DNA of 64,000 bases, taken from the NCBI GenBank assembly GCA_965213625.1, contig CBDBZU010000004.1, positions 58,126 through 122,125 of the forward strand. The letters run 5' to 3'. The notes under the pieces were generated by a model. The model saw only the letters and a program-made list of their open reading frames with translations. It searched no databases and was not told the origin of the DNA. The stretch is from a bacterium (lineage in GTDB: Bacteria; UBA8248). Positions within the stretch are counted from its first letter, which is position 1, and each line of letters starts with the position of its first letter. This document shows positions 1 through 64,000 of this stretch, in pieces. Made by a program: the position numbers and the translations under genes.

Positions 1-2
1 TT

Positions 3-3000
3 GATGTTGATACGCTTTTCGGCAGCAAGTCGGGCGTCGGTTTCGTGGTGCTGCCCGACGACGACTCCGACCCGATCCTGCTTCCTTATCCAGACGGTTC
101 ACGGGGTCTGGTATGCGACCACGCGCTGCTCGTTTCAAGCCTCCGCGAGGTCATAGAGAACGAGGCCAATGTCGATTTCATTTCCGACGCGCGGGTCAAT
201 GTCGTTGAAAACGAACGGATCACCTTCTCGAAAAACGGCTCGGAATGCGCCATAAATGTCGACCGAATTATCGGCGCCGACGGCCGCGCTTCGATCGTGC
301 GCAGATCCTTGGGATATTCCATGAACCCGATGCTCTGTTCGCGGATGCTCGGGGTGACGTTACACGACGCCGACCTGCTGTTTGAAGGTTACGGACATCT
401 GGTGCTGGGCGGGCCGGGTCCAATTTTCATTTACGGACTTGCGAACGGCTCCGTCCGGGTCAACCTAGATGTCCCATTGGACTGCTGGAATTCCAAGGAT
501 CGGATAAGTTTCTTGTCTGAATCCTATGGCAGGCTGCTTCCGGGATATCTCGGGCAGGCCTTCGTCGAAGCGCTGCACGTCAGGCGATTCTATGCCGCCG
601 CCAACCAGTTGAGACCGCGTGTCACGTACGGGAACCCGCGGCGGGTGCTTATCGGCGATGCGGCCGGACACTATCATCCCATGACGGCAGTCGGCATGAC
701 TCTCGGCTTCGGCGATGCGCTGGCGCTCTCCGAAAGCGAGGACTTCCAGCAATTCACCGCAGAGCGGTTCCAGGCGACCCGTGTTCCCGAGTTCCTTGCC
801 ATGGGGCTTTATGAGGTGTTGGCCGATTACCGCACCGAATCGGTTATGCTCAGAAAGGCCGTTTACCAGGGCTGGCGAGCGAATTCGGGGTATCGGGACC
901 GGACCATGCGGATACTTGCCTGCCAAGAGTTGTCCATGTCAATGACGGTTTTCTCCTTTTGCGAAACTATCGCGCGGGCAATGAGCCGGGAGATAATCTT
1001 CTCCATCCGCAGGTTTTCATGGCGTCGGATATTGGTGAACTTTCGCGCGTTGGCTGCTCGCCTTTGGTGGTTGCTGCTCGGCATCCGCCAGTTGAGGGAG
1101 GCGACCAGGGAAGGAAGGGAGGAAAGCGCGAAAGCGCGAGAGCACCTACGACGGGCATTCCCCTATACCATCCCTTCGAAAACCGAATCGGAGCGGTCCG
1201 CCCGCGCCGGAGAGGTCGATTCGCCCGATGCCGGTCCGGCGCTGGGCAGCGCCGCCCAATGCCTCGTGCAAATGCAGAGAGAGGACGGCCACTGGGAAGG
1301 CGAGATGGTCTGGTGTCCCATGCTCACGGCGCAATACGTACTGCTCCACCACATCATCGGCCAGCCGCTCGATCCGGGAAAGCGGCGCCGGGTGCTGCGC
1401 TCGTTTGAGAGGACCCGTCTCCAGGACGGTTCATGGGGCCTGCACGAGCATTCGTCGCCCCATCTGTTCGTCACCGCCCTCGTTTATGTCGCGGCGCGGC
1501 TGCTCGGTGAAGAGCCGGATGACCCCCTGATCGCGCCGGCCCGGCGGTTCATTCAGGCCGAGGGGATTCTCGGCATTCCGAGCTGGGGAAAATTCTGGCT
1601 GGCGCTCCTTAGTCTTTATGATTGGAACGGTGTGAACGCTGTTCTGCCGGAATTGTGGAGCCTACCGCGGAAGATACCGCTGCATCCCTCCAATTGGTAC
1701 TGCCATACACGGCTCATCTATATGGCGATGGCGTCAATTTATGTCCGCCGGTTCCAGGCGCCCGTCACACCAGTTATCGCCGCGTTGCGGGAAGAACTTT
1801 ATCCGCAAGGTTTTGCCATGGCCGATTTTCTCGCCACCAGGAACCGGCTTCGGGACGCCGATCTTTTTGCAAGGCCGTCCGTCTGGCTCAGGCTCGGATA
1901 TAGATTTGCACGGCTGGTCGAGCGGTTCCACAGCAAACACCTGCGCACACAGTGCATGGATGCAATTCTCGGGCAGATCAGATGGGAACTGCAGACCACC
2001 AGCCATACTAGCATCTCTCCGGTCAGCGGCATTCTCAACATTCTGGCGCTGTGGCTGCACGATCCGGACGATACCGATTGCCGACGGGCGCTATCGAAAA
2101 TGGATTCCTGGATATGGGAAGACGAAGACGACGGCTTGCGGGTCACCGGAGCAAGAAGCGCTTCGTGGGATACCGGGTTCGCGCTGCAAGCTCTGGCTAC
2201 CATGCCTGAGACGGACCGTGTTCGGGATGCGCTCCGGCGCGGCGCCGATTTTCTGCTCGGCGAACAGATCAAGACCAGCTTTGAGCGGTTTCGTGAAGCC
2301 TACCGCGCTGACCCCAAAGGCGGCTGGTGCTTCGCCGGCGGGTGGCATGGCTGGCCGGTGAGTGACTGCACGGCGGAGGCGGTGCTCGGACTCGTCGCCG
2401 CCCACGGAGACGACACGGACTCGTCCGTGCTCAGCGAAGCGATTGGCTTTATGTTGCGAAGCCAGAACCCCGACGGCGGCTTCGGCAGTTATGAGGCCAG
2501 GCGCTCGGCAATTGATCTGGAGCGCTTGAATCCCGCAGAGATGTTCGGCGAATCGATGACCGAGCATTCTTTTGTCGAATGTACCGCGTCTTGTATCGCG
2601 GCGCTGGCTGTCTGCCGGGATCGATTTCCCGAAATTGGCGACAGGTCAGGGGTTGCCGATTCCATCGCCCGGGGCGCCTTGTGGTTGCGACGGAACCAGA
2701 TGGCTGACGGCAGTTGGCGCGGCGTATGGGGGGTCCAGTACATCTACGGCACCCTTTTCGGCATCAGGGGCCTTGTTTCGGACCGGGCCGGTCCAAGCGA
2801 TCCGGCGCTGCGCGCGTCTTGCCGCTGGCTGCTGGAGCGCCAGCAGCAAGACGGGGGATGGGGTGAACACCACAGCGGCTGCCTAAGCGGTCGCTACGTC
2901 CCGCATCAGGAAAGTCAGGTCATACAGACCGCGTGGGCGCTGATAGCGCTCCTCGAGGCGGACGAAACTGACTGGGCCGCGATTTCCCGGGGCGCTGGCT

Positions 3001-3263
3001 TCCTGCTTAATACGCAGGAAGCAGACGGGACTTGGCCCAAGCAGGACATGCCCGGCGTTTTTTTTCGGACGGCGCTCCTGGATTACGGGCTCTACCGCCA
3101 GTATTTCCCCCTGCACGCGCTTGGTCTCTACGAGCAGCGTCGCCGGAAGCGACGCAAGAGCATGATATTACCGGCGAGAAGTCAACGCGTCATGGCTGAA
3201 AGAGTGGCGGCTGTGGAAATGAAGCCGGACGGCGGAACCGGAACGGCAAAGAATATCTCGTAG
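3..3263 (+). CDS. Fused squalene monooxygenase (epoxidase) / oxidosqualene cyclase; 5' end cut by the window edge
   Basis: The frame is open from nt 3 (ORF track 45..3263). The N-terminal part has the squalene-epoxidase-like signature IGDAAGHYHPMTAVGMTLGFGDA. A hydrophobic linker (LAARLWWLLLGI) follows. The C-terminal part has six QW repeats (QREDGHWEG, LQDGSWGL, QNPDGGFGS, QMADGSWRG, QQQDGGWGE, QEADGTWPK) and the catalytic WPVSDCTAEA motif typical of oxidosqualene cyclases, not the DxDDTA of squalene-hopene cyclases. Confidence 0.8.
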   Translation, partial: DVDTLFGSKSGVGFVVLPDDDSDPILLPYPDGSRGLVCDHALLVSSLREVIENEANVDFISDARVNVVENERITFSKNGSECAINVDRIIGADGRASIVRRSLGYSMNPMLCSRMLGVTLHDADLLFEGYGHLVLGGPGPIFIYGLANGSVRVNLDVPLDCWNSKDRISFLSESYGRLLPGYLGQAFVEALHVRRFYAAANQLRPRVTYGNPRRVLIGDAAGHYHPMTAVGMTLGFGDALALSESEDFQQFTAERFQATRVPEFLAMGLYEVLADYRTESVMLRKAVYQGWRANSGYRDRTMRILACQELSMSMTVFSFCETIARAMSREIIFSIRRFSWRRILVNFRALAARLWWLLLGIRQLREATREGREESAKAREHLRRAFPYTIPSKTESERSARAGEVDSPDAGPALGSAAQCLVQMQREDGHWEGEMVWCPMLTAQYVLLHHIIGQPLDPGKRRRVLRSFERTRLQDGSWGLHEHSSPHLFVTALVYVAARLLGEEPDDPLIAPARRFIQAEGILGIPSWGKFWLALLSLYDWNGVNAVLPELWSLPRKIPLHPSNWYCHTRLIYMAMASIYVRRFQAPVTPVIAALREELYPQGFAMADFLATRNRLRDADLFARPSVWLRLGYRFARLVERFHSKHLRTQCMDAILGQIRWELQTTSHTSISPVSGILNILALWLHDPDDTDCRRALSKMDSWIWEDEDDGLRVTGARSASWDTGFALQALATMPETDRVRDALRRGADFLLGEQIKTSFERFREAYRADPKGGWCFAGGWHGWPVSDCTAEAVLGLVAAHGDDTDSSVLSEAIGFMLRSQNPDGGFGSYEARRSAIDLERLNPAEMFGESMTEHSFVECTASCIAALAVCRDRFPEIGDRSGVADSIARGALWLRRNQMADGSWRGVWGVQYIYGTLFGIRGLVSDRAGPSDPALRASCRWLLERQQQDGGWGEHHSGCLSGRYVPHQESQVIQTAWALIALLEADETDWAAISRGAGFLLNTQEADGTWPKQDMPGVFFRTALLDYGLYRQYFPLHALGLYEQRRRKRRKSMILPARSQRVMAERVAAVEMKPDGGTGTAKNIS

Positions 3264-3331
3264 AGGGATGGAAAAAAGGGGACCGGAAGCCGCAGGAATC
3301 GGCATCACGAGAAAGAATCAAATCACGAGAA

Positions 3332-5362
3332 ATGGAGTGTAACATGATAACGAAGCAATCGTTGAATATCCCGCAAGAATTCATCCTGACGATTCTCAAC
3401 GAGCAGAACGGTTATTTCCACCAAGTGGAGGGCTGGACGTTGAACTGCGCCACCATCGGCGCAGTTCTGGCCGATCTCTGCTTGAAATCACGCGTTGATA
3501 CAGATGAAGAATCACTTTTTCTGCTGGACTCAACCAAAACAGGCGACCCGGAACTGGATTTATGCCTGGAAGAGATCGCATCCCATCCCAATCTGGAAGA
3601 ACCGCGATACTGGATTGAGCGGCTTGCAGTTCATTCGGAAGACATCATCGATGCTACGCTGAAGCACTTGATCAAGTCCGAAATTCTGACACGCCATGAT
3701 GGTGAGTTTTATACAACGAACCACTGCGCCTGGCATGCGAAATTGGAACGATATCCCCAAAGCGAGAGCGTCGGAAAGTACATCAAATCGAGAATCGAGG
3801 AGGTGATTTTCACGGATATCATTCCGGACCCGAGGGATTCCCTGATAATCGGTCTTTTGGATGCGTGCGATATCATTAAATTTATTTTCGAGCTGGATGA
3901 GGAAGAGAAAAAGCGAATTGACCTGGTTTGTAAAACGGAACTGCTCAACCGGGTCATTTCCAGTGCCGTCAAGCAAGTCGCCATTACGCCTGCATTGCAA
4001 CACTCACCCCTCACAAAATCAATTCCGAAGATTCCCCTAAAGAGCTTGCTTGCAAATCGGCATTTGTGGGACGGCAACCTGCCGGCGCTGTTCGGGAATC
4101 TGGCCGACCGATATGGTCCGGTCTTTCAAATCTGTGCGCCGTTTCAAAAGCCGCGAACATTTTTAGCTGGACCTGATATCAATCATTGGGTGCGTCGAAA
4201 TTCCCGAAGGTTTTTAACTTCCGGCAATTTTTTTCGCAAGATGGAGATGGTTTGCGGCGCAAACAATTTACTGCCGTCGATGGACGGAGCCGATCATTTT
4301 CGATTGCGCAAGCTGATGGGGAAAATTTACTCGAAAGCCAGTTTCTATGAGAGGCTGGATGATATGTTCCGACTGAGCCGCCAATTCATGATAAGTCAAG
4401 AGTGGCAGGCGGGATCGAGACTGGAAGTACAGCGAGATACCCGGTTGATGACCAATTTTCAATTGTCTCAGGTTCTTATTAGTACGGATTCGCAAGATGT
4501 ATTTGAAGATCTGGTCAAATGGAATGAAAGAGCAATCCTTTGCTACGTTGCGGATTTTCTGCCGAAATTCCTGACGCGCACTCCCGGCATGAAGTATCGC
4601 TTTCAGCTTTACGAGAAACTCCTGCGGCGCATCGAGCAGAACCATATACCCATTCACCGCGCAGGTGTTGTCGAGGAGCTAGCGGACGCACTGATTGCTT
4701 TGCACAACAGCGACCCGCAGTTTATCCCGGAGCAAAACCTGCTGTTCATGCTGGGGGTAACGCCTGTGTTTCAAAGTATTTATCTAGGGGACATGTTGGG
4801 ATTCGTGCTTTATGAAATGGCCAGGCAGCCGGAAATTACGGCGAGAATTCGTGAAGAGGCAAACGCGCTTTTCGATGGCGGGGACCCGGATAAAGACGAG
4901 TTTTCGCCGGACAAGTATGACGTTACCAGACGTTTTCTCATGGAATGCTTACGAATGTATCCGATTATCTGCATACATCTTCGCGATGTCTCAAGTTCTT
5001 GCGTCGTGGCAAATTATTCACTGCCGCTCAGGGAACGGTTGTACATTGTTCAAACCGCGGCGCACTACATGAGTGATTGCTTCGCAGACCCCTACGAATT
5101 CGATATCGACCGTTATCTGCCGCCGCGCAATGAGCATCAAGGTCCTGGATACGCTCCGAACGGCTTGGATACCCACTCGTGCGCAGGATGGGCATGGATG
5201 CATTTGCAGTTAACAGTTACCGTGTTGGTTATAGCGCATCATTTCGAGTTCGCGCTGCCGCCTAAAGACTATAAGCTGAAAATCAACCCGTTCCCGGCAT
5301 TGTCGGTTACGAAGAAACTTCGGCTGCGCATCGCAAGCCAGTTGCGCGAAATTTCGGCTTGA
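3332..5362 (+). CDS. GPP34(GOLPH3-like) domain fused to a divergent cytochrome P450
   Basis: The N-terminal ~215 aa resemble GPP34 family proteins (LNIPQEFILTILNEQNGYF...IGAVLADLCL). The C-terminal ~440 aa has P450 landmarks: YGPVFQI near its start, ExxR (ECLR), the PERF-like PYEFDIDRY, and the Cys-ligand loop PNGLDTHSCAG. It lies 69 nt downstream of the cyclase on the same strand. Confidence 0.7.
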   Translation: MECNMITKQSLNIPQEFILTILNEQNGYFHQVEGWTLNCATIGAVLADLCLKSRVDTDEESLFLLDSTKTGDPELDLCLEEIASHPNLEEPRYWIERLAVHSEDIIDATLKHLIKSEILTRHDGEFYTTNHCAWHAKLERYPQSESVGKYIKSRIEEVIFTDIIPDPRDSLIIGLLDACDIIKFIFELDEEEKKRIDLVCKTELLNRVISSAVKQVAITPALQHSPLTKSIPKIPLKSLLANRHLWDGNLPALFGNLADRYGPVFQICAPFQKPRTFLAGPDINHWVRRNSRRFLTSGNFFRKMEMVCGANNLLPSMDGADHFRLRKLMGKIYSKASFYERLDDMFRLSRQFMISQEWQAGSRLEVQRDTRLMTNFQLSQVLISTDSQDVFEDLVKWNERAILCYVADFLPKFLTRTPGMKYRFQLYEKLLRRIEQNHIPIHRAGVVEELADALIALHNSDPQFIPEQNLLFMLGVTPVFQSIYLGDMLGFVLYEMARQPEITARIREEANALFDGGDPDKDEFSPDKYDVTRRFLMECLRMYPIICIHLRDVSSSCVVANYSLPLRERLYIVQTAAHYMSDCFADPYEFDIDRYLPPRNEHQGPGYAPNGLDTHSCAGWAWMHLQLTVTVLVIAHHFEFALPPKDYKLKINPFPALSVTKKLRLRIASQLREISA

Positions 5363-5542
5363 AGGTGCTCCTGCAGGCCTGACCGGCAATACGGACGCTA
5401 TCGAGAATGAAGGCATGCCGCGAACGTGGACGCGGAGGGGCGGAAGTTTGCTCGCGAGACACCCGGCGGAACCGCCCCGGCCTGATCGGCGCTTAGACGG
5501 CCTCATTCCTTCGACCTACGCCATCACGAAACGTCCCAGAAG

Positions 5543-7882
5543 CTAGTCGCCGAGCGCTTGCCCGTGTTTCGTCCTGTCGAGCGTCAGCAGAAGCGGCGGT
5601 AGTAAAAAGAGGTCCGCAACGAGCGCAATGATGACCGTCATTCCGACCAGCAACCCGAGCGTCTGATTGGTCACTAGCCCCGATGCGCCAAAGACGAAAA
5701 ACGCCACCGCAAAAATCAAGGTTGTGCTTAGCAGCGGTTTTCCAACGAGTTCGAAAGTCGGCGCGATAGCTTCGGAAGGTGATTTGCCCTCTGCGCGTGA
5801 TTTCAGGTATTTGGACAGGAGATGGATGGTATCGTCCACAACGATGGCAAACGCTATCGCGGTAACGATTGACGCCGCAATATTCACGTTTCCCGCGGCG
5901 TAACCCCAAGCCCCCAGGGACATGATTGCCGGAACGAAATTGGGTATTAAGCTCAGAAGCCCCAAACGAAGGCTTTTGAATGCAAAAATCAACAGCAGTG
6001 AGACGATCGAGATCGCGATGAAGGTTCCGAGTAACATGTTCACGATGTTTCTCATCACCGAGTAAGCGCCGACAATGGCGACGCCGGTCGCTCCGGTTCG
6101 CATTTGCGGCGCATTTTTTCCCAGCCAGGCAGAAGCGCGATTGTCCAGCTCGATTTGCTCTTTGACCGACATTCCCCCGATCACGACGGTCATCCGGGTC
6201 GCCGAACGCTCAAAGTTGATGAGATTGTTTATGTCGCGGCCGACCGGTAGAGAGAACTCGTATAAAAGCAGGTATTGCGCCGCAAGGTCGGAGTTTGCCG
6301 GCAGTGCATAGGTGCCTTTTGCGTCATTGCGCAGATTCTGATTAATCCGCTTCATGATATCAGCAATCGAGGTGACGTGAGAAACTTCAGGCTGTTTGCG
6401 AAGCCAATTGGCGAACGAATCCACCCGATGCAGGTACTCAATGTCGGTGATTCCCCCTGCACGCCCGGAATTCAGTGAATACTCAAAGGAATCCAGCCCG
6501 GAAAAGTTCTCGTTTATGAAATCCCCCGATCGGCGCAACTCGTAGCTTTCGTTAAGCAGCTTGGCATTGTTGTTGTCATTCAGTTTAATTCTCGAGACGC
6601 CATATGCGCTCACCAGAACGAGTATGACGAAAGTCCAAAGCAACAAGGTGCTTTTGGAAACGACGAAATCTCCCAAACGCTTGAAAGTTTTCGTTCCGTT
6701 TCTCTTTTCGGCGGGCGCCCGCATGGGCATCATCGCCAACAATGCGGGCAAAAGCGTGACCGCGTAAGCGAATGCGCACATGGCGCCGAACGCAACGATA
6801 TTTCCCATCACTCGAAACGGGGGCATTTCCGAGAAATTCAGGCTCAGAAAACCGATCATGGTGGTGAGCGAAGTGAGGAATATCGGATGGGCATTGATTT
6901 GCAGGGAATGAACAACAGCGGCTTTACGTTCCATTCCACGAAGCATTCCATCGGTCATTCCTTCGATCAGATGGACGGAGTGTGCGATGGCAATCGCCAT
7001 CAGAACGAATACCGCGGCGCCGCTTTCCGCATAGAATTTCAATCCGAACCAGCCGGTTAAACCGAAACTCGATGCCATCACCGCAATTATCATCGCAATA
7101 ATTCCACAAACGCTCCAAACCGAACGCAGCAATAGAATGGCCACCAGAACCATCATCGCAAACGCGATGGGCGCCAAAAAGGACATATCTTCATTCAGCG
7201 CCTCGCGAACCGCCCGATTCAACAACAGTTCACCATAGATGTGATATTCGATATCGGGGTTGGACGCGCGCTGTTTGTTGACGAGACCGTAGAGACCGTC
7301 GACCACTTCGATTTTGCGCTGTTTCCTTTTCTCATCGGGAATAGCCAGGCTCACGATCAGCCCGGCTACACGACCGTCGCGAGAGACGAAACGGCCGGCC
7401 GTTTCCTGTGTGGTGAGCGCAATCTCTCGAACACGGGCGAGTTTGACCTCGTCCAGCGAAGCCGCATCGTCGACCAGCTGCTCGACAATCAGTGTGTCCT
7501 CGATTCCCTCGGTGTGTAGGTAATTGGTTATCGAATCGACACGGACAGAATAAGGCGTTTGCCACAACACCTCCGTCAGTTGCTCAATCGCAACGAGTGC
7601 TTTGCGCGTGAAAACGGTGTCGTTCGGCGGGGCGACAATGACGAGCACGCTGTCCGACACTGCGTAGGTCTTTTCGAAATCGTCGAGTTTGATCAAATGC
7701 GGATCATCTTCATCGAAGTGATTTCGGATGCCTACATTGACGGTAATCAGGTGCTGCACTCCCGCGGCGAGAACCGCGGTCACCAGGAATGTGACGGCTA
7801 TCGTCCAGAAGTATTGACCCACTACCAGATCGAAAAAACCGGACTTCGACTTGGATGTCATGTTATGTGCGCTTTCCCGCAT
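5543..7882 (-). CDS. RND/MMPL-superfamily transporter (HpnN-like, 12-TM type)
   Basis: 779-aa ORF with two blocks of multiple hydrophobic helices separated by soluble loops, the typical MMPL/HpnN layout. It is convergent with the P450 gene. Confidence 0.65.
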   Translation of the reverse strand: MRESAHNMTSKSKSGFFDLVVGQYFWTIAVTFLVTAVLAAGVQHLITVNVGIRNHFDEDDPHLIKLDDFEKTYAVSDSVLVIVAPPNDTVFTRKALVAIEQLTEVLWQTPYSVRVDSITNYLHTEGIEDTLIVEQLVDDAASLDEVKLARVREIALTTQETAGRFVSRDGRVAGLIVSLAIPDEKRKQRKIEVVDGLYGLVNKQRASNPDIEYHIYGELLLNRAVREALNEDMSFLAPIAFAMMVLVAILLLRSVWSVCGIIAMIIAVMASSFGLTGWFGLKFYAESGAAVFVLMAIAIAHSVHLIEGMTDGMLRGMERKAAVVHSLQINAHPIFLTSLTTMIGFLSLNFSEMPPFRVMGNIVAFGAMCAFAYAVTLLPALLAMMPMRAPAEKRNGTKTFKRLGDFVVSKSTLLLWTFVILVLVSAYGVSRIKLNDNNNAKLLNESYELRRSGDFINENFSGLDSFEYSLNSGRAGGITDIEYLHRVDSFANWLRKQPEVSHVTSIADIMKRINQNLRNDAKGTYALPANSDLAAQYLLLYEFSLPVGRDINNLINFERSATRMTVVIGGMSVKEQIELDNRASAWLGKNAPQMRTGATGVAIVGAYSVMRNIVNMLLGTFIAISIVSLLLIFAFKSLRLGLLSLIPNFVPAIMSLGAWGYAAGNVNIAASIVTAIAFAIVVDDTIHLLSKYLKSRAEGKSPSEAIAPTFELVGKPLLSTTLIFAVAFFVFGASGLVTNQTLGLLVGMTVIIALVADLFLLPPLLLTLDRTKHGQALGD

Positions 7883-8564
7883 GATTTGATTCCTTCTCGC
7901 GGTGCCGACTCCTGCAGCATCCGGTAATCTTTTTTCCCATACCTCTATAATATCTGCCTTCTATTGTATGGCTTCATGTCCATGGCCGCCACTTTTTTTA
8001 TGACAGGTTGGCTTCTCGCGGGAGCAGACCATCAGACAACTCCGTCGAGACGACGGATCAGCGGTTCTGTGACGGAGATCCAGTCGTCCCGCATCGGGCG
8101 CGCCGACGCGCTGCTCCTCACGAGCACCCATGCCCGCGATTTGCTTAAAGGCGGGGGCGCGACGCTCGTCGGGGAGACGGTCGAGACGTTCGATTGCGCG
8201 GGCGCGCGCTGCGTCGCTCGGAACGGGACGGCGGTCTCAGCCTCTCCTGGGCGCACAACGTAATACGCCCCGGCCATGAATGCGCTCGCCTTGACGGCCC
8301 AACAGGCACCATTGAGAAAGATCCGGTGTCGGTGTATATTTGTCGAATATTCGTTCAGCTTTGAGAAAAAGCGTCGTCTCATGAGAAAATGCGAACCAGC
8401 CGCTTTAGGCGCATATTCTCCTTGTGATTTGCTGCCTTGGGGAAAGCGGCGAGTCGCCCCTTCCGGCATCCTCTAGTGGAAACCTCCTGAAGAAAGAATG
8501 CAGCATCTCCCTCTTGCCGGGAGGGGCGGCGCTCGAACACATCATTTTCATTCGGGAGGGAAAG

Positions 8565-8835
8565 ATGCGGAAATCAGATATCTCGACCCATGTCGCAGAT
8601 AGGGTCTCTCTCTAAGGCCGAAGCGCGAAGCGCTGTGGATGAGCTATTGGGTATCGTCGGGGATGCTCTCGCTCGCGGGGAGAGGGTCTACCTACCGGGT
8701 CTCGGGGCGTTCTCGCTCAGGAGCCGCCCGGCGCGGCGGGGACGGAACCCACGCACGGGGGAGCGCATCGACTTGCCGGCTTCGAAGACGCCACATTTCA
8801 AGGCCGCCAAGGCGCTCAGTAACACAGTGCGCTAA
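8565..8835 (+). CDS. hup: HU/IHF-family DNA-binding protein with an apparent frameshift in a (TC)n run
   Basis: The 8590..8835 ORF reads LSKAEARSAVDELLGIVGDALARGERVYLPGLGAFSLRSRPARRGRNPRTGERIDLPASKTPHFKAAKAL, a classic HU fold signature. The expected first helix (MRKSDISTHVADRVSL) is in another frame starting at ATG 8565, behind the strong SD GGGAGGG. The two frames meet at tctctctct, 8605-8613. Confidence 0.75.
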
Positions 8836-9419
8836 CACCGGCGTCGAATAGGTCCCCGGTGATGCCGTCCGCGAAGCAACCCAAGGCCTTCCATCGCCGA
8901 ATCGCTAGTAAGGTGCGCTTAGCGCGTCGTAGTTTCGCTCTTGATCCGGCCCGGGAGTTTCTCCGCGAAGCCGAAACAAGCCGCCAGCGTCGCCGAAATC
9001 GGCCACCTCCGATTCGACCGTATTATGCGTTGAGGCGTAAGGGCTACACAAGTCCTCACGCATTATATGCGCCGCGCTCTCGATACCCGGGGTTTTGAGC
9101 CCCCTGGGATGGAAATGCGACGCCCCAAAACGCCGTCTCCGGTGGCGCGGTTCGCCACGAGAGCATTATCCTGAGCCACTTGATCGTCAAGGGACGCAGC
9201 CGCAACACCGACCGGCTGTCCCTCACACCAGAGGAATGGCCCGCCGTCTGCGATGCGCATGAGTATCTATTCGCGCCGGAAGATTTCGAGGCATGGGACC
9301 GCAGGACACGCTCCCTGAGTGACCTCGCACGCGCAATTCGGCGAAAAAACGCTTGTTAATGAATTATTTTTCACTGTCGGGAGGGAATCGGGACATCCCG
9401 TTCTCGCTGAACCGCTCGC

Positions 9420-9767
9420 TCAGACCCACGAACGACCCGACGAACACGCCCGTACGGCCGTCGCTCTCCTCGAAATCAGCGTAGGTGAGGCCCGCCGCCA
9501 GCCGGGGGTTCCCGTCCGTGTCCTGGCGGCTGGACAGGGCCCCCAAGAATTTTCCTGGTGGCGGACTGTATCGAGTGTGCGGATGCGGCCATCGTGGTAG
9601 CCCACGTCGATGCTGTGGACGCCATCGACAGAGGTCGTCCGCGTGCGAAACGGTTGAGGTGTGGGCGTAAGCGTGGGCATCGAAATTAATAGCGGAGAGG
9701 AACCGCCACCGAAACAGCCCGCCGTCAGCGAAACCAGTAACAGGGTAATCAGTGTCCGGAGATTCAT
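9420..9767 (-). CDS. Putative small lipoprotein (possibly frameshifted; the C-terminal part reads better in the 9364..9783 frame)
   Basis: Signal peptide plus lipobox MNLRTLITLLLVSLTAGC. After ~70 aa the frame becomes Arg/Ala-rich, while the overlapping frame gives plausible protein sequence (GNPRLAAGLTYADFEESDGRTGVFVGSFVGL). Confidence 0.3.
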   Translation of the reverse strand: MNLRTLITLLLVSLTAGCFGGGSSPLLISMPTLTPTPQPFRTRTTSVDGVHSIDVGYHDGRIRTLDTVRHQENSWGPCPAARTRTGTPGWRRASPTLISRRATAVRACSSGRSWV

Positions 9768-10286
9768 ATGCAGTCCTTTGCACGAAACGAGCCAGTGAAA
9801 AAACGGGGCGTTCGATCCTCTTCCCCGGTAGTCCCGACGACAGGAACGCCGGGAACGACCGCCAGATGTCCAGTATACACTATCAATATGGGGTTGGTGT
9901 GAAGATTCGGGATGATGACTATGATAACATAATCATCGTGGAGAGATATGCCAAATTTTCAAGTGGCACACGAACCTTCAGCGGCAAGGAATTCAGGTCG
10001 ACCTCTCTGTCGCTCGAGGCTCTGCAAGCTCGCTTACGATCTTTCAGGCGACGTTCCTCGTACAAGTCACATCCGAAACCCGAATAGAAAGAGAATCTGC
10101 CTGCATACACGAAATGTTCGAGAGGAGGAAACGCTGCCCTGAATGGCCAAAACCCGCGCCTCCCCTCAAATAAGCCTCATTTTCACGGTACCGGGCCCCT
10201 GCAGCCGGGCACCGCCCTTGGACCCGATAACGTTCGTTCGATCATTAGGGGCGATCTTTCATTCTGCATCAAAGACTGAAGAAGTG

Positions 10287-11207
10287 ATGCGAAAGGAAAT
10301 GGAATTCACCGACTTCAAGCGCCACTACTTGGGCGAGTTTCCGAACAAAGATGCGCCGGCGCAGGACGTTTTACGTTATGGACGCGTAAAGCTGGAATCA
10401 GGAGCCACCCAGGCCCATGGCCACACGCAAGGGGCTTGGAGTTTTTCGTTCACGCCGAGCGGTGATAGGATTGAAAGATTCACACCGCCCTTGGTGAGTA
10501 AACGCCTCATGAACAAATGGTTGCGTCGTCCGGGAGCTCCGCACACGATTCCCTTGAATCCCGAGGAAATGAATGAAGTCTGCTCTGTCCTGGCGGGAGA
10601 GTTCGACGAACCCGATGAGGTTTTCATGAATTTCATGGTGCGCCTCCCCGGCTGGGCGAGACTCGAGTTCGAAAACGTCGACAGATTGTTCGGGGAATTG
10701 ACGAGGGGCCATGCGCCCCTGCTTGACTTCGTTAAAATGTGCCGGGTGCGGGTATATGACGATCGGCGAACCTTGGAGATTGCCTATCGCCGCCTTTGGC
10801 TGCTCGACAGCGTTCGAATACGTGCGGACGCTGAAGAGGAGGAGTGGCGTTTTCGTGCGATTGAGGCGGCGTCCCGGGTTCTCGAGAGCCGCGGGGAGCG
10901 TGTCCAGGCTTGCCGTTTCATAGTCTTGCTCCAGGGGTTCCTGTGGCTGGCGTTTCAGGCGTTTTCGGGTGCATCGCTAGTGTATCTGTGGAACATCGGG
11001 CGGACGGATACGAATCTCCTATGGGCGGGCGCCGCGGCCTTCTCGCTGTCTGCTGCCACGTTCGCGCCCGGCCTTTTGAAGCGGATGTTTCCCCAGGATA
11101 CGGAAGTAGAGGCGAGAAGCCCACTGCGCCTGTTTCTGGGTGTGGTTTCTATGCTTTCGAGTATCGTTGCGGCTGTAGCGGTGATACTCGGCCTCGCCGG
11201 CATATGA
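10287..11207 (+). CDS. Hypothetical protein with C-terminal transmembrane helices
   Basis: Long ORF; start chosen at MRKEMEF. The C-terminal ~100 aa contain three hydrophobic segments. I recognise no family. Confidence 0.35.
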   Translation: MRKEMEFTDFKRHYLGEFPNKDAPAQDVLRYGRVKLESGATQAHGHTQGAWSFSFTPSGDRIERFTPPLVSKRLMNKWLRRPGAPHTIPLNPEEMNEVCSVLAGEFDEPDEVFMNFMVRLPGWARLEFENVDRLFGELTRGHAPLLDFVKMCRVRVYDDRRTLEIAYRRLWLLDSVRIRADAEEEEWRFRAIEAASRVLESRGERVQACRFIVLLQGFLWLAFQAFSGASLVYLWNIGRTDTNLLWAGAAAFSLSAATFAPGLLKRMFPQDTEVEARSPLRLFLGVVSMLSSIVAAVAVILGLAGI

Positions 11208-11234
11208 GCGCATGGCGTCGTTTATTCGGTAAAC

Positions 11235-12032
11235 TTGAAAATGACCACCGGGACGAGGGGAGCTAGAAACGCCCAAAGGAAGTTCGGTGACCTCCCAGTA
11301 CCTTTGGGTCTGTCTCTGCTCGGCAACCTTCACCAGATTCGTTTTGCGAGGATGCACTGCATACTCGAGAGATGGGCGGATCGATACGGGCCGATCTATT
11401 GCATATCGCTGGGCAGGCGAAATTACGCGGTGGTCTCGGAACCGGACGCCATAGCCCATATACTGGGGAAGCGGCCCCACGGCTTCCGGCGCGAGAAGTC
11501 GAGCACCTGAGACGGTGCTGGGAACGCGCGGCCGATCATGGAGAGGCGATAGACCCCTACCGTGACCTCATGCGCTTCACCGCCCGTGTCACTATGCAAT
11601 TCGTCTTCAGCGTCGACCTCGGCGCGCCCGAAAGTCCCGGCGCATCCATCCGTCACCATCTCGCCGCCATATTCCCGGTGTTGCACCGCCGTCTGAATCT
11701 GCCCTTACCCTTTTGGAGGTGCTTCCGGCTGCCTTCGGATCGAGCGCTCGAACGCGCTCTTGCCGGACTGAAAGCCGAGGTTCGCGACATGATCCGCACT
11801 GCTAAGGAACGAATGGAAGAAAACCCGCGGCGCAGCGTTACGCCTGGGAATTTCATCGAAGCCTCAATCGCCGCCAGAGGATGTGCACGAGCGCCTCTCC
11901 TTCACCATGGCACCCGAGAAACTTATCGTACGCATAAGGCGCAGACAAGGCGCTTCATCCGGTTCGAATTCATCCCTAATCCCTCGCCGTGCCCAGGGCT
12001 ACCACGCGGACGGTCGCGATGCCCGGAGGTGA
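11235..12032 (+). pseudogene. Cytochrome P450 remnant (three fragments in three frames, core deleted)
   Basis: Fragment 1 is the P450 N-terminus (LPVPLGLSLLGNLHQI...WADRYGPIYCISLGRRNYAVVSEPDAI). Fragment 2, frame-shifted, is the middle part (GEAIDPYRDLMRFTARVTMQFVFSVDL...LKAEVRDMIRTAKERMEENP). Fragment 3 from 11877 is the C-terminal tail (EDVHERLSFTMAPEKLIVRIRRR). The I-helix, ExxR and heme loop are absent. Confidence 0.65.
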
Positions 12033-12172
12033 AGATTATCTTCACGCTTTTTCAACAGCCCCGTCAGTGCCTGCCAACAAACGCCGGCACATTCCATACT
12101 TATCCGATAGCACCGGGAAAAGAAGCGTTCGGGAGCTTCAGCTTCCCTCTTAGGAGAGCGTCGTTATCGTTT

Positions 12173-13110
12173 GTCGGGTAGGGCACTGGCGCGCGCACCT
12201 TTAGGCGGAGGGTTTCCAGCCCTGCCCTTTCGGTTCCAGGGTGGGGTCACAGTTCCGCCTTGAGCCACGTTTCCAGCCGCCCCCCCTAAAATTCCGTACG
12301 TCGAGTTTTCCTCGGTACGGCTTCCAGCAACAGGCACCTCCCAGTTTGGAGTGGAGTATTCCGCGGGAACACCGGGGTTTAAGACCGACCCTGCCATACC
12401 CCTCGGCGGGTCCAACGTTTACTCCGCCCTCAGGCTTCACCATGTGCAGAGCGCTTTCCCCCGCCTCTGTGTGCGGGCTGCCCGCCACGGTGTCGCCACC
12501 TGTGCCCAGAGGTCCTCGCTCCGGGTGGGTTGTGTTCTCCCACCCTTCATCGCTTGGCGACCTCGTCCGCCAGTCTGGAGGTCTCCGTCTCACTTCCCGG
12601 CGCCCCGGTTATAAAGACGGTCTTCGACATTCACAGGGTCATCCTGTCATGACCTCCACACCTTCCGGACTTTCACTGCGCTACTTTCGAGTATTGCCGC
12701 CTTCAATACGCCGGGAGCCCCGGTTCGTGCGCCTCAGTTTCTTCTGCACCGGCACTGGCCATCGGTTAGGAGGGAGACCCTTGGCAACTCCATCTACCCC
12801 GCAAATCAGCTTCACGCGGGAAGTCCTTGTTTCGACGCTTCATCCGTTCACTTTCGTTACGGTCCTACTCGTTGCTTGCCTGCCGGGCTGATCGCACACG
12901 AGCGGCACGGCGGCCCCTCTGTACCCCGAGGCTTTTACGTCCGGGCTTCCAGAGCGCCGGGTCGCCCCGTACGTCTGCTGGATATGACTACGGCGCCAAA
13001 CTGAGAATTGCGCCGGCGGGACTTTCACCCGCTAGTACCGCAGTTAGTCTCGCTGCACCCCTCCCGCAGGACTTTCACCAGCTGCACTGACACCAGTTAG
13101 CCTGGCGCAC
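12173..13110 (-). ncRNA. ORF-less group II intron-like RNA (element B)
   Basis: The minus strand starts GTGCGCCAGGCTAAC at 13110. A 34-nt domain V-like hairpin sits at 12323->12290 (AAGCCGUAC CGAG GAAAA CUCG AC GUACGG AAUU, with a 2-nt AC bulge). The element ends ...GCCCUACCCGAC at 12173, with a UA bulge 7 nt from the end. There is no credible ORF on either strand. Confidence 0.45.
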
Positions 13111-13123
13111 ACCCCATCGCTTG

Positions 13124-15399
13124 GTCGGGTAGGAGGGGGCATTGCTGCGCCCCTCCCCCCACAGACCCGAGCGTGCGCGATTGACACACTCGGTTCCTCA
13201 CCTGACAGGTTCGCTCAAGGGGTTGTCACCCTTGCTCCGCAGGTCGAGGCATTCCTCGCCTGTTTGGCTATCCACTGCTGTTTCGTGTACGTGTTGGTGG
13301 AACTCAGAGTTTCCTCCAGCGTTTCCCATCAGTGGCTCTGTACAGATGACGCCCCGCTTCCCTCCAGTGGGTCCCGGTGGCCACGGTTCCCCGCCTTCAG
13401 CGGTACTATCAGGGCGCTACGACTTCCTGCCCTTCTCTAATCGGGACGAGCAAGTCAAGTTCCTCTGCCCTGTTTTTTCCAGCTCTGTTCCGCCTTTGGT
13501 TTTAGACGATACTCCATGGGGGTCTCGCTTCTCTACGTGATCGGCACCCGGTCCGGGGCCGTCAACAGGATGGGATCGGAGAACGAGGTGGAACAATCTC
13601 GCATACGTCCTCGCACCGTCACCGACGGAGCGGAACGGGGCAGGAAGCGAACTCACCTCGTCCCTCGTCCCCACGGGAGCATCCTCCGCCAGATCGGAAG
13701 CTGCCGTAGTATTCGGATTCTTCTCCTCTTGGATTCCCAAGGTCAGGCGGCTACGTCATCCACGCCGTCGCGTTTCCAGCGGAACTCGCTGCCATCCATC
13801 CATATGCGGTGCATGATGACGCCGAGCCGGCGGGCAAGCGCAACCTTCGCGCGCGCCTTGCCGCGACGCTTCGCCACACCCATCGCCCAGGCTTTCAGCC
13901 ATGACCACCGCGTCGTGCGCCCGAGCAAGGCGTTGGCGGCTTCGTAGAGCGCCGCGCGCATCATCGCGTCGCCGCACTTGGAGATTCTTCCCGTTCGGTC
14001 GACCTCTCCGGATTGCCATTTGCGAGGCGCAAGCCCGAAGTGCGCGCCCACCGAGCGCGAACGAGCAAAACGCGATGGCACGTCGACGCTCGCCCGGAAG
14101 GTGAGCGCCGTCACCGGACCCACGCCGGGGACCGTCATCAGGCGACGGCAGACCGGGTCGACGCGCACCGCCTCCAGCATCATCCTGTGCAGCCGGACGT
14201 ATTCCGCCAGCAACGCCGCTCGCGCCCGCAGCATCGGCTTCACCAGGCCCGCCAGCGCCGGGCGCTCCGCGACCAGTCCAAGCACCCGCGCCTCCAGCCC
14301 GCGGCGGGTGACCTTGCCCATCTTCAGCCCGAAGTTGCGCAGCGTGCCCCGGATGTTGGCCTCGGCGTCGCACAACTGCTTCAGCATGAACCTGCGGTTG
14401 GCGAGGAGCATTCGTTTCTCCTGGCTCGACACCGTCTTCACGTGCACCGGGCGAATCAGGTTCGCGCGAACCAGCTGGGCGATCCCGCGCGCGTCGTCAC
14501 GGTCGCTCTTGTTCACCGTCGCAGATAGTATGGCCTTCAACTGCCGCGTCTCGGCGCAAACCACCGGGAGCCCGGCCTCGGCCAGGCCGTCATGGAGCCA
14601 CTGCGACAGCGGCCCCGCCTCAAGACAGATGCGCGTCACGCCGAAGTCCAGCCCGGTGAAGAACGCCGCGAGGGCCGCGGGTTCGCTCGCGACCTTCGCC
14701 TCCCGGACGATCCCGCCGTCCACGTCCACCACGCACACGCTCGTCCACTCCAACGACACGTCGAGTCCTGCAAAGTAGTTCATGACTGCTCCTCCTGCGG
14801 GCGCGTAGAGACCGGACCATCCCGGCCTCGCCTCGATCATATGACAGAGGAACATCCCCTACACGCGGTAGTTCGAGGGCCGACCCGATTATCCCATCTC
14901 GCATCTCCTTCGGCTTATTGTTTTCACCAGCCGGTTCCGCGGGCGCCTGCCGGGTTCGTGTCCGCCATGGGGCGCTCCCGCCGCCGTGCAAGCCCGGCGA
15001 CGGACCGGGGTCTGGATTTTCATGCTGGCCGTCCCCTTTCCAGCGTTCTTGCCCACGGGCAAGAGCAGGATCTCCCAGGTTCCCTGGCGACCCATCCCCG
15101 TAACTTTGCGCCGGTCCACGACCCCGGACGACCCGTTGCGCCTCGCCGATAGCGGCGCTTCCGGTGCTGCCCCCACACGATTAACAATGAAGGCGTCGTC
15201 GATTCACCGATTTCGAGGCTTACCCCACCGCTTCGTCACCTGCTGTCTACGCTTCACGACGCACGTTGCCGCACGCCATGCAAGACTCGCTTCCGGCTGG
15301 CTGGCTTCGCCTTTGCCGGGCGGGAGTCGAACCCGCTGGGTCGCTACGAGAGGTTTCAGGTCATGGCGTCCTCCTCTCCAGGGCTTAGCCTGGCGCAAT
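13124..15399 (-). mobile_element. Group II intron-like RNA (element A) containing an IS110-family recombinase gene
   Basis: Minus strand: a domain V-like 34-nt hairpin at 13196->13163 (GAACCGAGU GUGU CAAUC GCGC AC GCUCGG GUCU). It is followed directly by a domain VI-like hairpin with a bulged UA, ending ...CCUCCUACCCGAC at 13124. The candidate 5' end is TTGCGCCAGGCTAAG at 15399. The IS110 ORF occupies the position where an intron-encoded protein would sit. Confidence 0.35.
13743..14783 (-). CDS. IS110-family (DEDD/RuvC-like) transposase/recombinase
   Basis: MNYFAGLDVSLEW...CLEAGPLS...NKSDRDDARGIA (DEDD N-terminal domain) and PGVGPVTALTF...GLAPRKWQSGEVDRTGRISKCGD (Transposase_20-type C-terminal domain). 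Start chosen at ATG 14783, behind the SD AGGAGGAG; the ORF track extends to 14855. Confidence 0.9.
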   Translation of the reverse strand: MNYFAGLDVSLEWTSVCVVDVDGGIVREAKVASEPAALAAFFTGLDFGVTRICLEAGPLSQWLHDGLAEAGLPVVCAETRQLKAILSATVNKSDRDDARGIAQLVRANLIRPVHVKTVSSQEKRMLLANRRFMLKQLCDAEANIRGTLRNFGLKMGKVTRRGLEARVLGLVAERPALAGLVKPMLRARAALLAEYVRLHRMMLEAVRVDPVCRRLMTVPGVGPVTALTFRASVDVPSRFARSRSVGAHFGLAPRKWQSGEVDRTGRISKCGDAMMRAALYEAANALLGRTTRWSWLKAWAMGVAKRRGKARAKVALARRLGVIMHRIWMDGSEFRWKRDGVDDVAA

Positions 15400-15402
15400 A
15401 AA

Positions 15403-15423
15403 CGTTCGGCGACAGGGTGATGG
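15403..15423. repeat. Left terminal inverted repeat of the IS66-type element
   Basis: Perfect 21/21 reverse-complement match with 18743-18763. Confidence 0.85.
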
Positions 15424-15509
15424 CGCCGGGTTTACTCATTCCGGACTTAAGCAAAAGGTTCTTGTTGAGGGGCTGGTAACATCATCCGGCATGTGGTAAT
15501 CATGTCGGC

Positions 15510-17857
15510 ATGAAGATTTGCACGGAAGGTGTCGAGACGAAGCCGGCGTTGGTCGAGAGGCCGAATGAGCCATGGCCTCATTCCCCTGATTTGTCCACAA
15601 CCGCAGAGGCGTACTGGCGTTCGCAGTACGAGCGCGAGCGTGCGCGCGCGGAGGCGGCGGAGGCGCGCTGCGAGGAGTTGCGGTGGGCGGAAGTGGATTC
15701 GCGCGCCCGTGCGGGTAGGCTGAAGCGGCAGTTCGACGTCTGCCGGAAGAAGCTCGAGGAGGCCGCCGGTGAGGCGAAGGAAGCCCGCCGCGCGGCGAAG
15801 GACGCGCTGTCGCTCAAGACGGAAGTGGAGCGGCTGGAGAAGCTGCTTGCGGAAGCAGGGGTCGAGCCGCGCAAGCGCAGCCCGCTCATGTCGCTGCGCA
15901 TGGAGGTCGTCCGGCTTCGCAAGGAGCTCTCGGGCGTGCCGTCGCCGGGGGAGGCGGGGCGGGTGCGCAAGGCCCTGGAGGAGCGCAGGGAGACGATTCA
16001 TGCCCTGCGCAAGGAGGTCGGCCGGCGGGAGAAGGAGGTCGCCCGGCTGGAGGAGCGACTGGACCGGGAGAAGCAGAAGTCGGCGGCTCACAAAGAGACC
16101 ATCCGGGGCCTGGACGAGGAGGCCATCGGGCTCTACAGGAAGTTGCGGCGATTGCGCGACCAGGCGGAGGTGGTCGAGTCGTTGTCCGCGGAGGTTTACC
16201 GTCTTAAAGTCTCCCTGGGAGCCGCAGGCATCGCGACCGAACGACTGAAGGCGCGGTTGTTGCGCGCAATGGAGGCGGCGCGCTCGAGGTCGCCGTCCCG
16301 TGCGGACGAGGAACTGCGCAAGGCCCTGGGGAGGTCGCGGCGCCAGAAGACGGCGCTCGGGTCCCTGTCCAGGGAGAATGCGCGGCTTCGCCGGGCGCTA
16401 CGCAAGTCAGAGACCCGCCGGGCGCGTCTGGAAGCCGAGCTCGCGAAGCTTCGCGCCACGGGAGTGGTGCTGGCGAAGAGGCTGTTCGGGCGCAAGAGCG
16501 AGCGGCAGGAGAAGCCGCGCTCGGAGCGCAGGCGCGGCGGGCAGCCCGGCGCCCGGGGCCATGGCCGCACCCCTCGTCCCGCGCTCGAGGAGAGGACGGA
16601 AGTTCGCAACCCGCCGCCCGCGTCTGCGCCTGTTGCGGGCAGCCCTACGTGGCCAACGGCGCGCGTGTATCGAGCCTCGTCGAGATCGAGGTCTCGGCCC
16701 ACAAGCGCGTCATCCGCCGTCCGCGGTGGCGCCGGGGGTGCGGTTGCGCGTCGTCTCCCATGGAGGTGTCGGCGCCGCCCGCGCCGCGCCTGTTCGCGGG
16801 CACGTCCTTCGGGACGAGCGTATGGGCGCGCTTCCTGTTCGAGCGCTACGCCTGCTTCCGCCCGCTGCGCCGGGTTGCCGCGTGGCTCTCCGACCAGGGG
16901 CTTACCGTCTCGGCGGGGACGCTGGGTGACAGCGCGCACCGCTTCACGCCCCTGTTCGAGCCGCTGGCCGGGGCGATCCTCGCCCGCCAGAACGAGTCTA
17001 CGCTGCGCCACGGGGACGAGACGACCTGGCGGATACAGTCGCTTCGCGAGCAGGGGCGATCGAGCCGCGCCTGGCTGTGGACATCGGTAAGCACGGACTC
17101 CGTCTACTTCCACGTCGACCCCTCGCGGGGCGCCGGGGTCGCGATGAAGCTGTTCGGCGCGGCCGGCCGCCATACGGTCCTCGTCTGCGACCGCTACAGC
17201 GCCTACAAGAAGCTGGCGCGCGAACTCGACGGCGCCGTAATCCTATCCTTCTGTTGGAGCCACCAAAGAAGAACCTTTATCGACAGCGCGGCCGGCGAGG
17301 CGCGCCTGACGCCGTGGTGCGAGAGATGGATCGGGCGGATCGCCTTGCTCTACCGCCTGAACGAGGCGCGCCTGGCCCGTTACGACTCAGGTCTCGAACA
17401 CCAGGACGCGGCGTTCGACGCGGCGCACGACGAATTGAAGAAGGCGCTCGAGGGCCTGTTCGCGCAGGCCCGACGCGAACTGGCCGCCCTGTCGGCGCAG
17501 GCGCCCGAGGGCAAGGCGCTTCGCTCGCTGCTGAACCACCGCGAGGGGCTGAGCGTCTTCCTCGAGCGCCCCTGGGTGCCGACAGATAATAACGCCATTG
17601 AGAGAGTGCTCAGGGGTCCCGTGATCGGGAGGCGGCTCTCGTTCGGCTCCGACAGCGAGGCCGGCACCGGGTTCACGGCGATGATGTACTCCGTCCTCGG
17701 AACGCTCTCATCGAACGGCATCGACCCGCTCCGCTGGCTCGATGCATGGCTCACCGCCTGCGCGCAGAACGGCGGCCGGGCGCCCGGGGACCTCTCCGCA
17801 TGGCTGCCCTGGTCGATGAATGCGGAGCGCAGGCGCGCCCTCACGGCGCCGGGATGA
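15510..17857 (+). pseudogene. IS66-family transposase (TnpC-type) split by a -1 frameshift near 16612-16622
   Basis: Frame 1 holds a long coiled-coil N-terminus, then LFGRKSERQEKP...GARGHGRTPRPALEERTEV. Frame 2 continues with the zinc-finger CACCGQPYVANGARVSSLVEIEVSAHKRVIRRPRW, DETTWRIQ, VLVCDRYSAYKKL, FCWSHQRRTF and TDNNAIERVLRGPVIGRRLSFGS, which are typical IS66 TnpC blocks. Confidence 0.8.
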
Positions 17858-18734
17858 CGCCGTGATCGAGTGCCGCTACTACGGACGCGACTTCACGACT
17901 GATGAGATGACGCTGCTGCGCGCGCTGATCACCGGCCCTCCCGCGCTCAATCGCAACGTGCTCTCCAAGGAGTTCTGCCGGCGCATCGGCTGGTTCAAGC
18001 CCGACGGCGGACTCAAGGACATGATGGCCCGGGTGACCATGCTCGCCATGCACAGAGACGGCCTGATCACGCTTCCCCCGCCGAAGCGCCCGCGGCACCC
18101 GGCCCGGCCGATCGTCTTCGGGCCAGACACCGAAGCGCCTCTCATCCCGGCGCCCGAGACCCTCGACGAGGTCCGTCCCCTCGGGATGCGCATCGTCGTG
18201 CGTGGAACCCGCGAGGGAAGGCTCTGGAACGAGTTCGTCGCCCGCTACCACTACCTCGGCTACAAGACCCTCGTCGGCGCCCAGATGCGCTACGCCGTAC
18301 ACGACCGCGACGGCAGGCCCCTCGCCATGCTCGGCTTCTCCACCGCCGCGTGGAAGCTCGCCCCGCGCGATGCCTTCATCGGCTGGACGCCCAGGCTGCG
18401 CGAGAAGAACCTTCCCCTCGTGGTCGACAACCCGAGGTTCCTCATCCTGCCATAGATCAAAATCCCCAACCTCGGCTCGCATCTCCTCGCCATCCTTCGC
18501 AGGCGACTGCCCGACGACTGGACCGAGCGCTATGGCACGACCCCCGTCCTCATCGAGACCTTCGTCGAGACGCCACGCTACACCGGCGCCGTCTACAGGG
18601 CTTCAGGATGGATTCACGTCGGAACCACACAGGGACGCGGACGCTACGACAGGTACAAACGCCACGACAAACCCAAAAAGGATGTCTGGCTACGTCCCCT
18701 CCGCAACAACTGGAAGAAAGTCCTCAACCGCTGA
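17820..18734 (+). pseudogene. DUF4338 (Druantia DruA-like) protein gene with an in-frame TAG at 18453-18455
   Basis: ARYHYLGYKTLVGAQMRYAV...LGFSTAAWKLAPRDAFIGW...VVDNPRFLILP[TAG]IKIPNLGSHLLAILRRRLPDDWTERYGTTPVLIETFVETPRYTGAVYRASGWIHVGTTQGRGRYDR. The same frame continues for 93 codons after the stop. From memory, family members carry Trp at the stop position. Confidence 0.7.
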
Positions 18735-18742
18735 AACAACTC

Positions 18743-18763
18743 CCATCACCCTGTCGCCGAACG
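18743..18763. repeat. Right terminal inverted repeat of the IS66-type element
   Basis: Perfect 21/21 reverse-complement match with 15403-15423. Confidence 0.85.
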
Positions 18764-19178
18764 GTTACCTACCCGGCCCCCGACAGGCGCACCCTTGGAT
18801 ACGCAGGCGTTGTAACGAATCCGCTTGCGGTTTGATTACGGGTTATGGAGGGTGGATCTCGGAGACTCGGTAAAAGAAAATGATATCAATATGTTAGATG
18901 GATATGTGTCCAATCGAAACTAGTGGATGCACCTGATTTCTCGAAAAACCCCGTGAATTTGTCTAATTTTATCGATATTTCCAGATATTATTATTTGCAT
19001 ATTTCATGATCTGCGCCTGGACGAATCGCTCACCCGCCTCCATCGGTCCGCGCCCGCTCCATCTCCTGAAAAACCAATGGCCGACGGACGGCCTTCTCAG
19101 CATACCCCATCGCCCCGAAAATCCCGCCACGGCAAATGCGGGTCGAACCCGACCGAGGAGGTCAGTTCCGACCGAGAA

Positions 19179-19281
19179 GGGAGGAACTGACCGACTGAGA
19201 AGGGAGGAACTGACCGACCGGGGAGGGAGGAACTGACCGACTGAGAAGGGAGGAACTGACCGACCGGGGAGGGAGGAACTG
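19179..19281. repeat. Tandem repeat, 23-bp period (46-bp super-period), ~4.5 copies
   Basis: gggaggaactgaccgac + tgagaa or cgggga alternating, at 19179, 19202, 19225 and 19248, with a partial copy at 19271. It is preceded by ggtcagttcc (19163-19172), which is complementary to ggaactgacc of the first unit. Confidence 0.9.
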
Positions 19282-19635
19282 CTTCGCCGGCCGACCGGGC
19301 AGGTCAATCGTGGCTGGGGAAGGAGCGGTTGTTGTTTGCGCGCACCGACCCAAACGATCGGCCCTTCCAACTTACAGGCGCTCCCCTCCTCTCCCTTCAC
19401 CGCGAATGCCCTCCCCGGTTCCAGGCCGGACCACCCACTCCATACGCATGAAACGTGGCGGCGCTCTCCGGTGAAGCCGCATCAAACGCCCCACCAGATA
19501 CGATTTTGTCTCACCGAGGCGTTATGTTAGATTCATTCCATCATCTGGATTTAAAAGTTCGGCGAAAGTAATTCCGGGAGAAGACGAACTTCACGTCACC
19601 GCGCAGAAGCAGGCGGTGGAAACCCGAGGTTTCAC

Positions 19636-20538
19636 GTGGACCGAACCGACGCCCAAAAATCCCTCGACGCCCAGGACGTGAAACGCATCGCCCGCGAGTT
19701 GGGCGCAGACCTCGCAGGCGTCGCATCGGCGGAGGATTTCGCGGAAGCCGCTCCCGGCTGCCGACCCAGAGACTTGTTCAACATGGCGAACAGCGTCGTC
19801 GTCATCGCCAAACGCATCCCCTTCGCCGCGGCCACGCCCTATCCCAGCATCGGCGCGATGGAATTCGGCGAATACATCCCGGAAAATTTCCTGAACGAAG
19901 CCTGCTACCGCCTCTCGCTTCATCTCGAAGACGCGGGCTATCTCTCGGGCGCCACGCCATGCGGGCGCGACATCACGAGCTTCCGCGTGGAAGAAGAAGA
20001 CCCCGAGCCCAGGGTTTTCCTCCAGGGTTCCTTCGATTTGCGGCTCGCGGCGGTCAAGGCCGGCCTCGGGCATATCGGAGCCAACAACTGCCTCATCACG
20101 CCCAAGTACGGCTCCCGCGTCCGCCTGGGCGCGGTGCTCACCGAGGCGCGCCTCGCGCCTGACCCGCCCAACCAGTACGGCGTTGTTCCTGAGTTCTGCC
20201 GTGAATGTGGCTTTCGCTGCGTGGAGGCCTGCCCCGCGAACGCGCTCCCGGGCGACGGCACGGTCGATCACTACCGCTGCATGGTCATCCGGCCGGATCT
20301 GGTCGCGCCCGAAAAAGCCCTCACCCATTTCAAAAAACTGTTCCGGGGCAAGCCCCTCATCATGGCGGCCAAAGGCCTCTCCTACACTGACAGCCCGCCG
20401 CATGCCTGCAGCACCTGCATCGCCCTGTGCCCGATGGATCAGGGCCGCGATTTCGCAGATACGCCTTTTCACCGTGAATCCTGGTCCGATGAAGACGCGC
20501 GCAAGGTCATCGACCCGGCATTACTGGAGAATCCCTAG
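19636..20538 (+). CDS. QueG/reductive-dehalogenase-like 4Fe-4S protein (paralog 1)
   Basis: FDLRLAAVKAGLGHIGANNCLITPKYGSRVRLGAVLTEARLAPD, followed by the ferredoxin motif CRECGFRCVEACP and a second partial cluster motif CSTCIALCP. Confidence 0.6.
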   Translation: MDRTDAQKSLDAQDVKRIARELGADLAGVASAEDFAEAAPGCRPRDLFNMANSVVVIAKRIPFAAATPYPSIGAMEFGEYIPENFLNEACYRLSLHLEDAGYLSGATPCGRDITSFRVEEEDPEPRVFLQGSFDLRLAAVKAGLGHIGANNCLITPKYGSRVRLGAVLTEARLAPDPPNQYGVVPEFCRECGFRCVEACPANALPGDGTVDHYRCMVIRPDLVAPEKALTHFKKLFRGKPLIMAAKGLSYTDSPPHACSTCIALCPMDQGRDFADTPFHRESWSDEDARKVIDPALLENP

Positions 20539-20539
20539 C

Positions 20540-21385
20540 ATGGAAAACGGCCACGGAACCGGGATTTCCTCCGCCGACGTCAAGGCGCAGGCCCGTGAGT
20601 TCGGCGCGGACCTGGTGGGAATCTCATCGTGTGCGGGTTACGGAAAAGCGCTGCCCGGCTGCAAGCCCGAAGACCTCGTAAAGGACGCCAGGAGCGTCGT
20701 CGTCTTCGCGCGCCGCATGCCCTTCGGCAACGCCACCTCCCGGCCTACGGTGGGTTATCTGGAATTCGGCTATTACGGGCACGAGGCATGGATCAACAAG
20801 CTCTCATACCGCCTCGCGCTCTGGTTGGAGGATCAAGGACAGATGGCGCTGCCCACCCCCGCCGGGCGGGACATCCCCTCGCTCCGCATCCTGAGCGAAG
20901 GCGCGGAGCCCGAGGTCTTCATGCAAGGCTCCTTCGACTTGAGGCTCGCTGCGGTGAACGCAGGCATGGGCGAAATCGGCGTGAACAACAACCTCATCAC
21001 CGCCGAATACGGCTCGCGCCTGAGACTCGGAGCGGTCATCACGACGGCGGCGCTCGAACCCGACCCGCCCAGGCAATACGGCGTGGTGCCCGATTTCTGC
21101 GTGGAGTGCGGGTACAAGTGCATCAAGCCCTGTCCTGCGGGCGCCCTCCCCGGAGACGGCGCTGTGGACCACTACAAGTGCATGGTGATGTATCCCCAAA
21201 AAGTCTCGCCGGAAAAAGCCGTCGACGTCTTCAAGAAACGCTACGGCTACCCCGAACTCCAGCTCGCCGGGCGCATGATGGCCTTCACCGAGAACGCGCC
21301 GCACATCTGCGCGACCTGCATCACCCTGTGCCCGATGGACGAAGCGCGCCGCGTCAAAGAGAAGGCGAACGGCGGCGGGGACTGA
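20540..21385 (+). CDS. QueG/reductive-dehalogenase-like 4Fe-4S protein (paralog 2)
   Basis: MENGHGTG... starts 1 nt after the upstream stop. Architecture and motifs match paralog 1 (FDLRLAAVNAGMGEIGVNNNLITAEYGSRLRLGAVITTAALEPD, CVECGYKCIKPCP, CATCITLCP). Confidence 0.6.
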   Translation: MENGHGTGISSADVKAQAREFGADLVGISSCAGYGKALPGCKPEDLVKDARSVVVFARRMPFGNATSRPTVGYLEFGYYGHEAWINKLSYRLALWLEDQGQMALPTPAGRDIPSLRILSEGAEPEVFMQGSFDLRLAAVNAGMGEIGVNNNLITAEYGSRLRLGAVITTAALEPDPPRQYGVVPDFCVECGYKCIKPCPAGALPGDGAVDHYKCMVMYPQKVSPEKAVDVFKKRYGYPELQLAGRMMAFTENAPHICATCITLCPMDEARRVKEKANGGGD

Positions 21386-21786
21386 GACTTTAATCAGAAT
21401 TGCCAACCGACGAGAGAGAGGTGAACCACTTCCCTCTTGAGGTAGTTTCTGAAAAAGCCCTACTCGGTCGCAATTGACGAGCGGAGAGGAGCATGTTTGT
21501 AGGGGCCGCATACATGCGGCCCTGGTTTTTACGCCCACTAAATGGGACGCATTTATGCGTCCCCTACAACACGAATAGCGCTCGTAGGGGCTGTTCGCGA
21601 ACGGTGAGTATAACGGGCGAAGGCCGATGACGTGGGGGATCAATCCCGACTGAGAAAGGAGGATTGCGGTTTTGTTCGTCATTCCGGCGTCGAAAGCGAT
21701 TGATGAATGAGGGTTCGACTGAATCCATTATTTGCTTTTTTTACTACTTGATTGCTCCCCGCCAATGACGGGCAGATGTATAGCCC

Positions 21787-21814
21787 GTAGGGACAGGTCG
21801 CGACCTGTCCCTAC
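21787..21814. repeat. REP-like perfect 28-bp palindrome GTAGGGACAGGTCGCGACCTGTCCCTAC
   Basis: Perfect palindrome; an identical copy lies at 36156-36183. Relatives with the same GTAGGG...CCCTAC frame are at 21498-21522, 21544-21567, 33334-33361 and 33396-33420. Confidence 0.85.
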
Positions 21815-22037
21815 AACTGGATTCCACAATCCCCCCTTCACTAGTCGGGACTGACACCGGAATGACGGCAGTTAGCAACTCCAAGCGAGGCCGGGTTATT
21901 CAACAATCCTCCTCATTCGCATTCGACCCCCAAAAAGGGAATGATAAACACACCTGCTGGATACATTTCTGAATCAACCAACAAGAAAACTCACCAACTT
22001 AAGTATATAATCCCCTTTCTTTTCTTAGGAGCATGCA

Positions 22038-23270
22038 ATGCCGAAACCGCTGGAAGGATTCCGGGTGCTGGACTTGACCCAGTTCTACTCGGGTCCCTGG
22101 ACGACGCTCCTGCTCGCCGGTCTGGGGGCGGAGGTCATCAAGGTGAACCACCCGGCCACGGGCGACGTGGTGGCCATGGGGCCTCCTTTCGCGGGTCCAG
22201 AGGGCGTGTCCTTCCACCGCCAATCCGAGGACGACTTGGGCGTCGCTTATCTCAAGCGAACCCGCAACAAGAAATCCCTGACCCTGAACCTCAAGGAACC
22301 GCGCGGGCTGGACCTGTTCTACCGCCTGGTGGATGAGGCCGACGTGCTCGTCGAGAATTTCTCGGTGGGCGTCACCGGGCGGCTCAAAATCGACTACGAG
22401 ACGCTCAGCAAGCGCAACCCCGGGCTCATCTACTGCTCCATCACCGGCTACGGGCAAAGCGGCCCCGACGCGAAACTCAAGGGGTATGACGCCGTCACCC
22501 AGGCGGTCTCGGGCCTCATGAATCTCACGGGCTTTCCCGACGGCCCCCCCACCAAGGCTGGCTCCGCCATCGCGGACAGCATCGGGGGCACGTTCGCCTA
22601 CGGCGCCATCACCACCGCGCTCCTGCACCGCGAGCGCACGGGCGAGGGCCAGTGGATAGACGTCTCGATGGTGGACTGCCTCTTGTCCCTGGTATTCGAT
22701 GAGCCGATGGACTGCTACGACTCGCTGGGGCTGCCCGATAGGCTGGGAAACCGCATCATGCGCCTCTCCCCCTTCAACGCGTATCAGGCGAAGGACGGCT
22801 GGCTGGTGGTCGGTTCGGGCACTGACGCCCACTGGAACAACATCCTGCGCGCCGTGGGGCGCGAGGAACTGCTGGGCGACGCGCGCTATGCGGACCTGAG
22901 CGGCCGCATCACGAACAACGACGAGGTGGACGCCGTCATCACCGAGTGGACGGAAAAGCACACCGTGGATGAGGCGCTCGCGGAGTTGCGCTGCTTCGAC
23001 GTCATCTGCGGACCCGTCCACACCATCAGGGACATCCTCGCCTGGCCGCACCTGAAAGAGCGGGAAATGATTGAAGACCTCCCCCACCCCACGCTTGGCC
23101 CTCTGAGCGAAGTCAAAACGGCCGCTTTTCCGCTTAAATTCAACAAAACCCCCGGCGGCTACGACGCCCCCGCTCCGCTGAATGGTGAGCACAACGAGGA
23201 GATTCTGGGCGACCTGCTCGGCCTCTCGAAAGAAGAGATCGAAAAGCTCAAGCGAGACGGTGTTATCTGA
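22038..23270 (+). CDS. Family III CoA-transferase (CaiB/BaiF type)
   Basis: N-terminus MPKPLEGFRVLDLTQFYSGPWTTLLLAGLGAEVIKV and overall length are typical of the family. Confidence 0.85.
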   Translation: MPKPLEGFRVLDLTQFYSGPWTTLLLAGLGAEVIKVNHPATGDVVAMGPPFAGPEGVSFHRQSEDDLGVAYLKRTRNKKSLTLNLKEPRGLDLFYRLVDEADVLVENFSVGVTGRLKIDYETLSKRNPGLIYCSITGYGQSGPDAKLKGYDAVTQAVSGLMNLTGFPDGPPTKAGSAIADSIGGTFAYGAITTALLHRERTGEGQWIDVSMVDCLLSLVFDEPMDCYDSLGLPDRLGNRIMRLSPFNAYQAKDGWLVVGSGTDAHWNNILRAVGREELLGDARYADLSGRITNNDEVDAVITEWTEKHTVDEALAELRCFDVICGPVHTIRDILAWPHLKEREMIEDLPHPTLGPLSEVKTAAFPLKFNKTPGGYDAPAPLNGEHNEEILGDLLGLSKEEIEKLKRDGVI

Positions 23271-23371
23271 GAAATTACTCCTCAAGGTGTGTTGGAAACC
23301 CGGCTTCGGATGTGGGCGGTTTATGGGTGTTCGCTTAGGGGAAGGTATTGCCGACCTTCGAGATTACCCAC

Positions 23372-23510
23372 CGTCATTCCGGCGCATGCCGGAATCCAGA
23401 GCCGATGAGAAGGAGAAAAAGCAGCACTCCATTTTTTCACTCATTTGCGATGAATGATGGTAAAAGAACAAAAACAAAGTCACTGGATTCCGGCATGCGC
23501 CGGAATGACG
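23372..23510. repeat. MITE-like unit bounded by inverted hairpin repeats CGTCATTCCGGCGCATGCCGGAATCCA
   Basis: 23372-23398 and 23484-23510 are reverse complements of each other, and each is itself a hairpin. The same module occurs at 25034-25060 and 25215-25241, with partial copies at 21677-21689 and 21855-21868. Confidence 0.6.
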
Positions 23511-23643
23511 AACAAAACCAAACCTTCCGTATTCTCTTCCTTCTCGTTCAGCAAGGTCAAAAAAAGGGGGGGGGTAATTATTAAATTCACTCCGGTGGGG
23601 AGTGATCTCTGCAGGGATCGCAAGTCTGGCCTCTGCTAACAGG

Positions 23644-24822
23644 CTAGGTTTCCGTCGTAGTCTCGGGTTGCCAGTCCGGCGCCGTTCCACAGGCGGCGGC
23701 GACCAGCGAACGTGGGCGGATTCCGGGAGGCATGCCCTCGGGCTGGAAGTTGGTGCAGAAACCGAACGCCATGTTCCGCGCCCTGTCACAGAACGTGAAC
23801 GCCCCGCCGGAGCCGCCGTGGCCGAAGGCTTTCATGTTGCTTCCCATCAGTGTGTTGGGCGGGCAGTTGTGCATGAAGCCGAGGCCCATTCGCCGGACCG
23901 AACCGGTCATCGGGCAGATGCCCTCCCACTGAATTTTGGAGAGTTGCTCCACCGTTTCAGACTTGAGCAGGCGGACGCCGTTGATTTCTCCATTATTGGC
24001 CAGCATCGCGTACACGCGGGCGATGGCGCGCGCGTTACCGTGGCCGCCCGAGGATGGGTTCTCGCCCACGCGGTTCTCACGGCAGTTCACCAGATCGACG
24101 CCCAGCGGCCGGCTCCCCCATGCCCTGTTCAGCATCGTGCCGGACTTTTCGCCCAACTCCCAGAATTTGTTCTCGGGATTGCGGTGCATGGGCGCGACCC
24201 GCGCGAGTTCTTCCTCATTGAGCCCGACGTTGTAATCCGCACCCAGCGGACCCGTAATCTCCTCCCGGATGAAGTCGCGGATCCGCTTGCCGCTCACCCG
24301 GCGGACGATTTCGCCGTGGATGAACCCGAAGTTGATGGAATTGTAGGCGCCCTGCGAACCCGCGGGCCAGGCGGGTTCCTGGGCTGCGATAGCGGCCACC
24401 TGGGCCGGGTAATCGAAAAAGTCACCGGGCTTCGCGGCGTCGCAGAAGATGACGCCGCATTGATGGGAGATGGTGTGCCGGAGCAGAATGTTTTCCTTGC
24501 CGCTCTGGGCGAATTCCGGCCAATACCGCGCCACCGGTTCCTCCAGCGAAACCAGGCCCCGGTCCACGAGCATGTGGACGGAGAGCGCGGTGATGCTCTT
24601 GGCGATGGAACTCATGAGCACGATGGTGTCTTCCGTCCAGGGCTGCGTGCGGGCCTCGTCCCGGTGGCCTCCCCAGAGGTCCACGACTTTCTCGCCGTCC
24701 TTGTACACGCATACGGCGGCGCCAATCTCGCCCCGGCTCGCAAAATTTTCCCGGAACGTATCTTCCACCGCTGAAAAATCGCTGTGGCAATGCCCTTCCA
24801 CCCGGATATCGGCAACGCTCAT
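23644..24822 (-). CDS. Serine hydrolase of the beta-lactamase/esterase (class C-like) family
   Basis: SxxK motif in LMSSIAKSITALSVHMLVDRG; length ~390 aa. Confidence 0.8.
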   Translation of the reverse strand: MSVADIRVEGHCHSDFSAVEDTFRENFASRGEIGAAVCVYKDGEKVVDLWGGHRDEARTQPWTEDTIVLMSSIAKSITALSVHMLVDRGLVSLEEPVARYWPEFAQSGKENILLRHTISHQCGVIFCDAAKPGDFFDYPAQVAAIAAQEPAWPAGSQGAYNSINFGFIHGEIVRRVSGKRIRDFIREEITGPLGADYNVGLNEEELARVAPMHRNPENKFWELGEKSGTMLNRAWGSRPLGVDLVNCRENRVGENPSSGGHGNARAIARVYAMLANNGEINGVRLLKSETVEQLSKIQWEGICPMTGSVRRMGLGFMHNCPPNTLMGSNMKAFGHGGSGGAFTFCDRARNMAFGFCTNFQPEGMPPGIRPRSLVAAACGTAPDWQPETTTET

Positions 24823-24982
24823 ATTTTCCCCATCACTAAATGAAAATCCATGTTTATCGTCTGGATACGCCGCTCAAGACTATTATGAATTCATCCAGAA
24901 CAACAAATGGAGCATCCAGATATATCGATATGGAAATAGTCTTTTTTCCGAAAACGCAAATTATTAGCGAGACGGCCCTCAA

Positions 24983-25279
24983 GGGGCTGTTGAAAAAACC
25001 TTAACTCGCTTGAGATTGACCTTTGCCTTTGCTCGTCATTCCGGCGAAAGCCGGAATCCATTTTCTCCTTTGTCTTTGGCCTGGACGTCCTCGCTCCCAG
25101 CGAGGAAGATACGGACGCCGCCTCATATATCAGACTAATCCGTTCCGGATTCAGGCGCGGCGATCCCTCCCGCGAGTCGGAATCAAATACAAAAACGCAA
25201 GCAAAATCATAAAATGGATTCCGGCTTTCGCCGGAATGACGGTGGTTTTCCCGCATCAAGGGTCTTTTTCAACAACCCC
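24983..25279. repeat. MITE-like element (~297 bp) with terminal and subterminal inverted repeats
   Basis: The outer inverted repeats are ggggctgttgaaaaaacc (24983-25000) and ggtctttttcaacaacccc (25261-25279). The inner inverted hairpins are at 25034-25060 and 25215-25241. The TTTTTCAACA motif recurs at ~12045 and ~33285. Confidence 0.6.
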
Positions 25280-25310
25280 TCGGGCGCCGGCCTCCACCCC
25301 CGAAGGTTAA

Positions 25311-26186
25311 TTACTTATCCTTCCCTTCGTACACTTCGATGACACGGCTCGCGTCGTCTTTGCCCCAGCCGGCGGCCTCGGCCCGCTCGAACATCTTGCG
25401 CGCCGCGGGAACAATGGCGAGTTCAATCCCGTGCTCCTCGGCAAGCTTGATCGCGAGGCCCATGTCCTTCACGAATATTTCCACCGCACCGCGCGGGGCG
25501 AAATCCCGCTCGAACATTCTGGGGGCAGTCTGTGAAAGCATGGAACCTTGCACGGAACCCTTCGAGAGGCAGTGCTGCATAATCTCGTGCGAAAGGCCCG
25601 CGCGCTCGCCCACCACGATCAACTCGGCGAACAGCGCCGTGCACGAGTTGACGAATAGGTTGGTCACGACTTTCATGGTGGCCCCGGTTCCGCTCGGACC
25701 CGTGTGGGCCGCATCCGCCGCCAGCGGATCGAGAATCGGCTTTACCCGCTCGAAGACTTCTTTTTTGCCGCCCACCATGAAGGAAATGGTTCTCGTATCG
25801 ACCCTGTTGTGAGAACCCGATATCGGCGCATCCAGCATCTCGATGCCCCCGGCGGCGAGCCGCGCAGCCAGATCGGCCTGAAAGGAGGGCTCCATGGTGC
25901 TCATTTCGACGTGAATGTGGCCCTTCTTTCCGGCGGCGACAATGCCTTTCGGGCCGAACGTGTTTTCCTCGATGTGCTCTGGTTTCAGGAGTATGCTGAA
26001 AGTGATGTCGCTTTGCTCGGCCACTTCCTGCGCCGAAGCGGCGGGGCGTCCGCCTTCCTCCTCCAGCATCTTCATCCGCGCGGGGTCGATGTCGTAGCCG
26101 ACGATCTCGTGGCCGTCCGCCATCATCTGCCGCGAGAGCGGGAGCCCCATCTTTCCCAGTCCGATCATTCCAAGCTTTTCACTCAC
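25311..26186 (-). CDS. NAD(P)-dependent 3-hydroxyisobutyrate/6-phosphogluconate dehydrogenase-family oxidoreductase
   Basis: N-terminal Rossmann motif MIGLGKMGLPLSRQMMADGHEIVGYD; ~290 aa. Confidence 0.8.
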   Translation of the reverse strand: MSEKLGMIGLGKMGLPLSRQMMADGHEIVGYDIDPARMKMLEEEGGRPAASAQEVAEQSDITFSILLKPEHIEENTFGPKGIVAAGKKGHIHVEMSTMEPSFQADLAARLAAGGIEMLDAPISGSHNRVDTRTISFMVGGKKEVFERVKPILDPLAADAAHTGPSGTGATMKVVTNLFVNSCTALFAELIVVGERAGLSHEIMQHCLSKGSVQGSMLSQTAPRMFERDFAPRGAVEIFVKDMGLAIKLAEEHGIELAIVPAARKMFERAEAAGWGKDDASRVIEVYEGKDK

Positions 26187-26411
26187 GATTTTTCTCCTGT
26201 GCTAATTAATTAGAGTCATTCGATTATCGGAAATTTACGCGGCAACCGAGGGCGTGTCGGCAATGAATTGGAGGAGGAGAAAAGACCGACCCTCGAGAAG
26301 GACTGTTCCACGCCCGCGAGTGGAGAATCACCCGGCTGCAACGGTTCTGACGCCTCGGGCATATCGTCGACGAGGCTTCCACAACCGGGCGAGCGCCCCC
26401 ATCTATCCCGC

Positions 26412-27941
26412 CTATTCGGCGGAAGTTCCCCCGGTAAGCCCGAGTTTCGCCGCTCGGAACATGGCGGCCATGCTGTAGACCGCGGTGATGAGGGAGAGCA
26501 CGAGAATGGTCGCCGTGATGGGGCTGGACAGGAGCGCCCACATGTCCCCGCCCGATATCGTGAGCGCGCGGCTCAGGTTGATCTCGATGATCGGCCCCAT
26601 GATGAACGCGAGCACGATGGGCACAACGGGAATGTTGATCTTCTCGAAGAAATAGGCGAGCGCGCCCAGGATGAGCACCATGACGACGTGGGACGTGTAG
26701 TTCGCATACACGAAGCTGCCGACGACGATGAGGATCAGGACGAACGGCCCCAAGATGCGACGGGGCACCTTGGCGACGAGGCTGAAGGCGCGGGTGCCGA
26801 CGAGGCCCGTGCACAGGAGCATGAGGTTGATCACGAAAAGGCCGATGAACACCGTCATCACGAACGTACCGTTGTCGCGGAAGAGCAGCGGCCCGGGAAC
26901 CAGCCCCTTGCTGATCAGGACGCCCAGTAGAATGGCCGCGCCGCCCGAACCCGGAATGCCGAGCGAGAGCGAGGGCACGAGCGTGCCCGCGACCAGGGCG
27001 TTGTTCGAACACTCGGGCGCGGCGACGCCCTCGATAATGCCGGTGCCGAATTTATCCGAGCGCTTCGACCACCGCCTCTCCTCGCTGTAGGCCAGCATGC
27101 CGGCGATGGAGCCGCCCGCTCCCGGCACGGCGCCGACTCCCGTTCCGATCAAGCTCGCGCGAATCCAGGTGGGAATGAGACTGCGCACTTCCCACCGCTG
27201 AATCCGGTTGCGCTCATCGGCGGCGCCTTGAGAGGCGGTTTCTGTATTCTCAATCGTGCGCCGGTGCTCCACCAGGAGATGGAACGCCTCGGGCCCGGCC
27301 AGGAAGGCGATGATGACGACGACGAGCGGGATGCCGTCCATCAGGTAACCCTGGTCGAAGGTGAACCGCAGTCCGCCGAAGCCCGAACTCCCGACCGTGG
27401 CCAGCAGCAATCCGATGCCCGTCGCGAGGAAGCCGCGCGCGGCGTCTTTTCCGAAGAAGCTCGCCACTATCGACAGGCCGAACACGCCGACCGCGAACAA
27501 CTCGCCCGGTCCGAACATCAGGGCGACGTTGCCGAGCGAGGTGCCTGCGATGATGAAGATCAGCGTGCTCGTAACGCCGCCGATCACCCCCGAGTAGAGG
27601 GAGACGCGCAACGCCTTGCGCGCGAGTCCGTTGCGGGTCATCGCGTAGCCGTCGAGCACGGTGACGGCGGACGCACCCGTCCCCGGCGTGCGGATCAGGA
27701 TGGCCGGAATGGAGCTTCCGTATTCGACCCCCGAATAGACGGCGAGGAAGAACATGGTCGCGTGCTCCACGGGCATCGTGAAGGTCAGGGGAAAAAGAAG
27801 GGCCAGCGCCTGGGAACTGCCGAACCCCGGCATCGCGCCCATGAGGACGCCGATGGCGACTCCCCCCAGCATGATCGCAAGGATGGCGGGCGAGGCGAGT
27901 TGGCTGGTCGCTGCGAATATGTGCCCGAGAGTTCCTTCCAT
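26412..27941 (-). CDS. tctA: Tripartite tricarboxylate transporter, large permease TctA
   Basis: 509-aa polytopic membrane protein, in the operon order tctC-tctB-tctA. Confidence 0.85.
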   Translation of the reverse strand: MEGTLGHIFAATSQLASPAILAIMLGGVAIGVLMGAMPGFGSSQALALLFPLTFTMPVEHATMFFLAVYSGVEYGSSIPAILIRTPGTGASAVTVLDGYAMTRNGLARKALRVSLYSGVIGGVTSTLIFIIAGTSLGNVALMFGPGELFAVGVFGLSIVASFFGKDAARGFLATGIGLLLATVGSSGFGGLRFTFDQGYLMDGIPLVVVIIAFLAGPEAFHLLVEHRRTIENTETASQGAADERNRIQRWEVRSLIPTWIRASLIGTGVGAVPGAGGSIAGMLAYSEERRWSKRSDKFGTGIIEGVAAPECSNNALVAGTLVPSLSLGIPGSGGAAILLGVLISKGLVPGPLLFRDNGTFVMTVFIGLFVINLMLLCTGLVGTRAFSLVAKVPRRILGPFVLILIVVGSFVYANYTSHVVMVLILGALAYFFEKINIPVVPIVLAFIMGPIIEINLSRALTISGGDMWALLSSPITATILVLSLITAVYSMAAMFRAAKLGLTGGTSAE

Positions 27942-27970
27942 CTATCACTGCCCTTCCATCGAATACGGCC

Positions 27971-28519
27971 CTAGAGGATATAGATCGGCAAGAATTTGAG
28001 CGGCAACGGGATGTTCAGCATCGGCACCAGTCCCAGATACAGGATGAGCATCGTCGCCAGAGACAACAAAAAGCCCAGCACCAGCGCGCCGCGCGGTGCC
28101 GATTCCGCCCGCATGCGCGGGACCAGCAGGCACATCATGAGCGCGACGGTCATGATCTCGAACCCTATCGGCTCGAGCAAAAGCGCGTAGAGGTAAACGA
28201 ACACGACGATGGAGACGAACTCCGCCCAATGCGTCTGGAGGTATGGGTCCTCGCCGCCTGCGGACTGCGCCTCCGGGGGCAGGAAAAACCCGCGCCCCAG
28301 GACGATGAGCGCCCAGATAATCGAGAAACCCAGAGCCAGCCGGGGGAAAAAGGCGTCGCCCGGATACCCCGGCTCGTAAGGAGGCTGCATCGCATAGGTT
28401 TCGTAGTAGAGATACACGAGTCCCCCCAGGATGAGGGCGGTGGTGGTCAACACCGCCGCCCTCATCGGAACCTTCAACTCATAGGGAGACGACGCGCTGT
28501 TTTCATTTTCTTCGGTCAT
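27971..28519 (-). CDS. tctB: Tripartite tricarboxylate transporter, small subunit TctB
   Basis: 182-aa protein with 4 TM helices, located between tctC and tctA. Confidence 0.7.
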   Translation of the reverse strand: MTEENENSASSPYELKVPMRAAVLTTTALILGGLVYLYYETYAMQPPYEPGYPGDAFFPRLALGFSIIWALIVLGRGFFLPPEAQSAGGEDPYLQTHWAEFVSIVVFVYLYALLLEPIGFEIMTVALMMCLLVPRMRAESAPRGALVLGFLLSLATMLILYLGLVPMLNIPLPLKFLPIYIL

Positions 28520-28568
28520 GTTCGCGCCTTACCGACGGCGGAGCCTTCCGCCGTCGGCTCAAATCCAG

Positions 28569-29558
28569 CTACTTCTTGATGATATTGTGGTCGAGCATGA
28601 ATTGTTTCACGACCGCCTGGTTCTTCGCCATGTCCTTGTTGAGCCACTCCGAGCCCGTCTTGACGTCCAGGACGATGTGCGTCCCCTTGGAGAGATAGTC
28701 CTTGTAGTCGGGCGAGCTGGTCACCTTGTAGACGGCGTCTTCCAGTATTTTCATGACTGCCGGAGGCGTGCCCCGCTTGACCATGAGGCCCTGCCAGTGA
28801 AGCGGGAGGTCGTATTTGAGGCCGACTTCCACCGCGCTCCGGACGTTCTTCCAGATCGGGTCGTGCGAGAGGCGCTTATGGGTCTGCGATACGAGCGGGC
28901 AGATGGTTCCCGCCTCGATATGCGGCCGCCACGTACGCGGCGAGGCCTGCCCGCTGGGGAGATGGCCGCCGAGTACGTCCTTCACCACGTTGCCGTCGCC
29001 ACGGTAGAAGATCGTCTTGACTTTGTCACCGATGCCCGCGGCCTTCAGGAAGGCGAGCTGATGACGGTGGTGCGTGGAGCCCCGCTTGTTGGAGCCCATC
29101 GACAGTTTGCCGGGGTTCTTCTTGGCGTAGGCGACGAGGTCCTCGAACGTCTTGATGCCGTACTTGTTGTTGCACTTTACTGCGACGCCGTAGACGTGCT
29201 TCTCGACCTGGGCCAGCGTCTGGAAGTCGTTGTACGTCCTCCTGTAGTGCGGCAGGTGGAAATACCCGTAGAAGCTGGCGCTGATGTGCATGATGATGTG
29301 ACCGTCGGCGGGCTTGCCCGAAACGTAGAGAACCGGCTCGTGCTGCGAGCCACCGCTCTTGAAGGTCACCCGCATGGGAACGCCGAGCACCTTTGGAAAC
29401 TCCTGGGCGAGAAGCTGGCACCAGACCGCCACGCTCGAACCAGGCGAGGTCGTGCAGATCAGCTCCATCGGTTTGGAGGGGAACTTCATTGCCAGCGCGG
29501 GAGCGCTCCATAAAATGAGAACGGCTGCGAGTACGAGTATGCGTTTGAAGCTCGACAT
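28569..29558 (-). CDS. tctC: Tripartite tricarboxylate transporter substrate-binding protein (TctC/Bug family)
   Basis: Signal peptide MSSFKRILVLAAVLILWSAPALA; ~330 aa; first gene of the tct operon. Confidence 0.85.
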   Translation of the reverse strand: MSSFKRILVLAAVLILWSAPALAMKFPSKPMELICTTSPGSSVAVWCQLLAQEFPKVLGVPMRVTFKSGGSQHEPVLYVSGKPADGHIIMHISASFYGYFHLPHYRRTYNDFQTLAQVEKHVYGVAVKCNNKYGIKTFEDLVAYAKKNPGKLSMGSNKRGSTHHRHQLAFLKAAGIGDKVKTIFYRGDGNVVKDVLGGHLPSGQASPRTWRPHIEAGTICPLVSQTHKRLSHDPIWKNVRSAVEVGLKYDLPLHWQGLMVKRGTPPAVMKILEDAVYKVTSSPDYKDYLSKGTHIVLDVKTGSEWLNKDMAKNQAVVKQFMLDHNIIKK

Positions 29559-29884
29559 CGTTTTCCCTCCTTCAAGGGGTGGGTATGATGGGGTAGGTAG
29601 GAACCCCCACTTTCTGTGGGTAATAGGTATTAAAGCTTATACCATTTCCCGGTGGAACATACAAATTTTTGTTTTTCGGGTGGGCCGCTTCGCATGGCGT
29701 CCGGGGAAAGCGCCACGACGACGGGCGGCGCAAATGGTCTGAACGGGGTGCAAAAGCCTTTCGAATCCTGTCTAATGTCGACATCTTTAATTTCGACACC
29801 ATGAAAATCCCGAGGCGCGAGGGACCCCGAAGAGCGCGAAGCAGCGGCGGCGCTTGGCCTCAGGATAACCGGAGGAATTCATCC

Positions 29885-30775
29885 ATGACCGACAGCAGCG
29901 TGTTGTCCTACAGCGGCGTCACGGATTTGGGCGGCGGCAAGGCCTACGCCCTCCACAACGTCTTCGAGCTCGACGGGCGCATCAGCGCCTATCCCAAAAG
30001 CGCCAGGGGCTTCGCTCCCTCGAACTGCTACCTCCTTTGCGAGGATGACGGCGCGATCCTGCTCGACACGGGCTACAACGGGCACAAGCAATCCCTGTTC
30101 GAGCAGATAGGCTCCATCATCACGCCCGACACCCCGCTCTCGATCTACCCGCTCAGGCTCAACGAGTTCATGTCCGTCGGGAACGCCGCGGCGCTCGCCC
30201 GCGAGTTCAACGTCGTGGAGTGCTTCGCCCGGCGGCCCGACATGGACTTCTGGCTCGATTTCGACGTGGAGAAATTCGGCCCCAAGAGCGAGGAGGAGCA
30301 GATATTCCCGACGACCGTCCTCGGAAACGAACTCGAATGCCGCGTCGGCGGGAACGAGAGCCGCGTCATCAGCGGCATCAACGCGCCCATCCGCCTCATC
30401 ACCACCATGTGGATTTACGACGAAGCCACCCGCACCCTCTTCTCCTCGGACATGTTCAGCCACATCTGGGGAGACGACCCCGAAGGCCCCTGGTCGGTGG
30501 AGGAAGATTCCGTGACGACGCCTGAGTTCGTGCGCTCGTTCCTGCTGAACACGCGCTACTGGTGGCTCGAGGGCGTGGATACCGGGCATGTCCGCAAAGG
30601 CATCGCCGACGTCTTCGACCGTTACGACATCGAAAACCTCGCCCCCGGCTACGGGGCCATACTCATGGGACGCGAACTGGTCGAACGCCAGTTCTCGGTG
30701 CTCGACGATGTGCTGCGCGATCTGGATCGCTCCGTCGTCGACCCGCGCTACGTTCCCCGCGACATGGAAAGGTAA
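29885..30775 (+). CDS. Metallo-beta-lactamase-fold protein with a degenerate metal motif
   Basis: Start at MTDSSV. NCYLLCEDDGAILLDTGYNGH is typical of the MBL beta-strand core, but there is no HxHxDH. Confidence 0.5.
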   Translation: MTDSSVLSYSGVTDLGGGKAYALHNVFELDGRISAYPKSARGFAPSNCYLLCEDDGAILLDTGYNGHKQSLFEQIGSIITPDTPLSIYPLRLNEFMSVGNAAALAREFNVVECFARRPDMDFWLDFDVEKFGPKSEEEQIFPTTVLGNELECRVGGNESRVISGINAPIRLITTMWIYDEATRTLFSSDMFSHIWGDDPEGPWSVEEDSVTTPEFVRSFLLNTRYWWLEGVDTGHVRKGIADVFDRYDIENLAPGYGAILMGRELVERQFSVLDDVLRDLDRSVVDPRYVPRDMER

Positions 30776-30777
30776 TC

Positions 30778-31551
30778 ATGAACCCCCACGAAAATCCCCT
30801 ACCGCGCGAAATCGCACCCGGCATCTTCTGGCTCGGCATCTGCCACGAACAGCACCACAAGGGAAAGATTTACCACAGCTACAACGCAGCCTTCCTCCTC
30901 ATCGGCTCGGCGGGCACCATGCTCGTCGAAACGGGCCACCAGGGGGATTTCCCCGTCGTCTCCCGCCAGGTGAGCGAGATTCTGGCCGAGCGCGGCTCCA
31001 CGCTCAAATACCTCTTCTTGTCGCATCAGGAAACGCCCCACGCGGGTGGGCTGGGCAGGCTGCTCGAAACATACCCCGAGATGACGGTCTACTGCGACGT
31101 GAGCGACTACCATCTCTCCTACCCCGAGCACGCGGACAGGATGCGGCAGATGGAAATAGGCGACGAGATCGACCTGGGCGACAGACGCTTCATCGCCGTC
31201 GAACCGGTCATCCGCGACTTGAGAACCTCGCTCTGGGGGTTCGACACCGGCGCGCGCGCCCTCTTTCCCGGCGACGGCTTCGCCTACAGTCACTACCACT
31301 GGGACGGCCACTGCGGAAAAATTGCGGAAGAGGCCGACTCGCTCGACCTGGCGGAAGTCCTGGGCGTGTTCGCGGAACGCGCGCTGTTCTGGACGCGCTT
31401 CGCCGACATGAACATCTATTCGGACCGCCTGGAAGCGTTGCTCGAAGAACTCGACGTCACCGTCGTCGCGCCCTCCCACGGACTGCCGATTCTCGACCTC
31501 GCAGTCACCATGCCCAAGGTGCGCGAAGGTCTCATCGCCGGAAAGATTTGA
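30778..31551 (+). CDS. Metallo-beta-lactamase-fold protein, flavodiiron/ODP-like
   Basis: Start at MNPHENP, 3 nt after the upstream stop. AFLLIGSAGTMLVETGH...YLFLSHQETPHAGG is an HxExxH variant of the di-iron HxExDH motif. Confidence 0.55.
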   Translation: MNPHENPLPREIAPGIFWLGICHEQHHKGKIYHSYNAAFLLIGSAGTMLVETGHQGDFPVVSRQVSEILAERGSTLKYLFLSHQETPHAGGLGRLLETYPEMTVYCDVSDYHLSYPEHADRMRQMEIGDEIDLGDRRFIAVEPVIRDLRTSLWGFDTGARALFPGDGFAYSHYHWDGHCGKIAEEADSLDLAEVLGVFAERALFWTRFADMNIYSDRLEALLEELDVTVVAPSHGLPILDLAVTMPKVREGLIAGKI

Positions 31552-31560
31552 GGAGCGCCG

Positions 31561-32757
31561 ATGGATTTTTCCCTGACCGACGAACAAAAGGCGCTTCAAC
31601 GACTAGCGCGCGATTACGTCAACCGCCACGTGAAACCCATCGCCGCCGAGTACGACCGGAACCCGGATCCGCTCGACTGCATCCCCGCCGACGTCGTCGA
31701 GGAGGGTTCCAGGCTCGGCCTCCGCACCCTGGCGCTGTCTGATGCGCGCGGCGGCGGCGGGGCCGACATGCTCACCCTCTCCATCGTCGGCGAAGAGCTG
31801 GGCGCGGGCGACTTGGGCGTGGCCGCCACCTTCGATCAGACCTGGAAGTTCACCCCCATCATCGAACACTGGACGAACGACGAGCAGAAAGAGCGCTTCC
31901 TCCCGGCGTTCGTCTCGGATCACCGTTTCCATCTGGCGACGTGCATCACCGAGCCCGACGCCGGTACGGATCACGTCCTGCCCTACGCCGCTCCCGGCGC
32001 AGGCGTGCAGATGCGCGCCGAGCGCGAGGGCGACGTCTACCGGCTGAGCGGCGTCAAGCGCTTCATTAGCAACGGCGGAACGGCAAAGCTCTACATCGTC
32101 TACACGCGCACCGACAGGACGAAAGGGGGCCTCAAGGGCATGACGCCCTTCCTCGTCCCCGCGGACACGCCGGGCTTAAGCATCGGGCAGATCCACGACA
32201 AGATGGGCCGCCGCCTCCTGAGCAACGCCACGCTCGTCTTCGAGAACGCCGAGGTACCCGCCGTCAACCGGCTGGGGGAAGAAGAGGGCCAGGCCGAGTC
32301 GCTGCGCACCAGCCGAATCGCGCGGGGAAGAGGCGGCTACGGAGCCACCGTGCTCGGCTCGGGCCGGGCCGCCTTCGAAGAAGCCGTGCGCTACTCGCAG
32401 GAGAGGGTGCAGGGCGGAAAACCCATCGGGGGGCACCAGGCCGTCGCCCAGATGATCGGGGAGATGTACACGAAGCTGGAAATGGCGCGCTCCGTGCTCT
32501 GGCGAACCTCATGGGCGGTGGATTACGCCGAGGACTATGATCCCAAAATGTCGTGGCTCACCAAGGTGGTTTGCTCGGAAGCCGCGTATGATGTCTGCCG
32601 CCTGGCGCTCGAGGTGCACGGCGGCGTGGGCTACATGCGCGAATGCCCCGTCGAGAAATACCTGCGCGACGTAATCTCGTTCCTCCACGGCGCCGGGAAC
32701 AACCACATATTCCGTATCAAGATCAGTTCCAGGATCACCGGCCTGCCGGCCGAATAG
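31561..32757 (+). CDS. Acyl-CoA dehydrogenase
   Basis: MDFSLTDEQKALQRLARDYV..., CITEPDAGTD, ~398 aa; typical ACAD. Confidence 0.9.
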   Translation: MDFSLTDEQKALQRLARDYVNRHVKPIAAEYDRNPDPLDCIPADVVEEGSRLGLRTLALSDARGGGGADMLTLSIVGEELGAGDLGVAATFDQTWKFTPIIEHWTNDEQKERFLPAFVSDHRFHLATCITEPDAGTDHVLPYAAPGAGVQMRAEREGDVYRLSGVKRFISNGGTAKLYIVYTRTDRTKGGLKGMTPFLVPADTPGLSIGQIHDKMGRRLLSNATLVFENAEVPAVNRLGEEEGQAESLRTSRIARGRGGYGATVLGSGRAAFEEAVRYSQERVQGGKPIGGHQAVAQMIGEMYTKLEMARSVLWRTSWAVDYAEDYDPKMSWLTKVVCSEAAYDVCRLALEVHGGVGYMRECPVEKYLRDVISFLHGAGNNHIFRIKISSRITGLPAE

Positions 32758-32818
32758 CGCCCCGGAAAACGACTCAGGGCGAGACGGCCTTCGGAAAGTT
32801 CTGTTCCCGGCCCCTCGA

Positions 32819-33211
32819 TCATGCCTGAATGAGCTCGATGGGCATTTCCTCGGGACCCTCGACAAAGGCGGCGAACTTGCCGCTCACGTGGACGGGCATC
32901 TCCTGGATAATTGTCACCCCGTTGGCGCGCATATCCTCCAGCAATCCTTGCAGGTCATCCACGACGAAGCAGAAGTGATGGATTCCGTACCCCTTCGGGC
33001 GAGGGCCGTCCGCTTCCGTGAGTCCGTCCGGGGGACGGGGGGTGCGCACGCTGAGCGTCCCCTCCCCCACCCGGAGGACGAGGTTGCGCGCCCCGGCCGG
33101 AAACTGCTCGGCCACTATCTCACTCCCGAAGAAGCGCTCGAACCAATCGGCTACCCCGTCGGGATCCCTGCTGATCATATGGACATGATGAAACGCGCCG
33201 ACTATCGCCAT
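32819..33211 (-). CDS. VOC (glyoxalase/methylmalonyl-CoA epimerase-like) family protein
   Basis: MAIVGAFHHVHMISRDPDGVADWFERFFG...GIHHFCFVVDDL; ~130 aa. Confidence 0.7.
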   Translation of the reverse strand: MAIVGAFHHVHMISRDPDGVADWFERFFGSEIVAEQFPAGARNLVLRVGEGTLSVRTPRPPDGLTEADGPRPKGYGIHHFCFVVDDLQGLLEDMRANGVTIIQEMPVHVSGKFAAFVEGPEEMPIELIQA

Positions 33212-33723
33212 TTTTTCATTTCTCCTCTGCGCCAAAACCAACCCCGTATATCCAGCCGCACTCCCCTCACTACCACCTTATCGGGGTTGTTGAAAAAACC
33301 TGATTTCGTGATTCGGCTCGACGGATGTGAAGTTGTAGGGGTCGCATATTATGCGACCCTGCATTTTGCACCTGCCGACCATAGGCCGCATCATATGTCA
33401 GACATATATGTCTGACCTACACACCCTCCGATATGGCGGTAACCCGTCACCGTCATACCGGCATCGCAGGCTTTCCCAACAATTCCTAAAACCGGCATTC
33501 GGAAGGGAATCGTCATCCAGTTTGTATTTCACCATCTGCAGGTTAAGGAGAATCCATCCAGGGAGCAAGGTGACGAAACACCTGTATTCAAAATAGAATC
33601 ATCAATTCGCCAGGTTCAAATCCGGGAACAGGGAGCACGCCGCTTGAATCGATCACCTGACCCGATTTTAATCGCCGTGTACAAACCGAACATCCCATTT
33701 TCTTTCCCGCAAGGAGACCCAGG

Positions 33724-34149
33724 ATGACAAAGCAAATCGAATCCGTGGACTGGCCCGACAGGCTCGACGTCTGGACGCCCTACTCGATGGCCATCAAGGC
33801 GAGCGGCGGGACGACCGTCTATTTCGCAGGGGTCACCGCGGCCCCGCCCTATCATCACCATCCCCACCGGCCCGAGGAGTTCGACACGCTGCCGGGCGAC
33901 TTACCCACCCAGACGCGCATGGCGCTCGAGAACCTCAAAAAAAGCTTGGAGGCCGTGGGCGGAACGTTCCGGGATATCGTCTTCTTCCAGTTCTTCTCGA
34001 CGACGATGGAAGGCGCAGAGGAGGCGGGGGCCATCCGCAAGGAGTATTTCGGCGAGCATCGCCCCGCCTCCACCACGCTTCAGGTCGTGCGCCTCGCCAC
34101 CGACCCCAGGTGCCTGGTGGAGGTCAACGCGATAGCGGTGATGGACTGA
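33724..34149 (+). CDS. RidA/YjgF/L-PSP family protein
   Basis: ~140 aa; the C-terminus RPASTTLQVVRLATDPRCLVEVNAIAV is typical of RidA. Confidence 0.8.
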   Translation: MTKQIESVDWPDRLDVWTPYSMAIKASGGTTVYFAGVTAAPPYHHHPHRPEEFDTLPGDLPTQTRMALENLKKSLEAVGGTFRDIVFFQFFSTTMEGAEEAGAIRKEYFGEHRPASTTLQVVRLATDPRCLVEVNAIAVMD

Positions 34150-34334
34150 GGAGGGCTTCTGTCGTTCTTGCAGGGCGCGGCGCAAGCAAATATCCGCCAT
34201 TTTTTCATTGCCCGCACCTGCCGCACTTCGCTATTATCCCGTCCTGTCGAGTCAAGACTGCGAGAATCAAACGAGGCGCGCCTGCCCTTTTGCAGGGAGT
34301 GGCGCGGCGGACCTAATCCAAAGGAGCCAAGGCT

Positions 34335-35180
34335 GTGGACATCATCAACGAGATCGGCGCGACCGCGTTCGTCATTTCCTGTATGCGGGCGATGGAAAAA
34401 AATCAGGAGCACAAGCTGTTCGACGACCCCTATGCGACGCTGTTCGTCAACGAAGCGATTGAAGAGAAGGTTCAGGAGCAGATAAGGGTTTTCCCGCCCT
34501 CGCTGGAACTGGTTCGTTTCCGGGTGTGCGTCATGAGCGAGGTTGTCGAGCGCGGCATCGCGGACGGCATGAAGCAGATCGTCTCGCTCGGCGCGGGTTT
34601 CGATATGCGCGCCCACATCTATCAGACGGAAGGCGTCAGGTTCTGCGACGTCGACCAGCCTGCGGTGCTGCAGTTCAAGAACAAGGTCCTGGAAGCAGGC
34701 GGCGTCACGCCCTGCGCCGGAATCGATTGCAATTACCTCGAAGTCGACCTGCCCTCGGAACTGAAAAAAGCGGGCTTCGACCTCGAAGCGCCCATACTCT
34801 TCATATGGGAAGGCAACACCATGTACCTGCCGGTCGACCTGATCCACGATTTCCTCGCTCGAATGCGCGCGCAGGTCCCTCGTATGACCATCGCTTTCGA
34901 TTATTTCTCCGAAAAGATCATCAACCGCACGTCCGGCGACGACAGGATCACCGAAGTCACGGATTTTTTCGAGAACAACTTCAATGTGAAATGGGTGACG
35001 GGCTTCGACGACCTTTCCGTCCTCACGGAAAAGCACGGCTTCGAAGTGGTCGAATCCGAAAGCCTGATGGCAGTCGGCGAGCGACGCGCGCCGCAGTCCG
35101 TGGCGGCTGTCAAAGAGTACATGGACTTGGCGGCCAGTCTGTTGGAGTTGTATTCCTACTGCGTGCTCAAAGCGTCCTGA
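34335..35180 (+). CDS. Class I SAM-dependent O-methyltransferase (LCMT/TcmP-like), paralog 1
   Basis: VSLGAGFDMRAHIY...FCDVDQPAVLQFKNKVL...ILFIWEGNTMYLP. Confidence 0.7.
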   Translation: MDIINEIGATAFVISCMRAMEKNQEHKLFDDPYATLFVNEAIEEKVQEQIRVFPPSLELVRFRVCVMSEVVERGIADGMKQIVSLGAGFDMRAHIYQTEGVRFCDVDQPAVLQFKNKVLEAGGVTPCAGIDCNYLEVDLPSELKKAGFDLEAPILFIWEGNTMYLPVDLIHDFLARMRAQVPRMTIAFDYFSEKIINRTSGDDRITEVTDFFENNFNVKWVTGFDDLSVLTEKHGFEVVESESLMAVGERRAPQSVAAVKEYMDLAASLLELYSYCVLKAS

Positions 35181-35185
35181 GCTCC

Positions 35186-36007
35186 GTGGAAATCAACGAG
35201 GTCGGCTCCACGGCCTTTTTCCCCGCATGCGTCCGGCAGATGGAAAAAGACGAGGCGCGTCCCCTGTTCGAAGATCCCTACGCGGGATGGTTCATCGACG
35301 AGGAAGCGACGGCGAAGTTCCGCGAGCTCATCCGCACCTTTCCGGCTGTCCGGGAGACGGCGCGCTACCGCGTGTGCATCATGAACGAGACGCTTAAGCG
35401 CGCGATCGCGGACGGCGTAAGCCAAGTCGTCACGCTGGGCGCCGGCTTCGACATGCGCTCGCAATTATACGCCACCCCCGGCGTCAGCTTCTGCGACGTC
35501 GATCAGCCTGGGGTCCTCGAATTCAAGCGGAATGTTCTCGAAACGCACGGCGTCGCGCCCTGCGCCGCGGTTCCAGGCAATTACCTGGAAATCGACCTCC
35601 CCGGAGAACTCGGCCAGGCGGGCTTCGACCTGGAGGCGCAGACCCTGTTCATGTGGGAGGGGAACACCATGTACCTGCCGGCAAATCTCATCCATGACTT
35701 TCTGGATAGATTGCGCGCGCGGATTCCAAGCCTCATCGTCGCCTTTGATTATTTCTCGGAAAAAATCATCAACCGCACCTCCGGGAACGAGACGATGACG
35801 GCGACTTCGGATTATTTCGAAAGAAATTTCGGGGCGAAATGGGTGACGGGTTTTGACGATCTCTCCGTCTTCGAGAAGAGAAACAATTTCAAGATCATCC
35901 GCTCGGGCGCCATGCTGGACGTGTGCATGCGCTATGCGCCCGAATCCGCTCCGGCGCTCGCCGAGTGGACGGGGCTGCATTCCTACTGCGTGCTCGAATC
36001 CGCCTGA
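35186..36007 (+). CDS. Class I SAM-dependent O-methyltransferase (LCMT/TcmP-like), paralog 2
   Basis: GTG start 35186 (VEINEVGSTAFF), aligned with the start of paralog 1 (DIINEIGATAFV). VTLGAGFDMRSQLY...FCDVDQPGVLEFKRNVL...TLFMWEGNTMYLP. Confidence 0.7.
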   Translation: MEINEVGSTAFFPACVRQMEKDEARPLFEDPYAGWFIDEEATAKFRELIRTFPAVRETARYRVCIMNETLKRAIADGVSQVVTLGAGFDMRSQLYATPGVSFCDVDQPGVLEFKRNVLETHGVAPCAAVPGNYLEIDLPGELGQAGFDLEAQTLFMWEGNTMYLPANLIHDFLDRLRARIPSLIVAFDYFSEKIINRTSGNETMTATSDYFERNFGAKWVTGFDDLSVFEKRNNFKIIRSGAMLDVCMRYAPESAPALAEWTGLHSYCVLESA

Positions 36008-36155
36008 GTCTCACTTCCATCTCGGGGGTGTTTCGAAAAAACGCAGACATTGCAATCATTCCCCCCTTGAAGGTCATTGGCGACTGATGAAAGAGGAAGA
36101 ATCACTCCCCCCTTGGGGGGGGAGTGGTTGGTTAGTGTTCTACAAGGTGGGGGCA

Positions 36156-36183
36156 GTAGGGACAGGTCGCGACCTGTCCCTAC
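36156..36183. repeat. REP-like perfect 28-bp palindrome (second identical copy)
   Basis: Identical to 21787-21814. Confidence 0.85.
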
Positions 36184-36233
36184 CGGAAACACAAAAATCG
36201 ACAAACAAATAAACGATCGAATCCGCAGAATCC

Positions 36234-36611
36234 CTACAGCGTAATGACGAGGTCGGGCGCGGCGGGGGCGAGTGCGGCGTAGAGCTGCGGGAAGCAGCCT
36301 GCGCCCACGCCGGCCACCAGGCCCTTCGCCTTGACGTCGCCCGATCCGCATTGCTCGAACGTGCCCTCGGCGAGGTTGCGCCGCACGGCGCACTGATCGC
36401 AGACCATGAGGAGGATATTCTGCTCCGCGGGGACCTTGGCCAGGCGCTCGCCCACCTCGTCGCCCTCGCGCAGGCAGAACAGGTTGTCGTCGAAAAAGAA
36501 CATGCCGACGACGTTCACACCGTGGTTGCCGGCTTCGAGTTGCGGCAGGATCATCGTGCCCAGTTTGTAGGTGGCCGACATGTCGGTGGCGAAAACGTAT
36601 GCGATGTTCAT
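36234..36611 (-). CDS. DsrE/DsrF-like sulfur-relay family protein
   Basis: 125 aa; MNIAYVFATD...VVGMFFFDDN...LLMVCDQCAVRRNL. Confidence 0.6.
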   Translation of the reverse strand: MNIAYVFATDMSATYKLGTMILPQLEAGNHGVNVVGMFFFDDNLFCLREGDEVGERLAKVPAEQNILLMVCDQCAVRRNLAEGTFEQCGSGDVKAKGLVAGVGAGCFPQLYAALAPAAPDLVITL

Positions 36612-36739
36612 TGTTTCAGTTCCTCCTCAGGTGTGTCTCTCGACTGGTTGAAAATGACCCTGCTACCCCTGTTCACATCAAGTAATGTGTATTTTACGCT
36701 TGGAAACGGGGGTGAGCCTCTCATCCCGCGCAACCGGCG

Positions 36740-37570
36740 TCAACGCCAGTTTCTCGTTTCGAGGATTTTCCTGAACCCAGGGATTTCCACCGCTTTTGAG
36801 GCTTCGACGCGCTCGACCTCACCTGCCTTCACGATGAAGAAAAATAACTTTTTGTAGATGCAGCCGGCGGGGCAATCCCCCCACGCCTTGCGGACAACGA
36901 CATGCCAGGCGTCGCCCGTTTTCGACGCTTCGATGTCAGAGCCGTCCCCCAGGTGCGCATCGGCTTCGGCGTACTCGACGCCCGCTATCTTAATGTAAGA
37001 CTGCTGCGCCGCCCGGATGTTCAGGCGCTCGCTCAAGTGAATGACGAGGACGCCCGTATGTCGATAAGGACGCACGGCCCGAAGCCCGAGCTTGGCGTTC
37101 AAGGCGTCGAACGCGCGATTCCCGGTGCGCAGCTTCACGGGTCCGTTTTTACCTTCAAGAAGGCTGGCGACAGCTTTGAACAAATCGGGTTTTACGCCCA
37201 GGAGAAGCACTCCGGGCAGGTGGTCCGCACGGACGAAAATTTTCGCTATCTCAGGGTGCGCGTATCTCAGCCGCTTGAGCACTCCCTCGATCTCGCGGGC
37301 AAGTTCGCGCCGCTGCTTCTCATCAAGGAGCAAGTCCTTGCTTTCTCTCGCCAGGATGCGGTGGGCCAGAACGGCCGCCTCGGAGAACGCCGCAGACTTT
37401 GTGGAATCGGCGCGTACGACCATCGGAGCCGTAGCCGCTTCCGAGGCTTGCGCCCTGGAGGAAACAACCCAGGCTACAGACAGAAACAGGCAAACCGCCG
37501 CGAAGCGTAACCACTCCTTCGGGAAGGGATTTCCGCAATGCGTTCTATGGTGAGACAAACCCCCTTTCAT
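36740..37570 (-). CDS. Hypothetical secreted protein
   Basis: Long ORF with an N-terminal hydrophobic signal-like segment (AAVCLFLSVAWVVSSRAQA). I recognise no family. Confidence 0.4.
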   Translation of the reverse strand: MKGGLSHHRTHCGNPFPKEWLRFAAVCLFLSVAWVVSSRAQASEAATAPMVVRADSTKSAAFSEAAVLAHRILARESKDLLLDEKQRRELAREIEGVLKRLRYAHPEIAKIFVRADHLPGVLLLGVKPDLFKAVASLLEGKNGPVKLRTGNRAFDALNAKLGLRAVRPYRHTGVLVIHLSERLNIRAAQQSYIKIAGVEYAEADAHLGDGSDIEASKTGDAWHVVVRKAWGDCPAGCIYKKLFFFIVKAGEVERVEASKAVEIPGFRKILETRNWR

Positions 37571-37614
37571 CTTGTCGAACCTCCATTAAGGGCCTTGCTA
37601 TCCATAGTATCCTC

Positions 37615-39468
37615 TCATCCAGCAGCCCGCAGGCGGGGTCCAAGCCATATTCCCCAAGCCGCCAGCACGAGCAACCCCGTAAATGCGGCCGCCCACGCGA
37701 CCCCGCCAGTGGGGAACAGTATGACGGCCACGGCTACCACTCCATAAATCGCGCGCTCGGGGAGACGCAAAGGGCCTTTGAGATATCCGCTGAGCGCCAC
37801 CGCCCAGGCGCCCGTCGCGCAGAACAGCGAAACGCACGCAAGGGCGACCCAGCCCAAATCTCCCTGCCCCAGCAGCCTCGGGTCGAACGCGAAGGCGAAG
37901 GGTATCAGGAACGAAACGAGGCTCAGGCGAAAGGCGATGAGGCTCGTCTCCATCGAGCCCGCTCCTGAAATTCCCGCTGCGGTGAACGACGCCAGCGCCA
38001 CCGGCGGCGTGACCATCGAGAGCACGCAGTAGTACATGACGAAGAAATGGGCGGGAAGCTCTGCTATGCCTAAATCCTTGAGCGCAGGCGCGAACAGAAT
38101 CGCTCCGATGATGTAGGCGGCGACCGTCGGCAGGCCCATCCCCATGATGAGGCAGCCGATGATGATCAGGAACATGGCGAAAAACAGCTTGCCGCCCGAT
38201 GCGCCAATGAGCCCCGAGGAGAACTTGAGCGCCAGGTTCGACTGGATGGCGACGGCGATGATAATCCCGATGGCGGCGATGGGCACGGCAATTTCTGCGG
38301 CCTGTCGCGCGCCGTTCCGCACAACTTCGGCCCAGCCTGCGAGGCTCAGCCAGCTCCTGCGGCGAAAGTATGCGACCACGGCGCACGAAGCCGTACCGAT
38401 GACGGCGGCGTAGGTGGCCGAAAAACCCGCGACCAGCATGGCGATCAGCGCAAGCGGCGGAAGAAGAAGATAGAGCCTTCCCGCGATGGGTTCCTCGGGT
38501 GTCAGTTCGCTCGCCCCGAGCGCGAGCGCGCCCTCGGCCCGTGCCCGCAGGTCGATGAAGATGAAGATAGCGGCGTAGAACGCGAGTGCCGGGATGAGTC
38601 CCGCCACTGCGATGCGCGCGTAGGATATCTGCAGCAACTCCGCCATCACGAACGCGGCAATGCCCATGATGGGCGGCATGAGCTGGCCGCCTGTCGAAGC
38701 GATGGCCTCCACAGCGCCCGCGTGCGCAGGGCCGTAGCCGGTCTTTCGCATCAGCGGGATGGTGAAGACGCCCGTCGTCGCCACGTTCGCCACCGCGCTG
38801 CCGCTGATCGAACCCATCAGGCTCGAACTCACGACAGCGGCCTTCGCAGCGCCTCCGGCGAAGCGTCCCGCCACCTTGAGCGAGAGGTCGATGAACAACT
38901 GCCCGCCGCCTATCCCTGAGTAAACCGCACCGAAGAAAACGAAGTAGAAGACGAACTGCAGCGAAGTCGCCGTCGTGATCCCCAACACGCCGTTGGTCGT
39001 CATGGTCATGATCTCGACCACTTCGTCAATCGTGAAACCCCGGAAGCCGAGTGCGCCGGGCAGCATCTTGCCGACGAACGCATAGGCGAAAAATACGAGC
39101 AGAACGCCCAGAAGCGGCCAGCCCACCGTGCGGCGCACCCCCTCGAACAACAACACCATGATGAGCGCGAAGGCCGCCACGTCGACGGCGAGGACCGGGT
39201 CGATGGTCTCCATGCGTTCGGTGAGGCGTGTGGATGAGAGGGCGTAATAGGCGAAAACAGCCGCCGTGCCGGCGAGCAGCAGACCGTCCGTCAGGCGATT
39301 GCGCCGCGCCTGAGCGCCAGTTTTATTCAGTGGGTTAAAGAGCAGGACGAGCGCCAGCGCCAGAAGCAGGTGGATGGGCCGCTCGACCAGCGGCGCCTGC
39401 GGGTAGAAGACGATCCACATCTGGAACGCCAGCCAGACGCCGTCGATACCAAGCTTTTCCATGCGCAT
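37615..39468 (-). CDS. TRAP transporter fused permease (TAXI-type DctQM)
   Basis: 617-aa polytopic membrane protein immediately downstream of a TAXI solute receptor. Confidence 0.85.
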   Translation of the reverse strand: MRMEKLGIDGVWLAFQMWIVFYPQAPLVERPIHLLLALALVLLFNPLNKTGAQARRNRLTDGLLLAGTAAVFAYYALSSTRLTERMETIDPVLAVDVAAFALIMVLLFEGVRRTVGWPLLGVLLVFFAYAFVGKMLPGALGFRGFTIDEVVEIMTMTTNGVLGITTATSLQFVFYFVFFGAVYSGIGGGQLFIDLSLKVAGRFAGGAAKAAVVSSSLMGSISGSAVANVATTGVFTIPLMRKTGYGPAHAGAVEAIASTGGQLMPPIMGIAAFVMAELLQISYARIAVAGLIPALAFYAAIFIFIDLRARAEGALALGASELTPEEPIAGRLYLLLPPLALIAMLVAGFSATYAAVIGTASCAVVAYFRRRSWLSLAGWAEVVRNGARQAAEIAVPIAAIGIIIAVAIQSNLALKFSSGLIGASGGKLFFAMFLIIIGCLIMGMGLPTVAAYIIGAILFAPALKDLGIAELPAHFFVMYYCVLSMVTPPVALASFTAAGISGAGSMETSLIAFRLSLVSFLIPFAFAFDPRLLGQGDLGWVALACVSLFCATGAWAVALSGYLKGPLRLPERAIYGVVAVAVILFPTGGVAWAAAFTGLLVLAAWGIWLGPRLRAAG

Positions 39469-39542
39469 GGTTCATGAAACCCCGATGCGAGGAAACGGAG
39501 CGGAAGACGAAACTCGTCGTCCCCCGCCCCGTCGTGGTCGGT

Positions 39543-40556
39543 CTACAGCCAGCCTTTTTCCTTGAAATACTTCGCGGCGCCCGGATGGAGCGGCACCCCG
39601 ACGTTCGCCGTTTTGCCACCATTTTTGGGCTTGAAGAATCTCCAGGCCGCGTGGGCCTTGCCCATGGCCTTCTTGTTCTCGGCCAGCGTTTTCGTGATGG
39701 TGTAGGCGAGTGAATCCGACATGTCCTTGTGCGCGATGAGCACCGTTCCGAGGTCGACCGCCATTACCTTGCCCTTGATGCCCTTGAACCACTTGCCCGG
39801 CACGGCCGCCGTCCGCAGGCCATTGGCGGCGAGGGCCTTGAGCGCCTTTTGGGGGAAACTCAGGAAGCGCATCGCGTTGGTGGTCGTGACTTCCGTCACC
39901 GTCGGGTGCCTCGGGATGGCGACCTCGAAGTAGAGGTCCGCCCTGCCGTCCTTGATGATCGCCGGAATCTGGTTCGCGGCCACCTGGATAATCTTGCCGC
40001 CCCGCGCCTTCATGTCCTTGCGGCTGGTTCCCAGCGCGGCCATGAGCATGTCGGCGACGACGGGGACGGTGCTGCCCGCAGGCTTCATGACGATGCGCGC
40101 GGGCGGCTTGGAGAGCATCGCTTTTTCGAGCGTGTCGTTGCCCGTCCGCTTGATGTAGCTCTCCGTCACCATAGCTGTGACGCGCACCTTGTTCAGTCCG
40201 CCGATGAGCGCGCGGATGTTGTTGTGCTTTTGCTTGTATACACCCTTCAAGCCGTTGTATGCCCAAAGTGCGGAGGCGACGTTCGAAAGCGCGATGGTCG
40301 CCTTTTTCTTGTCCACGGCGGCGGGATTGCTCACGCCTCCGCCGCGCGCGATCACTTCGGGGTTGCTGCCCTTGGGCAGGCTGGGCTTGAGCAACTGCGC
40401 CAGCGTGGCGCCGAAGACGTACCAGGCCGAACCGGGCCGCATCGCGCCGATACTGAAAGAATCGGCGGCGTATGCCGCAGGGCCCGCGCCCGTTATCAGG
40501 GCCGTCAGTAAAAGGCCGAGCATCAACCCCTTGAAGCGCATTCTTTTTCTGAGCAT
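39543..40556 (-). CDS. TAXI-family TRAP transporter solute-binding protein
   Basis: Signal peptide; ~337 aa; C-terminus VPLHPGAAKYFKEKGWL, typical of the TAXI family. Confidence 0.85.
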   Translation of the reverse strand: MLRKRMRFKGLMLGLLLTALITGAGPAAYAADSFSIGAMRPGSAWYVFGATLAQLLKPSLPKGSNPEVIARGGGVSNPAAVDKKKATIALSNVASALWAYNGLKGVYKQKHNNIRALIGGLNKVRVTAMVTESYIKRTGNDTLEKAMLSKPPARIVMKPAGSTVPVVADMLMAALGTSRKDMKARGGKIIQVAANQIPAIIKDGRADLYFEVAIPRHPTVTEVTTTNAMRFLSFPQKALKALAANGLRTAAVPGKWFKGIKGKVMAVDLGTVLIAHKDMSDSLAYTITKTLAENKKAMGKAHAAWRFFKPKNGGKTANVGVPLHPGAAKYFKEKGWL

Positions 40557-40598
40557 GGGTTTCCTCCCCTCTTTGGTTTGTCCTTGAGAGACGAATGT

Positions 40599-41552
40599 TT
40601 ATCCGGTAGTCGCGGTTTCGAGTTTCAGCAGGCCCGATTGCTCCACGGCGTTTTTGATCGCCTCGAACGTGCGTCCCTTGGCCACCTCGCTCGGCGGACG
40701 CACGACGGGCGATTTGAAGCGCCCGGCGAGCACCATCGCCGTTTTCATGCGCGCGTGCGCCTCCCCTGAGGGCTCGCCGCTCGAATATACGACTTCCTTG
40801 AGCGGTAGAATCTGCGCCTGTATCTCCTGCGCGCGGTGCAGGTCGCCCGCCTTGACGGCCTCATAGAGCGCCACGATGAGGTCGGGAATGAACGAGGCGA
40901 ACCCGACGAGCGCGCCGTCCACGCCCTGCACCATCGAGGCGAGGAGATATTCGTCGTGACAGGTGAGGATCGTCGTATCGGGCGCGTTCTCGCGGATGGA
41001 GGCGATGTCGCGCGCGTATTGGGACATCTCGCGCGTGCCGACCTTGAAGCAGGTCACCCAGGGAATCCTCCCGAGTTCGCCCAGAAGCTCCGAGCTGTAG
41101 CTCGCCTTCGTCCACGCGGGATACACGTGCACCACCAGGTTCAGGTCGGACGCCTCGCCGACTGCCGTGAAGTAGTCGATGACGTGCTGCGGCCGGTGTC
41201 CGAAACGCAGCCAGTGGTGAAACGGCATCACGAGCAGCCCGTCGGCACCGGCTTCCCGGGCCATCTTGGCTTGTTCGATACCGTCGCGGATGCCCTCGCA
41301 CGCAAGACCCGAGATGACCGGCACGCTTCCGCCTACGGCGTCAGCGACGATCCGCGTCACCTCGGCGCGTTCGCGTGCGGTAAATGAGAATACCTCGCCC
41401 GTGTGGCCGTTGGTGACGAGCCCGTTCACACCCTCGAATCCGGCCAGCCACCGGGAAAAACGGCGAAGCTCGGCCTCATCAATATCCATGTTGTCCAGCA
41501 TGGGAACCTGCATCGCGGGCAGGATTCCCGAATAGCTTCTGCGTTCCACCAT
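40599..41552 (-). CDS. Dihydrodipicolinate synthase/N-acetylneuraminate lyase family aldolase
   Basis: GLVTNGHTGE, LLVMPFHHW, ~317 aa; DapA-family layout. Confidence 0.8.
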   Translation of the reverse strand: MVERRSYSGILPAMQVPMLDNMDIDEAELRRFSRWLAGFEGVNGLVTNGHTGEVFSFTARERAEVTRIVADAVGGSVPVISGLACEGIRDGIEQAKMAREAGADGLLVMPFHHWLRFGHRPQHVIDYFTAVGEASDLNLVVHVYPAWTKASYSSELLGELGRIPWVTCFKVGTREMSQYARDIASIRENAPDTTILTCHDEYLLASMVQGVDGALVGFASFIPDLIVALYEAVKAGDLHRAQEIQAQILPLKEVVYSSGEPSGEAHARMKTAMVLAGRFKSPVVRPPSEVAKGRTFEAIKNAVEQSGLLKLETATTG

Positions 41553-41775
41553 ATCGTGCTCTCCTTCTTGACGTTTCCGCCGCCGGGTTCTGCGGCGAAA
41601 TAAACGGATTTTTCAGCGCCGGGGCGCTCATCTGTCGAACCAATGGTAGTCGGTTATTTTAGCCGAGCGGATATGAAATGCAATCGGGAGACTCGATCCT
41701 CACTTCATCTACAGCAAGGAATTCCCGGCTCACGCCTCTCGACCGGCCATTTTCTGTGAAACCAGTACGCCCGCC

Positions 41776-43302
41776 TTAGTCATCGATAACGCTCACCTCT
41801 GGCTCCAGTTCCATCAGAGCGGCCAGGGCCTCGAAGCGGCGCACGACGACCTCGCCTAGCATATTCCGGTCGCGGCGGCGGTACTTCAGCTTGAGAGAAC
41901 CCCGGCGCGTCGACGGCTTGACCGAAAAACGCCCCAGCAGGCCGGGAACGCCGCCGCACAGAGTCTCGCCCAGGCGCACGGCGGAGCCGATGATGCGCGC
42001 GCGACCGGCGGTCTCCTCATCCAGCAGCCGCACGACGGTGCGCAATTCCCCTTGGGTATCCCGGCTCGTATAACGCCCGTAAACGGCCAGCGCGAGAAAC
42101 ACCCGCTCCTCGTGGCTGACGTGTAATGCGCGCGCATGCAGCACCTCGGCGCAGGCCTGGGCGGCCCGGTAATCGGGGTGCACCCGCCAGCCGACGTCGC
42201 TGAGCAGGCAGACGGCGTGACGCAGGCGCAGCTCGGACGCGCTCTCGCTGGGAAAAAGGCTTTCCGTCCACTCGAGCAGTTCAGGAGCATGGTCGGGAAA
42301 CCGCGCGGTGCGGGAATGAATGTCGCCCACCGCACTGAGCAGCGGGTCCTCGTTCCGGACCCGCTTCCCCAGACAAGCATAAGCGAGTCCCTCGCGCAGA
42401 CCGTGCGCGGAGAAGACGACGTCACGCGGCGCAGTGACCGCCAGCAGGCGTTCCATCACAAGTGCGGCGAGCGGCAGCAAATCGAGCCGCCTGCCCGATA
42501 CGCCCCGAATTCCCGTCAGCGATTCCCGGCTCTGGCGGGATATCAGATCGGCGATTTGCTCGAGGTCGCCGCGGCTCAGCCGGTAATGATGAATGATGTT
42601 GAGCGGATAGCCCGAATGCGACATGTGGGCGTGCGCCAAAGCCCGCCAGTTGCCGCCGACGGCATAGAAAGTACGCTTGCGCATTTTGGTGAGCCAGGGC
42701 AACTCGGCCAAAGCCTCTTCGATAATCTTGCGCGCGCGCTTGCGCTGGCCGCCCGAGGCGGCGAAGAGGTTGAGCGGCCCGAGGGGCAGCGTCGCCTGCT
42801 CGGATATAACGCCATCGACCAGGTGGACCAGTTCGAGGCTGCCGCCGCCCAGGTCGCCCACGACGCCGTCCGCCCCCGGCGCTCCGCTCAACACGCCGAG
42901 CGCCGCCATCTCCGCTTCTTCGGCGCCGGAGAGCACACGCACGCGAAAACCGCACCGCCGCTCCACCTCGTCGACGAACTTGGCCCCATCCTCGGCGTCG
43001 CGCACCGCCGCGGTGGCGATGGCGTCGAAGCGCGTCACCCCCATCGCGCGCAACAGGACGCCAAAGCGCTCGATGTTCAGGAGCGCCTGTTCGATGCCTT
43101 CCGGATTGAGCCTGCCGGTATCGTGTAAATTGCGGCCCAGGCCGCACAGGATTCTTTCGTTGAACAGAGGCAGGGGCGCGCGCAGCAACCCCTCGAACAC
43201 GACCAGTCGGATCGAGTTGGAACCAATGTCGATTACGCCGTAGCGTTCGTGAGAGCCGGTCGCCTCATCGACGAGGCCTGGTCGTTCAACCGTCTTCCGC
43301 AA
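41776..43302 (-). CDS. ppx: Exopolyphosphatase Ppx/GppA
   Basis: [17 protein letters not shown]...[10 protein letters not shown]...; ~508 aa; overlaps the ppk stop by 17 nt. Confidence 0.85.
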
Positions 43303-45445
43303 TACGCAACCTCGCCGGGCCGCCGGCCCGCCTGAGCGCGCTTCCGCGACCGGACAGACTCGGATTTGTCATGAAATAGGTGTGCGCCGTAAAATCTTCT
43401 TCCCCGAGCGGCGCGCGCTCGTAGTCGCCGTCGCCGGCCATGTTCCAGCTTTGCGCATCGTCCTTGTAATTCGCCACCATGATCTGGTCGAGCACCTGCT
43501 GGTGCACGGTATCGTTCTCTATCGGCACCAGCACCTCGCAGCGGCGGTCGAAATTGCGCGGCATCCAGTCGGCCGAGGTGATGAACACCTTCGCGTGAGG
43601 CGAGGGCAGCGGGTGGCCGTTGGCGAAACACACGATGCGCGAATGCTCCAGAAAACGCCCGATGATGCTCTTGACCCGGATGTTCTCCGACAAACCCGGC
43701 ACGCCCGGACGCAGGCAGCAGATGCCGCGCACCACCAGGTCGACCTGCACGCCTGCGGCGCTCGCCTGGTAGAGCTTGTCGATCACCGTCCCGTCGACGA
43801 GAGAATTCATCTTCGCCCACACCCCCGCCGGCCGGCCCGCTTCGGCGTTGGCTATCTCATCGTCAATCATCTCCAGGACGGATTTCCGAAGCCCCGAGGG
43901 CGCCACGGCGACGCACTCGAAACTTGCCGGCAGCGCATAGCCGGTCGTCAGGTTGAACACTTGCGCGGCGTCATGGGCGAGACGCTCATCGCAGGTGAAA
44001 AACGAGAGGTCCGTATAAATGCGTGCGGTAATCGGATGGTAGTTGCCTGTGCCGAAGTGCACGTAGCTCCGCAGATCTTCTCCCTCGCGCCGCACGACGC
44101 AGGTGACCTTGGCGTGGGTCTTGAGCTTCATGAAGCCATAGACCACGTGGACGCCGGCGCGCTCCAGCGAGCGAGAGAGCTTGAGGTTGGTCTCCTCATC
44201 GAAGCGCGCCTTGAGTTCCACCATCGCGGTGACCGATTTGCCCGATTCCGCCGCCGCAATGAGCGCCCTGACGATGGGCGACTCGTCAGTCGTCCGGTAG
44301 AGCGTCTGCTTGATGGCCAGCACGTTCGGGTCGGCCGCCGCCTGCTCGAGAAACTGCACCACCACGTCGAAACTCTCGTAGGGGTGGTGGACGACAATGT
44401 CCTTGTGGCGGATCGCCGCGAAGCAATCGTTGTCGTACTCGCGGATGCGCTCGGGAAAGCGCGCCCGGTACTCAGGGAAAATCAGGTCCGGCCGCCCGCA
44501 ATCGATTAGCTCATCGAGTTGCGCCATGCCGATGGTGCCGGTCAGTTCCACGATGTCATCGGGCTGCGCGTCGAACTCGTCAATCACCAGCTCGCGCAGC
44601 GAATCCGGCATATCGGCGCTCAGGTTCAGGCGCACCACACCACCGAGCCTTCGCCTGCGCAGCATGGTCTCGAACAACAGGACGAGGTCTTCGGCCTCTT
44701 CTTCATATTCGATATCGCTGTCGCGGATGAGGCGGAACACGCCGCTGCCGACGATCCGGTAGCCGGGGAACAGCTGATCGATGAACAGTCGCACCAGATT
44801 CTCCAGCGCGATGAAGCGGACCTCCTCTCCCGGCAGGCGTATGAAGCGGCGCACCTGATCGGGCAGCGGCACCAGCGCCCGCATCTTCCGGGCGCCCTCG
44901 ATGGCTTCGAGCTCCAGCGCCAGGGAGAATCCGCGATTTGCAATGAAGGGAAACGGGTGCGCCGGGTCGATGGCGAGCGGCGTCAGCACGGGGAAGACCT
45001 GCTTGAGGAAGTAGTCGCCCAGCCATTCGACCTCCTCCGCACTCAAGTCTTTTGCAGCGACCACCGATATACCGACCTCGGCGAGTTCAACTTGTAAACG
45101 CCGCCACACCGCTTCCTGTTCGCGAATCAGCCGCGCGCTCTCCCGGGAGACTTCGGCCAACTGCTCGGCGGGCGTGCGGCCATCGAGGCTTTTCTGGGTC
45201 ACGCCGTTCGCCACCTGTCCCTTGAGGCCCGCCAGACGCACCATGAAGAATTCATCGAGGTTGCTCGCCGAAATCGAGAGGAAGCGCAGGCGCTCGAGCA
45301 CGGGGTGGCGGGGGTTGCTCGCCTCAGCGAGCACGCGCCAGTTGAAGGAGAGCCAGGAAAGCTCGCGATTCAGATAGCGGCGGCGCGGATCGAGGATAGG
45401 CTCGGCGGCGACGGCGGAGGATTCATCTTCGGCCAGGCGCGACAT
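43286..45445 (-). CDS. ppk: Polyphosphate kinase 1
   Basis: [73 protein letters not shown]. Start chosen at MSRLAED (45445). Confidence 0.9.
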
Positions 45446-45683
45446 GCTCTGCGTCCTCTTTGGATGCCTTGTGGAACATACCGAATCAAGGCGACGCGAA
45501 CCCGGACGGATTGTTCGTAACAACCGGAAAGACCCGGGCGACGCCGCCTCGAAGTCGGACGCATTGTAATCCGCGTGAATTGCGGAATGCAATGGAGCGC
45601 AGGGCTAAGATGGTTTGGAATTCAAGAGAATTGGGTGAACATGGCGGTGAACGTAAAGATGTGACCACATCACGGCCACCATA

Positions 45684-45935
45684 CTAGTTTCCGAACAGGC
45701 GCTGATTCACTTCATCCCGCGTCAGTCCAAAGCGCACAGCGACATCGGATACTATCGCGCTTAAAGTGCCCACACGTATATGGCTATGTTTCGGGATAGT
45801 GACGTTATGCTCCGCCCCCTGGACTACGGCAGTCAGTGTCATGTGACTGCCTTTCTGGCGAGCGTGTCGATAGCCGAAGTGGCGTCTTAACAACCCGGCC
45901 AACTCATCACCGGATATATCACGGGGCAATCTCAT
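45684..45935 (-). CDS. hicA: HicA-family toxin
   Basis: LPRDISGDELAGLLRRHFGYRHARQKGSHMTL...VTIPKH..IRVGTLSAIV. The start overlaps the hicB stop by 4 nt. Confidence 0.6.
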   Translation of the reverse strand: MRLPRDISGDELAGLLRRHFGYRHARQKGSHMTLTAVVQGAEHNVTIPKHSHIRVGTLSAIVSDVAVRFGLTRDEVNQRLFGN

Positions 45936-46144
45936 ACTGCGATAACTTCGTCCTTGACGAGATGTAACCTGACTATTCCGGGCGCGTCCTCTTCCCCGAA
46001 ATGGCAAAGCACCGCTTCTCTGACCATAGACTTCAGGTCGTCCCAGTCCTTCCCCTGGGTGAAGATACTGTAGCCCAGCGCCTTGGCGTCATAGCCGCCT
46101 TCTACGGCTTCGGTCACTTCGAAAATTACTTCGCTTGGTTTCAT
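45932..46144 (-). CDS. hicB: HicB-like (UPF0150) antitoxin
   Basis: VIFEVTEAVEGGYDAKALGYSIFTQGKDWDDLKSMVREAV matches the HicB N-terminal fold pattern. The gene is translationally coupled to hicA. Confidence 0.55.
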   Translation of the reverse strand: MKPSEVIFEVTEAVEGGYDAKALGYSIFTQGKDWDDLKSMVREAVLCHFGEEDAPGIVRLHLVKDEVIAV

Positions 46145-46636
46145 CATCAGCCTCGCGTTCACGAAAAACAAAATATAGCAAGTAATGGTTTAGCAAACTA
46201 GCCCAAATGAGGATGCCTGAGCCAATACTTTCATCTCAAAAACTTACCCATCCTCATTGAAACCGGTTTGGAGGGCAGTATGAAGTACGATGACCTCCCC
46301 TTCATTCGGCCCGGACCGGCCGGGTTCTGATCAATGCGAAGCTCACACCGGCCGACACGCATTTTCTCCATATTGACGGAGATTCGTCTTGTTCCCGTAT
46401 TTCATGAATCACCCGCATTCAAACCCGCATCCCGGCGCATATTCGGGGTCGACGTGAATAAGGTTTTCCGGCGCCCGGCGGTCCCGACAATCCTGACCTC
46501 GGTTGTAACGCTCGCTGCTTCGCAGAAAGGACTTTTTCGCCTACGATGGGGCTATGCCGAGAGAGAGGCGGAAGCCCCGCCCCCGAACCTCGATCATATC
46601 GCCGAGCCCGGTCTAAAACGTCTTAAGGAGCGAGAA

Positions 46637-48151
46637 ATGCAAACGAGACCGAACGTCCTCTTGATCAATACCGACCACTGGTCCTCGCCCCTGCTTGGGG
46701 CGGCGGGGCACCCCTGCATCCTGACGCCGACGCTCGACACCTTCTGCAAAAACGGCGTGCGCTTCACGAACGCTTATTCCGAACACCCGTTCTGCATACC
46801 GGCGAGGCGGTCGCTCATGACCGGCGCCAGCGCCCGCGCCCACGGCGACCGCGTTTTCAGCCCGACGATGCTGATGCCCGACCACCTGCCGACGATGGCG
46901 CAGACCTTCCGCGACGCGGGCTATCAGGCGTACGCAGTGGGGAAGATTCACGTATATCCCCAGCGCGATCGCATCGGCTTCGACGACGTCATCCTGGACG
47001 ATGAGGGCCGCTCGATTTACAACGTCGCGGATGATTACGACATTTATCTCGGCGACATCGGCTACACGGGCCGCCAGTTCGATCACGGCATGGGGAACAA
47101 CCAGTACACCTACCGGGCATGGCATCTGCCCGAGGCGACGCACCCCACGAACTGGACCACCCGCATGATGGCGCGCACAATCAAGAGGCGCGACCCGATG
47201 CGGCCGGCTTTCTGGTATCTCTCCTACCGCCATCCGCATCCGCCGCTCGTGCCGCTGCAGGCCTACCTGGATATCTACCGCGATATTCCCATCGACGAGC
47301 CGTTCGTGGGCGAATGGGCGCGCGAGCGCGACAGGCTCCCCTATAACGCGCAGGCCACCCAGTCGCGCGGCGACCTGTACGGTGAAGGGGCGATTATCGA
47401 CGCGCGCCGGGCGTTCTACGCGCTGTGCACCCATATCGAGCACCAGATCCGGATCATCATCGGCACCCTGCGCGAGGAAAGCCTCACCAACGACACGATA
47501 ATCTGCTTCACGTCCGATCACGGCGACATGCTCGGCAACCACGGCATGTGGGCCAAGCGCGTCTTCTACGAATACTCCGCCGGGATTCCGATGATCCTGG
47601 CGGGTCTCCCGGACGATGCACGCGTAGGCTCGGGCCGCGTCGACGACCGCCTCGTCTGCCTGCAGGACGTCATGCCCACCCTGCTCGACCTATGCGACAT
47701 CGATATCCCCGAGACGGTGGAGGGCCTCTCGATGGTCGGCGAGGAGAAGCGGGAATTCCTCTTCGGCGAGGCGGGCGAGGATGCGCATTGCTCCCGAATG
47801 GTTCACGACGGGCGCCACAAGCTCATCTACTACCCGGTCGGACACTTCTTCCAGCTCTTCGATTTACAAGTTGACCCGAACGAACTCGTGGACCTCTTCA
47901 CGGACCCCGACTACGCTGACGTACTATCCCGGTTGAGTGAGACGCTGGAGGGACAGATGTACGGAAGCGACGAAAAGTGGCTCGAAAACGGAAAGCTCGT
48001 CGGCGAGCCGGGCCGGCGGTTCAAGCCTGGCCCCGACCGCACGCTGTCCGCCATGCGCGGAGACCAGTGGCCGTTTCCCCCGGCCACCGAAGAAGGCTTT
48101 CTGGAGTGGTTCCCGGAGACGAAGAGCAAGGAGACCGACGACGCCGGTTGA
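46637..48151 (+). CDS. Sulfatase (formylglycine-dependent arylsulfatase family)
   Basis: Start at MQTRPNVLLINTDHW, behind AAGGAG. CxPxR motif in PFCIPARRSLMTG; FTSDHGDMLGNHG. Confidence 0.85.
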   Translation: MQTRPNVLLINTDHWSSPLLGAAGHPCILTPTLDTFCKNGVRFTNAYSEHPFCIPARRSLMTGASARAHGDRVFSPTMLMPDHLPTMAQTFRDAGYQAYAVGKIHVYPQRDRIGFDDVILDDEGRSIYNVADDYDIYLGDIGYTGRQFDHGMGNNQYTYRAWHLPEATHPTNWTTRMMARTIKRRDPMRPAFWYLSYRHPHPPLVPLQAYLDIYRDIPIDEPFVGEWARERDRLPYNAQATQSRGDLYGEGAIIDARRAFYALCTHIEHQIRIIIGTLREESLTNDTIICFTSDHGDMLGNHGMWAKRVFYEYSAGIPMILAGLPDDARVGSGRVDDRLVCLQDVMPTLLDLCDIDIPETVEGLSMVGEEKREFLFGEAGEDAHCSRMVHDGRHKLIYYPVGHFFQLFDLQVDPNELVDLFTDPDYADVLSRLSETLEGQMYGSDEKWLENGKLVGEPGRRFKPGPDRTLSAMRGDQWPFPPATEEGFLEWFPETKSKETDDAG

Positions 48152-48221
48152 GGGGCCTGAGTGAATCTCGGCAGGGGGGGTAATTACACGGCGTCTTTTC
48201 GTTCCTGAGAAGTCAGTTTGG

Positions 48222-48288
48222 TTGTATTTCTGGTGGAGACGGCGGGGAATCGCGCAAGGCTACCGTCGCGGGCGTCTTCGCGCGCCTA
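48222..48288 (-). pseudogene. Degenerate copy of the tmRNA 3' end (T-loop deleted)
   Basis: Aligns with 49143-49215 at roughly 85% identity, including the 8 nt beyond the CCA end (ttgtattt), but has a 10-nt deletion (aacccgcgtc) that removes the T-loop. Confidence 0.6.
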
Positions 48289-49101
48289 TTCGTCGAGTTG
48301 CGCGCTCTTCACGATGTATCCGCCGGACTTTTTGTCGAATTCCAGTTTCAGCATCCCGCGGGCTTTCGCGTCTTCGAGCAAGTGTTTGAACGTTTTGTAT
48401 CCGTGATAGGATTCGCTGAATCCCGGTTTGCGGCGTTTCAGGGCCTGCTTCACCATCGATCCCCAGACCTTTTCTTCCTCGCCCCGCTCCCGGGACAAGT
48501 CCTCGGTCGTCTCCAGGACCAGATTGAGCCCTTCCAGCCGTTTTTCCTCGTCGCCGTCGACGACTTTCTTTCTTCCGGCGCGGGCGGTCGGCCGCTTCCG
48601 TTTGGCCTTTCCCTGTTTTTCGGTCTCGCGCATCAAGTCGTCGTAAAAGATGAACTCGTCGCAGCTCGAGGTCAGCAAGTCGGAGGTCGAGTTCTTTACG
48701 CCGACGCCGACAACCACCTTGTTGTTCTCGCGGAGCTTGCTGACCAAAGGCGAAAAATCGGAATCGCCGCTGATAATCACGAAAGTATCGACGTGCGCCT
48801 TGGTATAGCAGAGGTCCAATGCGTCGACGACCATGCGGATGTCGGCGGAGTTCTTGCCGGACATGCGGACATGCGGTATTTCGATCAACTCGAAGGCCGC
48901 CTCGTGCATGGGAGCCTTGAATTCCTTGTAGCGCGCCCAGTTGCAATATGCCTTCTTGACGACAATGCTGCCCCTGAGCAGTAAGCGCTCCAGCACTCTT
49001 TGAATATCAAAATCCGCGTATTTGGCTTCGCGCACGCCAAGGGCGATATTTTCGAAATCACAAAACAGAGCCAAGTTCTGAATCGTGCTTTTTTCGTTCA
49101 T
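48286..49101 (-). CDS. NYN (LabA-like) ribonuclease-domain protein with a C-terminal OST-HTH/LOTUS domain
   Basis: LALFCDFENI...KAYCNW...NSADIRMVVDALDL...FVIISGDSDFSPLVSKLRENNKVVVGVG (NYN). A basic linker follows, then VWGSMVKQALKRRKPGFSESYHGYKTFKHLLEDAKARGMLKL (OST-HTH-like). Confidence 0.8.
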   Translation of the reverse strand: MNEKSTIQNLALFCDFENIALGVREAKYADFDIQRVLERLLLRGSIVVKKAYCNWARYKEFKAPMHEAAFELIEIPHVRMSGKNSADIRMVVDALDLCYTKAHVDTFVIISGDSDFSPLVSKLRENNKVVVGVGVKNSTSDLLTSSCDEFIFYDDLMRETEKQGKAKRKRPTARAGRKKVVDGDEEKRLEGLNLVLETTEDLSRERGEEEKVWGSMVKQALKRRKPGFSESYHGYKTFKHLLEDAKARGMLKLEFDKKSGGYIVKSAQLDE

Positions 49102-49150
49102 TTAAACTCCTGTTCGATTGGCGGCGCATGGCGCCGCCAGTATTGTATTT

Positions 49151-49511
49151 TGGTGGAGGCGGCGGGAATCGAACCCGCGTCCGCAAGGCTTCCGTCGTGA
49201 GCGTCTACGCGCGTAGCCGGTGGAAAGGGTTTCGCCCGGTCTCAAGCCCACCGGCGGGCCATCCTCCGGGCTAGTCCGATTAGATTTCGCCTAGCAGGCT
49301 CCGGACCGAAACCTGGGTCGGCTAGTCCGCATCATGACGTTCCGCACCTCCCCCGCGGACGAGGCGAGGGGGAACGCTCGCTAGCGTTTAAGCAGCGAGA
49401 GCCAGCTCGTTGTCGGCTGGTGTGATTTTGCCACATTGATAACGGGGCCAAGTGGCGTCCCCGGCGCGCAGCTCAGACTTCAAATCCTCCCGTCGAAGCC
49501 AGATCGCCCCC
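49151..49511 (-). ncRNA. ssrA: tmRNA (SsrA)
   Basis: Minus strand: 5' GGGGGCGATCTGGCTTCGACGGG ... 3' GGACGCGGGTTCGATTCCCGCCGCCTCCACCA. The internal tag ORF GCC GAC AAC GAG CTG GCT CTC GCT GCT TAA encodes ADNELALAA. The gene is adjacent to smpB. Confidence 0.9.
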
Positions 49512-49572
49512 ATAAGAAATGAAGCAGAGGCTCCGAGGCGGCGATCATGGCCCCGGGCCCGTTTCTTATACG

Positions 49573-49779
49573 CTATTTACGTCTCCTCCACATTTCGGGA
49601 TAGAAGTCGTAGCTCAGATATGCGGCGGGGAGCAGGAATACCAGCCATATCCACAGCAGCCAGCCCTCGAAGGCTCCCGGCCAAGTAGCGCCTATGGCCA
49701 GACCGAACGCGGCCAACGAGATTTTCAGCAGACTCACCTGCCACCAGCGCATCGTGTAGTCCTTGAAAATGTGCATCAT
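49573..49779 (-). CDS. Possible small membrane protein
   Basis: 68-aa ORF with two hydrophobic helices. Its start overlaps the smpB stop by 4 nt. Confidence 0.3.
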   Translation of the reverse strand: MMHIFKDYTMRWWQVSLLKISLAAFGLAIGATWPGAFEGWLLWIWLVFLLPAAYLSYDFYPEMWRRRK

Positions 49780-50243
49780 CCCCGGTTCCTCTCCCTCAGC
49801 GCGCGCTCAATCTCGCGGTTCGCGGTGCGTTTTTTCAGCTCCTCGCGGCGGTCGTGGAACTTCTTGCCCTTCCCCACGCCAATCTCCACCTTCGCGCGGC
49901 CCCGGGCGAAATACATCTTCATTGGCACGAGCGTCATGCCCCGCTCGTTCACCCGGCCGATCAAGCGTCCAATCTCGCGCTTGTGGAGCAGCAGCTTTCG
50001 CCTGCGCGTGGGCTCGTGGTTGTTGATGTTGCCGTGTCCGTAGGGGCTGATGTGGCAATCGACCAGCCATGCTTCGCCGTTGATGATGTCGCCGAAGCTC
50101 TCTTTTAAGTTCGCGCGGCCCTCGCGGAGCGCCTTCACCTCCGTACCCGTGAGGACGAGGCCCGCCTCATAGGTCTCATCGATCGCATAATCGGCGCGGG
50201 CGCGCCTGTTCTCGGCAACGATTTTTATCCCGCCCGCCATCAC
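49776..50243 (-). CDS. smpB: SsrA-binding protein SmpB
   Basis: IAENRRARADYAIDETYEAGLVLTGTEVKALREGRANL...RRRKLLLHKREI...MTLVPMKMYF. Confidence 0.9.
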   Translation of the reverse strand: MMAGGIKIVAENRRARADYAIDETYEAGLVLTGTEVKALREGRANLKESFGDIINGEAWLVDCHISPYGHGNINNHEPTRRRKLLLHKREIGRLIGRVNERGMTLVPMKMYFARGRAKVEIGVGKGKKFHDRREELKKRTANREIERALRERNRG

Positions 50244-50404
50244 GACACCTCACGAATCCTGAGAAAAAGAAAAAGGAGCGCATCGCTCCCTGAGTCTCTC
50301 CCATATCGAGAAACAATATAGCCCTTCACGGAATTTTTCGCCACAAGGAAAAATTCATGGCTGAATCAATTATCGCCAATCAGACGTCAAGGAGGCTGGG
50401 AGGC

Positions 50405-52696
50405 TCAGGAGCGCTTTCTCCGCTTAATCGCCGCTTTACCCTTCTTCTTGCGCCGTGGGCTCGAGGGTTTCTTCTTCCCGGAGCGACGACGCTCGGTGGA
50501 AATCGCCGCGCGGCGCGATTCCGCCGCATCGCCGACCAACTCCCTCGTCCCGCCCGCCATCAACTGGAACGTGACGCGTCGCGAGGCCAGCTCCACGCCC
50601 TCCACCCGCACCGTGACGGGATCGCCCAGGCGGAATCTGCGGCCGGTCCTTCGGCCCAGCACGGCGTGTTCCTCTGGTATATAGGCGTAGTAGTCATCCG
50701 TCATGAATTCGAGCGGGACCATGCCCTCCACAAAAATATCCTCTAATTCCACGAAAATCCCGAAATTCGCGACGCCCGAGACGTGTCCCCGAAAGCGCTC
50801 GCCGACCTTATCGCGCATGAAGAGCGCCTTCATGAAATCGACCATCTCGCGCGAGGCGGCCTCCGCAGTCCTGTCTCGCTCGGAAATATCTTGGCAAAGG
50901 GCGGCGAGCGGCTTCACCTGCGGCTTTCCGCCTTCGCCGTGAATGAGCCGCGCGAGCCTTCTGTGGACGCACAGGTCAGCGTATCGGCGGATGGGCGAGG
51001 TGAAATGCGTGTAGCGCTCGAAGCCCAGTCCGAAGTGAAGGGCGGGCGCCGCCTCATAGCGCGCAAGCTTCATGCTCCTGAGCGCCGCGAAGTTCACATA
51101 ACGCTCCACGTCCGACCCCTCCACGGCGTCGAATACCTCCTGAAGCCCGCCGGGACGCTTGAGTTCCTCCAGACGCGGCGCTTTCATGCCCAGTTTTGAG
51201 AGAATCGCCCTTAAACCCTGGAGATTCTCCTCCGCCGGCGCCTCATGGACGCGGAAGACGGAAGCCCCGCCCGCGCAGGCGATATATTCCGCCACCGCCC
51301 GGTTCGCCGCCAGCATGCATTCTTCAATCAGGCGGTGCGCGGAAGTTCTGGGAGCGCGCTCTATGCCCGTCGGCAATCCCTCCTTATCGAGCAGCACCTG
51401 GGCTTCGGGCAAATCGAAATCGAGACTGCCCCAGCGCATACGACCCGCGTGGAGCTTCTCCGCAAGCGCCGATAACTCCCGGAGCGGTTCTTCGAGCGCG
51501 CGTGCGCTTTCCGCCTCGTTCACCTCTGGAATCTCCTCGCCTTCCAGAACCGCAGCCGCGCCGCGATAGGTCAAGGATGCGCGCGAGCGAATGCGCGCAA
51601 AGGTGAGGCGCATTTCCGATTGGTTCCCGTATCGGTCAAAATCGATGAAGACGCTCAAGGTCCTGCGAACGGCCCCCTCGCCCAGAGAACACACCTCGCC
51701 CGTGAGGCGGGGCGGCAGCATGGGCACTGCCCTGTCCGGGAGATAAACGCTCGTCCCCCGATCGAGGGCTTCTTTGTCTATCGCGCCGCCTGGTTTCACG
51801 TAATGGCCCACATCGGCGATGTGGACACCCAAGCGGCAGCCGCCGAACTTGAGTTTTTCTATAGAAACCGCGTCGTCACGGTCACGCGCGTCGAAAGGAT
51901 CGATGGTGAACGCGCACAGATCCCTCAAATCTTCCACACCCTCCGGGAAAGGAGTATCCTCCCCCGGCGGAGATATTTTCTTTTCCTCATCCAGAACTTT
52001 TTTTGGGAAATCCTCGCGTATTCCGTGCTTGGCGAGCACCATCCGCCCCTCCGCGGCGGGGTCTTCGGGATAGCCGAACGACCTCAGGATACGCCCTCTG
52101 GCGGGCTCTTTCTGCGTGGGATAGCGGGTAATCTCCACCTCCACCCACTCGCCCCGCTTCGCTCCTCCCCGCTCACCTGCGCCCAGCACCACGAGGTGCG
52201 GTATGCGCCCTCCCTGGGGCTCCACCCACGCGCTACGTCCCTCCACGCAGAGCCTGCCCACCAGGGTTTCGTGCGCGCGCTCTATCACGTCGAGCACGGT
52301 GCCCTCGAGCCTCCCGTCGGGATGGACCTTCTCCACCCTGGCGGAGACCGTATCGCCGTCCATTGCGCCCCGTGTGCGGGTTTTCTTGATCATGATGTCG
52401 GGAGACTTTTCTTTATCGCCGGATTGGCCTGGAGCCACGAACCCGTAGCCTTGCGCGTGTCCCCGGAATCGCCCCTGGTATATGGAGAGGGAACCCGGCG
52501 TCGAATAGCGGCCGCGCACGCGGACGAGCGCACCCTCTTCCGCCATGACGCGCAGGCGTTTTCTGAGCGCAGGCCGCGCGTCGGAGGGTACTTCGAGCAG
52601 GCGCACGAGTTCTCGCACGGCCATCGGCCTGTCCTCACGGGCGATCAGGCGGAATATCTTCTTATCGTCTGGAATTGCTGCCTGGTTGCGCCTCAT
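50405..52696 (-). CDS. rnr: Ribonuclease R
   Basis: RNB-domain motifs (AFTIDPFDARDRDDAVS, HFTSPIRRYADLCVHR), a C-terminal S1 domain (GHVSGVANFGIFVEL) and a Lys/Arg-rich tail. Confidence 0.9.
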   Translation of the reverse strand: MRRNQAAIPDDKKIFRLIAREDRPMAVRELVRLLEVPSDARPALRKRLRVMAEEGALVRVRGRYSTPGSLSIYQGRFRGHAQGYGFVAPGQSGDKEKSPDIMIKKTRTRGAMDGDTVSARVEKVHPDGRLEGTVLDVIERAHETLVGRLCVEGRSAWVEPQGGRIPHLVVLGAGERGGAKRGEWVEVEITRYPTQKEPARGRILRSFGYPEDPAAEGRMVLAKHGIREDFPKKVLDEEKKISPPGEDTPFPEGVEDLRDLCAFTIDPFDARDRDDAVSIEKLKFGGCRLGVHIADVGHYVKPGGAIDKEALDRGTSVYLPDRAVPMLPPRLTGEVCSLGEGAVRRTLSVFIDFDRYGNQSEMRLTFARIRSRASLTYRGAAAVLEGEEIPEVNEAESARALEEPLRELSALAEKLHAGRMRWGSLDFDLPEAQVLLDKEGLPTGIERAPRTSAHRLIEECMLAANRAVAEYIACAGGASVFRVHEAPAEENLQGLRAILSKLGMKAPRLEELKRPGGLQEVFDAVEGSDVERYVNFAALRSMKLARYEAAPALHFGLGFERYTHFTSPIRRYADLCVHRRLARLIHGEGGKPQVKPLAALCQDISERDRTAEAASREMVDFMKALFMRDKVGERFRGHVSGVANFGIFVELEDIFVEGMVPLEFMTDDYYAYIPEEHAVLGRRTGRRFRLGDPVTVRVEGVELASRRVTFQLMAGGTRELVGDAAESRRAAISTERRRSGKKKPSSPRRKKKGKAAIKRRKRS

Positions 52697-52708
52697 GAAC
52701 GATTCAAC

Positions 52709-53371
52709 TTATTCGACATCGTGGACGAACACCTGGTGGCAGTCCACGATGCCGGCATCGGCGAGCTGCACGCAGGTCAGGCACCCGCCGTTTACGGCGC
52801 GCGTGTCTATCCCCAAATAATACGGGAGTCTGTTATTGAGCCCGTCTGTCTGCGTGTGCCCGAAGATGACGGGATTTCCGAAATCATATTCCGCGTAAAG
52901 GAATTCCTCCCGTATCCAGACCATATCCATCGGGTCCTGTCGGTCGATGGGAACGCCCGGCCTCAAACCGGCATGCACGAAGATGAATCCGCGGCTCGTA
53001 TGAATCCACTCGAGGGCATTGAAGAATTTCAGATGCTCAGGCGGCACCAGAACGTCGCCTCCCTCATCACGGTAGTTTTCCAGCGTCGCGTCGCCGCCGT
53101 TCATGAGGTAGACGCCCGAATAATAGTTCCCGCCGCCCGCGAGATAATCCAGGAGCATGTCCTCATGATTGCCCCGCAGGAAAACGGCTTTTGGGTATTC
53201 GCGCTTGAAGCGGAGCAGCAAATCGACCACGGCCTTGGAATCGCGACCCCTGTCAATGTAATCACCGAGAAAGACGATCTGGTCCTCCTCCTGGAAGGGC
53301 ACGCGCTCCACCAGGGCTTCGAGCATGTGAATCTGGCCGTGGATGTCGCCGACCGCGTAGAGGTTGGACAT
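52709..53371 (-). CDS. Metallophosphoesterase (Ser/Thr phosphatase / ApaH-like)
   Basis: AVGDIHGQ...FLGDYIDRG...LRGNHE motifs. Confidence 0.8.
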   Translation of the reverse strand: MSNLYAVGDIHGQIHMLEALVERVPFQEEDQIVFLGDYIDRGRDSKAVVDLLLRFKREYPKAVFLRGNHEDMLLDYLAGGGNYYSGVYLMNGGDATLENYRDEGGDVLVPPEHLKFFNALEWIHTSRGFIFVHAGLRPGVPIDRQDPMDMVWIREEFLYAEYDFGNPVIFGHTQTDGLNNRLPYYLGIDTRAVNGGCLTCVQLADAGIVDCHQVFVHDVE

Positions 53372-53389
53372 GACGAACGTGCACCTCCG

Positions 53390-56122
53390 CTACTTGAGCT
53401 CGCCCCAGTTATCGCCCGTGCTCACGTCCACGTCGAGGGGTACGCGTAATGGCATCGCGCCGCGCATCTCCTCTGCGACGAGGGCGGAGACGCTTTCGAT
53501 CTCTGCGGGCGGTATCTCGAACAAGAGCTCATCGTGCACCTGGACGAGCATGCGCGCTTCTTTTTCTTCGCTCTTCAGGCGATCGGCGATGGCAATCATC
53601 GCGAGCTTGATGATGTCGGCGGCGCTGCCCTGGATCACCGAGTTCACCGCCGTCCGTTCGGCGGCGTTTTTCGCGTTGCGGTTCCGGCTGTTCAGATCGG
53701 GGAGATACCTGCGCCGCCCCATGATGGTGGAAACGTAGCCGCGCGTCCTGCCGCTCTCGATGGTCTCATCCACGAAGGCGGGCACGGAGGCGAAGCGCTC
53801 GAAATAGGTGTCGATGAACGAGCGGGCTTCTGACTGGGGGATGCCGATGGCCTGGGAAAGGCCAAAGGGCCCCTGCCCGTAGATGATCCCGAAATTCACC
53901 GCCTTGGCGACACGGCGCATCTCCGAGTCCACCCCGTCTAGGGCCACGCCGTAGACGGCCGAGGCGGTCGTTGCGTGGATGTCCTCTCCCTTGCCGAAGG
54001 CGTCGACGAGGGCCGGGTCGTTCGTGAAATGCGCCAGCACCCTCAGTTCAATCTGGCTGTAATCCGCGGATAGGAGCTTCCAGCCCTCCTCGGGCAGGAA
54101 GGCCCGGCGAATCTGGCGGCCCAGATCCGTGCGGATGGGGATGTTCTGCAGATTGGGGTCCGAACCGCTCAGCCGGCCCGTGGCGGCGACCGTCTGGTTG
54201 AAGCGCGCGTGGATGCGGCCCGTCCGCGGATTCACGAGTTCGGGCAGGGTATCCACATAGGTGCTCTTGAGCTTGGAGAGCTGTCTGAAACTCAGGATTT
54301 CCTGGGGCAAGGGGTGCTGCGGCGCCAGCCTCTCCAGCGTGTCGATGTCGGTGGAAGGCCCCGTTTTCGTCCTCTTGATCACGGGAAGGTTCAGCTTTTC
54401 GAACAGGATGACGCGCAGCTGCTTGGTGGAATTGATGTTGAACTCCTCGTCCGCCAGCCCGTGGATTTCGCTCGTCATCTGCTCAAGGCGCGTTTCGAGC
54501 TCCTTGCCCATGTTCTGCAGGAATTCCCGATCCAGCCGGATGCCCGCGCGCTCCATTTCGAGCAGCACGCGCAGGAGCGGGACTTCGAGTTCCTCGAAGA
54601 GGCTCACCAGCCCGTCGTTTTCGAGTTGCGGGGCCATCTCCTGGGCCAGGCGGTACGTGATATCCGCATCCTGGCAGGCGTAAGGGGCCGCCGCCTCGAC
54701 CGGCACGTGGGAGAAGGGAATCTCCTTGGCACCCTTGCCGCAAAGATCGGCGTATTTGATGGTCGTCACCCCGAAATACTCCAGCGCCAGATGGTCCATC
54801 CCGTGGCTCCGGCGGCTCGAGAGCAGGAGGTAAGAGGCGAGCATGGTGTCGAACAATGGGCCGCGAACCTCGCGGCCGGCCTCTTTGAGCACCGCGATGT
54901 CGTACTTGATGTTCTGGCCGATTTTCTCGATTTGAGTCGATTCCAGCAGCGGCGAGACCTCACGGAGCACGTCTTCGAGCGGAAGCTGGGGGCCTGCGTC
55001 CATCATCTCGTGTCCCACCGGCACGTAGAACGCGCGGCCGGCGGCGGCGGAGAAGCTGAAGCCCACGATGCGCGCCTTCATGGGGTCGAGCGATGTGGTC
55101 TCCAGGTCGAACGCGAAGCGCCCTGCCTTTTCGAGTTCTGCGAGCATCGACTTGAGATCATCGAGAGTTCTGATGGTGTGGTAGTCGCGCTCCTCCTCTA
55201 CCGCTGGAGTAGCCGCCTCCTCTGCCGCGGCTTCTTCCCCCTCTGCTGCGCTGTAGCCGGGGAGTTGCTCGACGATGTTCTTGAATTCAAGCTCCTCGAG
55301 GAAGAGTTTCCTGCCCGCCTCGATGTCGGCGTCGCCCAGACGGCACGATTCCAGGTCCCCTTCGAGCGCCAGGTCACGCTTGATGGTGCAAAGCTCCCGC
55401 GAGAGCTTCGCCATCTCGACGTTTTCCTCGATGTTCTCCCGCTGCTTGGGACGTTTTATCTGATCCGTGGATGCGAGCACTTCTTCCAGCCCGCCGAACT
55501 GCTGGATGAGGGCGACGGCTGTTTTCTCCCCGATGCCCGGCACGCCCGGAATGTTGTCCGCCGTATCGCCCATGAGCGCCTGGATATCCACGAATTTCTC
55601 GGGCGGCACGCCCCATTTCGCTTCGATCTCCGCAGGCCCCATCTCCTCGTCCTTCATCGGGTCCCAGATGCGCACGTTTTCAGTAACCAACTGGGCGAAA
55701 TCCTTATCCGCCGTCACCAGGACGACCTCGAAATCCTCCGCCTCCGCGCGCGCGGCCAGCGTGCCGATGATGTCGTCGGCCTCGGCGCCCACCTGTACGA
55801 GCAGGGGAATCCGCAGCACCTCGACCACACGGTGCATGAACGGGATCTGCTCGACCAGGTCTTCCGGCGCCGCGTCGCGGTTACCCTTGTAGGCAGGGTA
55901 AATCTCGTGGCGGAAAGTGGGTTCGGGGCGATCGAAGGCGATGGCGACGTACTCGGGCGCGCGCTCGCGAATTACCTTCAGGAGCATTCTGGCGAAGGCC
56001 AGCGTACCGCCCGTGGGCACGCCCTTCGAGTTCGAGAGCCGCTGGCGCATCGTGCCGTAATAGGCGCGGAACATGTAGCCCGAGCCGTCTATCAGAAAGA
56101 TTCGTTTTTTATCTTCCGTCAT
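53390..56122 (-). CDS. polA: DNA polymerase I
   Basis: 910 aa. 5' nuclease N-terminus (IFLIDGSGYMFRAYY), a 3'-5' exonuclease region, and polymerase motifs (LLSADYSQIELRVLAH, RRVAKAVNFGIIYG, LVQVHDELLFE). Confidence 0.95.
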   Translation of the reverse strand: MTEDKKRIFLIDGSGYMFRAYYGTMRQRLSNSKGVPTGGTLAFARMLLKVIRERAPEYVAIAFDRPEPTFRHEIYPAYKGNRDAAPEDLVEQIPFMHRVVEVLRIPLLVQVGAEADDIIGTLAARAEAEDFEVVLVTADKDFAQLVTENVRIWDPMKDEEMGPAEIEAKWGVPPEKFVDIQALMGDTADNIPGVPGIGEKTAVALIQQFGGLEEVLASTDQIKRPKQRENIEENVEMAKLSRELCTIKRDLALEGDLESCRLGDADIEAGRKLFLEELEFKNIVEQLPGYSAAEGEEAAAEEAATPAVEEERDYHTIRTLDDLKSMLAELEKAGRFAFDLETTSLDPMKARIVGFSFSAAAGRAFYVPVGHEMMDAGPQLPLEDVLREVSPLLESTQIEKIGQNIKYDIAVLKEAGREVRGPLFDTMLASYLLLSSRRSHGMDHLALEYFGVTTIKYADLCGKGAKEIPFSHVPVEAAAPYACQDADITYRLAQEMAPQLENDGLVSLFEELEVPLLRVLLEMERAGIRLDREFLQNMGKELETRLEQMTSEIHGLADEEFNINSTKQLRVILFEKLNLPVIKRTKTGPSTDIDTLERLAPQHPLPQEILSFRQLSKLKSTYVDTLPELVNPRTGRIHARFNQTVAATGRLSGSDPNLQNIPIRTDLGRQIRRAFLPEEGWKLLSADYSQIELRVLAHFTNDPALVDAFGKGEDIHATTASAVYGVALDGVDSEMRRVAKAVNFGIIYGQGPFGLSQAIGIPQSEARSFIDTYFERFASVPAFVDETIESGRTRGYVSTIMGRRRYLPDLNSRNRNAKNAAERTAVNSVIQGSAADIIKLAMIAIADRLKSEEKEARMLVQVHDELLFEIPPAEIESVSALVAEEMRGAMPLRVPLDVDVSTGDNWGELK

Positions 56123-56360
56123 GTCTCAACGCGTGAAAGAGGAAAGGAGGCGGTCCGGCCCCAAGTTTGCACGGAAGCACTTTTCCCGCAACCCGCAGCG
56201 GCGAACCCCTGTTCGCCTCGCCGCAGGGGTCTCTGCGGGCGGCCCATCCGTTTGCGGGTAAGGCTCGATGAGTGCGTACACCCGCAATTTTCAGAGGTGG
56301 AGGAGACCCGATAATTACAAGGCGCAATGGTTCCCGAAGTAAAAATCGTCTTCTCGCCGG

Positions 56361-57386
56361 CTAACCGATGACTTCGTCCCCCGTAATGGCCGCTTCGCCA
56401 TAAACTTCGGGGTTGAAGACGTCATACGGCCGCTTTCCGACGATAAAACGCTCGATATTCATCACCGTGCGCAAGGCCATCTCCTCGCGCGTCTCTCGAC
56501 CCGCGCTGCCCATGTGCGGGGTAAGGACGACGTTCGGCAGATCTTTAAGCCCCGCTATCGGCCCCGGATTGGGCTCGGGAACCTCGGTCTGATAGACGTC
56601 CAGCCCGGCGCCCCGGATTCGCTTTTCTCTCAGGGCTTTCTCCAGGGCCGCCTCGTCCAATACGAGGCCACGCGAAGTGTTGATCAGGATGGCGCTCGGC
56701 TTCATGAGAGAGATGAGGTGTTCGTCGATGAGACCCACCGTCTCTTTGGTGAGCGCCGGGGTCAACGCGATGAAATCCGCTTCTCTGAACAAATCGTCCA
56801 GGGTGCGGAATTCGGCTGAACCGAGGACAAATTCCTCCGCCGGGCTCAGCGGGGTGCGCTTGTTATAGGTAATGCGCATATCGCATGCGGCGGCTTTGCG
56901 CGCCACCAGTTGCCCGATCCGGCCCATCCCGACGATTCCGAGCGTCTTGCCGAAGAGGCGCGTACCCATGAAAGCCATCGACTGATTCTGCCGCCAGCGG
57001 TCCTCCCGGAGGAACGTATCCGCCTCCGGCAATCGCCACGCCGTCGCCATCAAGAGGGCGAACGTGAATTCCGCGGTTGTTTTCTGTGTCATGCTTTTTT
57101 GGCCCGAGACCGGAATGTTGCGGCGCGTCGCCGCTGCAAAATCGATGAACTTCGCCGACCCGTGCATGACGGAGACGAACTGCAACTCTTTCGCCGCGTC
57201 GAACACTCGCTCGTTGAAGGGAATCTCCCCGATGCCGAACAGAATGTGTTTGTCGCGCACGGCTTCGAGCAGCTCTGCTTCCGGAATCATGCGGTCGACG
57301 TGCGGATATGTGGTCACCTCGCCCAGAGTATCAAGCTTGGCGGCAGCGGCCTCCGGAATCGGTTGCGGCACAAAAATTCTTTTCAT
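56361..57386 (-). CDS. D-isomer-specific 2-hydroxyacid dehydrogenase (glyoxylate/hydroxypyruvate reductase-like)
   Basis: GKTLGIVGMGRIGQLVARK, LLINTSRG, TPHMGSA. Start chosen at MKRIFVP (57386). Confidence 0.85.
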   Translation of the reverse strand: MKRIFVPQPIPEAAAAKLDTLGEVTTYPHVDRMIPEAELLEAVRDKHILFGIGEIPFNERVFDAAKELQFVSVMHGSAKFIDFAAATRRNIPVSGQKSMTQKTTAEFTFALLMATAWRLPEADTFLREDRWRQNQSMAFMGTRLFGKTLGIVGMGRIGQLVARKAAACDMRITYNKRTPLSPAEEFVLGSAEFRTLDDLFREADFIALTPALTKETVGLIDEHLISLMKPSAILINTSRGLVLDEAALEKALREKRIRGAGLDVYQTEVPEPNPGPIAGLKDLPNVVLTPHMGSAGRETREEMALRTVMNIERFIVGKRPYDVFNPEVYGEAAITGDEVIG

Positions 57387-57938
57387 GATTTTCCTTTCCA
57401 TTATTTTGGAGCCGAAAAAAGTTCATACACAGAAAGTCGATCGGCCACATTTGCCGACGCGCGAGTCATCCTCAATTCTGACTTGGTCGGCGGCTCCCGG
57501 CTATTCGGCTCCGCGACGGAAGCGCATGAAGGGCGGTTTACCCATTGCCGAGAGATGTCTAAGCAAGGTTCCGACTGCACCGCCGGGTGTCGCAGACGCG
57601 ATCTCCTCGAGCCCATCGACGTAGAACAGGCCACCATCCCTCCCTGCACGCTCATACCAAGACTCGAGGAAAACGGTATGCATGGATACAATGTACATGT
57701 TATCCACCCGGCTCTTGAACCACCCTACTCCGAGCGGGGAAGAATGACTACCTCTCCTCGGTATACTCGACTCCCCGCACCGTAGTTAGCGGCATCGGGC
57801 ATACTTGGAAGTGAGGCGCGATTCCCCCTCTATCAAAAAAATTCCACTTCCCCTCTCCCCCGCATCCTTGCTATCCTGAATACGTTTCAATGAGTCGACT
57901 CCAAAAGCGCAAGACCAGTGGCAAGGAGGTTCCTGTCC

Positions 57939-58715
57939 ATGTCCGCAGAATGCTGCGATAATGTAGGGCAAATCAAAAGCGCCGTTCGAGAGCTCTATGC
58001 GAAAGTCGCCGCCGGGGAAGTTTCCTGCTGCGGGGAGGCGGACGCCGAGATGCCCATGGGCGCCGAAAACGTCGATTGCATCGGATATTCGGCAGCGGTC
58101 GTGGAGGAACTTCCCCCGGACGTTTTAACCGCCAACGCGGGATGCGGGAATCCCATTGAGGACGCGCATCCCAAGCCGGGCGAGATGGTGCTAGATCTGG
58201 GCTCGGGCGCGGGGCTGGATTGTTTTCTCGCCGCGAAGGAGGTGGGGCCGGAGGGGAGCGTGATCGGCCTCGACATGACGGACGCCATGCTGGAAAAAGC
58301 CGAGAGAAACAGACGGAACATGGGGCTTCAGAACGTCTCGTTCAGAAAGGGCGAAATGGAGAATATGCCCTTAGAAGACCAATCGGTCGACGTCATCAGC
58401 AGCAACTGTGTCATCAATCTCTCGCCGGACAAGACGGCTGTGTTCCGCGAATCTTTTCGCGTCTTGCGTCCGGGCGGGCGCTTCGTGGTGTCGGACGTCA
58501 TACGGTCGGGCGATGCGTCGGGAGACGAAACCACCGAGTCACCCACAGAAGCCTCCATCGAGGATTGGTGCGCTTGCATCGCGGGCGCCATCAGCGAGGA
58601 TGCGTACACCGCCGGTTTGCGCGAGGCCGGTTTCACCGACGTGGAAATCATTGGGCGTAAACCTTACGTTTCGCCTGAACTCGCGAGCGCGACCATCCGG
58701 GCCGTCAAGCCCTGA
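57939..58715 (+). CDS. arsM: Arsenite S-adenosylmethionine methyltransferase-like protein
   Basis: N-terminal Cys pairs (AECCDN, SCCGE), [47 protein letters not shown]. Start behind AAGGAGG. Confidence 0.7.
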
Positions 58716-58832
58716 CTTATCTACCTCCAGCCGAAGCAAAAAAATTGTGAATCCACAACCGGGCGGAAAGACGCCTTATCATTGACACCCCTCGTTCGCG
58801 GGTGCTAACAATCCGGTTCGGCTTTTCCCATC

Positions 58833-59831
58833 ATGGAGACGACAAGAATGCACATCGACGCTCATTGCCACATATATCCCGATGAATACTTTGAGATCCT
58901 GGAAAATGAGGGCCCGCGCTACGGAGTGAAGCTCACCACGAACGCGGATGGCAAGCGCATCGTGGACATCAAGGGCATGATACACCCGCCCATCGAGCCT
59001 TTCACCAACGTGGACTTGAGGCTCGAGACCATGGACGAGATGAGCCTGGACATGAACATTCTCTCCTTCTCATCGAACCCGGGTTGCTACTGGGCGGACG
59101 ACGGCCTGGCCGATGAACTCTGCAAGGCGGCGAACGACGCCTACGCCGACATCATCGAGAAACACCCCACCAAATTTCATGGCCTGGCCTCCCTGCCCGC
59201 GCAGAACATCGACCTCTCGGTGAAGGAGTTGGAGCGCTCCGTGAACAAGCTTGGGCTCAAGGGCGGGTTTTTGAGCACGAACGTGAATGGCCGGTATCTC
59301 GATGACGAGAGTTTCTATCCCATCTACGAGGCGGCGGCGGGCATGGACGTGCCCATCATCGTTCATCCGGCCAATCCGGCGGGCGCGGCGCAGATGAAGG
59401 ATTACCACCTGTTCAACCTCGTCGGCTTCCCCACGGAGAGCGCGAACAGCATCGGACGCCTCATCTTCTCCGGGATATTCGAGAGGCTGCCGAACCTCAC
59501 CTTCATCTTCCTGCACGGAGGGGGAACCGTGCCCTATCTGGTCGGCCGCTTCGCACACGGCTGGAAGGTGCGGCCCGAATGCAAGAACATATCTCGCGCG
59601 CCCATCGAGTACCTGCGCTCGAACTTCTATCTGGATATGCTGGTCTTCCATCCGCCCGTCGTGCGCTTCCTGGTGGACGTCATGGGAGGAGACCGGGTCG
59701 TGCTGGGCACGGATTTGCCCTACGACATGACAGACACCGATGCGGTCGAAACGCTCCGGCAGTCGGGACTGAGCCAGGAAGAATACGAGAACGTCTCGCA
59801 CAAGAACATTCAGCGCTTGTTGAACCTCTAG
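58833..59831 (+). CDS. Amidohydrolase-2 (ACMSD-like) family protein
   Basis: MHIDAHCHIYP...VHPANP...GTDLPYD metal-ligand pattern. Confidence 0.75.
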   Translation: METTRMHIDAHCHIYPDEYFEILENEGPRYGVKLTTNADGKRIVDIKGMIHPPIEPFTNVDLRLETMDEMSLDMNILSFSSNPGCYWADDGLADELCKAANDAYADIIEKHPTKFHGLASLPAQNIDLSVKELERSVNKLGLKGGFLSTNVNGRYLDDESFYPIYEAAAGMDVPIIVHPANPAGAAQMKDYHLFNLVGFPTESANSIGRLIFSGIFERLPNLTFIFLHGGGTVPYLVGRFAHGWKVRPECKNISRAPIEYLRSNFYLDMLVFHPPVVRFLVDVMGGDRVVLGTDLPYDMTDTDAVETLRQSGLSQEEYENVSHKNIQRLLNL

Positions 59832-59849
59832 CCGGAATCGTCCGTACCG

Positions 59850-60593
59850 ATGTGGCCAACCTGGGATATCACGCTTCTTGTCTTCGCCGCGGCCTTCTTA
59901 GAGGGAGCCGCAGGAATCGATTTCGGCCTCCTGGCGACGCCTGCGCTGGGCGCCCTCATCGGGGTGCGCGATTCCGTGCTCACACTCTCACTGCCAAACT
60001 TGATCCTGGTGGCGATTCGCGCGATCGGCGGCGGCGTTCCCACCCCATCGCTCAAACGCCTCATGCCTTTCCTGGGTGCGGGTGCTGCGGGCGCCGCCGT
60101 AGGCGTGCTGACGCTCATATCCAGCCCGCCCACGTTCCTCAATTGGTCGGTGGGCGTCCTCGTCCTGTTGTTCGCCGTCTACAGCATCTCGCGCCAGAGG
60201 GTCCAACTCGATATGCGCGATGAGACCTTTTTCAACTATCTAGCTGGATTTTTCGCAGGCGGCCTGAGCGGCTTTTCATACGCGGGCAACCCCATAAGCA
60301 TCATGTATCTCGATAGCACGGGCGCCGGCCGCGCCCGGATGATGCGACTCGCCTACACGAGCGCGCTGGTATTCGCGAGCGTTCAGATAATCATCCTGAG
60401 CGGCTCGGGCACGCTGGGGGCCTTCGAATCGGCGCGCTCCGCCGTATCGATCCTGCCGGCAGTCGCCGGATTCCTCATGGGAAGGCTGCTGCGCGGACGC
60501 ATTCCGCCCGCCATCGGCTTCACGGTTGGCCTGGGGCTGATGATAGCCGCAGCGCTCGCCCTTTTAATTTTCGGGCCTTCGGGGTGGAAGTGA
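59850..60593 (+). CDS. TauE/SafE-family anion exporter membrane protein
   Basis: 247 aa, about 7-8 hydrophobic helices, Gly-rich repeats typical of the family. Confidence 0.65.
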   Translation: MWPTWDITLLVFAAAFLEGAAGIDFGLLATPALGALIGVRDSVLTLSLPNLILVAIRAIGGGVPTPSLKRLMPFLGAGAAGAAVGVLTLISSPPTFLNWSVGVLVLLFAVYSISRQRVQLDMRDETFFNYLAGFFAGGLSGFSYAGNPISIMYLDSTGAGRARMMRLAYTSALVFASVQIIILSGSGTLGAFESARSAVSILPAVAGFLMGRLLRGRIPPAIGFTVGLGLMIAAALALLIFGPSGWK

Positions 60594-60659
60594 GGAACGG
60601 GCCGAGGCAGTTCCTGGAAGTTCTGGAAAAATTTCCCTGACTCTTTCACGGGGAAACGG

Positions 60660-61622
60660 CTACACCACGCTTGCCCGCAGTAGATGGTGCAGGTGCAGCA
60701 CACCCGCCAGACGTACGTCCGCGCCCGCGGTGACCGCCAGGCACGTAATGGCGCTCGCCTCCATCATCTGAACCGCGGCGGCGGCCATTTCATCCTCATC
60801 AATCGTCTTCGGAGTTGTCGTCATCAGATCTTTGGCCGTAAGCCCGGGCAGATCTCCAATCTTCTCCATCGCGCGCCTCAAGTCCCCGTCCGTAATGACA
60901 CCGAGTAGTTCCTGCCCGGAGCCCATCACGCACGCCATCCCCAGCCTCTTGGCGCTCATTTCGCGCACGACCCGGCCCAGGGAAGCCGCCTCGTCCACGC
61001 GCGGCACGTCATCGCCCGTGACCATCAACTCTTTCACGCGAATGAGCCTTTTCCCCAAAGCCCCGCCGGGATGAAAACGCGCAAAATCCTCGGGCTGAAA
61101 CCCCCGCGCCTCCAGCACGGCCATCGCCAGCGCATCGCCCATCGCCAACGTGGCGGTGCTGCTCGCCGTGGGCGCAAGCTGAATCGGGCAGGCTTCTTCT
61201 TTCACGTGAATGTTCAGCACGGCCTGCGCCGCCCGCCAGAGGGTGGAATCCTCGGTTCCGGTGATGGCGATGAGCGGCGCGCCCAGACGGGCGAATACGG
61301 GCAGGATGCGCACCACCTCGTCCGTCTCGCCGCTGTAGGAGAGCGCGACGATGACGTCGTCTTTCGTCACCATACCCAAATCACCGTGAACGCCCTCTGC
61401 GGGATGGAGAAAATAAGAAGGCGTGCCCGTGCTCGCGAGAGTGGCGGAAATCTTCTGTCCGATCAGTCCGCTTTTCCCCATGCCGGTGACCGCGACCTTG
61501 CCCTTGCACCCCAGAACGATATCGACCGCCTCGATGAACCCCTCATCCAGCCGCTCGATGAGACCGGAAAGCGCCTCGGCTTCGATACGAAGCGTCCGCA
61601 CACCCCTTTCGACGGGATTCAT
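60660..61622 (-). CDS. kdsD: Arabinose-5-phosphate isomerase (KpsF/GutQ/KdsD; SIS + tandem CBS)
   Basis: KGKVAVTGMGKSGLIGQKISATLASTGTPSYFLHPAEGVHGDLGM, plus a C-terminal CBS pair. Confidence 0.85.
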   Translation of the reverse strand: MNPVERGVRTLRIEAEALSGLIERLDEGFIEAVDIVLGCKGKVAVTGMGKSGLIGQKISATLASTGTPSYFLHPAEGVHGDLGMVTKDDVIVALSYSGETDEVVRILPVFARLGAPLIAITGTEDSTLWRAAQAVLNIHVKEEACPIQLAPTASSTATLAMGDALAMAVLEARGFQPEDFARFHPGGALGKRLIRVKELMVTGDDVPRVDEAASLGRVVREMSAKRLGMACVMGSGQELLGVITDGDLRRAMEKIGDLPGLTAKDLMTTTPKTIDEDEMAAAAVQMMEASAITCLAVTAGADVRLAGVLHLHHLLRASVV

Positions 61623-61864
61623 GGAAGATACTGTTTTTCGAGAGATCAGAACCCATCCTCCCCGGAAACGTCTGGCGGAAAAATATCACCCCGTCACCAA
61701 GGTGTCCACGCGGGGCTTTTCGAGACCGGACCCGGCAGGCCCAAGTCTTTACTCTCACCGCCCCCCATGCTAGAAATTATAGTCAGAATGCCTCATGAAG
61801 ACGAATGCCCTTCGGATGGAGAGGGATAGAACCCCACCGCAGGAGAATCGCAGGAGTACCCGTC

Positions 61865-62614
61865 ATGTCCGGTCATTCCAAATGGAGCACCATCAAGCGG
61901 AAAAAAGGCGCACTCGACGCCAAGCGCGGCAAGATATTCACCAAACTCATCAAGGAAATCACCATCGCGGCCCGGCTCGGCGGAGGAGACCCCGACGGCA
62001 ATCCCCGGCTGCGCACGGCGATTCAGACGGCGAAAGGGGCCAACATGCCCCAGGACAACATCGCACGCGCCATCGCCAAGGGAACGGGCGACCTCGAAGG
62101 CGTGAGTTACGAGGAATGCGCCTATGAGGGCTACGGCCCCAACGGGGTGGCGGTTCTCATCGCGGTGCTCACCGACAACCGCAACCGCACGGGCGCGGAA
62201 ATCCGCCACATCCTGACGAAGAACAACGGCACCATGGCGGAGCCGAACGCCGTTGCGTGGAACTTCGAGAAAAAAGGATTGTTCCTCGTACCCCAGGAAA
62301 GCGTGGATGAAGAAACGCTCATGGAACTCGTTCTGGAAGCGGGGGCGGAGGACTTTGAATCCACCGACGATCTGTTCGAAATCCATACGTCGCCGGATGC
62401 GTTCGAAGACGTGCGCGAGGCGCTCGAGCAGAGCGATATCCCGACGGAATCCGCCGAGCTCGCCATGCTGCCCAAATCGACGGTGAAGCTCGAGGGCAAG
62501 GAAGCGGATCAGATGCTACGCCTCATGGAAGCGCTAGAGGACAACGACGACGTACAGAACGTCTACGCGAACTTCGACATCTCAGAAGAACAGATGGCGG
62601 AAGCTTCTGCATAA
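61865..62614 (+). CDS. yebC: YebC/PmpR-family transcriptional regulator
   Basis: [50 protein letters not shown]. Confidence 0.9.
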
Positions 62615-62645
62615 ACGCACAACCCACCGCCCGTGGGGTTCTTTT

Positions 62646-63179
62646 TTGAAGCAACCTGAAAACACATTTCGCGTGCTGGGCGTGGACCCCGGTCTGGGCG
62701 TGACGGGCTACGCCGTCTTGCGCCTCGATGAAGGCGAATACGAACCGCGCCTGGTGGACGGCGGCGTCCTCAAGAGCGACTCAAATGCGCCCCTCGAGAA
62801 GCGTCTCTACGAGTTGCACAAGGATCTTGCCCAGATTATCGAGGCGAACGAACCCCACGTAATGGCCGTGGAAAACCTCTACAGCCACTACAAGCACCCC
62901 CGCACCTCCATCATCATGGGACACGCCCGGGGGGTGATCTTCCTCGCCGCCTCGCAGGCGGGCGTTAAGGTGGTGAGCTATGCGGCCACGGAGATTAAAA
63001 AATCACTCGTCGGCGCCGGACGCGCCACGAAAACGCAGGTGCAGCACATGGTCCAGCAACGCTTGGGATTGCACGATTTACCGGAACCCCCGGACGTGGC
63101 CGACGCCATCGCCGCGGCGTATTGCCACATCGACCGCAGCCACTTGAGAAGTGCGCAGATTATCGGGAGCAGGTCATGA
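62646..63179 (+). CDS. ruvC: Holliday junction resolvase RuvC
   Basis: RVLGVDPGLGVTGYAVL...VENLYSH...ADAIAAAYCH. Confidence 0.9.
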   Translation: MKQPENTFRVLGVDPGLGVTGYAVLRLDEGEYEPRLVDGGVLKSDSNAPLEKRLYELHKDLAQIIEANEPHVMAVENLYSHYKHPRTSIIMGHARGVIFLAASQAGVKVVSYAATEIKKSLVGAGRATKTQVQHMVQQRLGLHDLPEPPDVADAIAAAYCHIDRSHLRSAQIIGSRS

Positions 63180-63811
63180 TCCGCCAGATATCGGGAGAGA
63201 TCGTCGACGTCCTGGCCGAATGCGTCATCCTCAATACGTCGGCCGGCATCGCTTATGAAATACAGGTGGGCGGGTATGCGATCCATGAGCTTCAGGCGCT
63301 CATGGGCGCACGCGAGGCGGTGGAACTCCACACCCACCATTACCTGGAAGGAAACGTGGCCACGGGCCAGCTTCTGCCCCGATTGGTGGGGTTTCTCTCC
63401 GTGGAAGAAAGATCTTTTTTCCTCTCTTTCATCAAAGTGCCCGGCATCAGCCCCAAAAGCGGGGTCCGGGCGATGAGTCTCCCTCCCCTTCAAATCGCAG
63501 AAGCCATCGCGACGGCGAACACCGTCATGCTCACCAAACTGCCCGGCATCGGCAGAAAAAAAGCCGAGCAGGTAATATCTACGCTCAGAGAAGAAATAGC
63601 GGAACTTCAACTGGTGGGAGAGGCTGCGCTCCCGACTGGGGAGCGTCAAGACGCCACGCCCTTACACGGGGACGTCATGGCCGTGCTGGTGGGGCAGTTG
63701 GGCTACCGCACGCCCGAGGCGGAGAATCTCGTGGAGCGCGCCGTCGCCTCGCTGGGAGCGGAGGCCGAGGCCGAGGCCATCTTGCAGGAAGTGTTCCGGC
63801 TGAGCCGATAG
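63176..63811 (+). CDS. ruvA: Holliday junction DNA helicase subunit RuvA
   Basis: MIRQISGEIVDV...GIAYEIQV...LTKLPGIGRKKAEQVI. ATGA overlap with the ruvC stop. Confidence 0.9.
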   Translation: MIRQISGEIVDVLAECVILNTSAGIAYEIQVGGYAIHELQALMGAREAVELHTHHYLEGNVATGQLLPRLVGFLSVEERSFFLSFIKVPGISPKSGVRAMSLPPLQIAEAIATANTVMLTKLPGIGRKKAEQVISTLREEIAELQLVGEAALPTGERQDATPLHGDVMAVLVGQLGYRTPEAENLVERAVASLGAEAEAEAILQEVFRLSR

Positions 63812-63821
63812 GGAGAAAACC

Positions 63822-64000
63822 ATGGTCATCGAGCGGCGCGTGAGCGCGAAGGCGGCGAGCCCGGCGGAAGAGCGAACTTTCACCTCGCTGAGGCCCACGC
63901 AGCTTGAAGAGTACGTGGGCCAGACCGACCTGGTGGCGAAACTGCGCATCGCGCTCGAGGCCTCGCGCAGAAGAAACGAACCCCTGGGCCACATTCTCTT
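63822..64000 (+). CDS. ruvB: Holliday junction helicase RuvB, 5' part (runs off the window)
   Basis: ATG 63822; MVIERRVS...SLRPTQLEEYVGQTDLVAKLRIALEASRRRNEPLGHIL is the typical RuvB N-terminus. Gene order is ruvC-ruvA-ruvB. Confidence 0.85.
   Translation, partial: MVIERRVSAKAASPAEERTFTSLRPTQLEEYVGQTDLVAKLRIALEASRRRNEPLGHIL

Follow-up and report, generated by a model that had tools for sequence, protein, structure and literature searches.

Organization of the locus

The window analysed here is a stretch of 64,000 nucleotides (64 kb) of bacterial DNA, and its first gene encodes squalene epoxidase (SE) and oxidosqualene cyclase (OSC) as one polypeptide. The frame is free of stops for 1086 codons on the + strand, from nucleotide 3 to the terminator at 3261-3263, and opens beyond the 5' edge of the window. 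At the local base composition, the probability of finding no stop over 1086 codons is about 5e-16. The following features were located.

3..3263, + strand: fused squalene epoxidase-oxidosqualene cyclase, a single ORF with its 5' end outside the window; full length 1146 aa in the ortholog P0001
3..1121, + strand: squalene epoxidase (flavin monooxygenase) part, corresponding to P0001 61-433
273-293, + strand: DG motif GADGRAS of the epoxidase part
654-701 (aa 218-233), + strand: GD motif GDAAGHYHPMTAVGMT of the epoxidase part, which includes GDAAGHYHP
1020..1103, + strand: hydrophobic/amphipathic helix WRRILVNFRALAARLWWLLLGIRQLREA, the C-terminal membrane-associated helix of the epoxidase
1122..1229, + strand: inter-domain connector of about 36 aa (P0001 434-469; window aa 374-409)
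1230..3146, + strand: oxidosqualene cyclase domain, complete, with four QxxxGxW repeats
2358..2378 (aa 786-792), + strand: VSDCTAE acid motif; the equivalent of human D455 is at 2364-2366 and that of human V453 at 2358-2360
3147..3263, + strand: C-terminal tail, basic and variable (conservation 0.19-0.62, gaps present), plus the stop codon
3332..5362, + strand: GPP34_L, a protein of 676 aa with GPP34 (GOLPH3-like) and cytochrome P450 domains, starting 69 nt past the fusion stop
5543..7882, - strand: RND/MMPL transporter (HAE3, HpnN-like) of 779 aa with a sterol-sensing domain, convergent, assigned by Pfam

Since the 5' edge cuts the frame, the epoxidase is incomplete within the window. About 60 N-terminal residues, the GxGxxG motif among them, are absent from the window ORF and are supplied by P0001, which is 96.2% identical to it and collinear over 1086 aa with zero indels. 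The GTG at 45 was rejected as a start codon: it is an edge artefact, because the frame continues past the 5' edge. The first-pass annotation had described one unbroken frame of more than 1,080 codons covering both enzymes, and the 1086 codons open from nucleotide 3 bear this out.

Distribution and origin of the fusion

The fused architecture was found in 178 species-level genomes from many phyla, with more than 120 protein clusters at 65-96% identity. The genuine SE-OSC representatives from an exhaustive search are P0029, P0121-P0126, P0133 and P0137, together with four fragments that span the junction. Five other long proteins from this search were rejected, as Pfam shows SE fused to squalene synthase in them. 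A C-terminal frameshift suspected in the 92% relative proved to lie in a different database entry, P0002; the relative, L002, is intact. In the family alignment of 55 sequences, the junction is free of gaps and contains invariant residues. The co-occurrence of both domains in one protein is thus real and conserved. The rarity that had been implied for it was overstated: sponge-associated bacteria mostly have the fused form.

An unfused relative (L083; ENA ERZ24894576; about 51% identity) encodes an SE of 477 aa and an OSC of 666 aa in the same operon. The two genes are 5 nt apart, separated by a stop and in different frames, and their sequences align with the fused connector. At the sequence level, this shows the fusion to be an end-to-end joining of adjacent SE and OSC genes in a bacterial sterol operon. 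The neighbouring genes became one when the stop codon and a 5-nt spacer between them were lost. A one-base error could interconvert the split and fused states in an arrangement like that of L083, but an artefact of assembly or sequencing, in which a missed stop or frameshift merged two separate genes, is effectively refuted by the recurrence of the architecture in genomes from independent projects and in all these clusters, by the gap-free junction with its invariant residues, by the indel-free match of the window to P0001 and by two independent publications of the fusion.

The epoxidase half

The N-terminal half had been read as a squalene-monooxygenase-type flavoprotein, and the present results agree with this assignment. 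Pfam SE (PF08491) matches aa 90-307 with 71.9 bits, over its cutoff of 20.1. The best match to a solved structure for this half is human SQLE (6C6N), with 94.9 bits against 37 bits for the runner-up; the identity to human SQLE is about 21-23%. In the predicted model of P0001, the pLDDT of the N-terminal half is mostly 70-90. Foldseek comparison of this model with 6C6N gave a TM score of 0.77 and an rmsd of 3.2 Å over 444 columns of the 450-residue target, and the superposition takes in the complete SQLE construct with its C-terminal helices. Human SQLE is therefore the top match by both sequence and fold. All three flavoprotein motifs, the FAD-binding GxGxxG (GAGPVG in P0001, at a position outside the window), DG and GD, are invariant in the 55 family sequences.

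This half might instead be an unrelated FAD monooxygenase of the UbiH- or PHBH-like type, or an inactive remnant. The N-terminal half has weak matches to UbiH/UbiF-type models, many PHBH-fold structures superpose on it, and an invariant Phe takes the place of Y195 of human SQLE. However, the Pfam SE match is above cutoff, SQLE is clearly the closest structure (95 versus 37 bits, with the whole construct covered), the family shows no variation in its DG and GD motifs, and standalone orthologs lie directly upstream of OSC genes. Such an identity of this half is considered highly improbable.

As a squalene epoxidase (EC 1.14.14.17), the N-terminal region of about 433 aa would convert squalene, with O2 and an external reductant, to (3S)-2,3-oxidosqualene in an FAD-dependent reaction. 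Neither a reductase partner nor a squalene synthase is visible in the 64-kb window.

The cyclase half and its predicted product

The C-terminal half is a complete triterpene cyclase of the OSC kind, as the first-pass annotation had proposed. Pfam places SQHop_cyclase_N at aa 416-709 and SQHop_cyclase_C at aa 719-1044. The TIGR01787 model (squalene/oxidosqualene cyclases) is passed with 509 bits (cutoff 322.7). The top NCBIfam model is TIGR03463 (osq_cycl) with 727 bits, under its curated cutoff of 851, and the NCBIfam hopene cyclase model gives 265 bits. Human lanosterol synthase (1W6K) scores 451 bits, versus 177 bits for squalene-hopene cyclase (1GSZ). Foldseek also ranks OSC first for this half (E = 8.5e-27), and the identity to human LSS is 35%.

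The acid motif is of the VxDCTAE type and not the DxDDTA of hopene cyclases. It had been called an oxidosqualene cyclase motif, and it is present here with all of its catalytic partners: D455, C456, C533, H232, Y503, W387, F444, W581, F696 and Y704 (human numbering) are kept. P0001 residues D848, C849, C920, H628 and Y890, which correspond to human D455, C456, C533, H232 and Y503, are invariant in the family alignment, and V846, D848 and C849 are invariant in its 55 sequences. With the DCTAE motif and its full set of catalytic partners in place, a tetracyclic protosterol is a reasonable prediction for the product. In the C-terminal region of about 640 aa, the Asp of VSDCTAE would protonate the epoxide, the chain would fold via the protosteryl cation, and deprotonation would follow.

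Lanosterol seems to be the likeliest product, judging from the Val453-type signature. At the product-specificity positions (human numbering), residue 381 is Ala, 449 is His and 453 is Val, where the lanosterol type has T381, C/Q449 and V453. In bacteria, V453 alone tracked lanosterol versus cycloartenol in every organism tested by lipid analysis (PMC4919349). A fusion that is real but yields cycloartenol, parkeol, a mixture, or an arborane-type or other triterpenol would account for A381 and H449, the latter being the cycloartenol-synthase state, for the score under the curated OSC subfamily cutoff, and for the Met at the position of human Y98. This is unlikely, however: V453 is invariant in the family and agrees with the single-residue bacterial rule, and most relatives are co-operonic with CYP51-like, ERG24 and SdmAB genes, which act on 4,4,14-trimethyl sterols.

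The junction between the two domains

The two domains had been described as joined by a linker of about 70 aa with a hydrophobic helix. Most of that segment is the epoxidase's own helix, and the connector proper is about 36 aa long. The hydropathy of the helix (Kyte-Doolittle) is highest, at 1.55, around P0001 residue 412, and the alignment is gap-free through it; R413 is invariant, and W416 and G420 are almost invariant. Standalone SEs of 440-460 aa align out to P0001 residues 420-433. The predicted model places a helix at P0001 400-429, and SQLE superposes up to about residue 445. The connector that follows was delimited by the alignment, the model and the comparison with L083, whose SE tail and OSC N-terminus it matches. 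It is less conserved and is modelled with low confidence, but its length is strictly constant in the 55 sequences from several phyla.

It should be mentioned that the AlphaFold2 model of the full-length ortholog has a mean pLDDT of 69.8 and a pTM of 0.47, and that its cyclase half is poorly modelled. The model was used only for local secondary structure and for the superposition of SQLE, as this pTM leaves the inter-domain geometry unmodelled.

Gene neighbourhood and host

GPP34_L follows the fusion directly. It matches GPP34 (PF05719) with 82.3 bits and p450 (PF00067) with 78.2 bits, and both the Cys-ligand motif GLDTHSCAG and EXXR are present. More than 120 homologous clusters carry both domains. 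Its P450 is not an orthodox CYP51: it scores just 54 bits against the CYP51 of Methylococcus capsulatus and shares about 23-26% identity with the CYP51-like P450 encoded in the canonical operons, so that it is only distantly CYP51-like. The transporter beyond it matches Pfam MMPL (123.7 bits) and Sterol-sensing (32.5 bits), and in NCBIfam HAE3 (186 bits) and HpnN (104 bits), each of the latter two under cutoff. A promoter and terminator scan of nt 3100-8300 found fewer sites than in shuffles.

Gene content across loci was scored by tblastn as presence or absence. At 64 of the 80 related loci, the fusion ends an SdmB-SdmA-ERG24-P450 operon, often with SMT. CYP51, ERG24, SdmA, SdmB and SMT were all negative by tblastn in the 64-kb window, and the same five tailoring genes were negative within ±10 kb of the fusion at L001-L005, L008, L028, L033 and L041. 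In the clade of the window, no candidate tailoring enzyme other than GPP34_L lies near the cyclase. A full-length GPP34_L lies at most 10 kb from SE-OSC at 26 of the 80 species-level loci, in Alpha- and Gammaproteobacteria, Binatia, Nitrospirales and Opitutales, and directly adjoins the RND gene at 14 of these 26, in varying orientations. In high-GC loci, the ORF families f8 and f10-f12 proved to be antisense shadows.

According to PMC11706023, the GPP34-P450 architecture is confined to sponge symbionts. The current proposal for GPP34_L is PI4P binding and phagosome evasion, and sterols are unmentioned. It is conceivable, though rather doubtful, that SE-OSC, GPP34-P450 and the sterol-sensing RND transporter form a compact mobile three-gene unit that makes, oxidises and exports a protosterol to the surface or the host. 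If true, this would tie the sponge-symbiont-specific GPP34_L to sterol chemistry. Alternatively, the linkage may reflect a shared "symbiosis island", with a P450 substrate unrelated to sterols. The link between sterol genes and the GPP34-P450/RND pair is apparently unreported.

PolA points to Tectomicrobia/Nitrospinota as the host, and the tmRNA is of the one-piece type. In the gene tree, the window copy groups among Paracoccaceae copies. The GC content is 52% at 4-8 kb, versus about 60% elsewhere. Apparently, the fusion was gained horizontally, together with the GPP34-P450 and sterol-sensing RND genes, in a Tectomicrobia/Nitrospinota-like host. Relatives bear isolate names of the sponge type (Spongia_Bin9, Poriferihabitaceae, SB06xx bins); from these names and the adjacent GPP34-P450 we infer a sponge habitat for this contig. 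The gene family is the prevailing one in sponge-associated bacteria and passes from phylum to phylum.

Possible benefit of the fusion

Squalene epoxidase and OSC are both monotopic membrane proteins, and their substrate and product remain in the bilayer. The benefit of joining them is therefore probably co-localisation and not a protein tunnel. The fusion would probably impose an obligatory 1:1 stoichiometry and a shared membrane patch, that is, proximity channelling within the membrane. That oxidosqualene might pass straight from one active site to the other is a plausible conjecture. The split form in L083 looks functional, which means that fusion is not required.

Such a join might also carry no kinetic advantage, as a neutral read-through that fixed co-expression and left the domains working independently. 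A simple stop-loss join as the origin, the persistence of both split and fused forms, membrane-dissolved substrates for both enzymes, and a connector that ranks lowest of all segments in conservation and in model confidence are all consistent with this explanation. On the other hand, the length of that connector is strictly fixed in 55 sequences across several phyla, the fused form prevails in the family and was kept through repeated horizontal transfer, and purifying selection has been reported (omega of 0.17; PMC9531527). A neutral fusion is a serious contender, but the less probable one. As a whole, the observations are likely best explained by a genuine, selectively maintained gene, whose single polypeptide carries two consecutive enzymes of the sterol pathway.

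Sterol synthesis by the bacteria of sponge microbiomes is relevant to the question of who makes sponge-type sterols, as raised in the sponge-biomarker debate, and to symbiont-host interaction. A natural single-chain epoxidase-cyclase is also a ready-made part for bacterial sterol production; a bacterial lanosterol synthase made as a separate protein had poor solubility in E. coli (PMC12146001). Furthermore, the fusion is a natural experiment on whether joining two monotopic enzymes raises the flux of a membrane-dissolved intermediate, and L083 marks the exact split point for a comparison of fused and split forms.

Comparison with known systems

The fusion and its spread are already in print (MsbE 2020; Brown 2023; Kelly 2022), and the window gene is genuine but not new. 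For this family, occurrence across phyla, horizontal transfer and purifying selection have likewise been reported (PMC10070321, PMC9531527). A merotriterpenoid review (PMC5618424) is silent on any gene fusion, and the SE-OSC fusion is unmentioned by Hoshino & Gaucher 2021 and Wei et al. 2016. The literature search found no biochemical characterisation of any fused SE-OSC, so that the earlier statement that no such enzyme had been characterised appears still to be true.

Mohanty et al. 2020 (Mar Drugs 18:124, PMC7074536) described MsbE, which is encoded in the msb locus of a gamma-proteobacterium symbiotic with the sponge Melophlus sarasinorum; it has the same architecture and comes from a sponge-symbiont MAG. 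Its gene belongs to a complete cluster that also holds CYP51-like, sterol reductase, SdmAB-like and SMT genes, whereas the window copy is without these in 64 kb. Compared with MsbE by its description, the window copy has GPP34-P450 and RND neighbours and belongs to another host phylum. The "fused SMO/OSC homologs", or Group 1 bacterial OSCs, of Brown et al. 2023 (PMC10070321) are of the same family and habitat as the window gene. The ERG24-CYP51-LSS "clusters of steroid genes" of Ircinia symbionts (Kelly et al. 2022, PMC9531527) represent the operon reproduced here in 80 loci. Brown et al. treated the gene as an OSC with trimmed N-termini, and Kelly et al. treated it as LSS with the fusion undiscussed; an analysis of the junction, of the split precursor or of the reduced form of the cluster is found in neither study.

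The squalene monooxygenase and lanosterol synthase of M. capsulatus and human SQLE and LSS have the same chemistries, folds and catalytic residues as the fusion. In M. capsulatus and human, however, the two enzymes come from separate genes, and the fusion differs from them at positions 381 and 449. L083 keeps the operon order HSD > Rieske > P450 > SE > OSC, but its SE and OSC are two ORFs. The CYP51-ferredoxin of M. capsulatus (PMC7947880) is likewise a natural fusion in a bacterial sterol pathway. It joins an enzyme to its redox partner, whereas SE-OSC joins two consecutive enzymes of the pathway.

Identity and completeness of the two halves

The frame at nt 3-3263 (+), encoding the squalene epoxidase (SE) and oxidosqualene cyclase (OSC) as one polypeptide, translates into 1086 sense codons followed by a single terminal stop, and is uninterrupted as the first-pass annotation had claimed. 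With a stop-codon probability of 0.032 per codon (local composition 60% GC), the chance of an open stretch of this size is about 5e-16. The SE-OSC frame crosses the left window edge, and the epoxidase part is incomplete in the window; the ORF "45..3263, GTG" is an edge artefact, the frame being open beyond that edge. The missing part is provided by P0001, an ortholog of 1146 aa (4.48-Mb contig OZ242260.1, locus L001), which matches all 1086 residues at 96.2% identity without indel. Its 60 additional residues begin MPKYDAAIIGAGPVGS and hold the FAD dinucleotide-binding motif. The segments of the chain are as follows.

aa 90-307: SE (Pfam), 71.9 bits against a cutoff of 20.1
nt 1020-1103 (window aa 340-369, P0001 400-429): hydrophobic helix, inside the standalone-epoxidase alignments
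nt 1122-1229: true connector, about 36 aa
aa 416-709: SQHop_cyclase_N (Pfam)
aa 719-1044: SQHop_cyclase_C (Pfam)

The epoxidase signature GDAAGHYHPMTAVGMT (aa 218-233, nt 654-701) and VSDCTAE (aa 786-792, nt 2358-2378) were both found as annotated. The identity proposed for the two halves was also right: when all PDB sequences were searched, human squalene monooxygenase and human lanosterol synthase were the top matches. The epoxidase half scored 95 bits with the former (6C6N) and 37 bits with the next flavoprotein; the cyclase half scored 451 bits with the latter (1W6K, residues 67-724) and 177 bits with squalene-hopene cyclase. The top NCBIfam model, TIGR03463 (2,3-oxidosqualene cyclase subfamily), gave 727 bits and fell short of 851, its strict cutoff. 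With 509 bits, the general model for squalene/oxidosqualene cyclases was well over its cutoff of 322.7, and the hopene cyclase model gave only 265 bits.

Mapping via the 1W6K alignment shows that human D455, C456, C533, H232, Y503, W387, F444, W581, F696, and Y704 are all kept in the cyclase, and its catalytic residues are invariant or nearly so across 55 aligned family members. At the level of sequence, these comparisons establish that one chain holds two complete predicted catalytic modules with their active-site residues intact. In the 6C6N alignment, the counterpart of human SQLE Tyr195 is Phe (window aa 14, P0001 F74), invariant in the whole fused family.

Reality and distribution of the fusion

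The fusion is a genuine single protein, as had been proposed. One genome per GTDB species was scanned: 178 contained a relative, and the best 80 of these all match over both halves. A search for homologs yielded 681 proteins, and the top 120 clusters (65-96% identity) are nearly all 1100-1170 aa long and carry the SE and cyclase Pfam domains together. The inter-domain region is gap-free in the 55-sequence alignment, with R413 invariant and L410, W416, and G420 near-invariant. A missed stop or frameshift is excluded by the 178 genomes, the at least 120 fused clusters, and this gap-free conserved junction. The genome titles span Alpha- and Gammaproteobacteria, Nitrospirales, Nitrospinaceae, Binatia, Thermodesulfobacteriota, Dehalococcoidia, Opitutales, and Bryobacterales, and sponge-type isolate names are common among them.

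Genuine but distant SE-OSC fusions (P0121-P0126, P0133, and P0137) share 37-48% identity. One of them, P0126 (44% identity), is divergent to an HpnC/HpnD/HpnE-like squalene synthesis set in locus L082 (1-11450), beside DXS, polyprenyl synthase, and IspH of the MEP pathway, a compact isoprenoid-to-protosterol arrangement that does not belong to the sponge-type family. In L081 (GCA_041156705.1), a single 1562-codon ORF at 3257-7945 (+) comprises HMG-CoA reductase, polyprenyl synthase, squalene synthase, and a 3-beta-HSD/epimerase domain; P0133 follows 55 nt downstream (8001-11222, +), so that six sterol-pathway domains are encoded in two adjacent ORFs. A different fusion, of 1120-1190 aa with SE N-terminal and squalene synthase (SQS_PSY) C-terminal, occurs in P0213, P0218, P0228, P0244, and P0263. 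Its middle, approximately 400 aa, has no domain assignment, with a weak cyclase-like match in P0228.

Connector and origin of the fusion

The first-pass annotation described a link of about 70 aa with a hydrophobic helix. This was overstated: the helix is the epoxidase's own membrane-associated C-terminus, because standalone epoxidases align through it and the SQLE fold reaches approximately residue 445. In an exhaustive search of 1.84 billion representatives, standalone epoxidases of 440-460 aa (P0187, P0212, P0219, P0255, and P0257) align from query residue 3 to 420-433, and alignments of standalone cyclases start at residues 470-473. Foldseek superposed human SQLE on the model with a TM of 0.77 over 444 columns (450-residue target); therefore, roughly the first 445 residues are covered by the SQLE fold, C-terminal helices included. 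The model has long helices at 372-397 and 400-429 and a short helix at 436-445; residues 453-468 are modelled with low confidence, and the cyclase part has its first helix at 470. The connector is of fixed length and is directly preceded by the epoxidase membrane helix.

The closest apparently standalone epoxidase, P0144 (51% identity), lies in locus L083, in an operon with the order HSD, small ORF, Rieske, P450, SE (477 aa), and OSC (666 aa). In L083 6001-9440, only 5 nt separate the SE stop from the start codon of OSC, which is read in a different frame. The last residues of this SE are ...RTNETGPSADGADVDIAKGK* and the first of the OSC are VSARATGVADLDAGPALKSAG...; in the alignment, the connector ...SKTESERP-ARAGEVDSPDAGPALESAA... 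of the window family matches the SE tail followed by the OSC N-terminus. The fusion therefore consists of adjacent operon genes joined end-to-end, with loss of the stop and spacer.

Predicted product and role of the fusion

The product-specificity triad of the cyclase half is A381/H449/V453 (human numbering). Lanosterol is our best guess for the product, because V453 tracks lanosterol in bacteria, as I453 tracks cycloartenol (lipid analysis; Wei et al., PMC4919349). Real uncertainty remains, since H449 is the cycloartenol-synthase state. The epoxidase would use FAD, O2, and a reductant to form 2,3-oxidosqualene, which the cyclase would draw from the same membrane patch; the DCTAE aspartate would protonate it, and a protosterol, probably lanosterol, would be released.

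The fusion would impose 1:1 stoichiometry and proximity, and proximity may curb epoxide loss or a second epoxidation. A neutral reading, in which the fusion merely secures co-expression, carries substantial weight: split relatives persist, which shows that the fusion is not essential. No tunnel or fixed interface between the domains could be demonstrated in the structure model (pTM 0.47).

Genomic context and ancestry

Of the 80 related loci, 64 have SE-OSC as the last gene after an SdmB-like dehydrogenase, an SdmA-like Rieske oxygenase, an ERG24-type reductase, and a CYP51-like P450, usually with a sterol methyltransferase (SMT) just downstream on the opposite strand. None of these five tailoring genes is detectable in the 64-kb window, nor within 10 kb in L001-L005, L008, L028, L033, and L041. 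Such reduced loci occur at no fewer than four places (>=4) on the neighbour-joining tree of the fusion. In the window clade, the cyclase has just two pathway-like neighbours, as follows.

3332-5362 (+): GPP34-P450, 676 aa, 69 nt downstream of SE-OSC; GPP34 N-terminal, P450 C-terminal
5543-7882 (-): RND/MMPL transporter with a sterol-sensing domain, 779 aa, convergent to GPP34-P450

Among the 80 species-level genomes, 26 from several phyla (loci L001-L074) have a full-length GPP34-P450 no more than 10 kb from SE-OSC; in 14 loci it adjoins the transporter, in varied orientations. This architecture was reported in 2025 to be exclusive to sponge symbionts, with a proposed role in phagosome evasion via PI4P binding (PMC11706023); sterol, steroid, squalene, terpen-, RND, MMPL, and efflux do not occur in that paper, and a literature search for GPP34 linked with sterols in sponges found nothing relevant. 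The linkage is a possibly new contextual lead, not a result, and a shared symbiosis island could explain it.

Otherwise, the window holds ordinary chromosomal genes (PolA, RNase R, Ppk/Ppx, TRAP and TctA transporters, a sulfatase, and tmRNA). The tmRNA (49151-49511, -) is of the one-piece type. The nearest named relatives of PolA (53390-56122, -) are Candidatus Tectomicrobia and Nitrospinota MAGs (70-72% identity), whereas SE-OSC groups with Paracoccaceae copies (77% identity; neighbour-joining tree). This conflict, together with the drop to 52% GC at nt 4001-8000 (the GPP34-P450/RND region) from about 60% for the window, suggests that the SE-OSC region was horizontally acquired, as already proposed for the gene family (Kelly et al., PMC9531527).

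For the four ORFs just beyond the RND gene (8032-8469, -; 10143-11207, 11372-12181, and 12241-12891, all +), Pfam gave no match, and there are hardly any counterparts among the 80 loci. Further on, an IS110-family transposase (13743-14855, -) adjoins a group II intron D1-D4 RNA match (RF02005, 132 bits; 15112-15329, -). The GC content around both is unusually high (nt 14001-18000, 66-70%), and the long ORFs of this stretch gave no convincing Pfam match.

Comparison with known systems

The novelty implied by the first-pass annotation was overstated: the fusion is widespread and already in print (Mohanty et al., PMC7074536; Brown et al., PMC10070321). A literature search for biochemical characterisation of a natural fused SE-OSC found none. 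The window SE-OSC is a member of a described, widespread, biochemically uncharacterised family of natural bifunctional enzymes, and a specialist in bacterial sterols would find it unsurprising. Among 537 Ircinia MAGs, Kelly et al. (2022; PMC9531527) found steroid clusters in 115, from 10 phyla, and reported horizontal transfer and purifying selection; their LSS (lanosterol synthase) alignment, 3765 positions long, agrees with the length of the fused gene. The canonical operon of the 64 loci has been published both as the msb locus (Mohanty et al.) and as the "cluster of steroid genes" (Kelly et al.).

Follow-up and report, generated by a model that had tools for sequence, protein, structure and literature searches.

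A GPP34–Cytochrome P450 Fusion Gene Within Sterol and RND Transporter Clusters of Sponge-Associated Bacteria

The gene analyzed here encodes a protein in which an N-terminal GPP34 (GOLPH3-like) domain is joined to a C-terminal cytochrome P450. It lies in a 64-kb stretch of bacterial DNA, referred to below as the window, and is an ordinary member of the already described GPP34_L family. The new observation concerns its surroundings: in most related loci, GPP34_L fusions occupy clusters of sterol and RND transporter genes. The protein is probably a cytoplasmic, peripherally membrane-associated, sterol-tailoring P450, which would act within a horizontally mobile set of genes that make, modify, and export sterols in sponge-associated bacteria. 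Such a sterol-modifying role is more likely than that of the host-manipulating effector proposed in the literature, because the gene, both here and in most relatives, is found amid sterol-synthesis and lipid-export genes.

Gene and Domain Organization

The features identified in and around the fusion gene are collected in Table 1. Translation of positions 3332–5362 gives one uninterrupted open reading frame, with neither a frameshift nor an internal stop, and the GPP34 and P450 domains recur together in more than 700 homologues with a length of about 670 aa, which upholds the initial annotation of a single fused gene. The ATG at 3344 is the probable true start, since GGAG is located 7 nt upstream of it and the most similar homologues (P0001 and P0002) are 672 aa long and have the N-terminus MITK. 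The AF2 model of the full-length protein reaches a pLDDT of 88.4 and a pTM of 0.81, and neither a signal peptide nor a transmembrane helix is predicted. The linker between the two domains may, by analogy, occupy the place of the post-anchor hinge of microsomal P450s. A scan of positions 3000–8300 for promoters and terminators is uninformative on operon structure, because it yields fewer matches than shuffled controls.

The fusion gene occurs in more than 541 species-level genomes, and the window protein is 48–92% identical to hundreds of two-domain homologues. In both the GPP34 and the P450 domain, dN/dS ranges from 0.13 to 0.28, indicating purifying selection. Given the number of two-domain homologues, the number of genomes, and this selection, the fusion does not stem from misassembly. 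All of the matched genomes are metagenome-assembled (MAGs), many with sponge-derived names. The nearest relatives come from alphaproteobacterial and Rhodospirillales MAGs, and among the names in the wider family are Candidatus Poriferihabitaceae and sponge bins.

Table 1. Coordinates of the fusion gene, its domains and motifs, and the adjacent genes in the window.
Feature	Position	Strand	Basis or remark
Squalene epoxidase–oxidosqualene cyclase (SE-OSC) fusion, one ORF	45..3263	+	5' end beyond window; homologue in locus L001 has 1146 aa
GPP34–P450 fusion gene	3332..5362	+	single 676-aa ORF; 672 aa from probable ATG 3344
GPP34/GOLPH3-like domain, aa 13-218, with beta-hairpin aa 119-129	3368..3985	+	Pfam, profile vs PDB, Foldseek
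Pro-rich linker, aa 219-235, TPALQHSPLTKSIPKIP	3986..4036	+	pLDDT falls to 64 at aa 221-230 (AF2)
Cytochrome P450 domain, aa 236-676	4037..5359	+	Pfam PF00067, profile vs PDB, Foldseek
Non-canonical I-helix centre SIYLGD, aa 482-487	4775..4792	+	aligns to (A/G)Gx(D/E)T(T/S)
ExxR motif, E538-C-L-R541, K helix	4943..4954	+	invariant in family
PERF equivalent FDIDRY	5099..5116	+	R594 and Y595 invariant
Heme-thiolate loop PNGLDTHSCAG, aa 609-619	5156..5188	+	C617, H615, and G619 invariant
MMPL/HAE3-type RND transporter, sterol-sensing-domain signature	5543..7882	-	convergent with fusion gene

The GPP34 Domain

The initial assignment of the first ~215 residues to GPP34 is borne out by comparisons of both sequence and structure. 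The Pfam model GPP34 (PF05719) matches aa 13-199 with an E-value of 6.6e-23 and 82.3 bits (cut-off 29.1). Used as a single sequence, the domain gives no significant match in a PDB search, so a family profile is required, which retrieves GOLPH3 (3KN1, E 6.5e-7) and Vps74 (7e-6). The model of the domain has a pLDDT of 89.9, with the hairpin strands at aa 119-122 and 126-129. In Foldseek, its sole matches with an E-value below 0.001 are GOLPH3/Vps74 (TM 0.61-0.69, E 1e-7 to 8e-5). With these proteins (3KN1, 2ZIH), the domain shares the helical core, the projecting beta3/beta4 hairpin, and the pocket tryptophan. However, the identity is 14–18%, the N-terminal disordered region is missing from the window protein, and the domain is joined to an enzyme in bacteria, which have no Golgi and generally no PI4P.

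The PI4P-pocket residues of GOLPH3 are W81, R90, R171, and R174 (PMC2806290). Conservation of these and all other motifs was measured over 118 aligned family members. W81 corresponds to W35, which is conserved in the fusion family, while R90 aligns with I/V42 (I/V/A42 across the family), R171 with E103 (102/118), and R174 with I106 (112/118); these replacements are about 90% conserved, and the alignment near R171 and R174 has moderate posterior support only. As far as the alignment tells, three of the four pocket residues are thus lost. Consequently, the initially proposed membrane-lipid tether is plausible, but phosphoinositide binding does not fit, and any tether probably works without PI4P because none of the three arginines is kept.

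The Cytochrome P450 Domain

The C-terminal part is a P450, as first annotated. Pfam p450 (PF00067) matches aa 489-661 (E 7.1e-22, 78.2 bits, cut-off 22.8), NCBIfam P450 models cover aa 281-669, and the model aligns with P450 heme domains in Foldseek with a TM of ~0.8 and an E-value of ~1e-14. Searching the PDB with the family profile places Methylococcus CYP51 first (1.1e-25), followed by CYP725A4, CYP102-like, CYP90B1, and CYP46A1. The nearest solved relatives are therefore sterol and terpenoid P450s, with bacterial CYP51 at their head.

Judged by its residues, the heme-binding framework is intact, comprising C617, H615, G619, E538/R541, R594, and the C-helix pair H322/R326, all of which are invariant in the 118 sequences. 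The ExxR motif is present as first reported, although a literal PERF is not, its place being taken by FDIDRY. The heme loop had been read correctly: in comparison with FxxGx(R/H)xCxG, it keeps C617, H615, G619, and G611, while Phe is replaced by N610 and the second Gly by Asp. The exchange of Phe for Asn, noted at first, is no defining feature: the aromatic position holds Tyr in 96 and Phe in 18 of the 118 family members, and Asn occurs only in the window protein and three relatives of at least 90% identity. Due to the Asn and Asp in the loop, together with a model confidence of only 60 at aa 611-620 (AF2), P450 activity in the window clade could be altered.

The I-helix extends over aa 467-498 in the AF2 model, and the earlier remark that its canonical motif is missing holds. 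Y484 stands in place of the Asp/Glu and L485 in place of the Thr, and this Tyr-Leu pair is found throughout the subfamily; Y484, G486, and D487 show no variation, and 116 of the 118 sequences share S482. The distant fused relatives retain AGLDTA. With Tyr-Leu in place of Asp/Glu-Thr, the P450 may activate oxygen in an atypical way, or may not act as a monooxygenase but catalyze, for example, a desaturation, an isomerisation, or peroxide-dependent chemistry. Near the fusion gene, no redox partner is encoded. In CYP74 allene oxide synthase, CYP8A1, CYP5A1, and CYP152, the acid-alcohol pair is likewise lost and the aromatic residue of the Cys loop altered. Peroxide-rearranging P450s of the CYP74/CYP8A/CYP5A type combine the missing I-helix Thr with a remodelled or lengthened Cys loop and work without a redox partner. 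However, the Cys loop of the fusion P450 has the canonical length and no CYP74-type insertion, the protein has no Arg-Pro peroxygenase signature, and no sequence relationship to these four enzymes was found.

Genomic Neighborhood

In the window, the order of genes is SE-OSC, a gap of 68 nt (not 69 nt, as first counted), the GPP34–P450 fusion gene, and the convergent MMPL transporter gene. The SE-OSC protein contains the Pfam domains SE, FAD_binding_3, SQHop_cyclase_N, and SQHop_cyclase_C; it matches the NCBIfam oxidosqualene cyclase model TIGR03463 with 727 bits and human lanosterol synthase (1W6K) with an E-value of 9e-135. A Val at the position equivalent to V453 of human LSS suggests, at the level of sequence, a lanosterol-type product. 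The transporter matches Pfam MMPL (1e-35) and Sterol-sensing (9.7e-8), as well as the NCBIfam models HAE3 and, weakly, HpnN. CYP51, ERG24, SdmA/B, SMT, amine-oxidase-like flavoprotein, LppX, LolA, and DUF1302 genes were not found in the 64-kb window.

The comparison was extended to 83 loci, namely those of 80 species-level genomes from at least eight phyla, loci L001 and L002, and the window, with neighbors assigned by per-family HMMs after Pfam checks. A strictly sterol-specific gene (SE-OSC fusion, SMT, ERG24, or canonical CYP51) is present within 10 kb in 56 of them. The most conserved neighbor of the fusion gene is the MMPL/RND transporter: an RND transporter (MMPL or AcrB) is found in 68/83 loci and MMPL in 57/83. 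KshA-like Rieske oxygenases and sterol methyltransferases (41/83 each) and the amine-oxidase-like flavoprotein (30/83) are also frequent, followed by the SE-OSC fusion (18/83), ERG24 (12/83), SdmA-type Rieske proteins (11/83), canonical CYP51 (10/83), and SdmB-like proteins (9/83). Altogether, a sterol-type enzyme or an RND pump occurs in 77/83 loci, while in the remaining six no gene of either kind lies within reach. Among the distant fused subfamilies (31–33% identity), P0133 and P0126 are not located in sterol contexts, so the sterol link is limited to the subfamily of the window protein; the context of P0122 is partly sterol, and the contig of P0186 is too short to inform on its surroundings.

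Functional Interpretation

The initial proposal of sterol tailoring can be divided into two parts. A sterol-related role is supported by the 83-locus neighborhood, whereas demethylation of the CYP51 type is not supported by the comparisons given below. In the favored mechanism, the SE-OSC fusion would produce a protosterol, and the GPP34 domain would replace the N-terminal membrane anchor of eukaryote-type P450s, keeping the P450 at the inner membrane face or on the neighboring transporter. The P450 would then alter the sterol by a reaction other than C-14 demethylation, after which the MMPL/RND pump would carry the product outward. The module as a whole would spread horizontally among sponge-associated bacteria.

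A role of the fusion P450 as the CYP51 of the cluster, that is, as a divergent sterol 14-alpha-demethylase replacing the canonical enzyme, was considered and rejected. A bacterial CYP51 is the top solved-structure match by sequence and profile, and the window itself contains no canonical CYP51. However, in 10 loci that hold the fusion gene, canonical CYP51 (61–69% identical among the symbionts) is encoded beside ERG24 and SE-OSC. One example, at positions 5025-6497 of locus L011, matches Methylococcus CYP51 with an E-value of 5e-107 and has the I-helix AGQHTS and the loop FGGGKHRC. Because a true CYP51 carries out C-14 demethylation in these sister clusters, the fusion P450 is not the 14-demethylase. 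Its identity to CYP51 is 20% in Foldseek (6MCW) and 28% over 198 aa with a symbiont CYP51, and the His-Thr/Ser signature of the CYP51 I-helix (AGHHTS/AGQHTS) aligns with QSIYLG, leaving Tyr-Leu in its place. Stand-alone and fused relatives reach 150-630 bits, compared with 54-93 bits for CYP51, and by the usual 40% sequence-identity rule the two are different P450 families. Replacement of the canonical demethylase is therefore very improbable. Better odds, though still poor ones, apply to a P450 domain that is non-catalytic or only binds its ligand, serving as a sterol sensor or as a chaperone that passes sterols to the RND transporter. The subfamily-wide loss of the I-helix acid-alcohol pair, the changes in the Cys loop of the window clade (Tyr/Phe to Asn, Gly to Asp), the tight pairing with the transporter, and the missing redox partner gene would all agree with this role. 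Against it, the 118 sequences keep the Cys ligand, ExxR, the PERF-type Arg, and the C-helix His/Arg without exception, as would be expected of a working heme enzyme. Moreover, active P450s without the I-helix Thr exist, including P450eryF, CYP74, CYP8A, and CYP152.

The published model of GPP34_L describes a secreted effector, whose GPP34 domain attaches to the PI4P of host phagosomes and keeps these from maturing, so that the symbiont remains undigested, with the P450 as an accessory (PMC11706023). It can draw on the report of GPP34_L exclusively from sponge symbionts of many phyla, on expression in situ, on the origin of the matched genomes, and on the conserved GPP34 fold and pocket tryptophan W35. 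However, it is difficult to reconcile with the loss of the basic pocket residues (PMC2806290) and with a protein that has no signal peptide. At most loci the gene is located inside sterol operons, and neither sterols nor MMPL appear in PMC11706023. Strong purifying selection acts on a heme-thiolate enzyme that requires heme and a reductant, which fits a secreted adaptor poorly, and the effector role is thus unlikely for the window protein. A further reading, also rather unlikely, is that the module handles host-derived rather than self-made sterols, taking them up and then remodelling or catabolizing them. In loci of Chloroflexota, Latescibacterota, and Gemmatimonadota, the fusion gene is joined by SMTs, KshA-like Rieske proteins, the amine-oxidase-like flavoprotein, LppX-like lipoproteins, and MFS/RND transporters, with no OSC within 10 kb. 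However, SE-OSC is a direct or close neighbor of the fusion gene in the window and 17 other loci. In the genomes with OSC-free loci, the OSC may lie elsewhere, because ERG24-CYP51-LSS clusters are known from Dehalococcoidia and other phyla (Kelly 2022, PMC9531527). The use of host sterols is a variant of the sterol-tailoring explanation and no true alternative to it.

Relation to Known Systems

The domain combination had first been described as unusual, but it is that of a large family already published: 656 proteins with GPP34 and P450 domains, all from sponge symbionts, were reported as GPP34_L in 2025 (Microbiome; PMC11706023) and proposed to be PI4P-binding anti-phagocytosis effectors. The architecture is the same, with N-terminal GPP34, C-terminal P450, and a length of ~670 aa, and there is no structural difference. 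The phyla are also the same (Proteobacteria, Chloroflexota, Nitrospirota, Acidobacteriota, Gemmatimonadota, Latescibacterota, and others). Both the GPP34_S and the GPP34_L architecture are transcribed in Aplysina aerophoba. The two accounts differ in that the published one describes PI4P-dependent phagosome evasion without sterol genes, whereas the present loci are sterol/RND clusters and the PI4P arginines appear lost. No other literature on GPP34 in sponges was found, and none that joins GPP34, P450, and sterol.

The sterol clusters of sponge symbionts (Kelly 2022, PMC9531527; Brown 2023, PMC10070321) contain the same sdmB-sdmA-ERG24-CYP51-(SE-)OSC genes and SMT copies, and are spread horizontally over many phyla. 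In the neighborhoods analyzed here, the GPP34–P450 gene and its MMPL partner recur more constantly than any other element, in contrast to these reports, whose main texts mention neither; the terms "P450" and "GPP34" are also absent from six supplementary files of Brown et al. (PMC10070321). Methylococcus capsulatus CYP51 (6MCW/7SNM), the top-scoring solved P450 (profile E 1e-25), shares with the fusion P450 a eukaryote-like (class II-like) fold and the association with sterol clusters, and differs from it in the I-helix, where AG(H/Q)HTS stands against QSIYLGD, as well as in the low identity.

Two observations on sponge microbiomes that have been treated separately, the GPP34–P450 fusion and the sterol clusters, thus concern one physical set of loci. 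Should the protein be a sterol-tailoring enzyme, the effector model of GPP34_L needs revision, and a bacterial, non-PI4P function would be defined for the GOLPH3 fold. A step of bacterial sterol metabolism would also become directly testable with three genes (SE-OSC, GPP34–P450, and MMPL). The sterol clusters of sponge microbiomes include methyltransferases responsible for the 24-isopropyl side chain, a "sponge" biomarker. A bolder extension, which is speculative and more doubtful than the sterol-tailoring role itself, would take the fusion and its RND partner as the conserved core of a horizontally spreading sterol module, with GPP34 as a bacterial membrane- or sterol-targeting module and no PI4P effector. 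The Tyr-Leu P450 might then perform a non-classical sterol transformation (side-chain or nuclear desaturation, or rearrangement), which would feed the neighboring SMTs or mark sterols for export to the host. It could thereby account, as a missing enzyme, for unusual "sponge" sterols and their fossil biomarkers.

Rare fusions of GPP34 to a Rieske domain and to an ABC ATPase have also been noted (PMC11706023). Since these partners are other membrane-proximal enzymes, they fit the view of GPP34 as a targeting module.

Gene structure and domain architecture

The GPP34 and cytochrome P450 domains proposed in the initial annotation are encoded in a single uninterrupted frame. Pfam places GPP34 (PF05719) at residues 13-199 (E = 6.6e-23) and p450 (PF00067) at residues 489-661 (E = 7.1e-22), both far over the curated cut-offs, and NCBIfam P450 models cover residues 281-669. 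The gap to the upstream gene was computed as 68 nt, not the 69 nt first stated. The true start is more likely ATG 3344, which follows a GGAG Shine-Dalgarno sequence at a distance of 7 nt and agrees with the N-termini of the two closest homologues (MITK, 672 aa). The first four listed codons (MECN, 3332..3343) are therefore probably not translated.

Coordinates of the fusion gene, its motifs and neighbouring features in the window
Feature	Position (nt)	Strand	Remark
SE-OSC (squalene epoxidase and oxidosqualene cyclase in one ORF)	45..3263	+	5' of fusion gene; cut by window start
GPP34-P450 fusion gene	3332..5362	+	one open reading frame, 676 codons
SIYLGD in place of I-helix (A/G)Gx(D/E)T(T/S)			fusion protein
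ExxR, as ECLR	4943-4954	+	P450 domain
PERF-type motif, as FDIDRY			P450 domain
Heme-thiolate loop PNGLDTHSCAG	5156-5188	+	aa 609-619
MMPL/HAE3 RND transporter, sterol-sensing-domain signature	5543..7882		convergent with fusion gene
Second P450, N-terminal piece with apparent continuation	11235..12181	+	Pfam 9.7e-9, profile positions 2-69
IS110-family transposase	13746..14855	-	about 1.5 kb beyond second P450

The fusion is not an artefact. A protein search returned 730 significant matches; both Pfam domains are present in 118 of the best 120, the remaining two being truncated, and these 120 are mostly full-length (about 670 aa) and 48-92% identical to the query. With each species represented by a single genome, more than 541 genomes were found to encode the fusion. 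Against four relatives, dN/dS is 0.13-0.28 when each domain is computed separately. The combination, initially called unusual, has already been published as GPP34_L, with 656 proteins reported only from sponge symbionts of many phyla (PMC11706023), and the window gene is a further member of this known family.

AlphaFold2, supplied with an alignment of 118 sequences, models the whole protein confidently as two domains (pLDDT 88.4, pTM 0.81), with a 32-residue I-helix (aa 467-498) and a drop in confidence at the Pro-rich linker (aa 221-230). The N-terminal 228 residues, modelled separately (pLDDT 89.9), have GOLPH3 and Vps74 as their sole PDB matches (E 1e-7 to 8e-5, TM 0.61-0.69), and the P450 part superposes on many class-II-like heme domains (CYP102, bacterial CYP51, CYP46A1, CYP184A1; TM about 0.8 relative to target). 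Both predicted domain assignments thus hold by fold as well as by sequence.

The phosphoinositide pocket of GOLPH3 consists of W81, R90, R171 and R174 (PMC2806290). When the family profile is aligned to GOLPH3, W81 corresponds to W35, invariant save in one gapped sequence, whereas R90 falls on position 42 (I 59, V 43, A 11), R171 on E103 (102/118) and R174 on I106 (112/118), with moderate alignment support around 171/174. At face value, the basic PI4P pocket has been lost, with the hairpin and the Trp retained.

The P450 domain and its relation to CYP51

The heme loop, the ExxR motif and the lack of a canonical I-helix motif were recovered as first described; the "PERF" motif is in fact FDIDRY. 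Across the 118 family members, the cysteine ligand C617, H615, G619, E538/R541, R594/Y595 and the C-helix residues H322/R326 are invariant, as would be expected of a heme-thiolate protein that works. The replacement of the heme-loop Phe by Asn is likewise present, but at this position 96 members have Tyr, 18 have Phe and just four have Asn. Since the Asn carriers are the fusion protein and the three relatives that share at least 90% identity with it, the Asn is a recent change limited to one clade and no family trait.

In the I-helix, Y484, G486 and D487 do not vary, and S482 hardly does; comparison with remoter relatives places Y484 at the conserved-acid position and L485 at the conserved-Thr position. 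An exhaustive search of representatives revealed a wider GPP34-P450 superfamily (24-37% identity) and, as further relatives, P450s of about 440-460 aa that stand alone. In many of either kind the I-helix is still of the canonical AGLDTA type and the heme loop still reads PFG, which indicates that the Tyr-Leu subfamily derives from an originally conventional monooxygenase lineage.

The best solved-structure match of the P450 domain is Methylococcus CYP51 (6MCW/7JJ1; 1e-13 with the single sequence, 1.1e-25 with the family profile), at just 20-28% identity to CYP51. Its lead among structure matches is narrow, with taxadiene hydroxylase, CYP102-like, CYP90B1 and CYP46A1 coming next. A divergent 14-demethylase is very improbable, because ten related loci with the fusion gene also hold a separate canonical CYP51. 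One such gene, L011:5025-6497, matches Methylococcus CYP51 at E 5e-107 and shows the motifs AGQHTS and FGGGKHRC. Almost all of the ten loci have the order ERG24-CYP51-SE-OSC, a few genes away from the fusion gene. This coexistence was considered decisive in ruling out the fusion protein as the 14-demethylase.

Genomic context

Neighbours within 10 kb were assigned with HMMs for each family, once Pfam and NCBIfam had been consulted, in 83 loci. Of these, 80 come from species-level genomes and two from contigs identified by exact look-up of the protein; the last is the window. The hosts are Alpha- and Gammaproteobacteria, Chloroflexota, Latescibacterota, Nitrospirota, Gemmatimonadota, Acidobacteriota, Verrucomicrobiota and Rhodothermaceae.

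Genes within 10 kb of the fusion gene
Neighbour	Loci (of 83)
Sterol-type enzyme or RND pump	77
Any RND pump (MMPL or AcrB)	68
MMPL	57
At least one strictly sterol-specific gene	56
KshA-like Rieske oxygenase	41
Sterol methyltransferase (SMT)	41
Amine-oxidase-like flavoprotein	30
SE-OSC fusion	18
ERG24	12
SdmA-type Rieske	11
Canonical CYP51	10
SdmB-like	9

The sterol-tailoring role initially suggested is therefore supported by linkage, but demethylation of the CYP51 kind is not; the original observation is confirmed and its interpretation in part supported. More distant fused subfamilies (P0133/L083, P0126/L086) do not share the sterol context, and one distant fusion (P0122/L085) lies next to AcrB, OEP and a KshA-like oxygenase.

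The 64-kb window contains no CYP51, ERG24, SdmA/B or SMT. Its SE-OSC, whose L001 homologue has 1146 aa, carries A/H/V at the positions of human LSS T381/C449/V453, suggestive of a product of the lanosterol or parkeol type.

Two genomes hold two full-length GPP34-P450 copies within 20 kb, L017 (1943-3961 and 10001-12019) and L061 (3104-5266 and 9995-12040), and each copy adjoins its own MMPL gene. Chloroflexota-type loci (e.g., L051, L052, L068, L080) show a recurrent module without a nearby OSC: amine-oxidase-like flavoprotein, KshA-like Rieske oxygenase(s), GPP34-P450, SMT, MMPL, LppX/LprAFG-like lipoproteins and MFS transporter. This module may remodel imported sterols.

Proposed function and alternatives

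The fusion protein, in whose sequence neither a signal peptide nor a TM segment was found, is moderately likely to be a cytoplasmic, peripherally membrane-bound, sterol-tailoring P450. GPP34 takes up exactly the position at which P450s of eukaryote type have a membrane anchor and a Pro-rich hinge, and it probably targets the enzyme to the membrane or the RND partner. In the window organism the enzyme would act on what the adjacent SE-OSC makes, and the modified sterol could then be handled by the MMPL pump. Speculatively, the Tyr-Leu I-helix might support oxygen activation of a non-classical kind, or else chemistry of the desaturase, peroxide or isomerase type. That the sterols acted on come from the host and are not self-made, a variant of this tailoring role, is rather unlikely; the OSC-free Chloroflexota-type loci are of the kind it would describe, and an SE-OSC adjoins the gene in the window.

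The GPP34_L study reported expression in Aplysina aerophoba and proposed GPP34 proteins as secreted PI4P-binding effectors that block phagosome maturation (PMC11706023); sterols, methyltransferases and MMPL are not mentioned there. For the family studied here, with its altered arginine positions, such an effector role is unlikely. That the P450 domain is a non-catalytic sterol-binding module is improbable; the unusual I-helix would suit it, and the invariant heme-thiolate residues stand on the other side.

Horizontally transferred ERG24-CYP51-LSS clusters are known from Ircinia symbionts (Kelly et al. 2022; PMC9531527), and formation of the 24-isopropyl side chain has been traced to SMTs of clusters of this kind (Brown et al. 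2023; PMC10070321). The GPP34-P450 gene is absent from both main texts, and a term search of the Brown et al. supplementary files found neither "P450" nor "GPP34"; their Supplementary Data give one gene ID for both ERG1 and ERG7 matches, i.e., an SE-OSC fusion. The searched literature contained no link between GPP34_L and sterol clusters. As far as could be found, four points have no prior report: that the family is linked to sterol clusters, that it occurs alongside true CYP51, that its PI4P arginines are lost, and that the I-helix has Tyr-Leu throughout the subfamily. Together these points make the family's function directly testable.

Base composition and a possible gene remnant nearby

The fusion gene (49.2% GC, GC3 57%) and the MMPL gene (52.8% GC) lie far under the window average of 60.6%, which suggests that the pair was acquired horizontally; the SE-OSC has 60.6% GC, and the window's other genes have GC3 of 81-87%. 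The second P450 piece downstream seems to run on out of frame in an overlapping ORF (11372-12181) and has the appearance of a decayed gene.

Follow-up and report, generated by a model that had tools for sequence, protein, structure and literature searches.

We found that the two intron-like elements of the analysed window, a stretch of 64,000 nucleotides, belong to what is very probably a minus-strand stack of mobile elements, assembled at the left terminus of an IS66-family element in steps that would each be of a known kind. The two elements share this one end of the IS66 transposon with two insertion sequences. As judged from sequence, the intron-like elements A and B are genuine, though decayed, members of the known class E of bacterial group II introns, a call based on the RNA consensus and the architecture of the intron-encoded protein (IEP) and not on a tree of reference IEPs. 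Since the odd features of their domains V are normal class E hallmarks, the finding is largely ordinary, and a seemingly exotic RNA pair turns into an ordinary, datable retroelement stack. The earlier note on this DNA had the strand and the coordinates of both elements right: A ends at 13124, B starts at 13110 with GUGCGCC, and the spacer between them measures 13 nt (13111-13123). Both elements end in CCUACCCGAC, A at 13124 and B at 12173, and they have little primary similarity, as had been claimed, with similarity at the BLAST level being absent.

The fit of the RNA to class E was judged base by base and by eye against Fig. S1 of PMC4028801. The class has the domain V consensus GAGCCGnrU-GCGG-nAAnn-CyGC-An-GynCGGnUC, in which the base facing the triad G varies (Abebe et al. 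2013, PMC4028801 Additional file 1), the 5′ consensus GUGCGCCrrGnnA...GGUGnAA and the domain VI consensus UGUGnGGGGG..[3-96 nt]..CU-A-CCnCGAy (PMC4028801). Its domain V characteristically measures 33 nt and has an upper helix of 4 bp closed by a loop of 5 nt, and G-U under the triad is not fixed; the 3′ end is CUACC(n)CGAY (PMC4028801). The RNA is IIB-like, and the IEP is En-minus according to PMC3552965. We found that the 5′ end, the 33-nt domain V, domain VI and the 3′ end matched this consensus, with three exceptions in the family of A, namely U at position 1, A for the triad G and a penultimate G. When compared with the boundaries 5′-GUGYG...AY-3′, the inner intron of B (B′, GUGCA...AC) and the outer stub of B (GUGCG) fit, while the A family has UUGCG...GC and its copy in the window ends in AC. 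The identical 3′ decamer of A and B is the class consensus plus a G-to-A change at the penultimate base of A. Classification against the known bacterial intron classes, which had been suggested as a check, thus led to class E. Class D (RmInt1-like, with many relatives carrying 419-aa IEPs) and CL1, which offers a precedent for UUGCG, were rejected because the domain V/VI consensus fits E, and not D or CL1, and because the strong plasmid matches included no Sinorhizobium record. The base of the B′ domain VI does resemble CL1.

Intron A, a class E-type group II intron of 2275 nt (13124..15398, minus strand), reads 5′-UUGCGCC...CCUACCCGAC-3′, with its ORF deleted and an IS110 element inserted. 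It matched RF02005 at 15329-15112, upstream of domain V (132 bits, E 2e-38; GA 49). Alignment with a full-length copy of 2029 nt (C4:3545955-3547983) showed that positions 1-502, 1966-2145 and 2180-2273 of A correspond to positions 1-503, 501-680 and 1934-2027 of the full copy, respectively. Positions 681-1933 of the full copy, the IEP ORF of which spans 615-1955, are absent from A. The IS110-family insertion sequence (13434..14896, minus strand; 1463 nt) lies at intron position 502/503, and its transposase ORF (14855-13743) matched the Pfam families DEDD_Tnp_IS110 and Transposase_20. The reading of A as an intron with an IS110 recombinase for its IEP was rejected, because IS110 is missing from the full-length copy and elsewhere lies in non-intron DNA: seven copies (90-95% identical) in four other genomes of the genus have flanks that do not consist of intron sequence, and ..AGA^AG.. 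is their target. The IS110 element is thus judged incidental to A, not an intron-encoded protein, and A itself is probably inactive now.

The IS66-family element (15399..18767) carries a broken transposase (Pfam DDE_Tnp_IS66, E 1.7e-52) and a DruA-like gene between its terminal inverted repeats, and a second copy lies at C4:510396-513733. On the minus strand, the left repeat of the element in the window reads outward as ATCACCCTGTCGCCGAACGTTTA and serves as 5′ exon to intron A. A lies 1 nt inside this terminal inverted repeat, the outermost base of which is now found at 13123. The right inverted repeat of this IS66 element still bears the final 10 nt of an A-type intron, CCTACCCGGC (18768..18777, plus strand), in the context ..GGTTA/CCTACCCGGC/C... 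Copies of the repeat motif are present at both ends and at about 10 further sites, with flanks that differ past ..TTAC; solo pairs of the motif exist as well. The 13-nt spacer CAAGCGAUGGGGU (13111..13123, minus strand) contains the C that terminates the IS66 repeat, which is position +1 of the 3′ exon of A, and AAGCGAUGGGGU, the 5′ exon, or homing site, of the outer intron. An unoccupied site at C4:510419 on the minus strand reads ..GGTTAC/AAGCGATGGGAT, with both half-sites side by side, and the gap of 13 nt exists because the two homing sites adjoin. In both IS66 copies, AAGCGATGGG(G/A)T lies outside the left repeat.

Element B (13110-12173) is composite: a 52-nt outer class E 5′ stub is followed by the 886-nt ORF-less inner intron B′, and B is therefore a twintron remnant, which, together with the incidental IS110 in A, corrects the anatomy of the locus; the earlier note had overlooked both the second intron and the IS110. 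A second 5′ end, GUGCAGCG, was located inside B at 13058. The stub, which we call C-type (13059..13110, minus strand), reads GUGCGCCAGGCUAACUGG...GGUGAAAGUCCUGCGGGAGGG and shares 83-92% identity with the 5′-terminal 52 nt of C-type introns in G007, G011, G015, G017, G020, G028 and at C4:316964; past nt 52, these introns run on as AGAAGG... Relatives of the C-type stub matched RF02005 with 157-169 bits, and relatives of the outer intron follow ..(G)TAA(G/C)CGATGGG(G/A)T with a matching EBS1, AUCCCA or AUUCCA. An intact outer intron was recovered neither at this locus nor at any syntenic locus; the locus of the sister genome G007, tested for synteny and a retained outer intron, was not syntenic and matched B′ only. 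An outer-type copy at C4:316952 has an EBS1 (CCCCUC) mismatched to its own 5′ exon, and some junctions have therefore been reshuffled. The inner intron B′ (12173..13058, minus strand) runs 5′-GUGCAGCGAGACUAAC...CCUACCCGAC-3′, and the 3′ flank of B reads AAACGATAACG... Comparison of an occupied (L030) with an empty (L025) site gave the insertion point GAGGGAAGG^AGGAAUCCGUA, and further B′ copies were found in G007 and G047. B′ matched RF02003 at 13034-12852 with 46.5 bits, just under the GA of 49. It might still splice, though only with a maturase supplied in trans.

Domain V of A (13164..13196, minus strand) is 33 nt long, with an AAC triad, an A.G opposition, a 4-bp upper helix, the loop CAAUC and an AC bulge (G-AAC-CGAGU / GCUCGG-G-UC); the third pair, A.G, was flagged as non-standard by cmscan with RF00029. 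Domains V-VI of A scored 32.4 bits (E 1e-3) against RF00029, below the GA of 40 because of the class deviations. Similarly, domain V of B′ (12291..12323, minus strand; 33 nt) has an AGC triad with G.A (and A.A) under it, the upper helix CGAG/CUCG, the loop GAAAA and an AC bulge (A-AGC-CGUAC CGAG GAAAA CUCG AC GUACGG-AAU). This hairpin was unmatched in Rfam at a permissive threshold, and RF00029 missed it because the long domain VI breaks the model; it is supported instead by its homologues, with a consensus fold of five copies showing compensatory changes in two upper-helix pairs. ORF-carrying C-type introns also have AGC with G.A and a 4-bp upper helix. In domain VI of A, which includes the 3′ end (13124..13161, minus strand), the RF00029 alignment placed the bulged branch A at 13130, 7 nt from the end, and the basal helix showed R-Y covariation in 38/38 unique A-type relatives. 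Domain VI of B′ (12173..12286, minus strand) forms a long helix with a structured insertion of ~85 nt and a bulged A at 12179, 7 nt from the 3′ end; RNAalifold gave 46 pairs, seven of them with compensatory changes. Its size lies inside the class E range of 3-96 nt (PMC4028801), and the copy in G047 is without one domain VI arm. The suggested homologue alignment thus found compensatory changes in domains V and VI of B′ and covariation in the A-type domain VI. Both domains V do have the 4-bp upper helix and 5-nt loop that had been described. The purine-purine mismatch at the triad is likewise seen in A (A.G) and B (G.A), but it is not conserved, as the opposite base in the A-type is G, A, U or C. 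The proposed G-G mismatch at the same position of both domains VI was not supported, the covariation-supported register being a U.G basal pair in A and A.G or open in B′.

We then considered 78 relatives of A with an intact IEP, from several phyla, which gave 28 unique domain V sequences. The domain is 33 nt long in 27 of the 28 and has the AAC triad in 26, with the base opposite the middle triad base being G in 20, A in 3, U in 2 and C in 2. In single genomes these relatives are present in multiple copies, with EBS1 and IBS1 that match each other. Because the domain V traits are present in these 78 intact, multi-copy relatives, they are lineage features and not decay. The idea of a conserved lineage-specific architecture therefore stands in so far as the same domain V design recurs in these relatives and in ORF-carrying C-type introns, but the design is neither new nor non-canonical, since it is the class E consensus (PMC4028801). 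The A-type 3′ end is normally ..CCCGGC, and U precedes UGCG in all located 5′ ends but one, across many exons; the lone exception resembles a false pattern match. The A-type IEP of 446 aa, 41% identical to the C-type IEP, has RVT_1 only and no En domain. Both 446-aa and 492-aa IEPs matched RVT_1 only, and some relatives also matched GIIM. At least 493 A-type loci were counted in public genomes of Alpha- and Gammaproteobacteria, Nitrospinota, Thermodesulfobacteriota and Acidobacteriota.

On the sequences compared, the sub-lineage of A exceeds the class consensus in two respects, the AAC instead of the AGC triad and the boundaries 5′-UUGCG...GC-3′. We tentatively raise the possibility, which we consider rather less than even, that the A-type is a widespread, evidently mobile class E sub-lineage with an AAC triad (not AGC/CGC), a free opposite base and first and penultimate bases co-switched from G...A to U...G; if undescribed, it would be natural evidence of a replaceable triad G. 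Full-text searches of the literature for an AAC triad gave nothing relevant, which is not proof of its being undescribed. If both points were true, the 'invariant' triad G, shared with U6 snRNA, would be replaceable in an active ribozyme, and this sub-lineage is the only part of the locus possibly of interest to ribozyme specialists. It scores below the Rfam domain V threshold and would therefore be missed by automatic annotation.

The targets of the three introns were compared through their EBS1 pairings. EBS1 of A (UAAUCG; 15178..15183, minus strand) pairs at 5/6 positions with the final six 5′-exon bases CGUUUA, and the target of A is the end of the IS66 inverted repeat (..GGUUA^C). In relatives, the position aligned with EBS1 (about 214-222) and the 5′ exon vary together; over the A-type, EBS1 and the last 6 exon bases covary in at least eight states. 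For the outer intron family the pairing partner is ..GAUGGG(G/A)U^, and covariation with the 5′ exon was likewise seen for the C-type EBS1 at position 187. The partner of B′ is ..GGGA(A/G)GG^A, located inside other introns. The EBS1 of B′ (CCCUCC; 12769..12774, minus strand) is complementary to the 5′ exon GGAGGG, and three covarying EBS1/IBS1 states were found: CCCUCC/GGAGGG in the window, CCUUCC/GGAAGG in L030 and CCUUUC/GAAAGG in G047. The 5′ exons with which A, the outer intron and B′ pair all differ, as EBS1-IBS1 covariation reflects, and the common target-site preference proposed for A and B therefore fails. The similar 3′ flanks come down to a common 7-nt word, A[A/G]CGAU.., and nothing more, with apparently different origins. 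The locus is a clean example both of group II introns that home to the extreme end of an IS66 inverted repeat and of how an ORF-less intron is retargeted through an EBS1 change.

Other readings of the locus were weighed against these results. A and B could be two diverged copies of one novel lineage with a shared non-canonical core and the same target site, given that in both domains V the G-U wobble is missing and a 5-nt loop closes a 4-bp helix, and that both elements end in CCUACCCGAC. However, these traits are the published class E consensus (PMC4028801), the three introns have three different 5′ exons, the family of A usually ends in ..CCCGGC, and B is two introns; we regard this reading as improbable. 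We give even less weight to the domain V deviations being mutational decay in dead copies: canonical AGC/G-U with a GNRA loop was seen in 0/78 intact relatives, and the same deviations occur in intact multi-copy relatives with matching EBS1/IBS1 and in ORF-carrying C-type introns, even though A and B are without an IEP, A carries IS110, the genome has one RT gene only and its single IEP-bearing copy has an extra UAC change in the triad. Hairpins that are REP-like palindromes unrelated to introns might be suspected in a region holding a repeated palindromic motif, solo pairs of which occur. This is hardly credible, as the repeated motif is the IS66 inverted repeat and the introns do not contain it, the hairpins are positioned as expected within full ribozymes that also show domain I matches, EBS1 and a bulged A in domain VI, and genome searches located them in intron copies only.

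For the pile-up of class E introns, an order of events may be proposed from the observed element identities, boundaries and targets, the class-level conservation and the IS110 and ORF lesions. An A-type class E intron would have retrohomed into the IS66 terminal inverted repeat, 1 nt inside and reading outward, with its EBS1 paired to the repeat. A C-type class E copy would then have inserted at its own homing site, twelve bases further on, and the ORF-less B′ would have retrohomed into domain I of this intron past base 52 to form a twintron. The rest of the outer intron was presumably lost later, most likely when the inner intron recombined with the outer one across their homologous 3′ halves. 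Finally, A would have lost its reverse-transcriptase ORF and taken the IS110 insertion.

When compared with known systems, the introns resemble class E in that the A-type and C-type IEPs have no endonuclease domain; they differ from it in the UUGCG start, AAC for AGC and GC end (AC in the window copy) of the A family, in the extra A.A under the triad of B′, and in a B′ domain VI insertion that comes close to the largest size known. The IIB1/CL1 intron UHB.I2, with reported boundaries 5′-UUGCG..GU-3′ (PMC7923331), shares with the A family a U at intron position 1 and a penultimate G, but it keeps the AGC triad and has another IEP class. Twintrons formed by homing into related introns have been described in Methanosarcina acetivorans and cyanobacteria (PMC4424553; PMC4649490; PMC2882425). 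As there, an ORF-less intron has entered another group II intron site-specifically, recombination trims the copies, and the IEP of a related intron is presumed to act in trans, whereas here the outer intron is a 52-nt stub only and the cognate C-type IEP is absent from the genome. RmInt2, a class D intron of Sinorhizobium meliloti, homes into the inverted repeats of ISRm17 (PMC4615759). The terminal inverted repeats of an IS similarly serve here as homing sites, giving two sites per IS on opposite strands, and both IS66 ends bear an intron or intron remnant, although intron class and IS family are different and the insertion here lies 1 nt from the IS terminus.

Reading of the minus strand bore out the positions first given for the two intron-like elements: A ends ...CCUACCCGAC at 13124, B runs from GUGCGCC at 13110 to ...CCUACCCGAC at 12173, and 13 bases, CAAGCGAUGGGGU, lie between them. 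In A, Rfam matched the group II domain I-IV core (RF02005, 15329-15112, 132 bits, E 2e-38) and domain V/VI (RF00029, 13198-13124, 32.4 bits, below the 40-bit cut-off), the latter with the third pair of domain V marked as non-standard, while the sole match in B was sub-threshold (RF02003, 13034-12852, 46.5 bits). Domain V of A (13196-13164, minus strand) reads G-AAC-CGAGU/GCUCGG-G-UC with a 4-bp upper helix, a CAAUC loop and an AC bulge, and that of B (12323-12291, minus strand) reads A-AGC-CGUAC CGAG GAAAA CUCG AC GUACGG-AAU; the helix, loop and non-standard pairing described in the earlier note hold. The mobile elements nested at this locus are of known kinds, and the nest is decayed. That note was mostly right in its observations and half right in its interpretation, since the lineage features are real but the introns belong to a known class and share no target.

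The sole ORF within A encodes an IS110-family transposase. The 4.15-Mb genome holds several copies of A's family (A-type) and only one reverse-transcriptase gene, which sits in a full-length, 2029-nt A-type copy at C4:3545955-3547983 (C4, the contig whose positions 58126-122125 form the window). Alignment with this copy showed that A matches across positions 1-502, is followed there by a 1463-nt IS110 insertion (window 14896-13434), picks up again at position 501, lacks positions 681-1933, nearly the whole ORF (615-1955) of the intron-encoded protein (IEP), and ends with the last 94 nt. Intron A is almost certainly inactive now. We rejected the transposase as the IEP of A, because other copies lie outside introns: of seven copies (90-95% identical) whose flanks were read in four other genomes of the genus, not one was in intron sequence, and their only common target was a short ..AGA^AG... 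IS110 in A is thus an incidental insertion. The element (13434-14896) bears subterminal inverted repeats of 8 bp (TAATCGGG / CCCGATTA), and a search across the genus turned up at least 13 full-length copies, spread over five other genomes. In this genome's only IEP-encoding intron copy, UAC replaces the family's AAC triad (C4:3547909-3547941; locus L006, 2562-2594), and its own ribozyme may be impaired. Elsewhere, at C4:907315-907390, the last A-type intron bases form a perfect 16-bp palindrome (GGCCGGGTAGGCGGGG..CCCCGCCTACCCGGCC). Flanking it, in reverse complement, is the sequence that lies 3' of the 3.548-Mb copy, an arrangement that suggests an inversion breakpoint.

Public genomes contain at least 493 relatives (63-97% identity) of the IEP encoded by the full-length copy, in MAGs that carry the labels Nitrospinota, Alpha- and Gammaproteobacteria, Thermodesulfobacteriota and Acidobacteriota; Bradyrhizobium and Rhizobium plasmid relatives are ~70% identical. 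Domains V-VI taken downstream of 78 intact IEP genes yielded 28 unique domain V sequences, which score 27-39 bits, under the Rfam cut-off. Domain V was 33 nt long in 27 of the 28, and the triad was AAC in 26, UAC in one and AGC in one. Many of the introns sampled here occur as 5-7 near-identical copies per genome with different flanks. The same domain V in 78 IEP-intact relatives supports the earlier view that the deviations are lineage architecture and not random decay. The purine-purine mismatch, however, is not conserved as had been proposed: the base facing the middle triad A is G in 20 unique sequences, A in three, U in two and C in two, so what the family conserves is the triad's A. Nested or tandem A-type arrangements were found in other MAGs, at L053 (CBDCME010000043.1) and L057 (CBDHDN010000012.1), one with an A-type intron directly followed by a second (..CCCGGC|UUGCGCC..) and another with a GUGCGCC-type intron inserted immediately 3' of an A-type domain V, so nesting seems common in the family.

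Nor did a G-G mismatch at a common domain VI position find support in the alignments. Across 38 unique A-type sequences the basal helix reads Y-G-R-G / C-Y-C-G and its R-Y pair covaries in every case, which gives element A a U.G base pair and only one bulged A, at 13130. For B', the inner intron of B described below, an alignment of five sequences (B' and relatives) folds into domain V and a long helix for domain VI that encloses a ~85-nt structured insertion; of the 46 pairs, 7 show compensatory changes, and the only bulged A is at 12179. One 57-nt arm of this insertion is missing from the B' copy of a genome from another family within the same class (L136, G047:C1:3970081-3970911), so that this arm is dispensable or recently gained.

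U precedes UGCG at all located A-type 5' ends but one, regardless of exon, and the single outlier seems to be a spurious pattern hit. At intron position ~214-222, a hexamer changes in step with the six bases that close the 5' exon (UAAGCG/..GCUUA, UAAUCG/..GAUUA, UAACUG/..AGUUA, GUUGGG/..CCCAGC, CCAGCA/UGCUGG, UGCAAG/CUUGCA, UGAAGU/ACUUCA and UCGCGG/CCGCGA), as expected of EBS1, the hexamer pairing with the end of the 5' exon. The constant U and this covariation place the 5' end at UUGCG, and the covariation shows active retargeting. The usual 3' end is ..CCUACCCGGC; in the window copy the penultimate G has become A, so that its last ten bases equal those of B. The first and penultimate intron bases reportedly interact, as Chanfreau and Jacquier described in 1993, and in this family, which has U1 and G(-2) instead of G1 and A(-2), the two bases look as if they had changed together. 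The same UUGCG..GU pattern is found in UHB.I2 (PMC7923331).

In this genome the A-type 5' exon is always ATCACCC..CCGAA(C/T)GGTTA, the terminal inverted repeat of an IS66-family element, found at both ends of the window element (15399-18767) and of a second copy at 510 kb (C4:510396-513733); the transposases of both match DDE_Tnp_IS66. Empty repeats read ..GGTTAC before sequences diverge and occupied ones ..GGTTA|UUGCG...CCCGGC|C, a comparison that places the intron one base inside the IS66 terminus, reading outward. At its right repeat, the window's IS66 retains the last 10 nt of an A-type intron (18768-18777). RmInt2 is a known case of an intron that homes into IS inverted repeats (PMC4615759). 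The window unit carries a DruA-like (DUF4338) gene beside the frameshifted transposase, and AAGCGATGGG(G/A)T lies directly outside the left repeat of both copies. Solo IS66-type repeat pairs at C4:519712-519790, 3545832-3545956 and 4124701-4124825, one inward-facing with a 7-bp spacer and the others outward-facing ~76 bp apart, have the appearance of IS66 relics, MITE-like or deleted, and introns target them too.

B is two introns, not one. Its first 52 nt (13110-13059) are 83-92% identical to 5' ends of a second family (C-type) in six other genus genomes and at C4:316964; those copies continue AGAAGG..., whereas B has a new 5' end, GUGCAGCGAGACUAAC, at 13058. From there runs the 886-nt, ORF-less B' (minus strand). 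A copy with 83% identity lies at another place of a C-type intron in related genome G007, another lies in G047, a genome from a different family within the same class, and the uninterrupted site in G015 reads GAGGGAAGG^AGGAAUCCGUA. EBS1 of B' (12774-12769, minus strand) changes with the 5' exon: CCCUCC/GGAGGG in the window, CCUUCC/GGAAGG in G007 and CCUUUC/GAAAGG in G047. At C4:1922271 and L024, the B' 3' end is followed by the C-type domain I continuation, but neither the window nor G047 retains the outer intron downstream of B'. Because an ORF-less form of the outer family and B' have a common 3' half (74% identity), recombination between these homologous halves would be the likeliest cause of the loss. 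B' looks structurally whole, but this genome lacks its cognate IEP. A remnant P450 frame (11372-12181, plus strand) ends 9 bases within the B' 3' end on the opposite strand, which fits a deletion adjoining the mobile-element pile.

C-type introns in related genomes sit 3' of (G)TAA(G/C)CGATGGG(G/A)T, which their EBS1 (position 187, AUCCCA or AUUCCA) pairs with. At unoccupied C4:510419 the IS66 end and this motif are adjacent (..GGTTAC|AAGCGATGGGAT), so the 13-nt gap is the distance between two different homing sites and not a sign of a common target-site preference. The similarity of the 3' flanks comes to seven bases that the B flank (AAACGATAACG..) has in common with the C-type motif. A comparison with the G007 locus, which matches in B' alone, gave no source for this flank.

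The architecture regarded as lineage-specific is shared by these lineages but is not new. In the class E consensus from 43 introns (PMC4028801, Additional file 1), the 5' end is GUGCGCCrrGnnA...rnnyArnnGGUGnAA, domain V is GAGCCGnrU-GCGG-nAAnn-CyGC-An-GynCGGnUC and domain VI is UGUGnGGGGGn-[3-96 nt]-rnnyCU-A-CCnCGAy (PMC4028801). This consensus contains all three traits called non-canonical: an upper helix of 4 bp capped by a 5-nt loop, a position facing the triad G at which no base is specified, and the 3' decamer. The large domain VI of B is within its size range. An ORF-carrying C-type intron (L123, 492-aa IEP) has domain V GAGCCGGAU GCCU UAGC GGGC AC GUCCGGAUC, an AGC triad with G.A, and 3' end CCUACCGCAAU. 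The C-type and A-type IEPs are 41% identical, and both lack an endonuclease domain, like class E (PMC3552965). RNA consensus and IEP architecture thus point to A, the outer stub and B' as class E introns. The A-type departs from the consensus at three places, U1, AAC for AGC and the penultimate G; a 2015 review names only AGC and CGC triads (PMC4424553), and our full-text literature searches found no mention of AAC, a variant that specialists may still know. In Methanosarcina and cyanobacteria, ORF-less introns are known to home into related introns, the nests being trimmed by recombination (PMC4424553).

What the first reader, a model, noticed from the sequence alone, without database searches (positions are those of the whole stretch)
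13124..15399. Group II intron-like element A whose only ORF is an IS110 DEDD recombinase instead of a reverse transcriptase
On the minus strand, 13196->13163 is a second 34-nt domain V-like hairpin (lower helix CCGAGU/GCUCGG, AC bulge, 4-bp upper helix). After 2 nt comes a near-textbook domain VI: GUGGGGGGAGGGGC / GCCCCCUCC-UA-CCCGAC, with the bulged A 7 nt from the terminal AC at 13124. The stop of an intact IS110-family gene lies about 545 nt upstream. About 616 nt upstream of that gene's start is UUGCGCCAGGCUAAG (15399), sharing 13 nt with the 5' end of element B. The IS110 gene therefore sits where a domain IV intron-encoded protein normally sits, at the usual distance from the 5' end, and no RT or maturase frame is present. 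One explanation is that an IS110 inserted into domain IV of an ORF-less intron; the long 545-nt tail could then hold its bridge RNA. The other is a chimeric ribozyme-plus-recombinase element, analogous in concept to group I IStrons. A possible alternative 5' end, GUGCGCCUGUCGG, lies at 18792 on the far side of the IS66-type insertion.
Basis: partly seen in the sequence, partly recalled or inferred. Interest (0 to 1): 0.85.

Follow-up and report, generated by a model that had tools for sequence, protein, structure and literature searches.

The report
IS110 element nested in dead intron
This is a pile-up of ordinary mobile DNA: a group II intron that lost its reverse-transcriptase gene was later invaded, in a tolerant loop, by a self-contained RNA-guided IS110-type insertion sequence, so it is not a new ribozyme-plus-recombinase hybrid.

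Summary
Window 15398-13124 (minus strand) is a group II intron: Rfam D1-D4 model at 132 bits, D5/D6 at 32 bits, and 75-77% identity to full-length rhizobial introns. Its only intact ORF is an IS110-family DEDD recombinase.

The hybrid-element reading is refuted. The recombinase belongs to a complete 1,465-nt IS (14895-13431). The same IS, with the same ends, occurs in 36 other fetched loci (roughly two dozen distinct sites), and none of them has a group II signal. Once the IS is removed, the two intron halves align as one block to related introns, which carry an uninterrupted site there.

The 312-nt non-coding tail of the IS encodes its bridge/seek RNA. One segment (13647-13638) is the exact reverse complement of the GG core plus the right flank. 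Another (13604-13596) is identical to the 9 nt left of the insertion point. Both segments covary with the flanks across IS lineages.

Separately, the intron has lost about 1.2 kb of RT/maturase ORF; about 32 N-terminal codons remain. Its D5 loop is not GNRA. No RT is encoded anywhere in the 64 kb.

The intron sits between nt 1 and 2 of the terminal inverted repeat of an IS66-like element.

Verdict: a nested insertion of known kinds. It is of low to moderate interest, mainly as a clean natural example of guide reprogramming.

The parts
14896..15398 (-). Group II intron A, 5' segment: 5' end UUGCG, domains I-III and the start of domain IV. It includes the 13 nt GGAGATGCGAGAT (14908-14896), which are the left half of the IS target.
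   Evidence: Rfam D1D4-6 at 132 bits over 15329-15112. It is 75-77% identical to rhizobial introns, and Mesorhizobium/Bradyrhizobium alignments begin at 15398. L007 and L008 carry identical IS copies but different 13-mers, so the 13-mer is target, not IS.
15178..15183 (-). Candidate EBS1 (UAAUCG), which pairs 5 of 6 with the last 6 nt of the 5' exon (CGUUUA, 15404-15399).
   Evidence: It is at the same alignment position as GTTGGG in L004, whose 5' exon ends CCCAAC. L005 and L006 also covary with their exons (coordinates). The pairing is inferred, not tested.
13431..14895 (-). Complete IS110-family insertion sequence (1,465 nt counting a GG core at each end). It starts GG-GATAATCGGG and ends TTAGAGAA-GG.
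   Evidence: The same ends occur in L002 (97.7% identity) and in L007-L030 and L079-L090 (85-95% identity), all with unrelated flanks.
13743..14783 (-). IS110 DEDD recombinase gene, 346 aa, intact, with AGGAGG upstream of the ATG.
   Evidence: Pfam PF01548 (E 4e-12) and PF02371 (E 3e-22). The identical protein occurs in other assemblies, and there are about 8,000 homologues.
13433..13742 (-). 3' non-coding region of the IS, encoding the bridge/seek RNA.
   Evidence: Conserved blocks are interrupted by two variable segments that covary with the flanks across lineages. This is the layout described for IS with a downstream non-coding region (PMC11187229).
13638..13647 (-). Target guide V2 (CUUCCUGCCC): the reverse complement of the GG core plus right flank GGGCAGGAAG (13432-13423).
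   Evidence: 10/10 match here. L002 carries ACCCGGTCC against GGACCGGGT, L008 carries CTGTCGGCTC against GAGCCGACAG, and L013 and L089 match 9/9.
13596..13604 (-). Target guide V3 (AUGCGAGAU): same sense as the 9 nt left of the insertion point (14904-14896), so it is complementary to the bottom strand.
   Evidence: 9/9 match here. L011 has AGGAAAGAT in both places, L018 has ACGGAAGAT in both, and L007-L010 match 8-9/9.
13197..13430 (-). Intron A, rest of domain IV: a conserved stretch upstream of the ORF, then the remnant of the RT gene's first ~32 codons (13310-13215: TLSSTNTYTKQQWIAKQARNAS...), then the junction of a ~1.2 kb deletion.
   Evidence: 78-80% identity to relatives over 13430-13252. 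The composite aligns to L004 429-1060 and then jumps to 2313-2407. L004 reads TLSPTNVYTKRQWIAEQAREHPERVFTSLHH.
13164..13196 (-). Domain V. The helix and the 2-nt bulge are kept, with two compensatory pair changes relative to relatives. The loop is UCAAUCG rather than the GAAA tetraloop.
   Evidence: Rfam RF00029 at 32.4 bits. Folding and comparison with L004 and L005.
13124..13162 (-). Domain VI with a bulged A. The 3' end is ...CCUACCCGAC.
   Evidence: Rfam alignment and RNAfold.
15399..18768 (+). IS66-like element that forms the 5' exon of intron A. It has 25-nt terminal inverted repeats, a frameshifted transposase and a DruA/DUF4338-like ORF. Its first base (G on the + strand) is at 13123, separated from the rest by intron A.
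   Evidence: Inverted repeat 15399-15423 / 18743-18767, 96% complementary. Frame translations show IS66 TnpC-like sequence split over two frames. DruA Pfam hit for 17820-18455.

Best explanation
This is three mobile elements nested inside one another.

1. An IS66-like element occupies 15399-18768.
2. A group II intron inserted by reverse splicing between nt 1 and 2 of that element's left inverted repeat, antisense to the transposase. The intron belongs to the lineage matched by Rfam D1D4-6, which starts UUGCG and is related to rhizobial plasmid introns.
3. The intron lost about 1.2 kb of its RT/maturase ORF by an internal deletion. Domains I-III, V and VI and about 32 N-terminal RT codons remain.
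4. A complete 1,465-nt IS110-family element inserted into domain IV, about 120 nt upstream of the former ORF.

The last insertion was RNA-guided, as is now established for this family. The IS encodes a bridge/seek RNA in its 312-nt 3' non-coding region. One guide segment pairs with the top strand of GG+GCAGGAAG. The other pairs with the bottom strand of ATGCGAGAT. The DEDD recombinase therefore joined the circular IS to the site ATGCGAGAT-GG-GCAGGAAG in the intron.

The order of steps 3 and 4 is unknown.

Shown here: the ends of the IS, the uninterrupted site in relatives, the guide/flank matches and their covariation, the deletion, and the absence of any RT in the window.

Inferred: the mechanism of each insertion, and that the intron is now inactive or dependent on an RT supplied in trans.
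For: **The intron is real**
- D1D4-6 scores 132 bits. D5/D6 scores 32.4 bits with E 0.003.
- It is 75-77% identical to introns in Rhizobium, Mesorhizobium and Bradyrhizobium plasmids.
- The three relatives whose 5' end was held start TTGCG at the aligned position (the fourth was cut just inside it).
- The EBS1 candidate covaries with the 5' exon in relatives and pairs 5/6 here.

**The IS is autonomous**
- L002 carries it at 97.7% identity with unrelated flanks.
- The close copies fetched and analysed (85-95% identity) share the anchors GGGRTAATCGGG and TTAGAGAAGG in many different gene neighbourhoods.
- 36 such loci show no group II match at Rfam gathering thresholds.

**Relatives have an uninterrupted site**
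- With the IS removed, intron A aligns to L004 in one 645-nt HSP across the junction (alignment).

**Guides match the site**
- V2 matches 10/10 and V3 matches 9/9 at this site.
- Across 14 copies of the IS compared (several share a guide set), each copy's guides match its own flanks at 7.9/9 and 7.4/9 on average. Against the flanks of other lineages they match 6.25/9 and 5.5/9.
- The sister copy L002 differs from the window copy mainly in V2, and each V2 matches its own right flank.
- The layout agrees with the published description of IS with a downstream non-coding region: top-strand complement 5' of bottom-strand match, natural reprogramming (PMC11187229).

**The RT is deleted**
- The composite jumps from L004 position 1060 to 2313.
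- tblastn with a relative's RT finds nothing in the 64 kb.
Against: - No uninterrupted copy of this exact intron (100% identical target) was found. Two metagenome scans returned nothing. The uninterrupted-site argument therefore rests on relatives at about 75% identity.
- The exact left boundary of the IS is inferred. The window copy and L002 share all 13 nt left of the core, although only 9 of these are explained by V3. An IS starting at 14908 is therefore not fully excluded. In that case intron A would simply lack about 13 nt of domain IV that relatives have.
- The left and right cores differ (GG versus GA) in one lineage (L007-L010).
- D5/D6 scores below Rfam's gathering cut-off.
- No expression or splicing data are available.
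- The IS66-like element has no 8-bp target duplication, so the history of its flanks is not fully resolved.
Confidence: 0.9

Rival explanations
1. This is a chimeric mobile element, conceptually like group I IStrons. The group II ribozyme and the IS110 recombinase would form one co-evolved unit, the recombinase would move the DNA, and the ribozyme would splice the element out of host transcripts.
For: - The IS lies in sense orientation inside domain IV, the part of the ribozyme that tolerates cargo.
- Domains I-III, V and VI are all still recognisable.
- The IS guides match the intron sequence perfectly.
Against: - The IS has its own ends, which lie well inside the intron.
- It occurs with those ends in 36 other fetched loci (roughly two dozen distinct sites), and none has a group II signal.
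- Intron relatives carry an RT, not an IS110.
- The intron+IS combination was seen only at this locus and in a second assembly of the same locus.
- The recombinase's guides define a target inside the intron, not at the intron's borders.
Confidence: 0.02
2. The ORF-less intron is still a working ribozyme, mobilised and spliced with an RT/maturase supplied in trans by a full-length copy elsewhere in the genome. The IS110 rides along as cargo, or uses domain IV as a harmless landing site.
For: - The deletion removes the ORF cleanly while keeping D5 and D6.
- The D5 helix is maintained by compensatory changes relative to relatives.
- D1-D4 scores as high as in intact relatives: 132 versus 124-125 bits.
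- A second ORF-less intron (B) sits 13 nt downstream, so two independent ORF losses in place would be needed otherwise.
- ORF-less derivatives mobilised in trans are described in the abstract of PMC2882425 (seen only; the paper itself was not read).
Against: - The D5 loop is UCAAUCG instead of the GAAA tetraloop of relatives. That tetraloop makes a tertiary contact with domain I (established group II structure).
- D5/D6 scores below the Rfam cut-off.
- No RT is present in the 64 kb.
- No second copy of the deletion junction was found in metagenomes.
- D5 differs between the two assemblies of this locus: the window has GTGTG where L001 has GTGCG.
Confidence: 0.08
3. The IS110 insertion itself destroyed the RT gene, so that the IS replaced the ORF in a single event.
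For: Both lesions lie in domain IV, and the recombinase is the only ORF left.
Against: - Between the right end of the IS (13431) and the deletion junction (about 13215) lie about 215 nt of colinear intron sequence, 78-80% identical to relatives. This stretch includes the start of the RT gene.
- The two lesions are therefore not adjacent.
- IS110-type recombination is conservative and does not delete flanking DNA (established for the family; PMC11187229).
Confidence: 0.03

Closest known systems
IS110/IS1111-type insertion sequences guided by a bridge RNA or seekRNA (ISEc11, ISPa11, IS621; Siddiquee et al. 2024, PMC11187229; the IS621 bridge-RNA work is cited from my own knowledge)
   Same: - DEDD recombinase with the PF01548 and PF02371 domains.
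- No target duplication beyond a shared core dinucleotide.
- Long non-coding region downstream of the gene.
- A top-strand complement lying 5' of a bottom-strand match in that region.
- Guides that differ between close relatives and match their own sites (natural reprogramming).
- Sister lineages target a short repeat found at many genomic sites.
- A possible promoter assembled at the circle junction: TTGCTC, 17 nt, GATAAT. This is my reading of the sequence and is not tested.
   Different: - The target here is domain IV of a group II intron. I found no report of such a target in the searches I ran.
- The subterminal inverted repeat is only about 8 bp (TAATCGGG/CCCGATTA).
- The terminal extensions (about 4 nt left, 7 nt right, counting the core) do not fit the 7 and 3 typical of IS1111.
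Fragmented or ORF-less bacterial group II introns (the RmInt1 remnant FRE652, PMC4181065; ORF-less derivatives in Thermosynechococcus, PMC2882425 (abstract only))
   Same: - The ribozyme domains are kept while the RT/maturase gene is lost or truncated.
- It is located in another mobile element rather than in a host gene.
- Relatives in rhizobial plasmids are also often truncated.
   Different: - Here the deletion is internal and leaves D5 and D6 in place.
- Domain IV additionally carries a complete IS.
Group I IStrons (a group I ribozyme fused to IS200/IS605 genes, Clostridioides) and group II introns carrying LAGLIDADG genes
   Same: A self-splicing RNA scaffold contains a DNA-mobility gene other than an RT.
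   Different: In those systems the ribozyme and the gene recur together as a unit. Here they do not: 0 of 36 IS loci have the intron, and relatives of the intron carry an RT.

Membership tests
Group II intron | Domains I-IV secondary structure matches a curated covariance model | tested here: met
   RF02005 scores 132 bits against a gathering score of 49, with the full model covered.
Group II intron | Domain V hairpin (about 34 nt with a 2-nt bulge) and domain VI with a bulged adenosine near the 3' end | tested here: inconclusive
   RF00029 scores 32.4 bits, E 0.003, below the gathering score of 40. The fold shows both helices, the bulge and the bulged A. The D5 loop is not GNRA, whereas relatives have GAAA.
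Group II intron | 5' GUGYG and 3' AY boundaries | tested here: not met
   The 5' end is UUGCG. The three relatives whose 5' end was held share it, and a IIB intron with UUGCG is published (PMC7923331). I therefore read this as typical of the lineage, not as decay. The 3' end is AC.
Group II intron | EBS1-IBS1 pairing with the 5' exon | tested here: met
   UAAUCG (15183-15178) pairs 5/6 with CGUUUA. The homologous position in L004, L005 and L006 covaries with their exons. This was assigned by eye from the alignment.
Mobile (ORF-containing) group II intron | Intron-encoded RT/maturase in domain IV | tested here: not met
   About 1.2 kb is missing relative to L004. tblastn with a relative's RT finds nothing in the window. 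Only about 32 N-terminal codons remain.
IS110 family | DEDD recombinase with the N-terminal RuvC-like domain and the C-terminal Transposase_20 domain | tested here: met
   PF01548 at E 3.7e-12 and PF02371 at E 2.9e-22.
IS110 family | Discrete ends shared by copies at unrelated sites | tested here: met
IS110 family | Non-coding RNA with segments complementary to both strands of the target | tested here: met
   V2 matches 10/10 and V3 matches 9/9 here, and both covary with the flanks across lineages. The RNA itself has not been observed.
IS1111 subgroup | Subterminal inverted repeats of 11-13 bp, with terminal extensions of 7 bp (left) and 3 bp (right) | tested here: inconclusive
   There is only an 8-bp perfect repeat, with different extensions (read). 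The downstream position of the non-coding region does fit the subgroup.
IStron-like ribozyme/transposase chimera | Ribozyme and mobility gene recur together as one unit with joint borders | tested here: not met
   0 of 36 loci with this IS family have a group II match. The intron's relatives carry RT genes.

The most novel reading that the evidence does not exclude
This IS110 lineage may have been reprogrammed to use domain IV of a group II intron as a safe landing site. An insertion there is removed from transcripts by splicing. Because the IS lies in sense orientation inside an ORF-less intron that may still be mobilised in trans, the two could occasionally travel together by retromobility. 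The perfect 19-20 nt guide match fits the first half of this idea. Nothing here tests the second half.
Probability: 0.05. Interest if true: 0.6.

Novelty: new member of a known kind. Interest (0 to 1): 0.25.

Why it matters
It removes a tempting false lead. A group II ribozyme that had swapped its reverse transcriptase for a DEDD recombinase would have been a new class of element, and this is not one.

What remains useful is modest:
- It is a natural case of an IS110-type element whose two guide segments match its insertion site perfectly.
- Its sister copy, 97.7% identical, differs almost only in one guide and sits at a different site. This is a clean illustration of natural guide reprogramming.
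- It shows that domain IV of a group II intron can serve as a target.
- It adds a UUGCG-starting intron lineage that inserts into IS66-type elements, and a site where two ORF-less introns lie 13 nt apart.

Tried and rejected
**Exact uninterrupted site.** I searched JGI metagenome contigs for ATGCGAGATGGGCAGGAAGTCGTAG and found no hits.

**Other copies of the ORF deletion.** I searched the same collection for the deletion junction GTGACAACCCCTTGAGCGAACCTG and found no hits. Whether the ORF-less intron exists elsewhere, with or without the IS, stays open.

**First IS boundary.** I first took the IS to run 14908-13431, from the BLAST extent against L002. I revised this after seeing that L007 and L008-L010 carry identical IS copies but different 13-mers at that position. 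The 13-mer also tracks guide V3 in every lineage. The GG core is then the same at both junctions in most lineages.

**A third guide.** I looked for one in the variable stretch CCG-NNN-TGG (about 13695). It shows no consistent match to either flank or to the IS ends, so I dropped it.

**Alternative 5' end at 18792.** The 24 nt GTGCGCC...GGGTAG abut the right inverted repeat of the IS66-like element. No group II model scores there at E up to 5. There is also no 8-bp duplication linking it to 15398. I treat it as a chance GUGCG.

**Element B relatives.** A search for element B among plasmids found no match.

**Rfam on the IS tail.** Rfam has no family that hits the IS non-coding region at E up to 5.
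Full report

Yes. On the minus strand, Rfam's group-II-D1D4-6 model matches 15329-15112 over its full length at 132 bits (gathering score 49, E 3e-37).

A permissive scan of 8-20 kb adds the D5/D6 model (RF00029) at 13198-13124. It scores 32.4 bits, E 0.003, which is below its gathering score of 40.

Folding gives two helices:
- a D5 hairpin at 13196-13164 with a 2-nt bulge;
- a D6 helix at 13162-13124 with one bulged A, followed by 6 nt to the terminal AC (position -7).

The only long ORF that makes biological sense in between is 14783-13743, 346 aa. It carries both Pfam domains of IS110-family DEDD recombinases.

The 5' end is at 15398 rather than 15399.

**2. The intron belongs to a known lineage, and UUGCG is its normal 5' end.**

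The 5' flank of the recombinase gene matches 62 plasmid records at 74-77% identity. Most are from Rhizobium, Bradyrhizobium, Mesorhizobium and Pseudomonas. The 3' flank matches 42 records at 77-80%.

Alignments to Mesorhizobium and Bradyrhizobium introns begin exactly at 15398. The three relatives whose 5' end was held (L004-L006) start TTGCG, with unrelated sequence upstream; L003 was cut just inside it and starts TGCG. A IIB intron with UUGCG boundaries has been published (PMC7923331).

A loop at 15183-15178 (UAAUCG) sits where L004 has GUUGGG. L004's 5' exon ends CCCAAC, and L005 and L006 covary with their exons in the same way. In the window this loop pairs 5 of 6 with the last six exon bases, CGUUUA. 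The exon-intron junction at 15399|15398 is therefore a real reverse-splicing junction.

**3. The recombinase belongs to a complete, separable IS.**

The identical protein is encoded on a 1,667-nt Logan contig (L002). That contig matches the window at 97.7% identity over 14908-13431, and its flanks are unrelated.

More copies at 85-95% identity came from a protein search, the protein's cluster members, the contigs that encode them, and one scan of GTDB genomes. They come from Nitrospinota, 'Deltaproteobacteria' and unclassified MAGs.

All share the anchors GGGRTAATCGGG on the left and TTAGAGAAGG on the right, about 1,465 nt apart. They lie in many different gene neighbourhoods.

Thirty-six of these loci (roughly two dozen distinct sites) were scanned with all Rfam models at gathering thresholds. 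None has a group II match.

**4. Relatives carry an uninterrupted site.**

I joined 15450-14909 to 13430-13090 and compared the composite with a near-full-length Rhizobium intron (L004). It gave a single 645-nt HSP at 75% identity running straight across the junction. A second HSP then jumps from L004 position 1060 to 2313, which is D5/D6 (multiple alignment).

Two things follow:
- The IS interrupts otherwise colinear domain IV sequence.
- The intron separately lacks about 1.2 kb, the RT/maturase ORF.

Between the right end of the IS and the deletion lie about 215 nt of intron, including the first ~32 RT codons. The window reads TLSSTNTYTKQQWIAKQARNAS; L004 reads TLSPTNVYTKRQWIAEQAREHPERVFTSLHH. 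The IS did not replace the ORF, and the two lesions are independent.

tblastn with a relative's RT finds nothing significant anywhere in the 64 kb.

**5. The tail holds the guide RNA, and it is programmed for this site.**

I aligned the 3' non-coding regions of the IS copies. They show long invariant blocks and two short variable segments.

*Segment V2* follows GAGTTCGC. In every lineage it is close to the reverse complement of the last two IS bases plus the right flank:

| Copy | V2 | Core + right flank |
|---|---|---|
| Window | CTTCCTGCCC | GGGCAGGAAG (10/10) |
| L002 | ACCCGGTCC | GGACCGGGT |
| L008 | CTGTCGGCTC | GAGCCGACAG |
| L013, L089 | – | 9/9 |

*Segment V3* precedes TGTTCC. It has the same sense as the 9 nt immediately left of the GG that starts the conserved IS body:

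| Copy | V3 versus left 9 nt |
|---|---|
| Window, L002 | ATGCGAGAT, 9/9 |
| L011, L021, L079 | AGGAAAGAT, 9/9 |
| L018 | ACGGAAGAT, 9/9 |
| L007-L010 | 8-9/9 |

Each copy's own guides match its own flanks at 7.9/9 (V3) and 7.4/9 (V2) on average. Against the flanks of other lineages they match 6.25/9 and 5.5/9.

L007 and L008-L010 carry identical IS copies but different sequences at the 13 nt left of the GG. Those 13 nt are therefore target, not IS. The insert is 14895-13431, with a GG core at both junctions. The site in the intron reads ATGCGAGAT-GG-GCAGGAAG.

This is the arrangement described for IS with a downstream non-coding region. The top-strand complement lies 5' of the bottom-strand match, and natural reprogramming occurs between close relatives (PMC11187229).

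The window copy and L002 differ mainly in V2, and each V2 matches its own right flank.

*Caveats.*
- The window and L002 share all 13 nt on the left although V3 explains only nine. A left end at 14908 is therefore not strictly excluded.
- One lineage has GG on the left and GA on the right.
- The RNA itself has not been observed.

**6. State of the intron.**

D1-D4 scores as well as in intact relatives: 132 versus 124-125 bits.

The lower helix of D5 carries two compensatory pair changes relative to L004 and L005. The lineage therefore evolved under structural constraint.

However, its loop is UCAAUCG where both relatives have a GAAA tetraloop. The two assemblies of this locus also differ at one D5 position.

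With no maturase in cis, an altered D5 loop and a 1.5-kb insert, I consider the intron most likely inactive. A trans-complemented remnant is possible.

**7. Context.**

The 5' exon is the left terminal inverted repeat of an IS66-like element. Its 25-nt repeats lie at 15399-15423 and 18743-18767.

The first base after the intron's 3' end (C at 13123) completes the GTAA terminus that the right end shows. Intron A therefore sits between nt 1 and 2 of that repeat, antisense to a frameshifted transposase.

Twelve bases further on, a second ORF-less intron (B) begins at 13110. Its D1D4-4 match scores 46.5 bits, and it has a canonical-looking D5 at 12323-12291.

The region is a graveyard of nested mobile elements.

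**8. Comparison and verdict.**

Each component is a member of a known kind:
- an IS110-family element with a downstream guide RNA;
- an ORF-less derivative of a bacterial group II intron;
- an IS66-like element.

The combination works as a nest, not as a unit. I found no report of an IS110 element in a group II intron in the literature searches I ran. That is a new instance rather than a new mechanism.

Interest is low to moderate. The appealing part is the clean natural evidence for guide-defined targeting and reprogramming.

Noticed in passing
window 12173-13110 (-): Element B is a second ORF-less group II intron, starting GTGCGCCAGGCTAAC only 13 nt after intron A's 3' end. D1D4-4 scores 46.5 bits, just under the gathering score of 49. 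A canonical-looking D5 lies at 12323-12291 (AGC triad, AC bulge). About 115 nt follow D5 before a ...CCCTACCCGAC end that resembles A's 3' end. RF00029 does not hit it, and it has no relatives among plasmids.
   Followed up: partly
window 15399-18768 (+), plus base 13123: This is an IS66-like element with 25-nt terminal inverted repeats. Its TnpC-like transposase is split over two frames (about 15510-17090 and 16649-17857). It also carries a passenger ORF with a Druantia DruA/DUF4338 domain (17820-18455, E 8e-19). No 8-bp target duplication is visible. Several Bradyrhizobium relatives of intron A also lie in or next to IS66-family transposase genes.
   Followed up: partly
L002 1-66 and 1545-1667: The sister IS copy in L002 is itself inserted in what looks like the non-coding guide region of another, more distant IS110-family element. 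The flank reads TTCCCGATCCCGTCTCGTTGACCGG, against TTCTCCGATCCCATCCTGTTGACGGCC in this IS. That would be an IS within an IS.
   Followed up: no
L011, L019, L021-L025, L079-L087: Sister lineages of the IS sit in the same 34-nt sequence, CCTTCCCGAGGAGGAAAGAT-GG-CCGACCCTCAAGGG, in many different gene neighbourhoods and in several MAGs. This suggests a REP-like repeat as their usual target.
   Followed up: partly
window 19145-19282: There are six tandem copies of a 23-nt unit (CCGACYGRGRAGGGAGGAACTGA). They lie next to an AT-rich stretch (18830-19000) that stands out in a 65% GC window.
   Followed up: no
window 18769-18792 (-): GTGCGCCTGTCGGGGGCCGGGTAG abuts the right end of the IS66-like element. 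It starts like a group II intron but has no model support. Its reverse complement contains CTACCCG, which is also found at the 3' ends of introns A and B. It is probably chance.
   Followed up: partly
window 23368-23522 and 25022-25245: Several copies of a palindromic repeat (CGTCATTCCGGCGAAAGCCGGAATCCA and variants) occur in both orientations. They look like REP or MITE sequences.
   Followed up: no
window 49151-49511 (-): A standard one-piece tmRNA gene, 172.6 bits.
   Followed up: no
L001 (ENA ERZ25070880 contig_41): A second assembly of the same locus is 99.75% identical. Its contig ends at window 14916, about 20 nt upstream of the IS left end, as expected if the IS is repeated or polymorphic in that sample. 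It differs from the window at one D5 position.
   Followed up: partly
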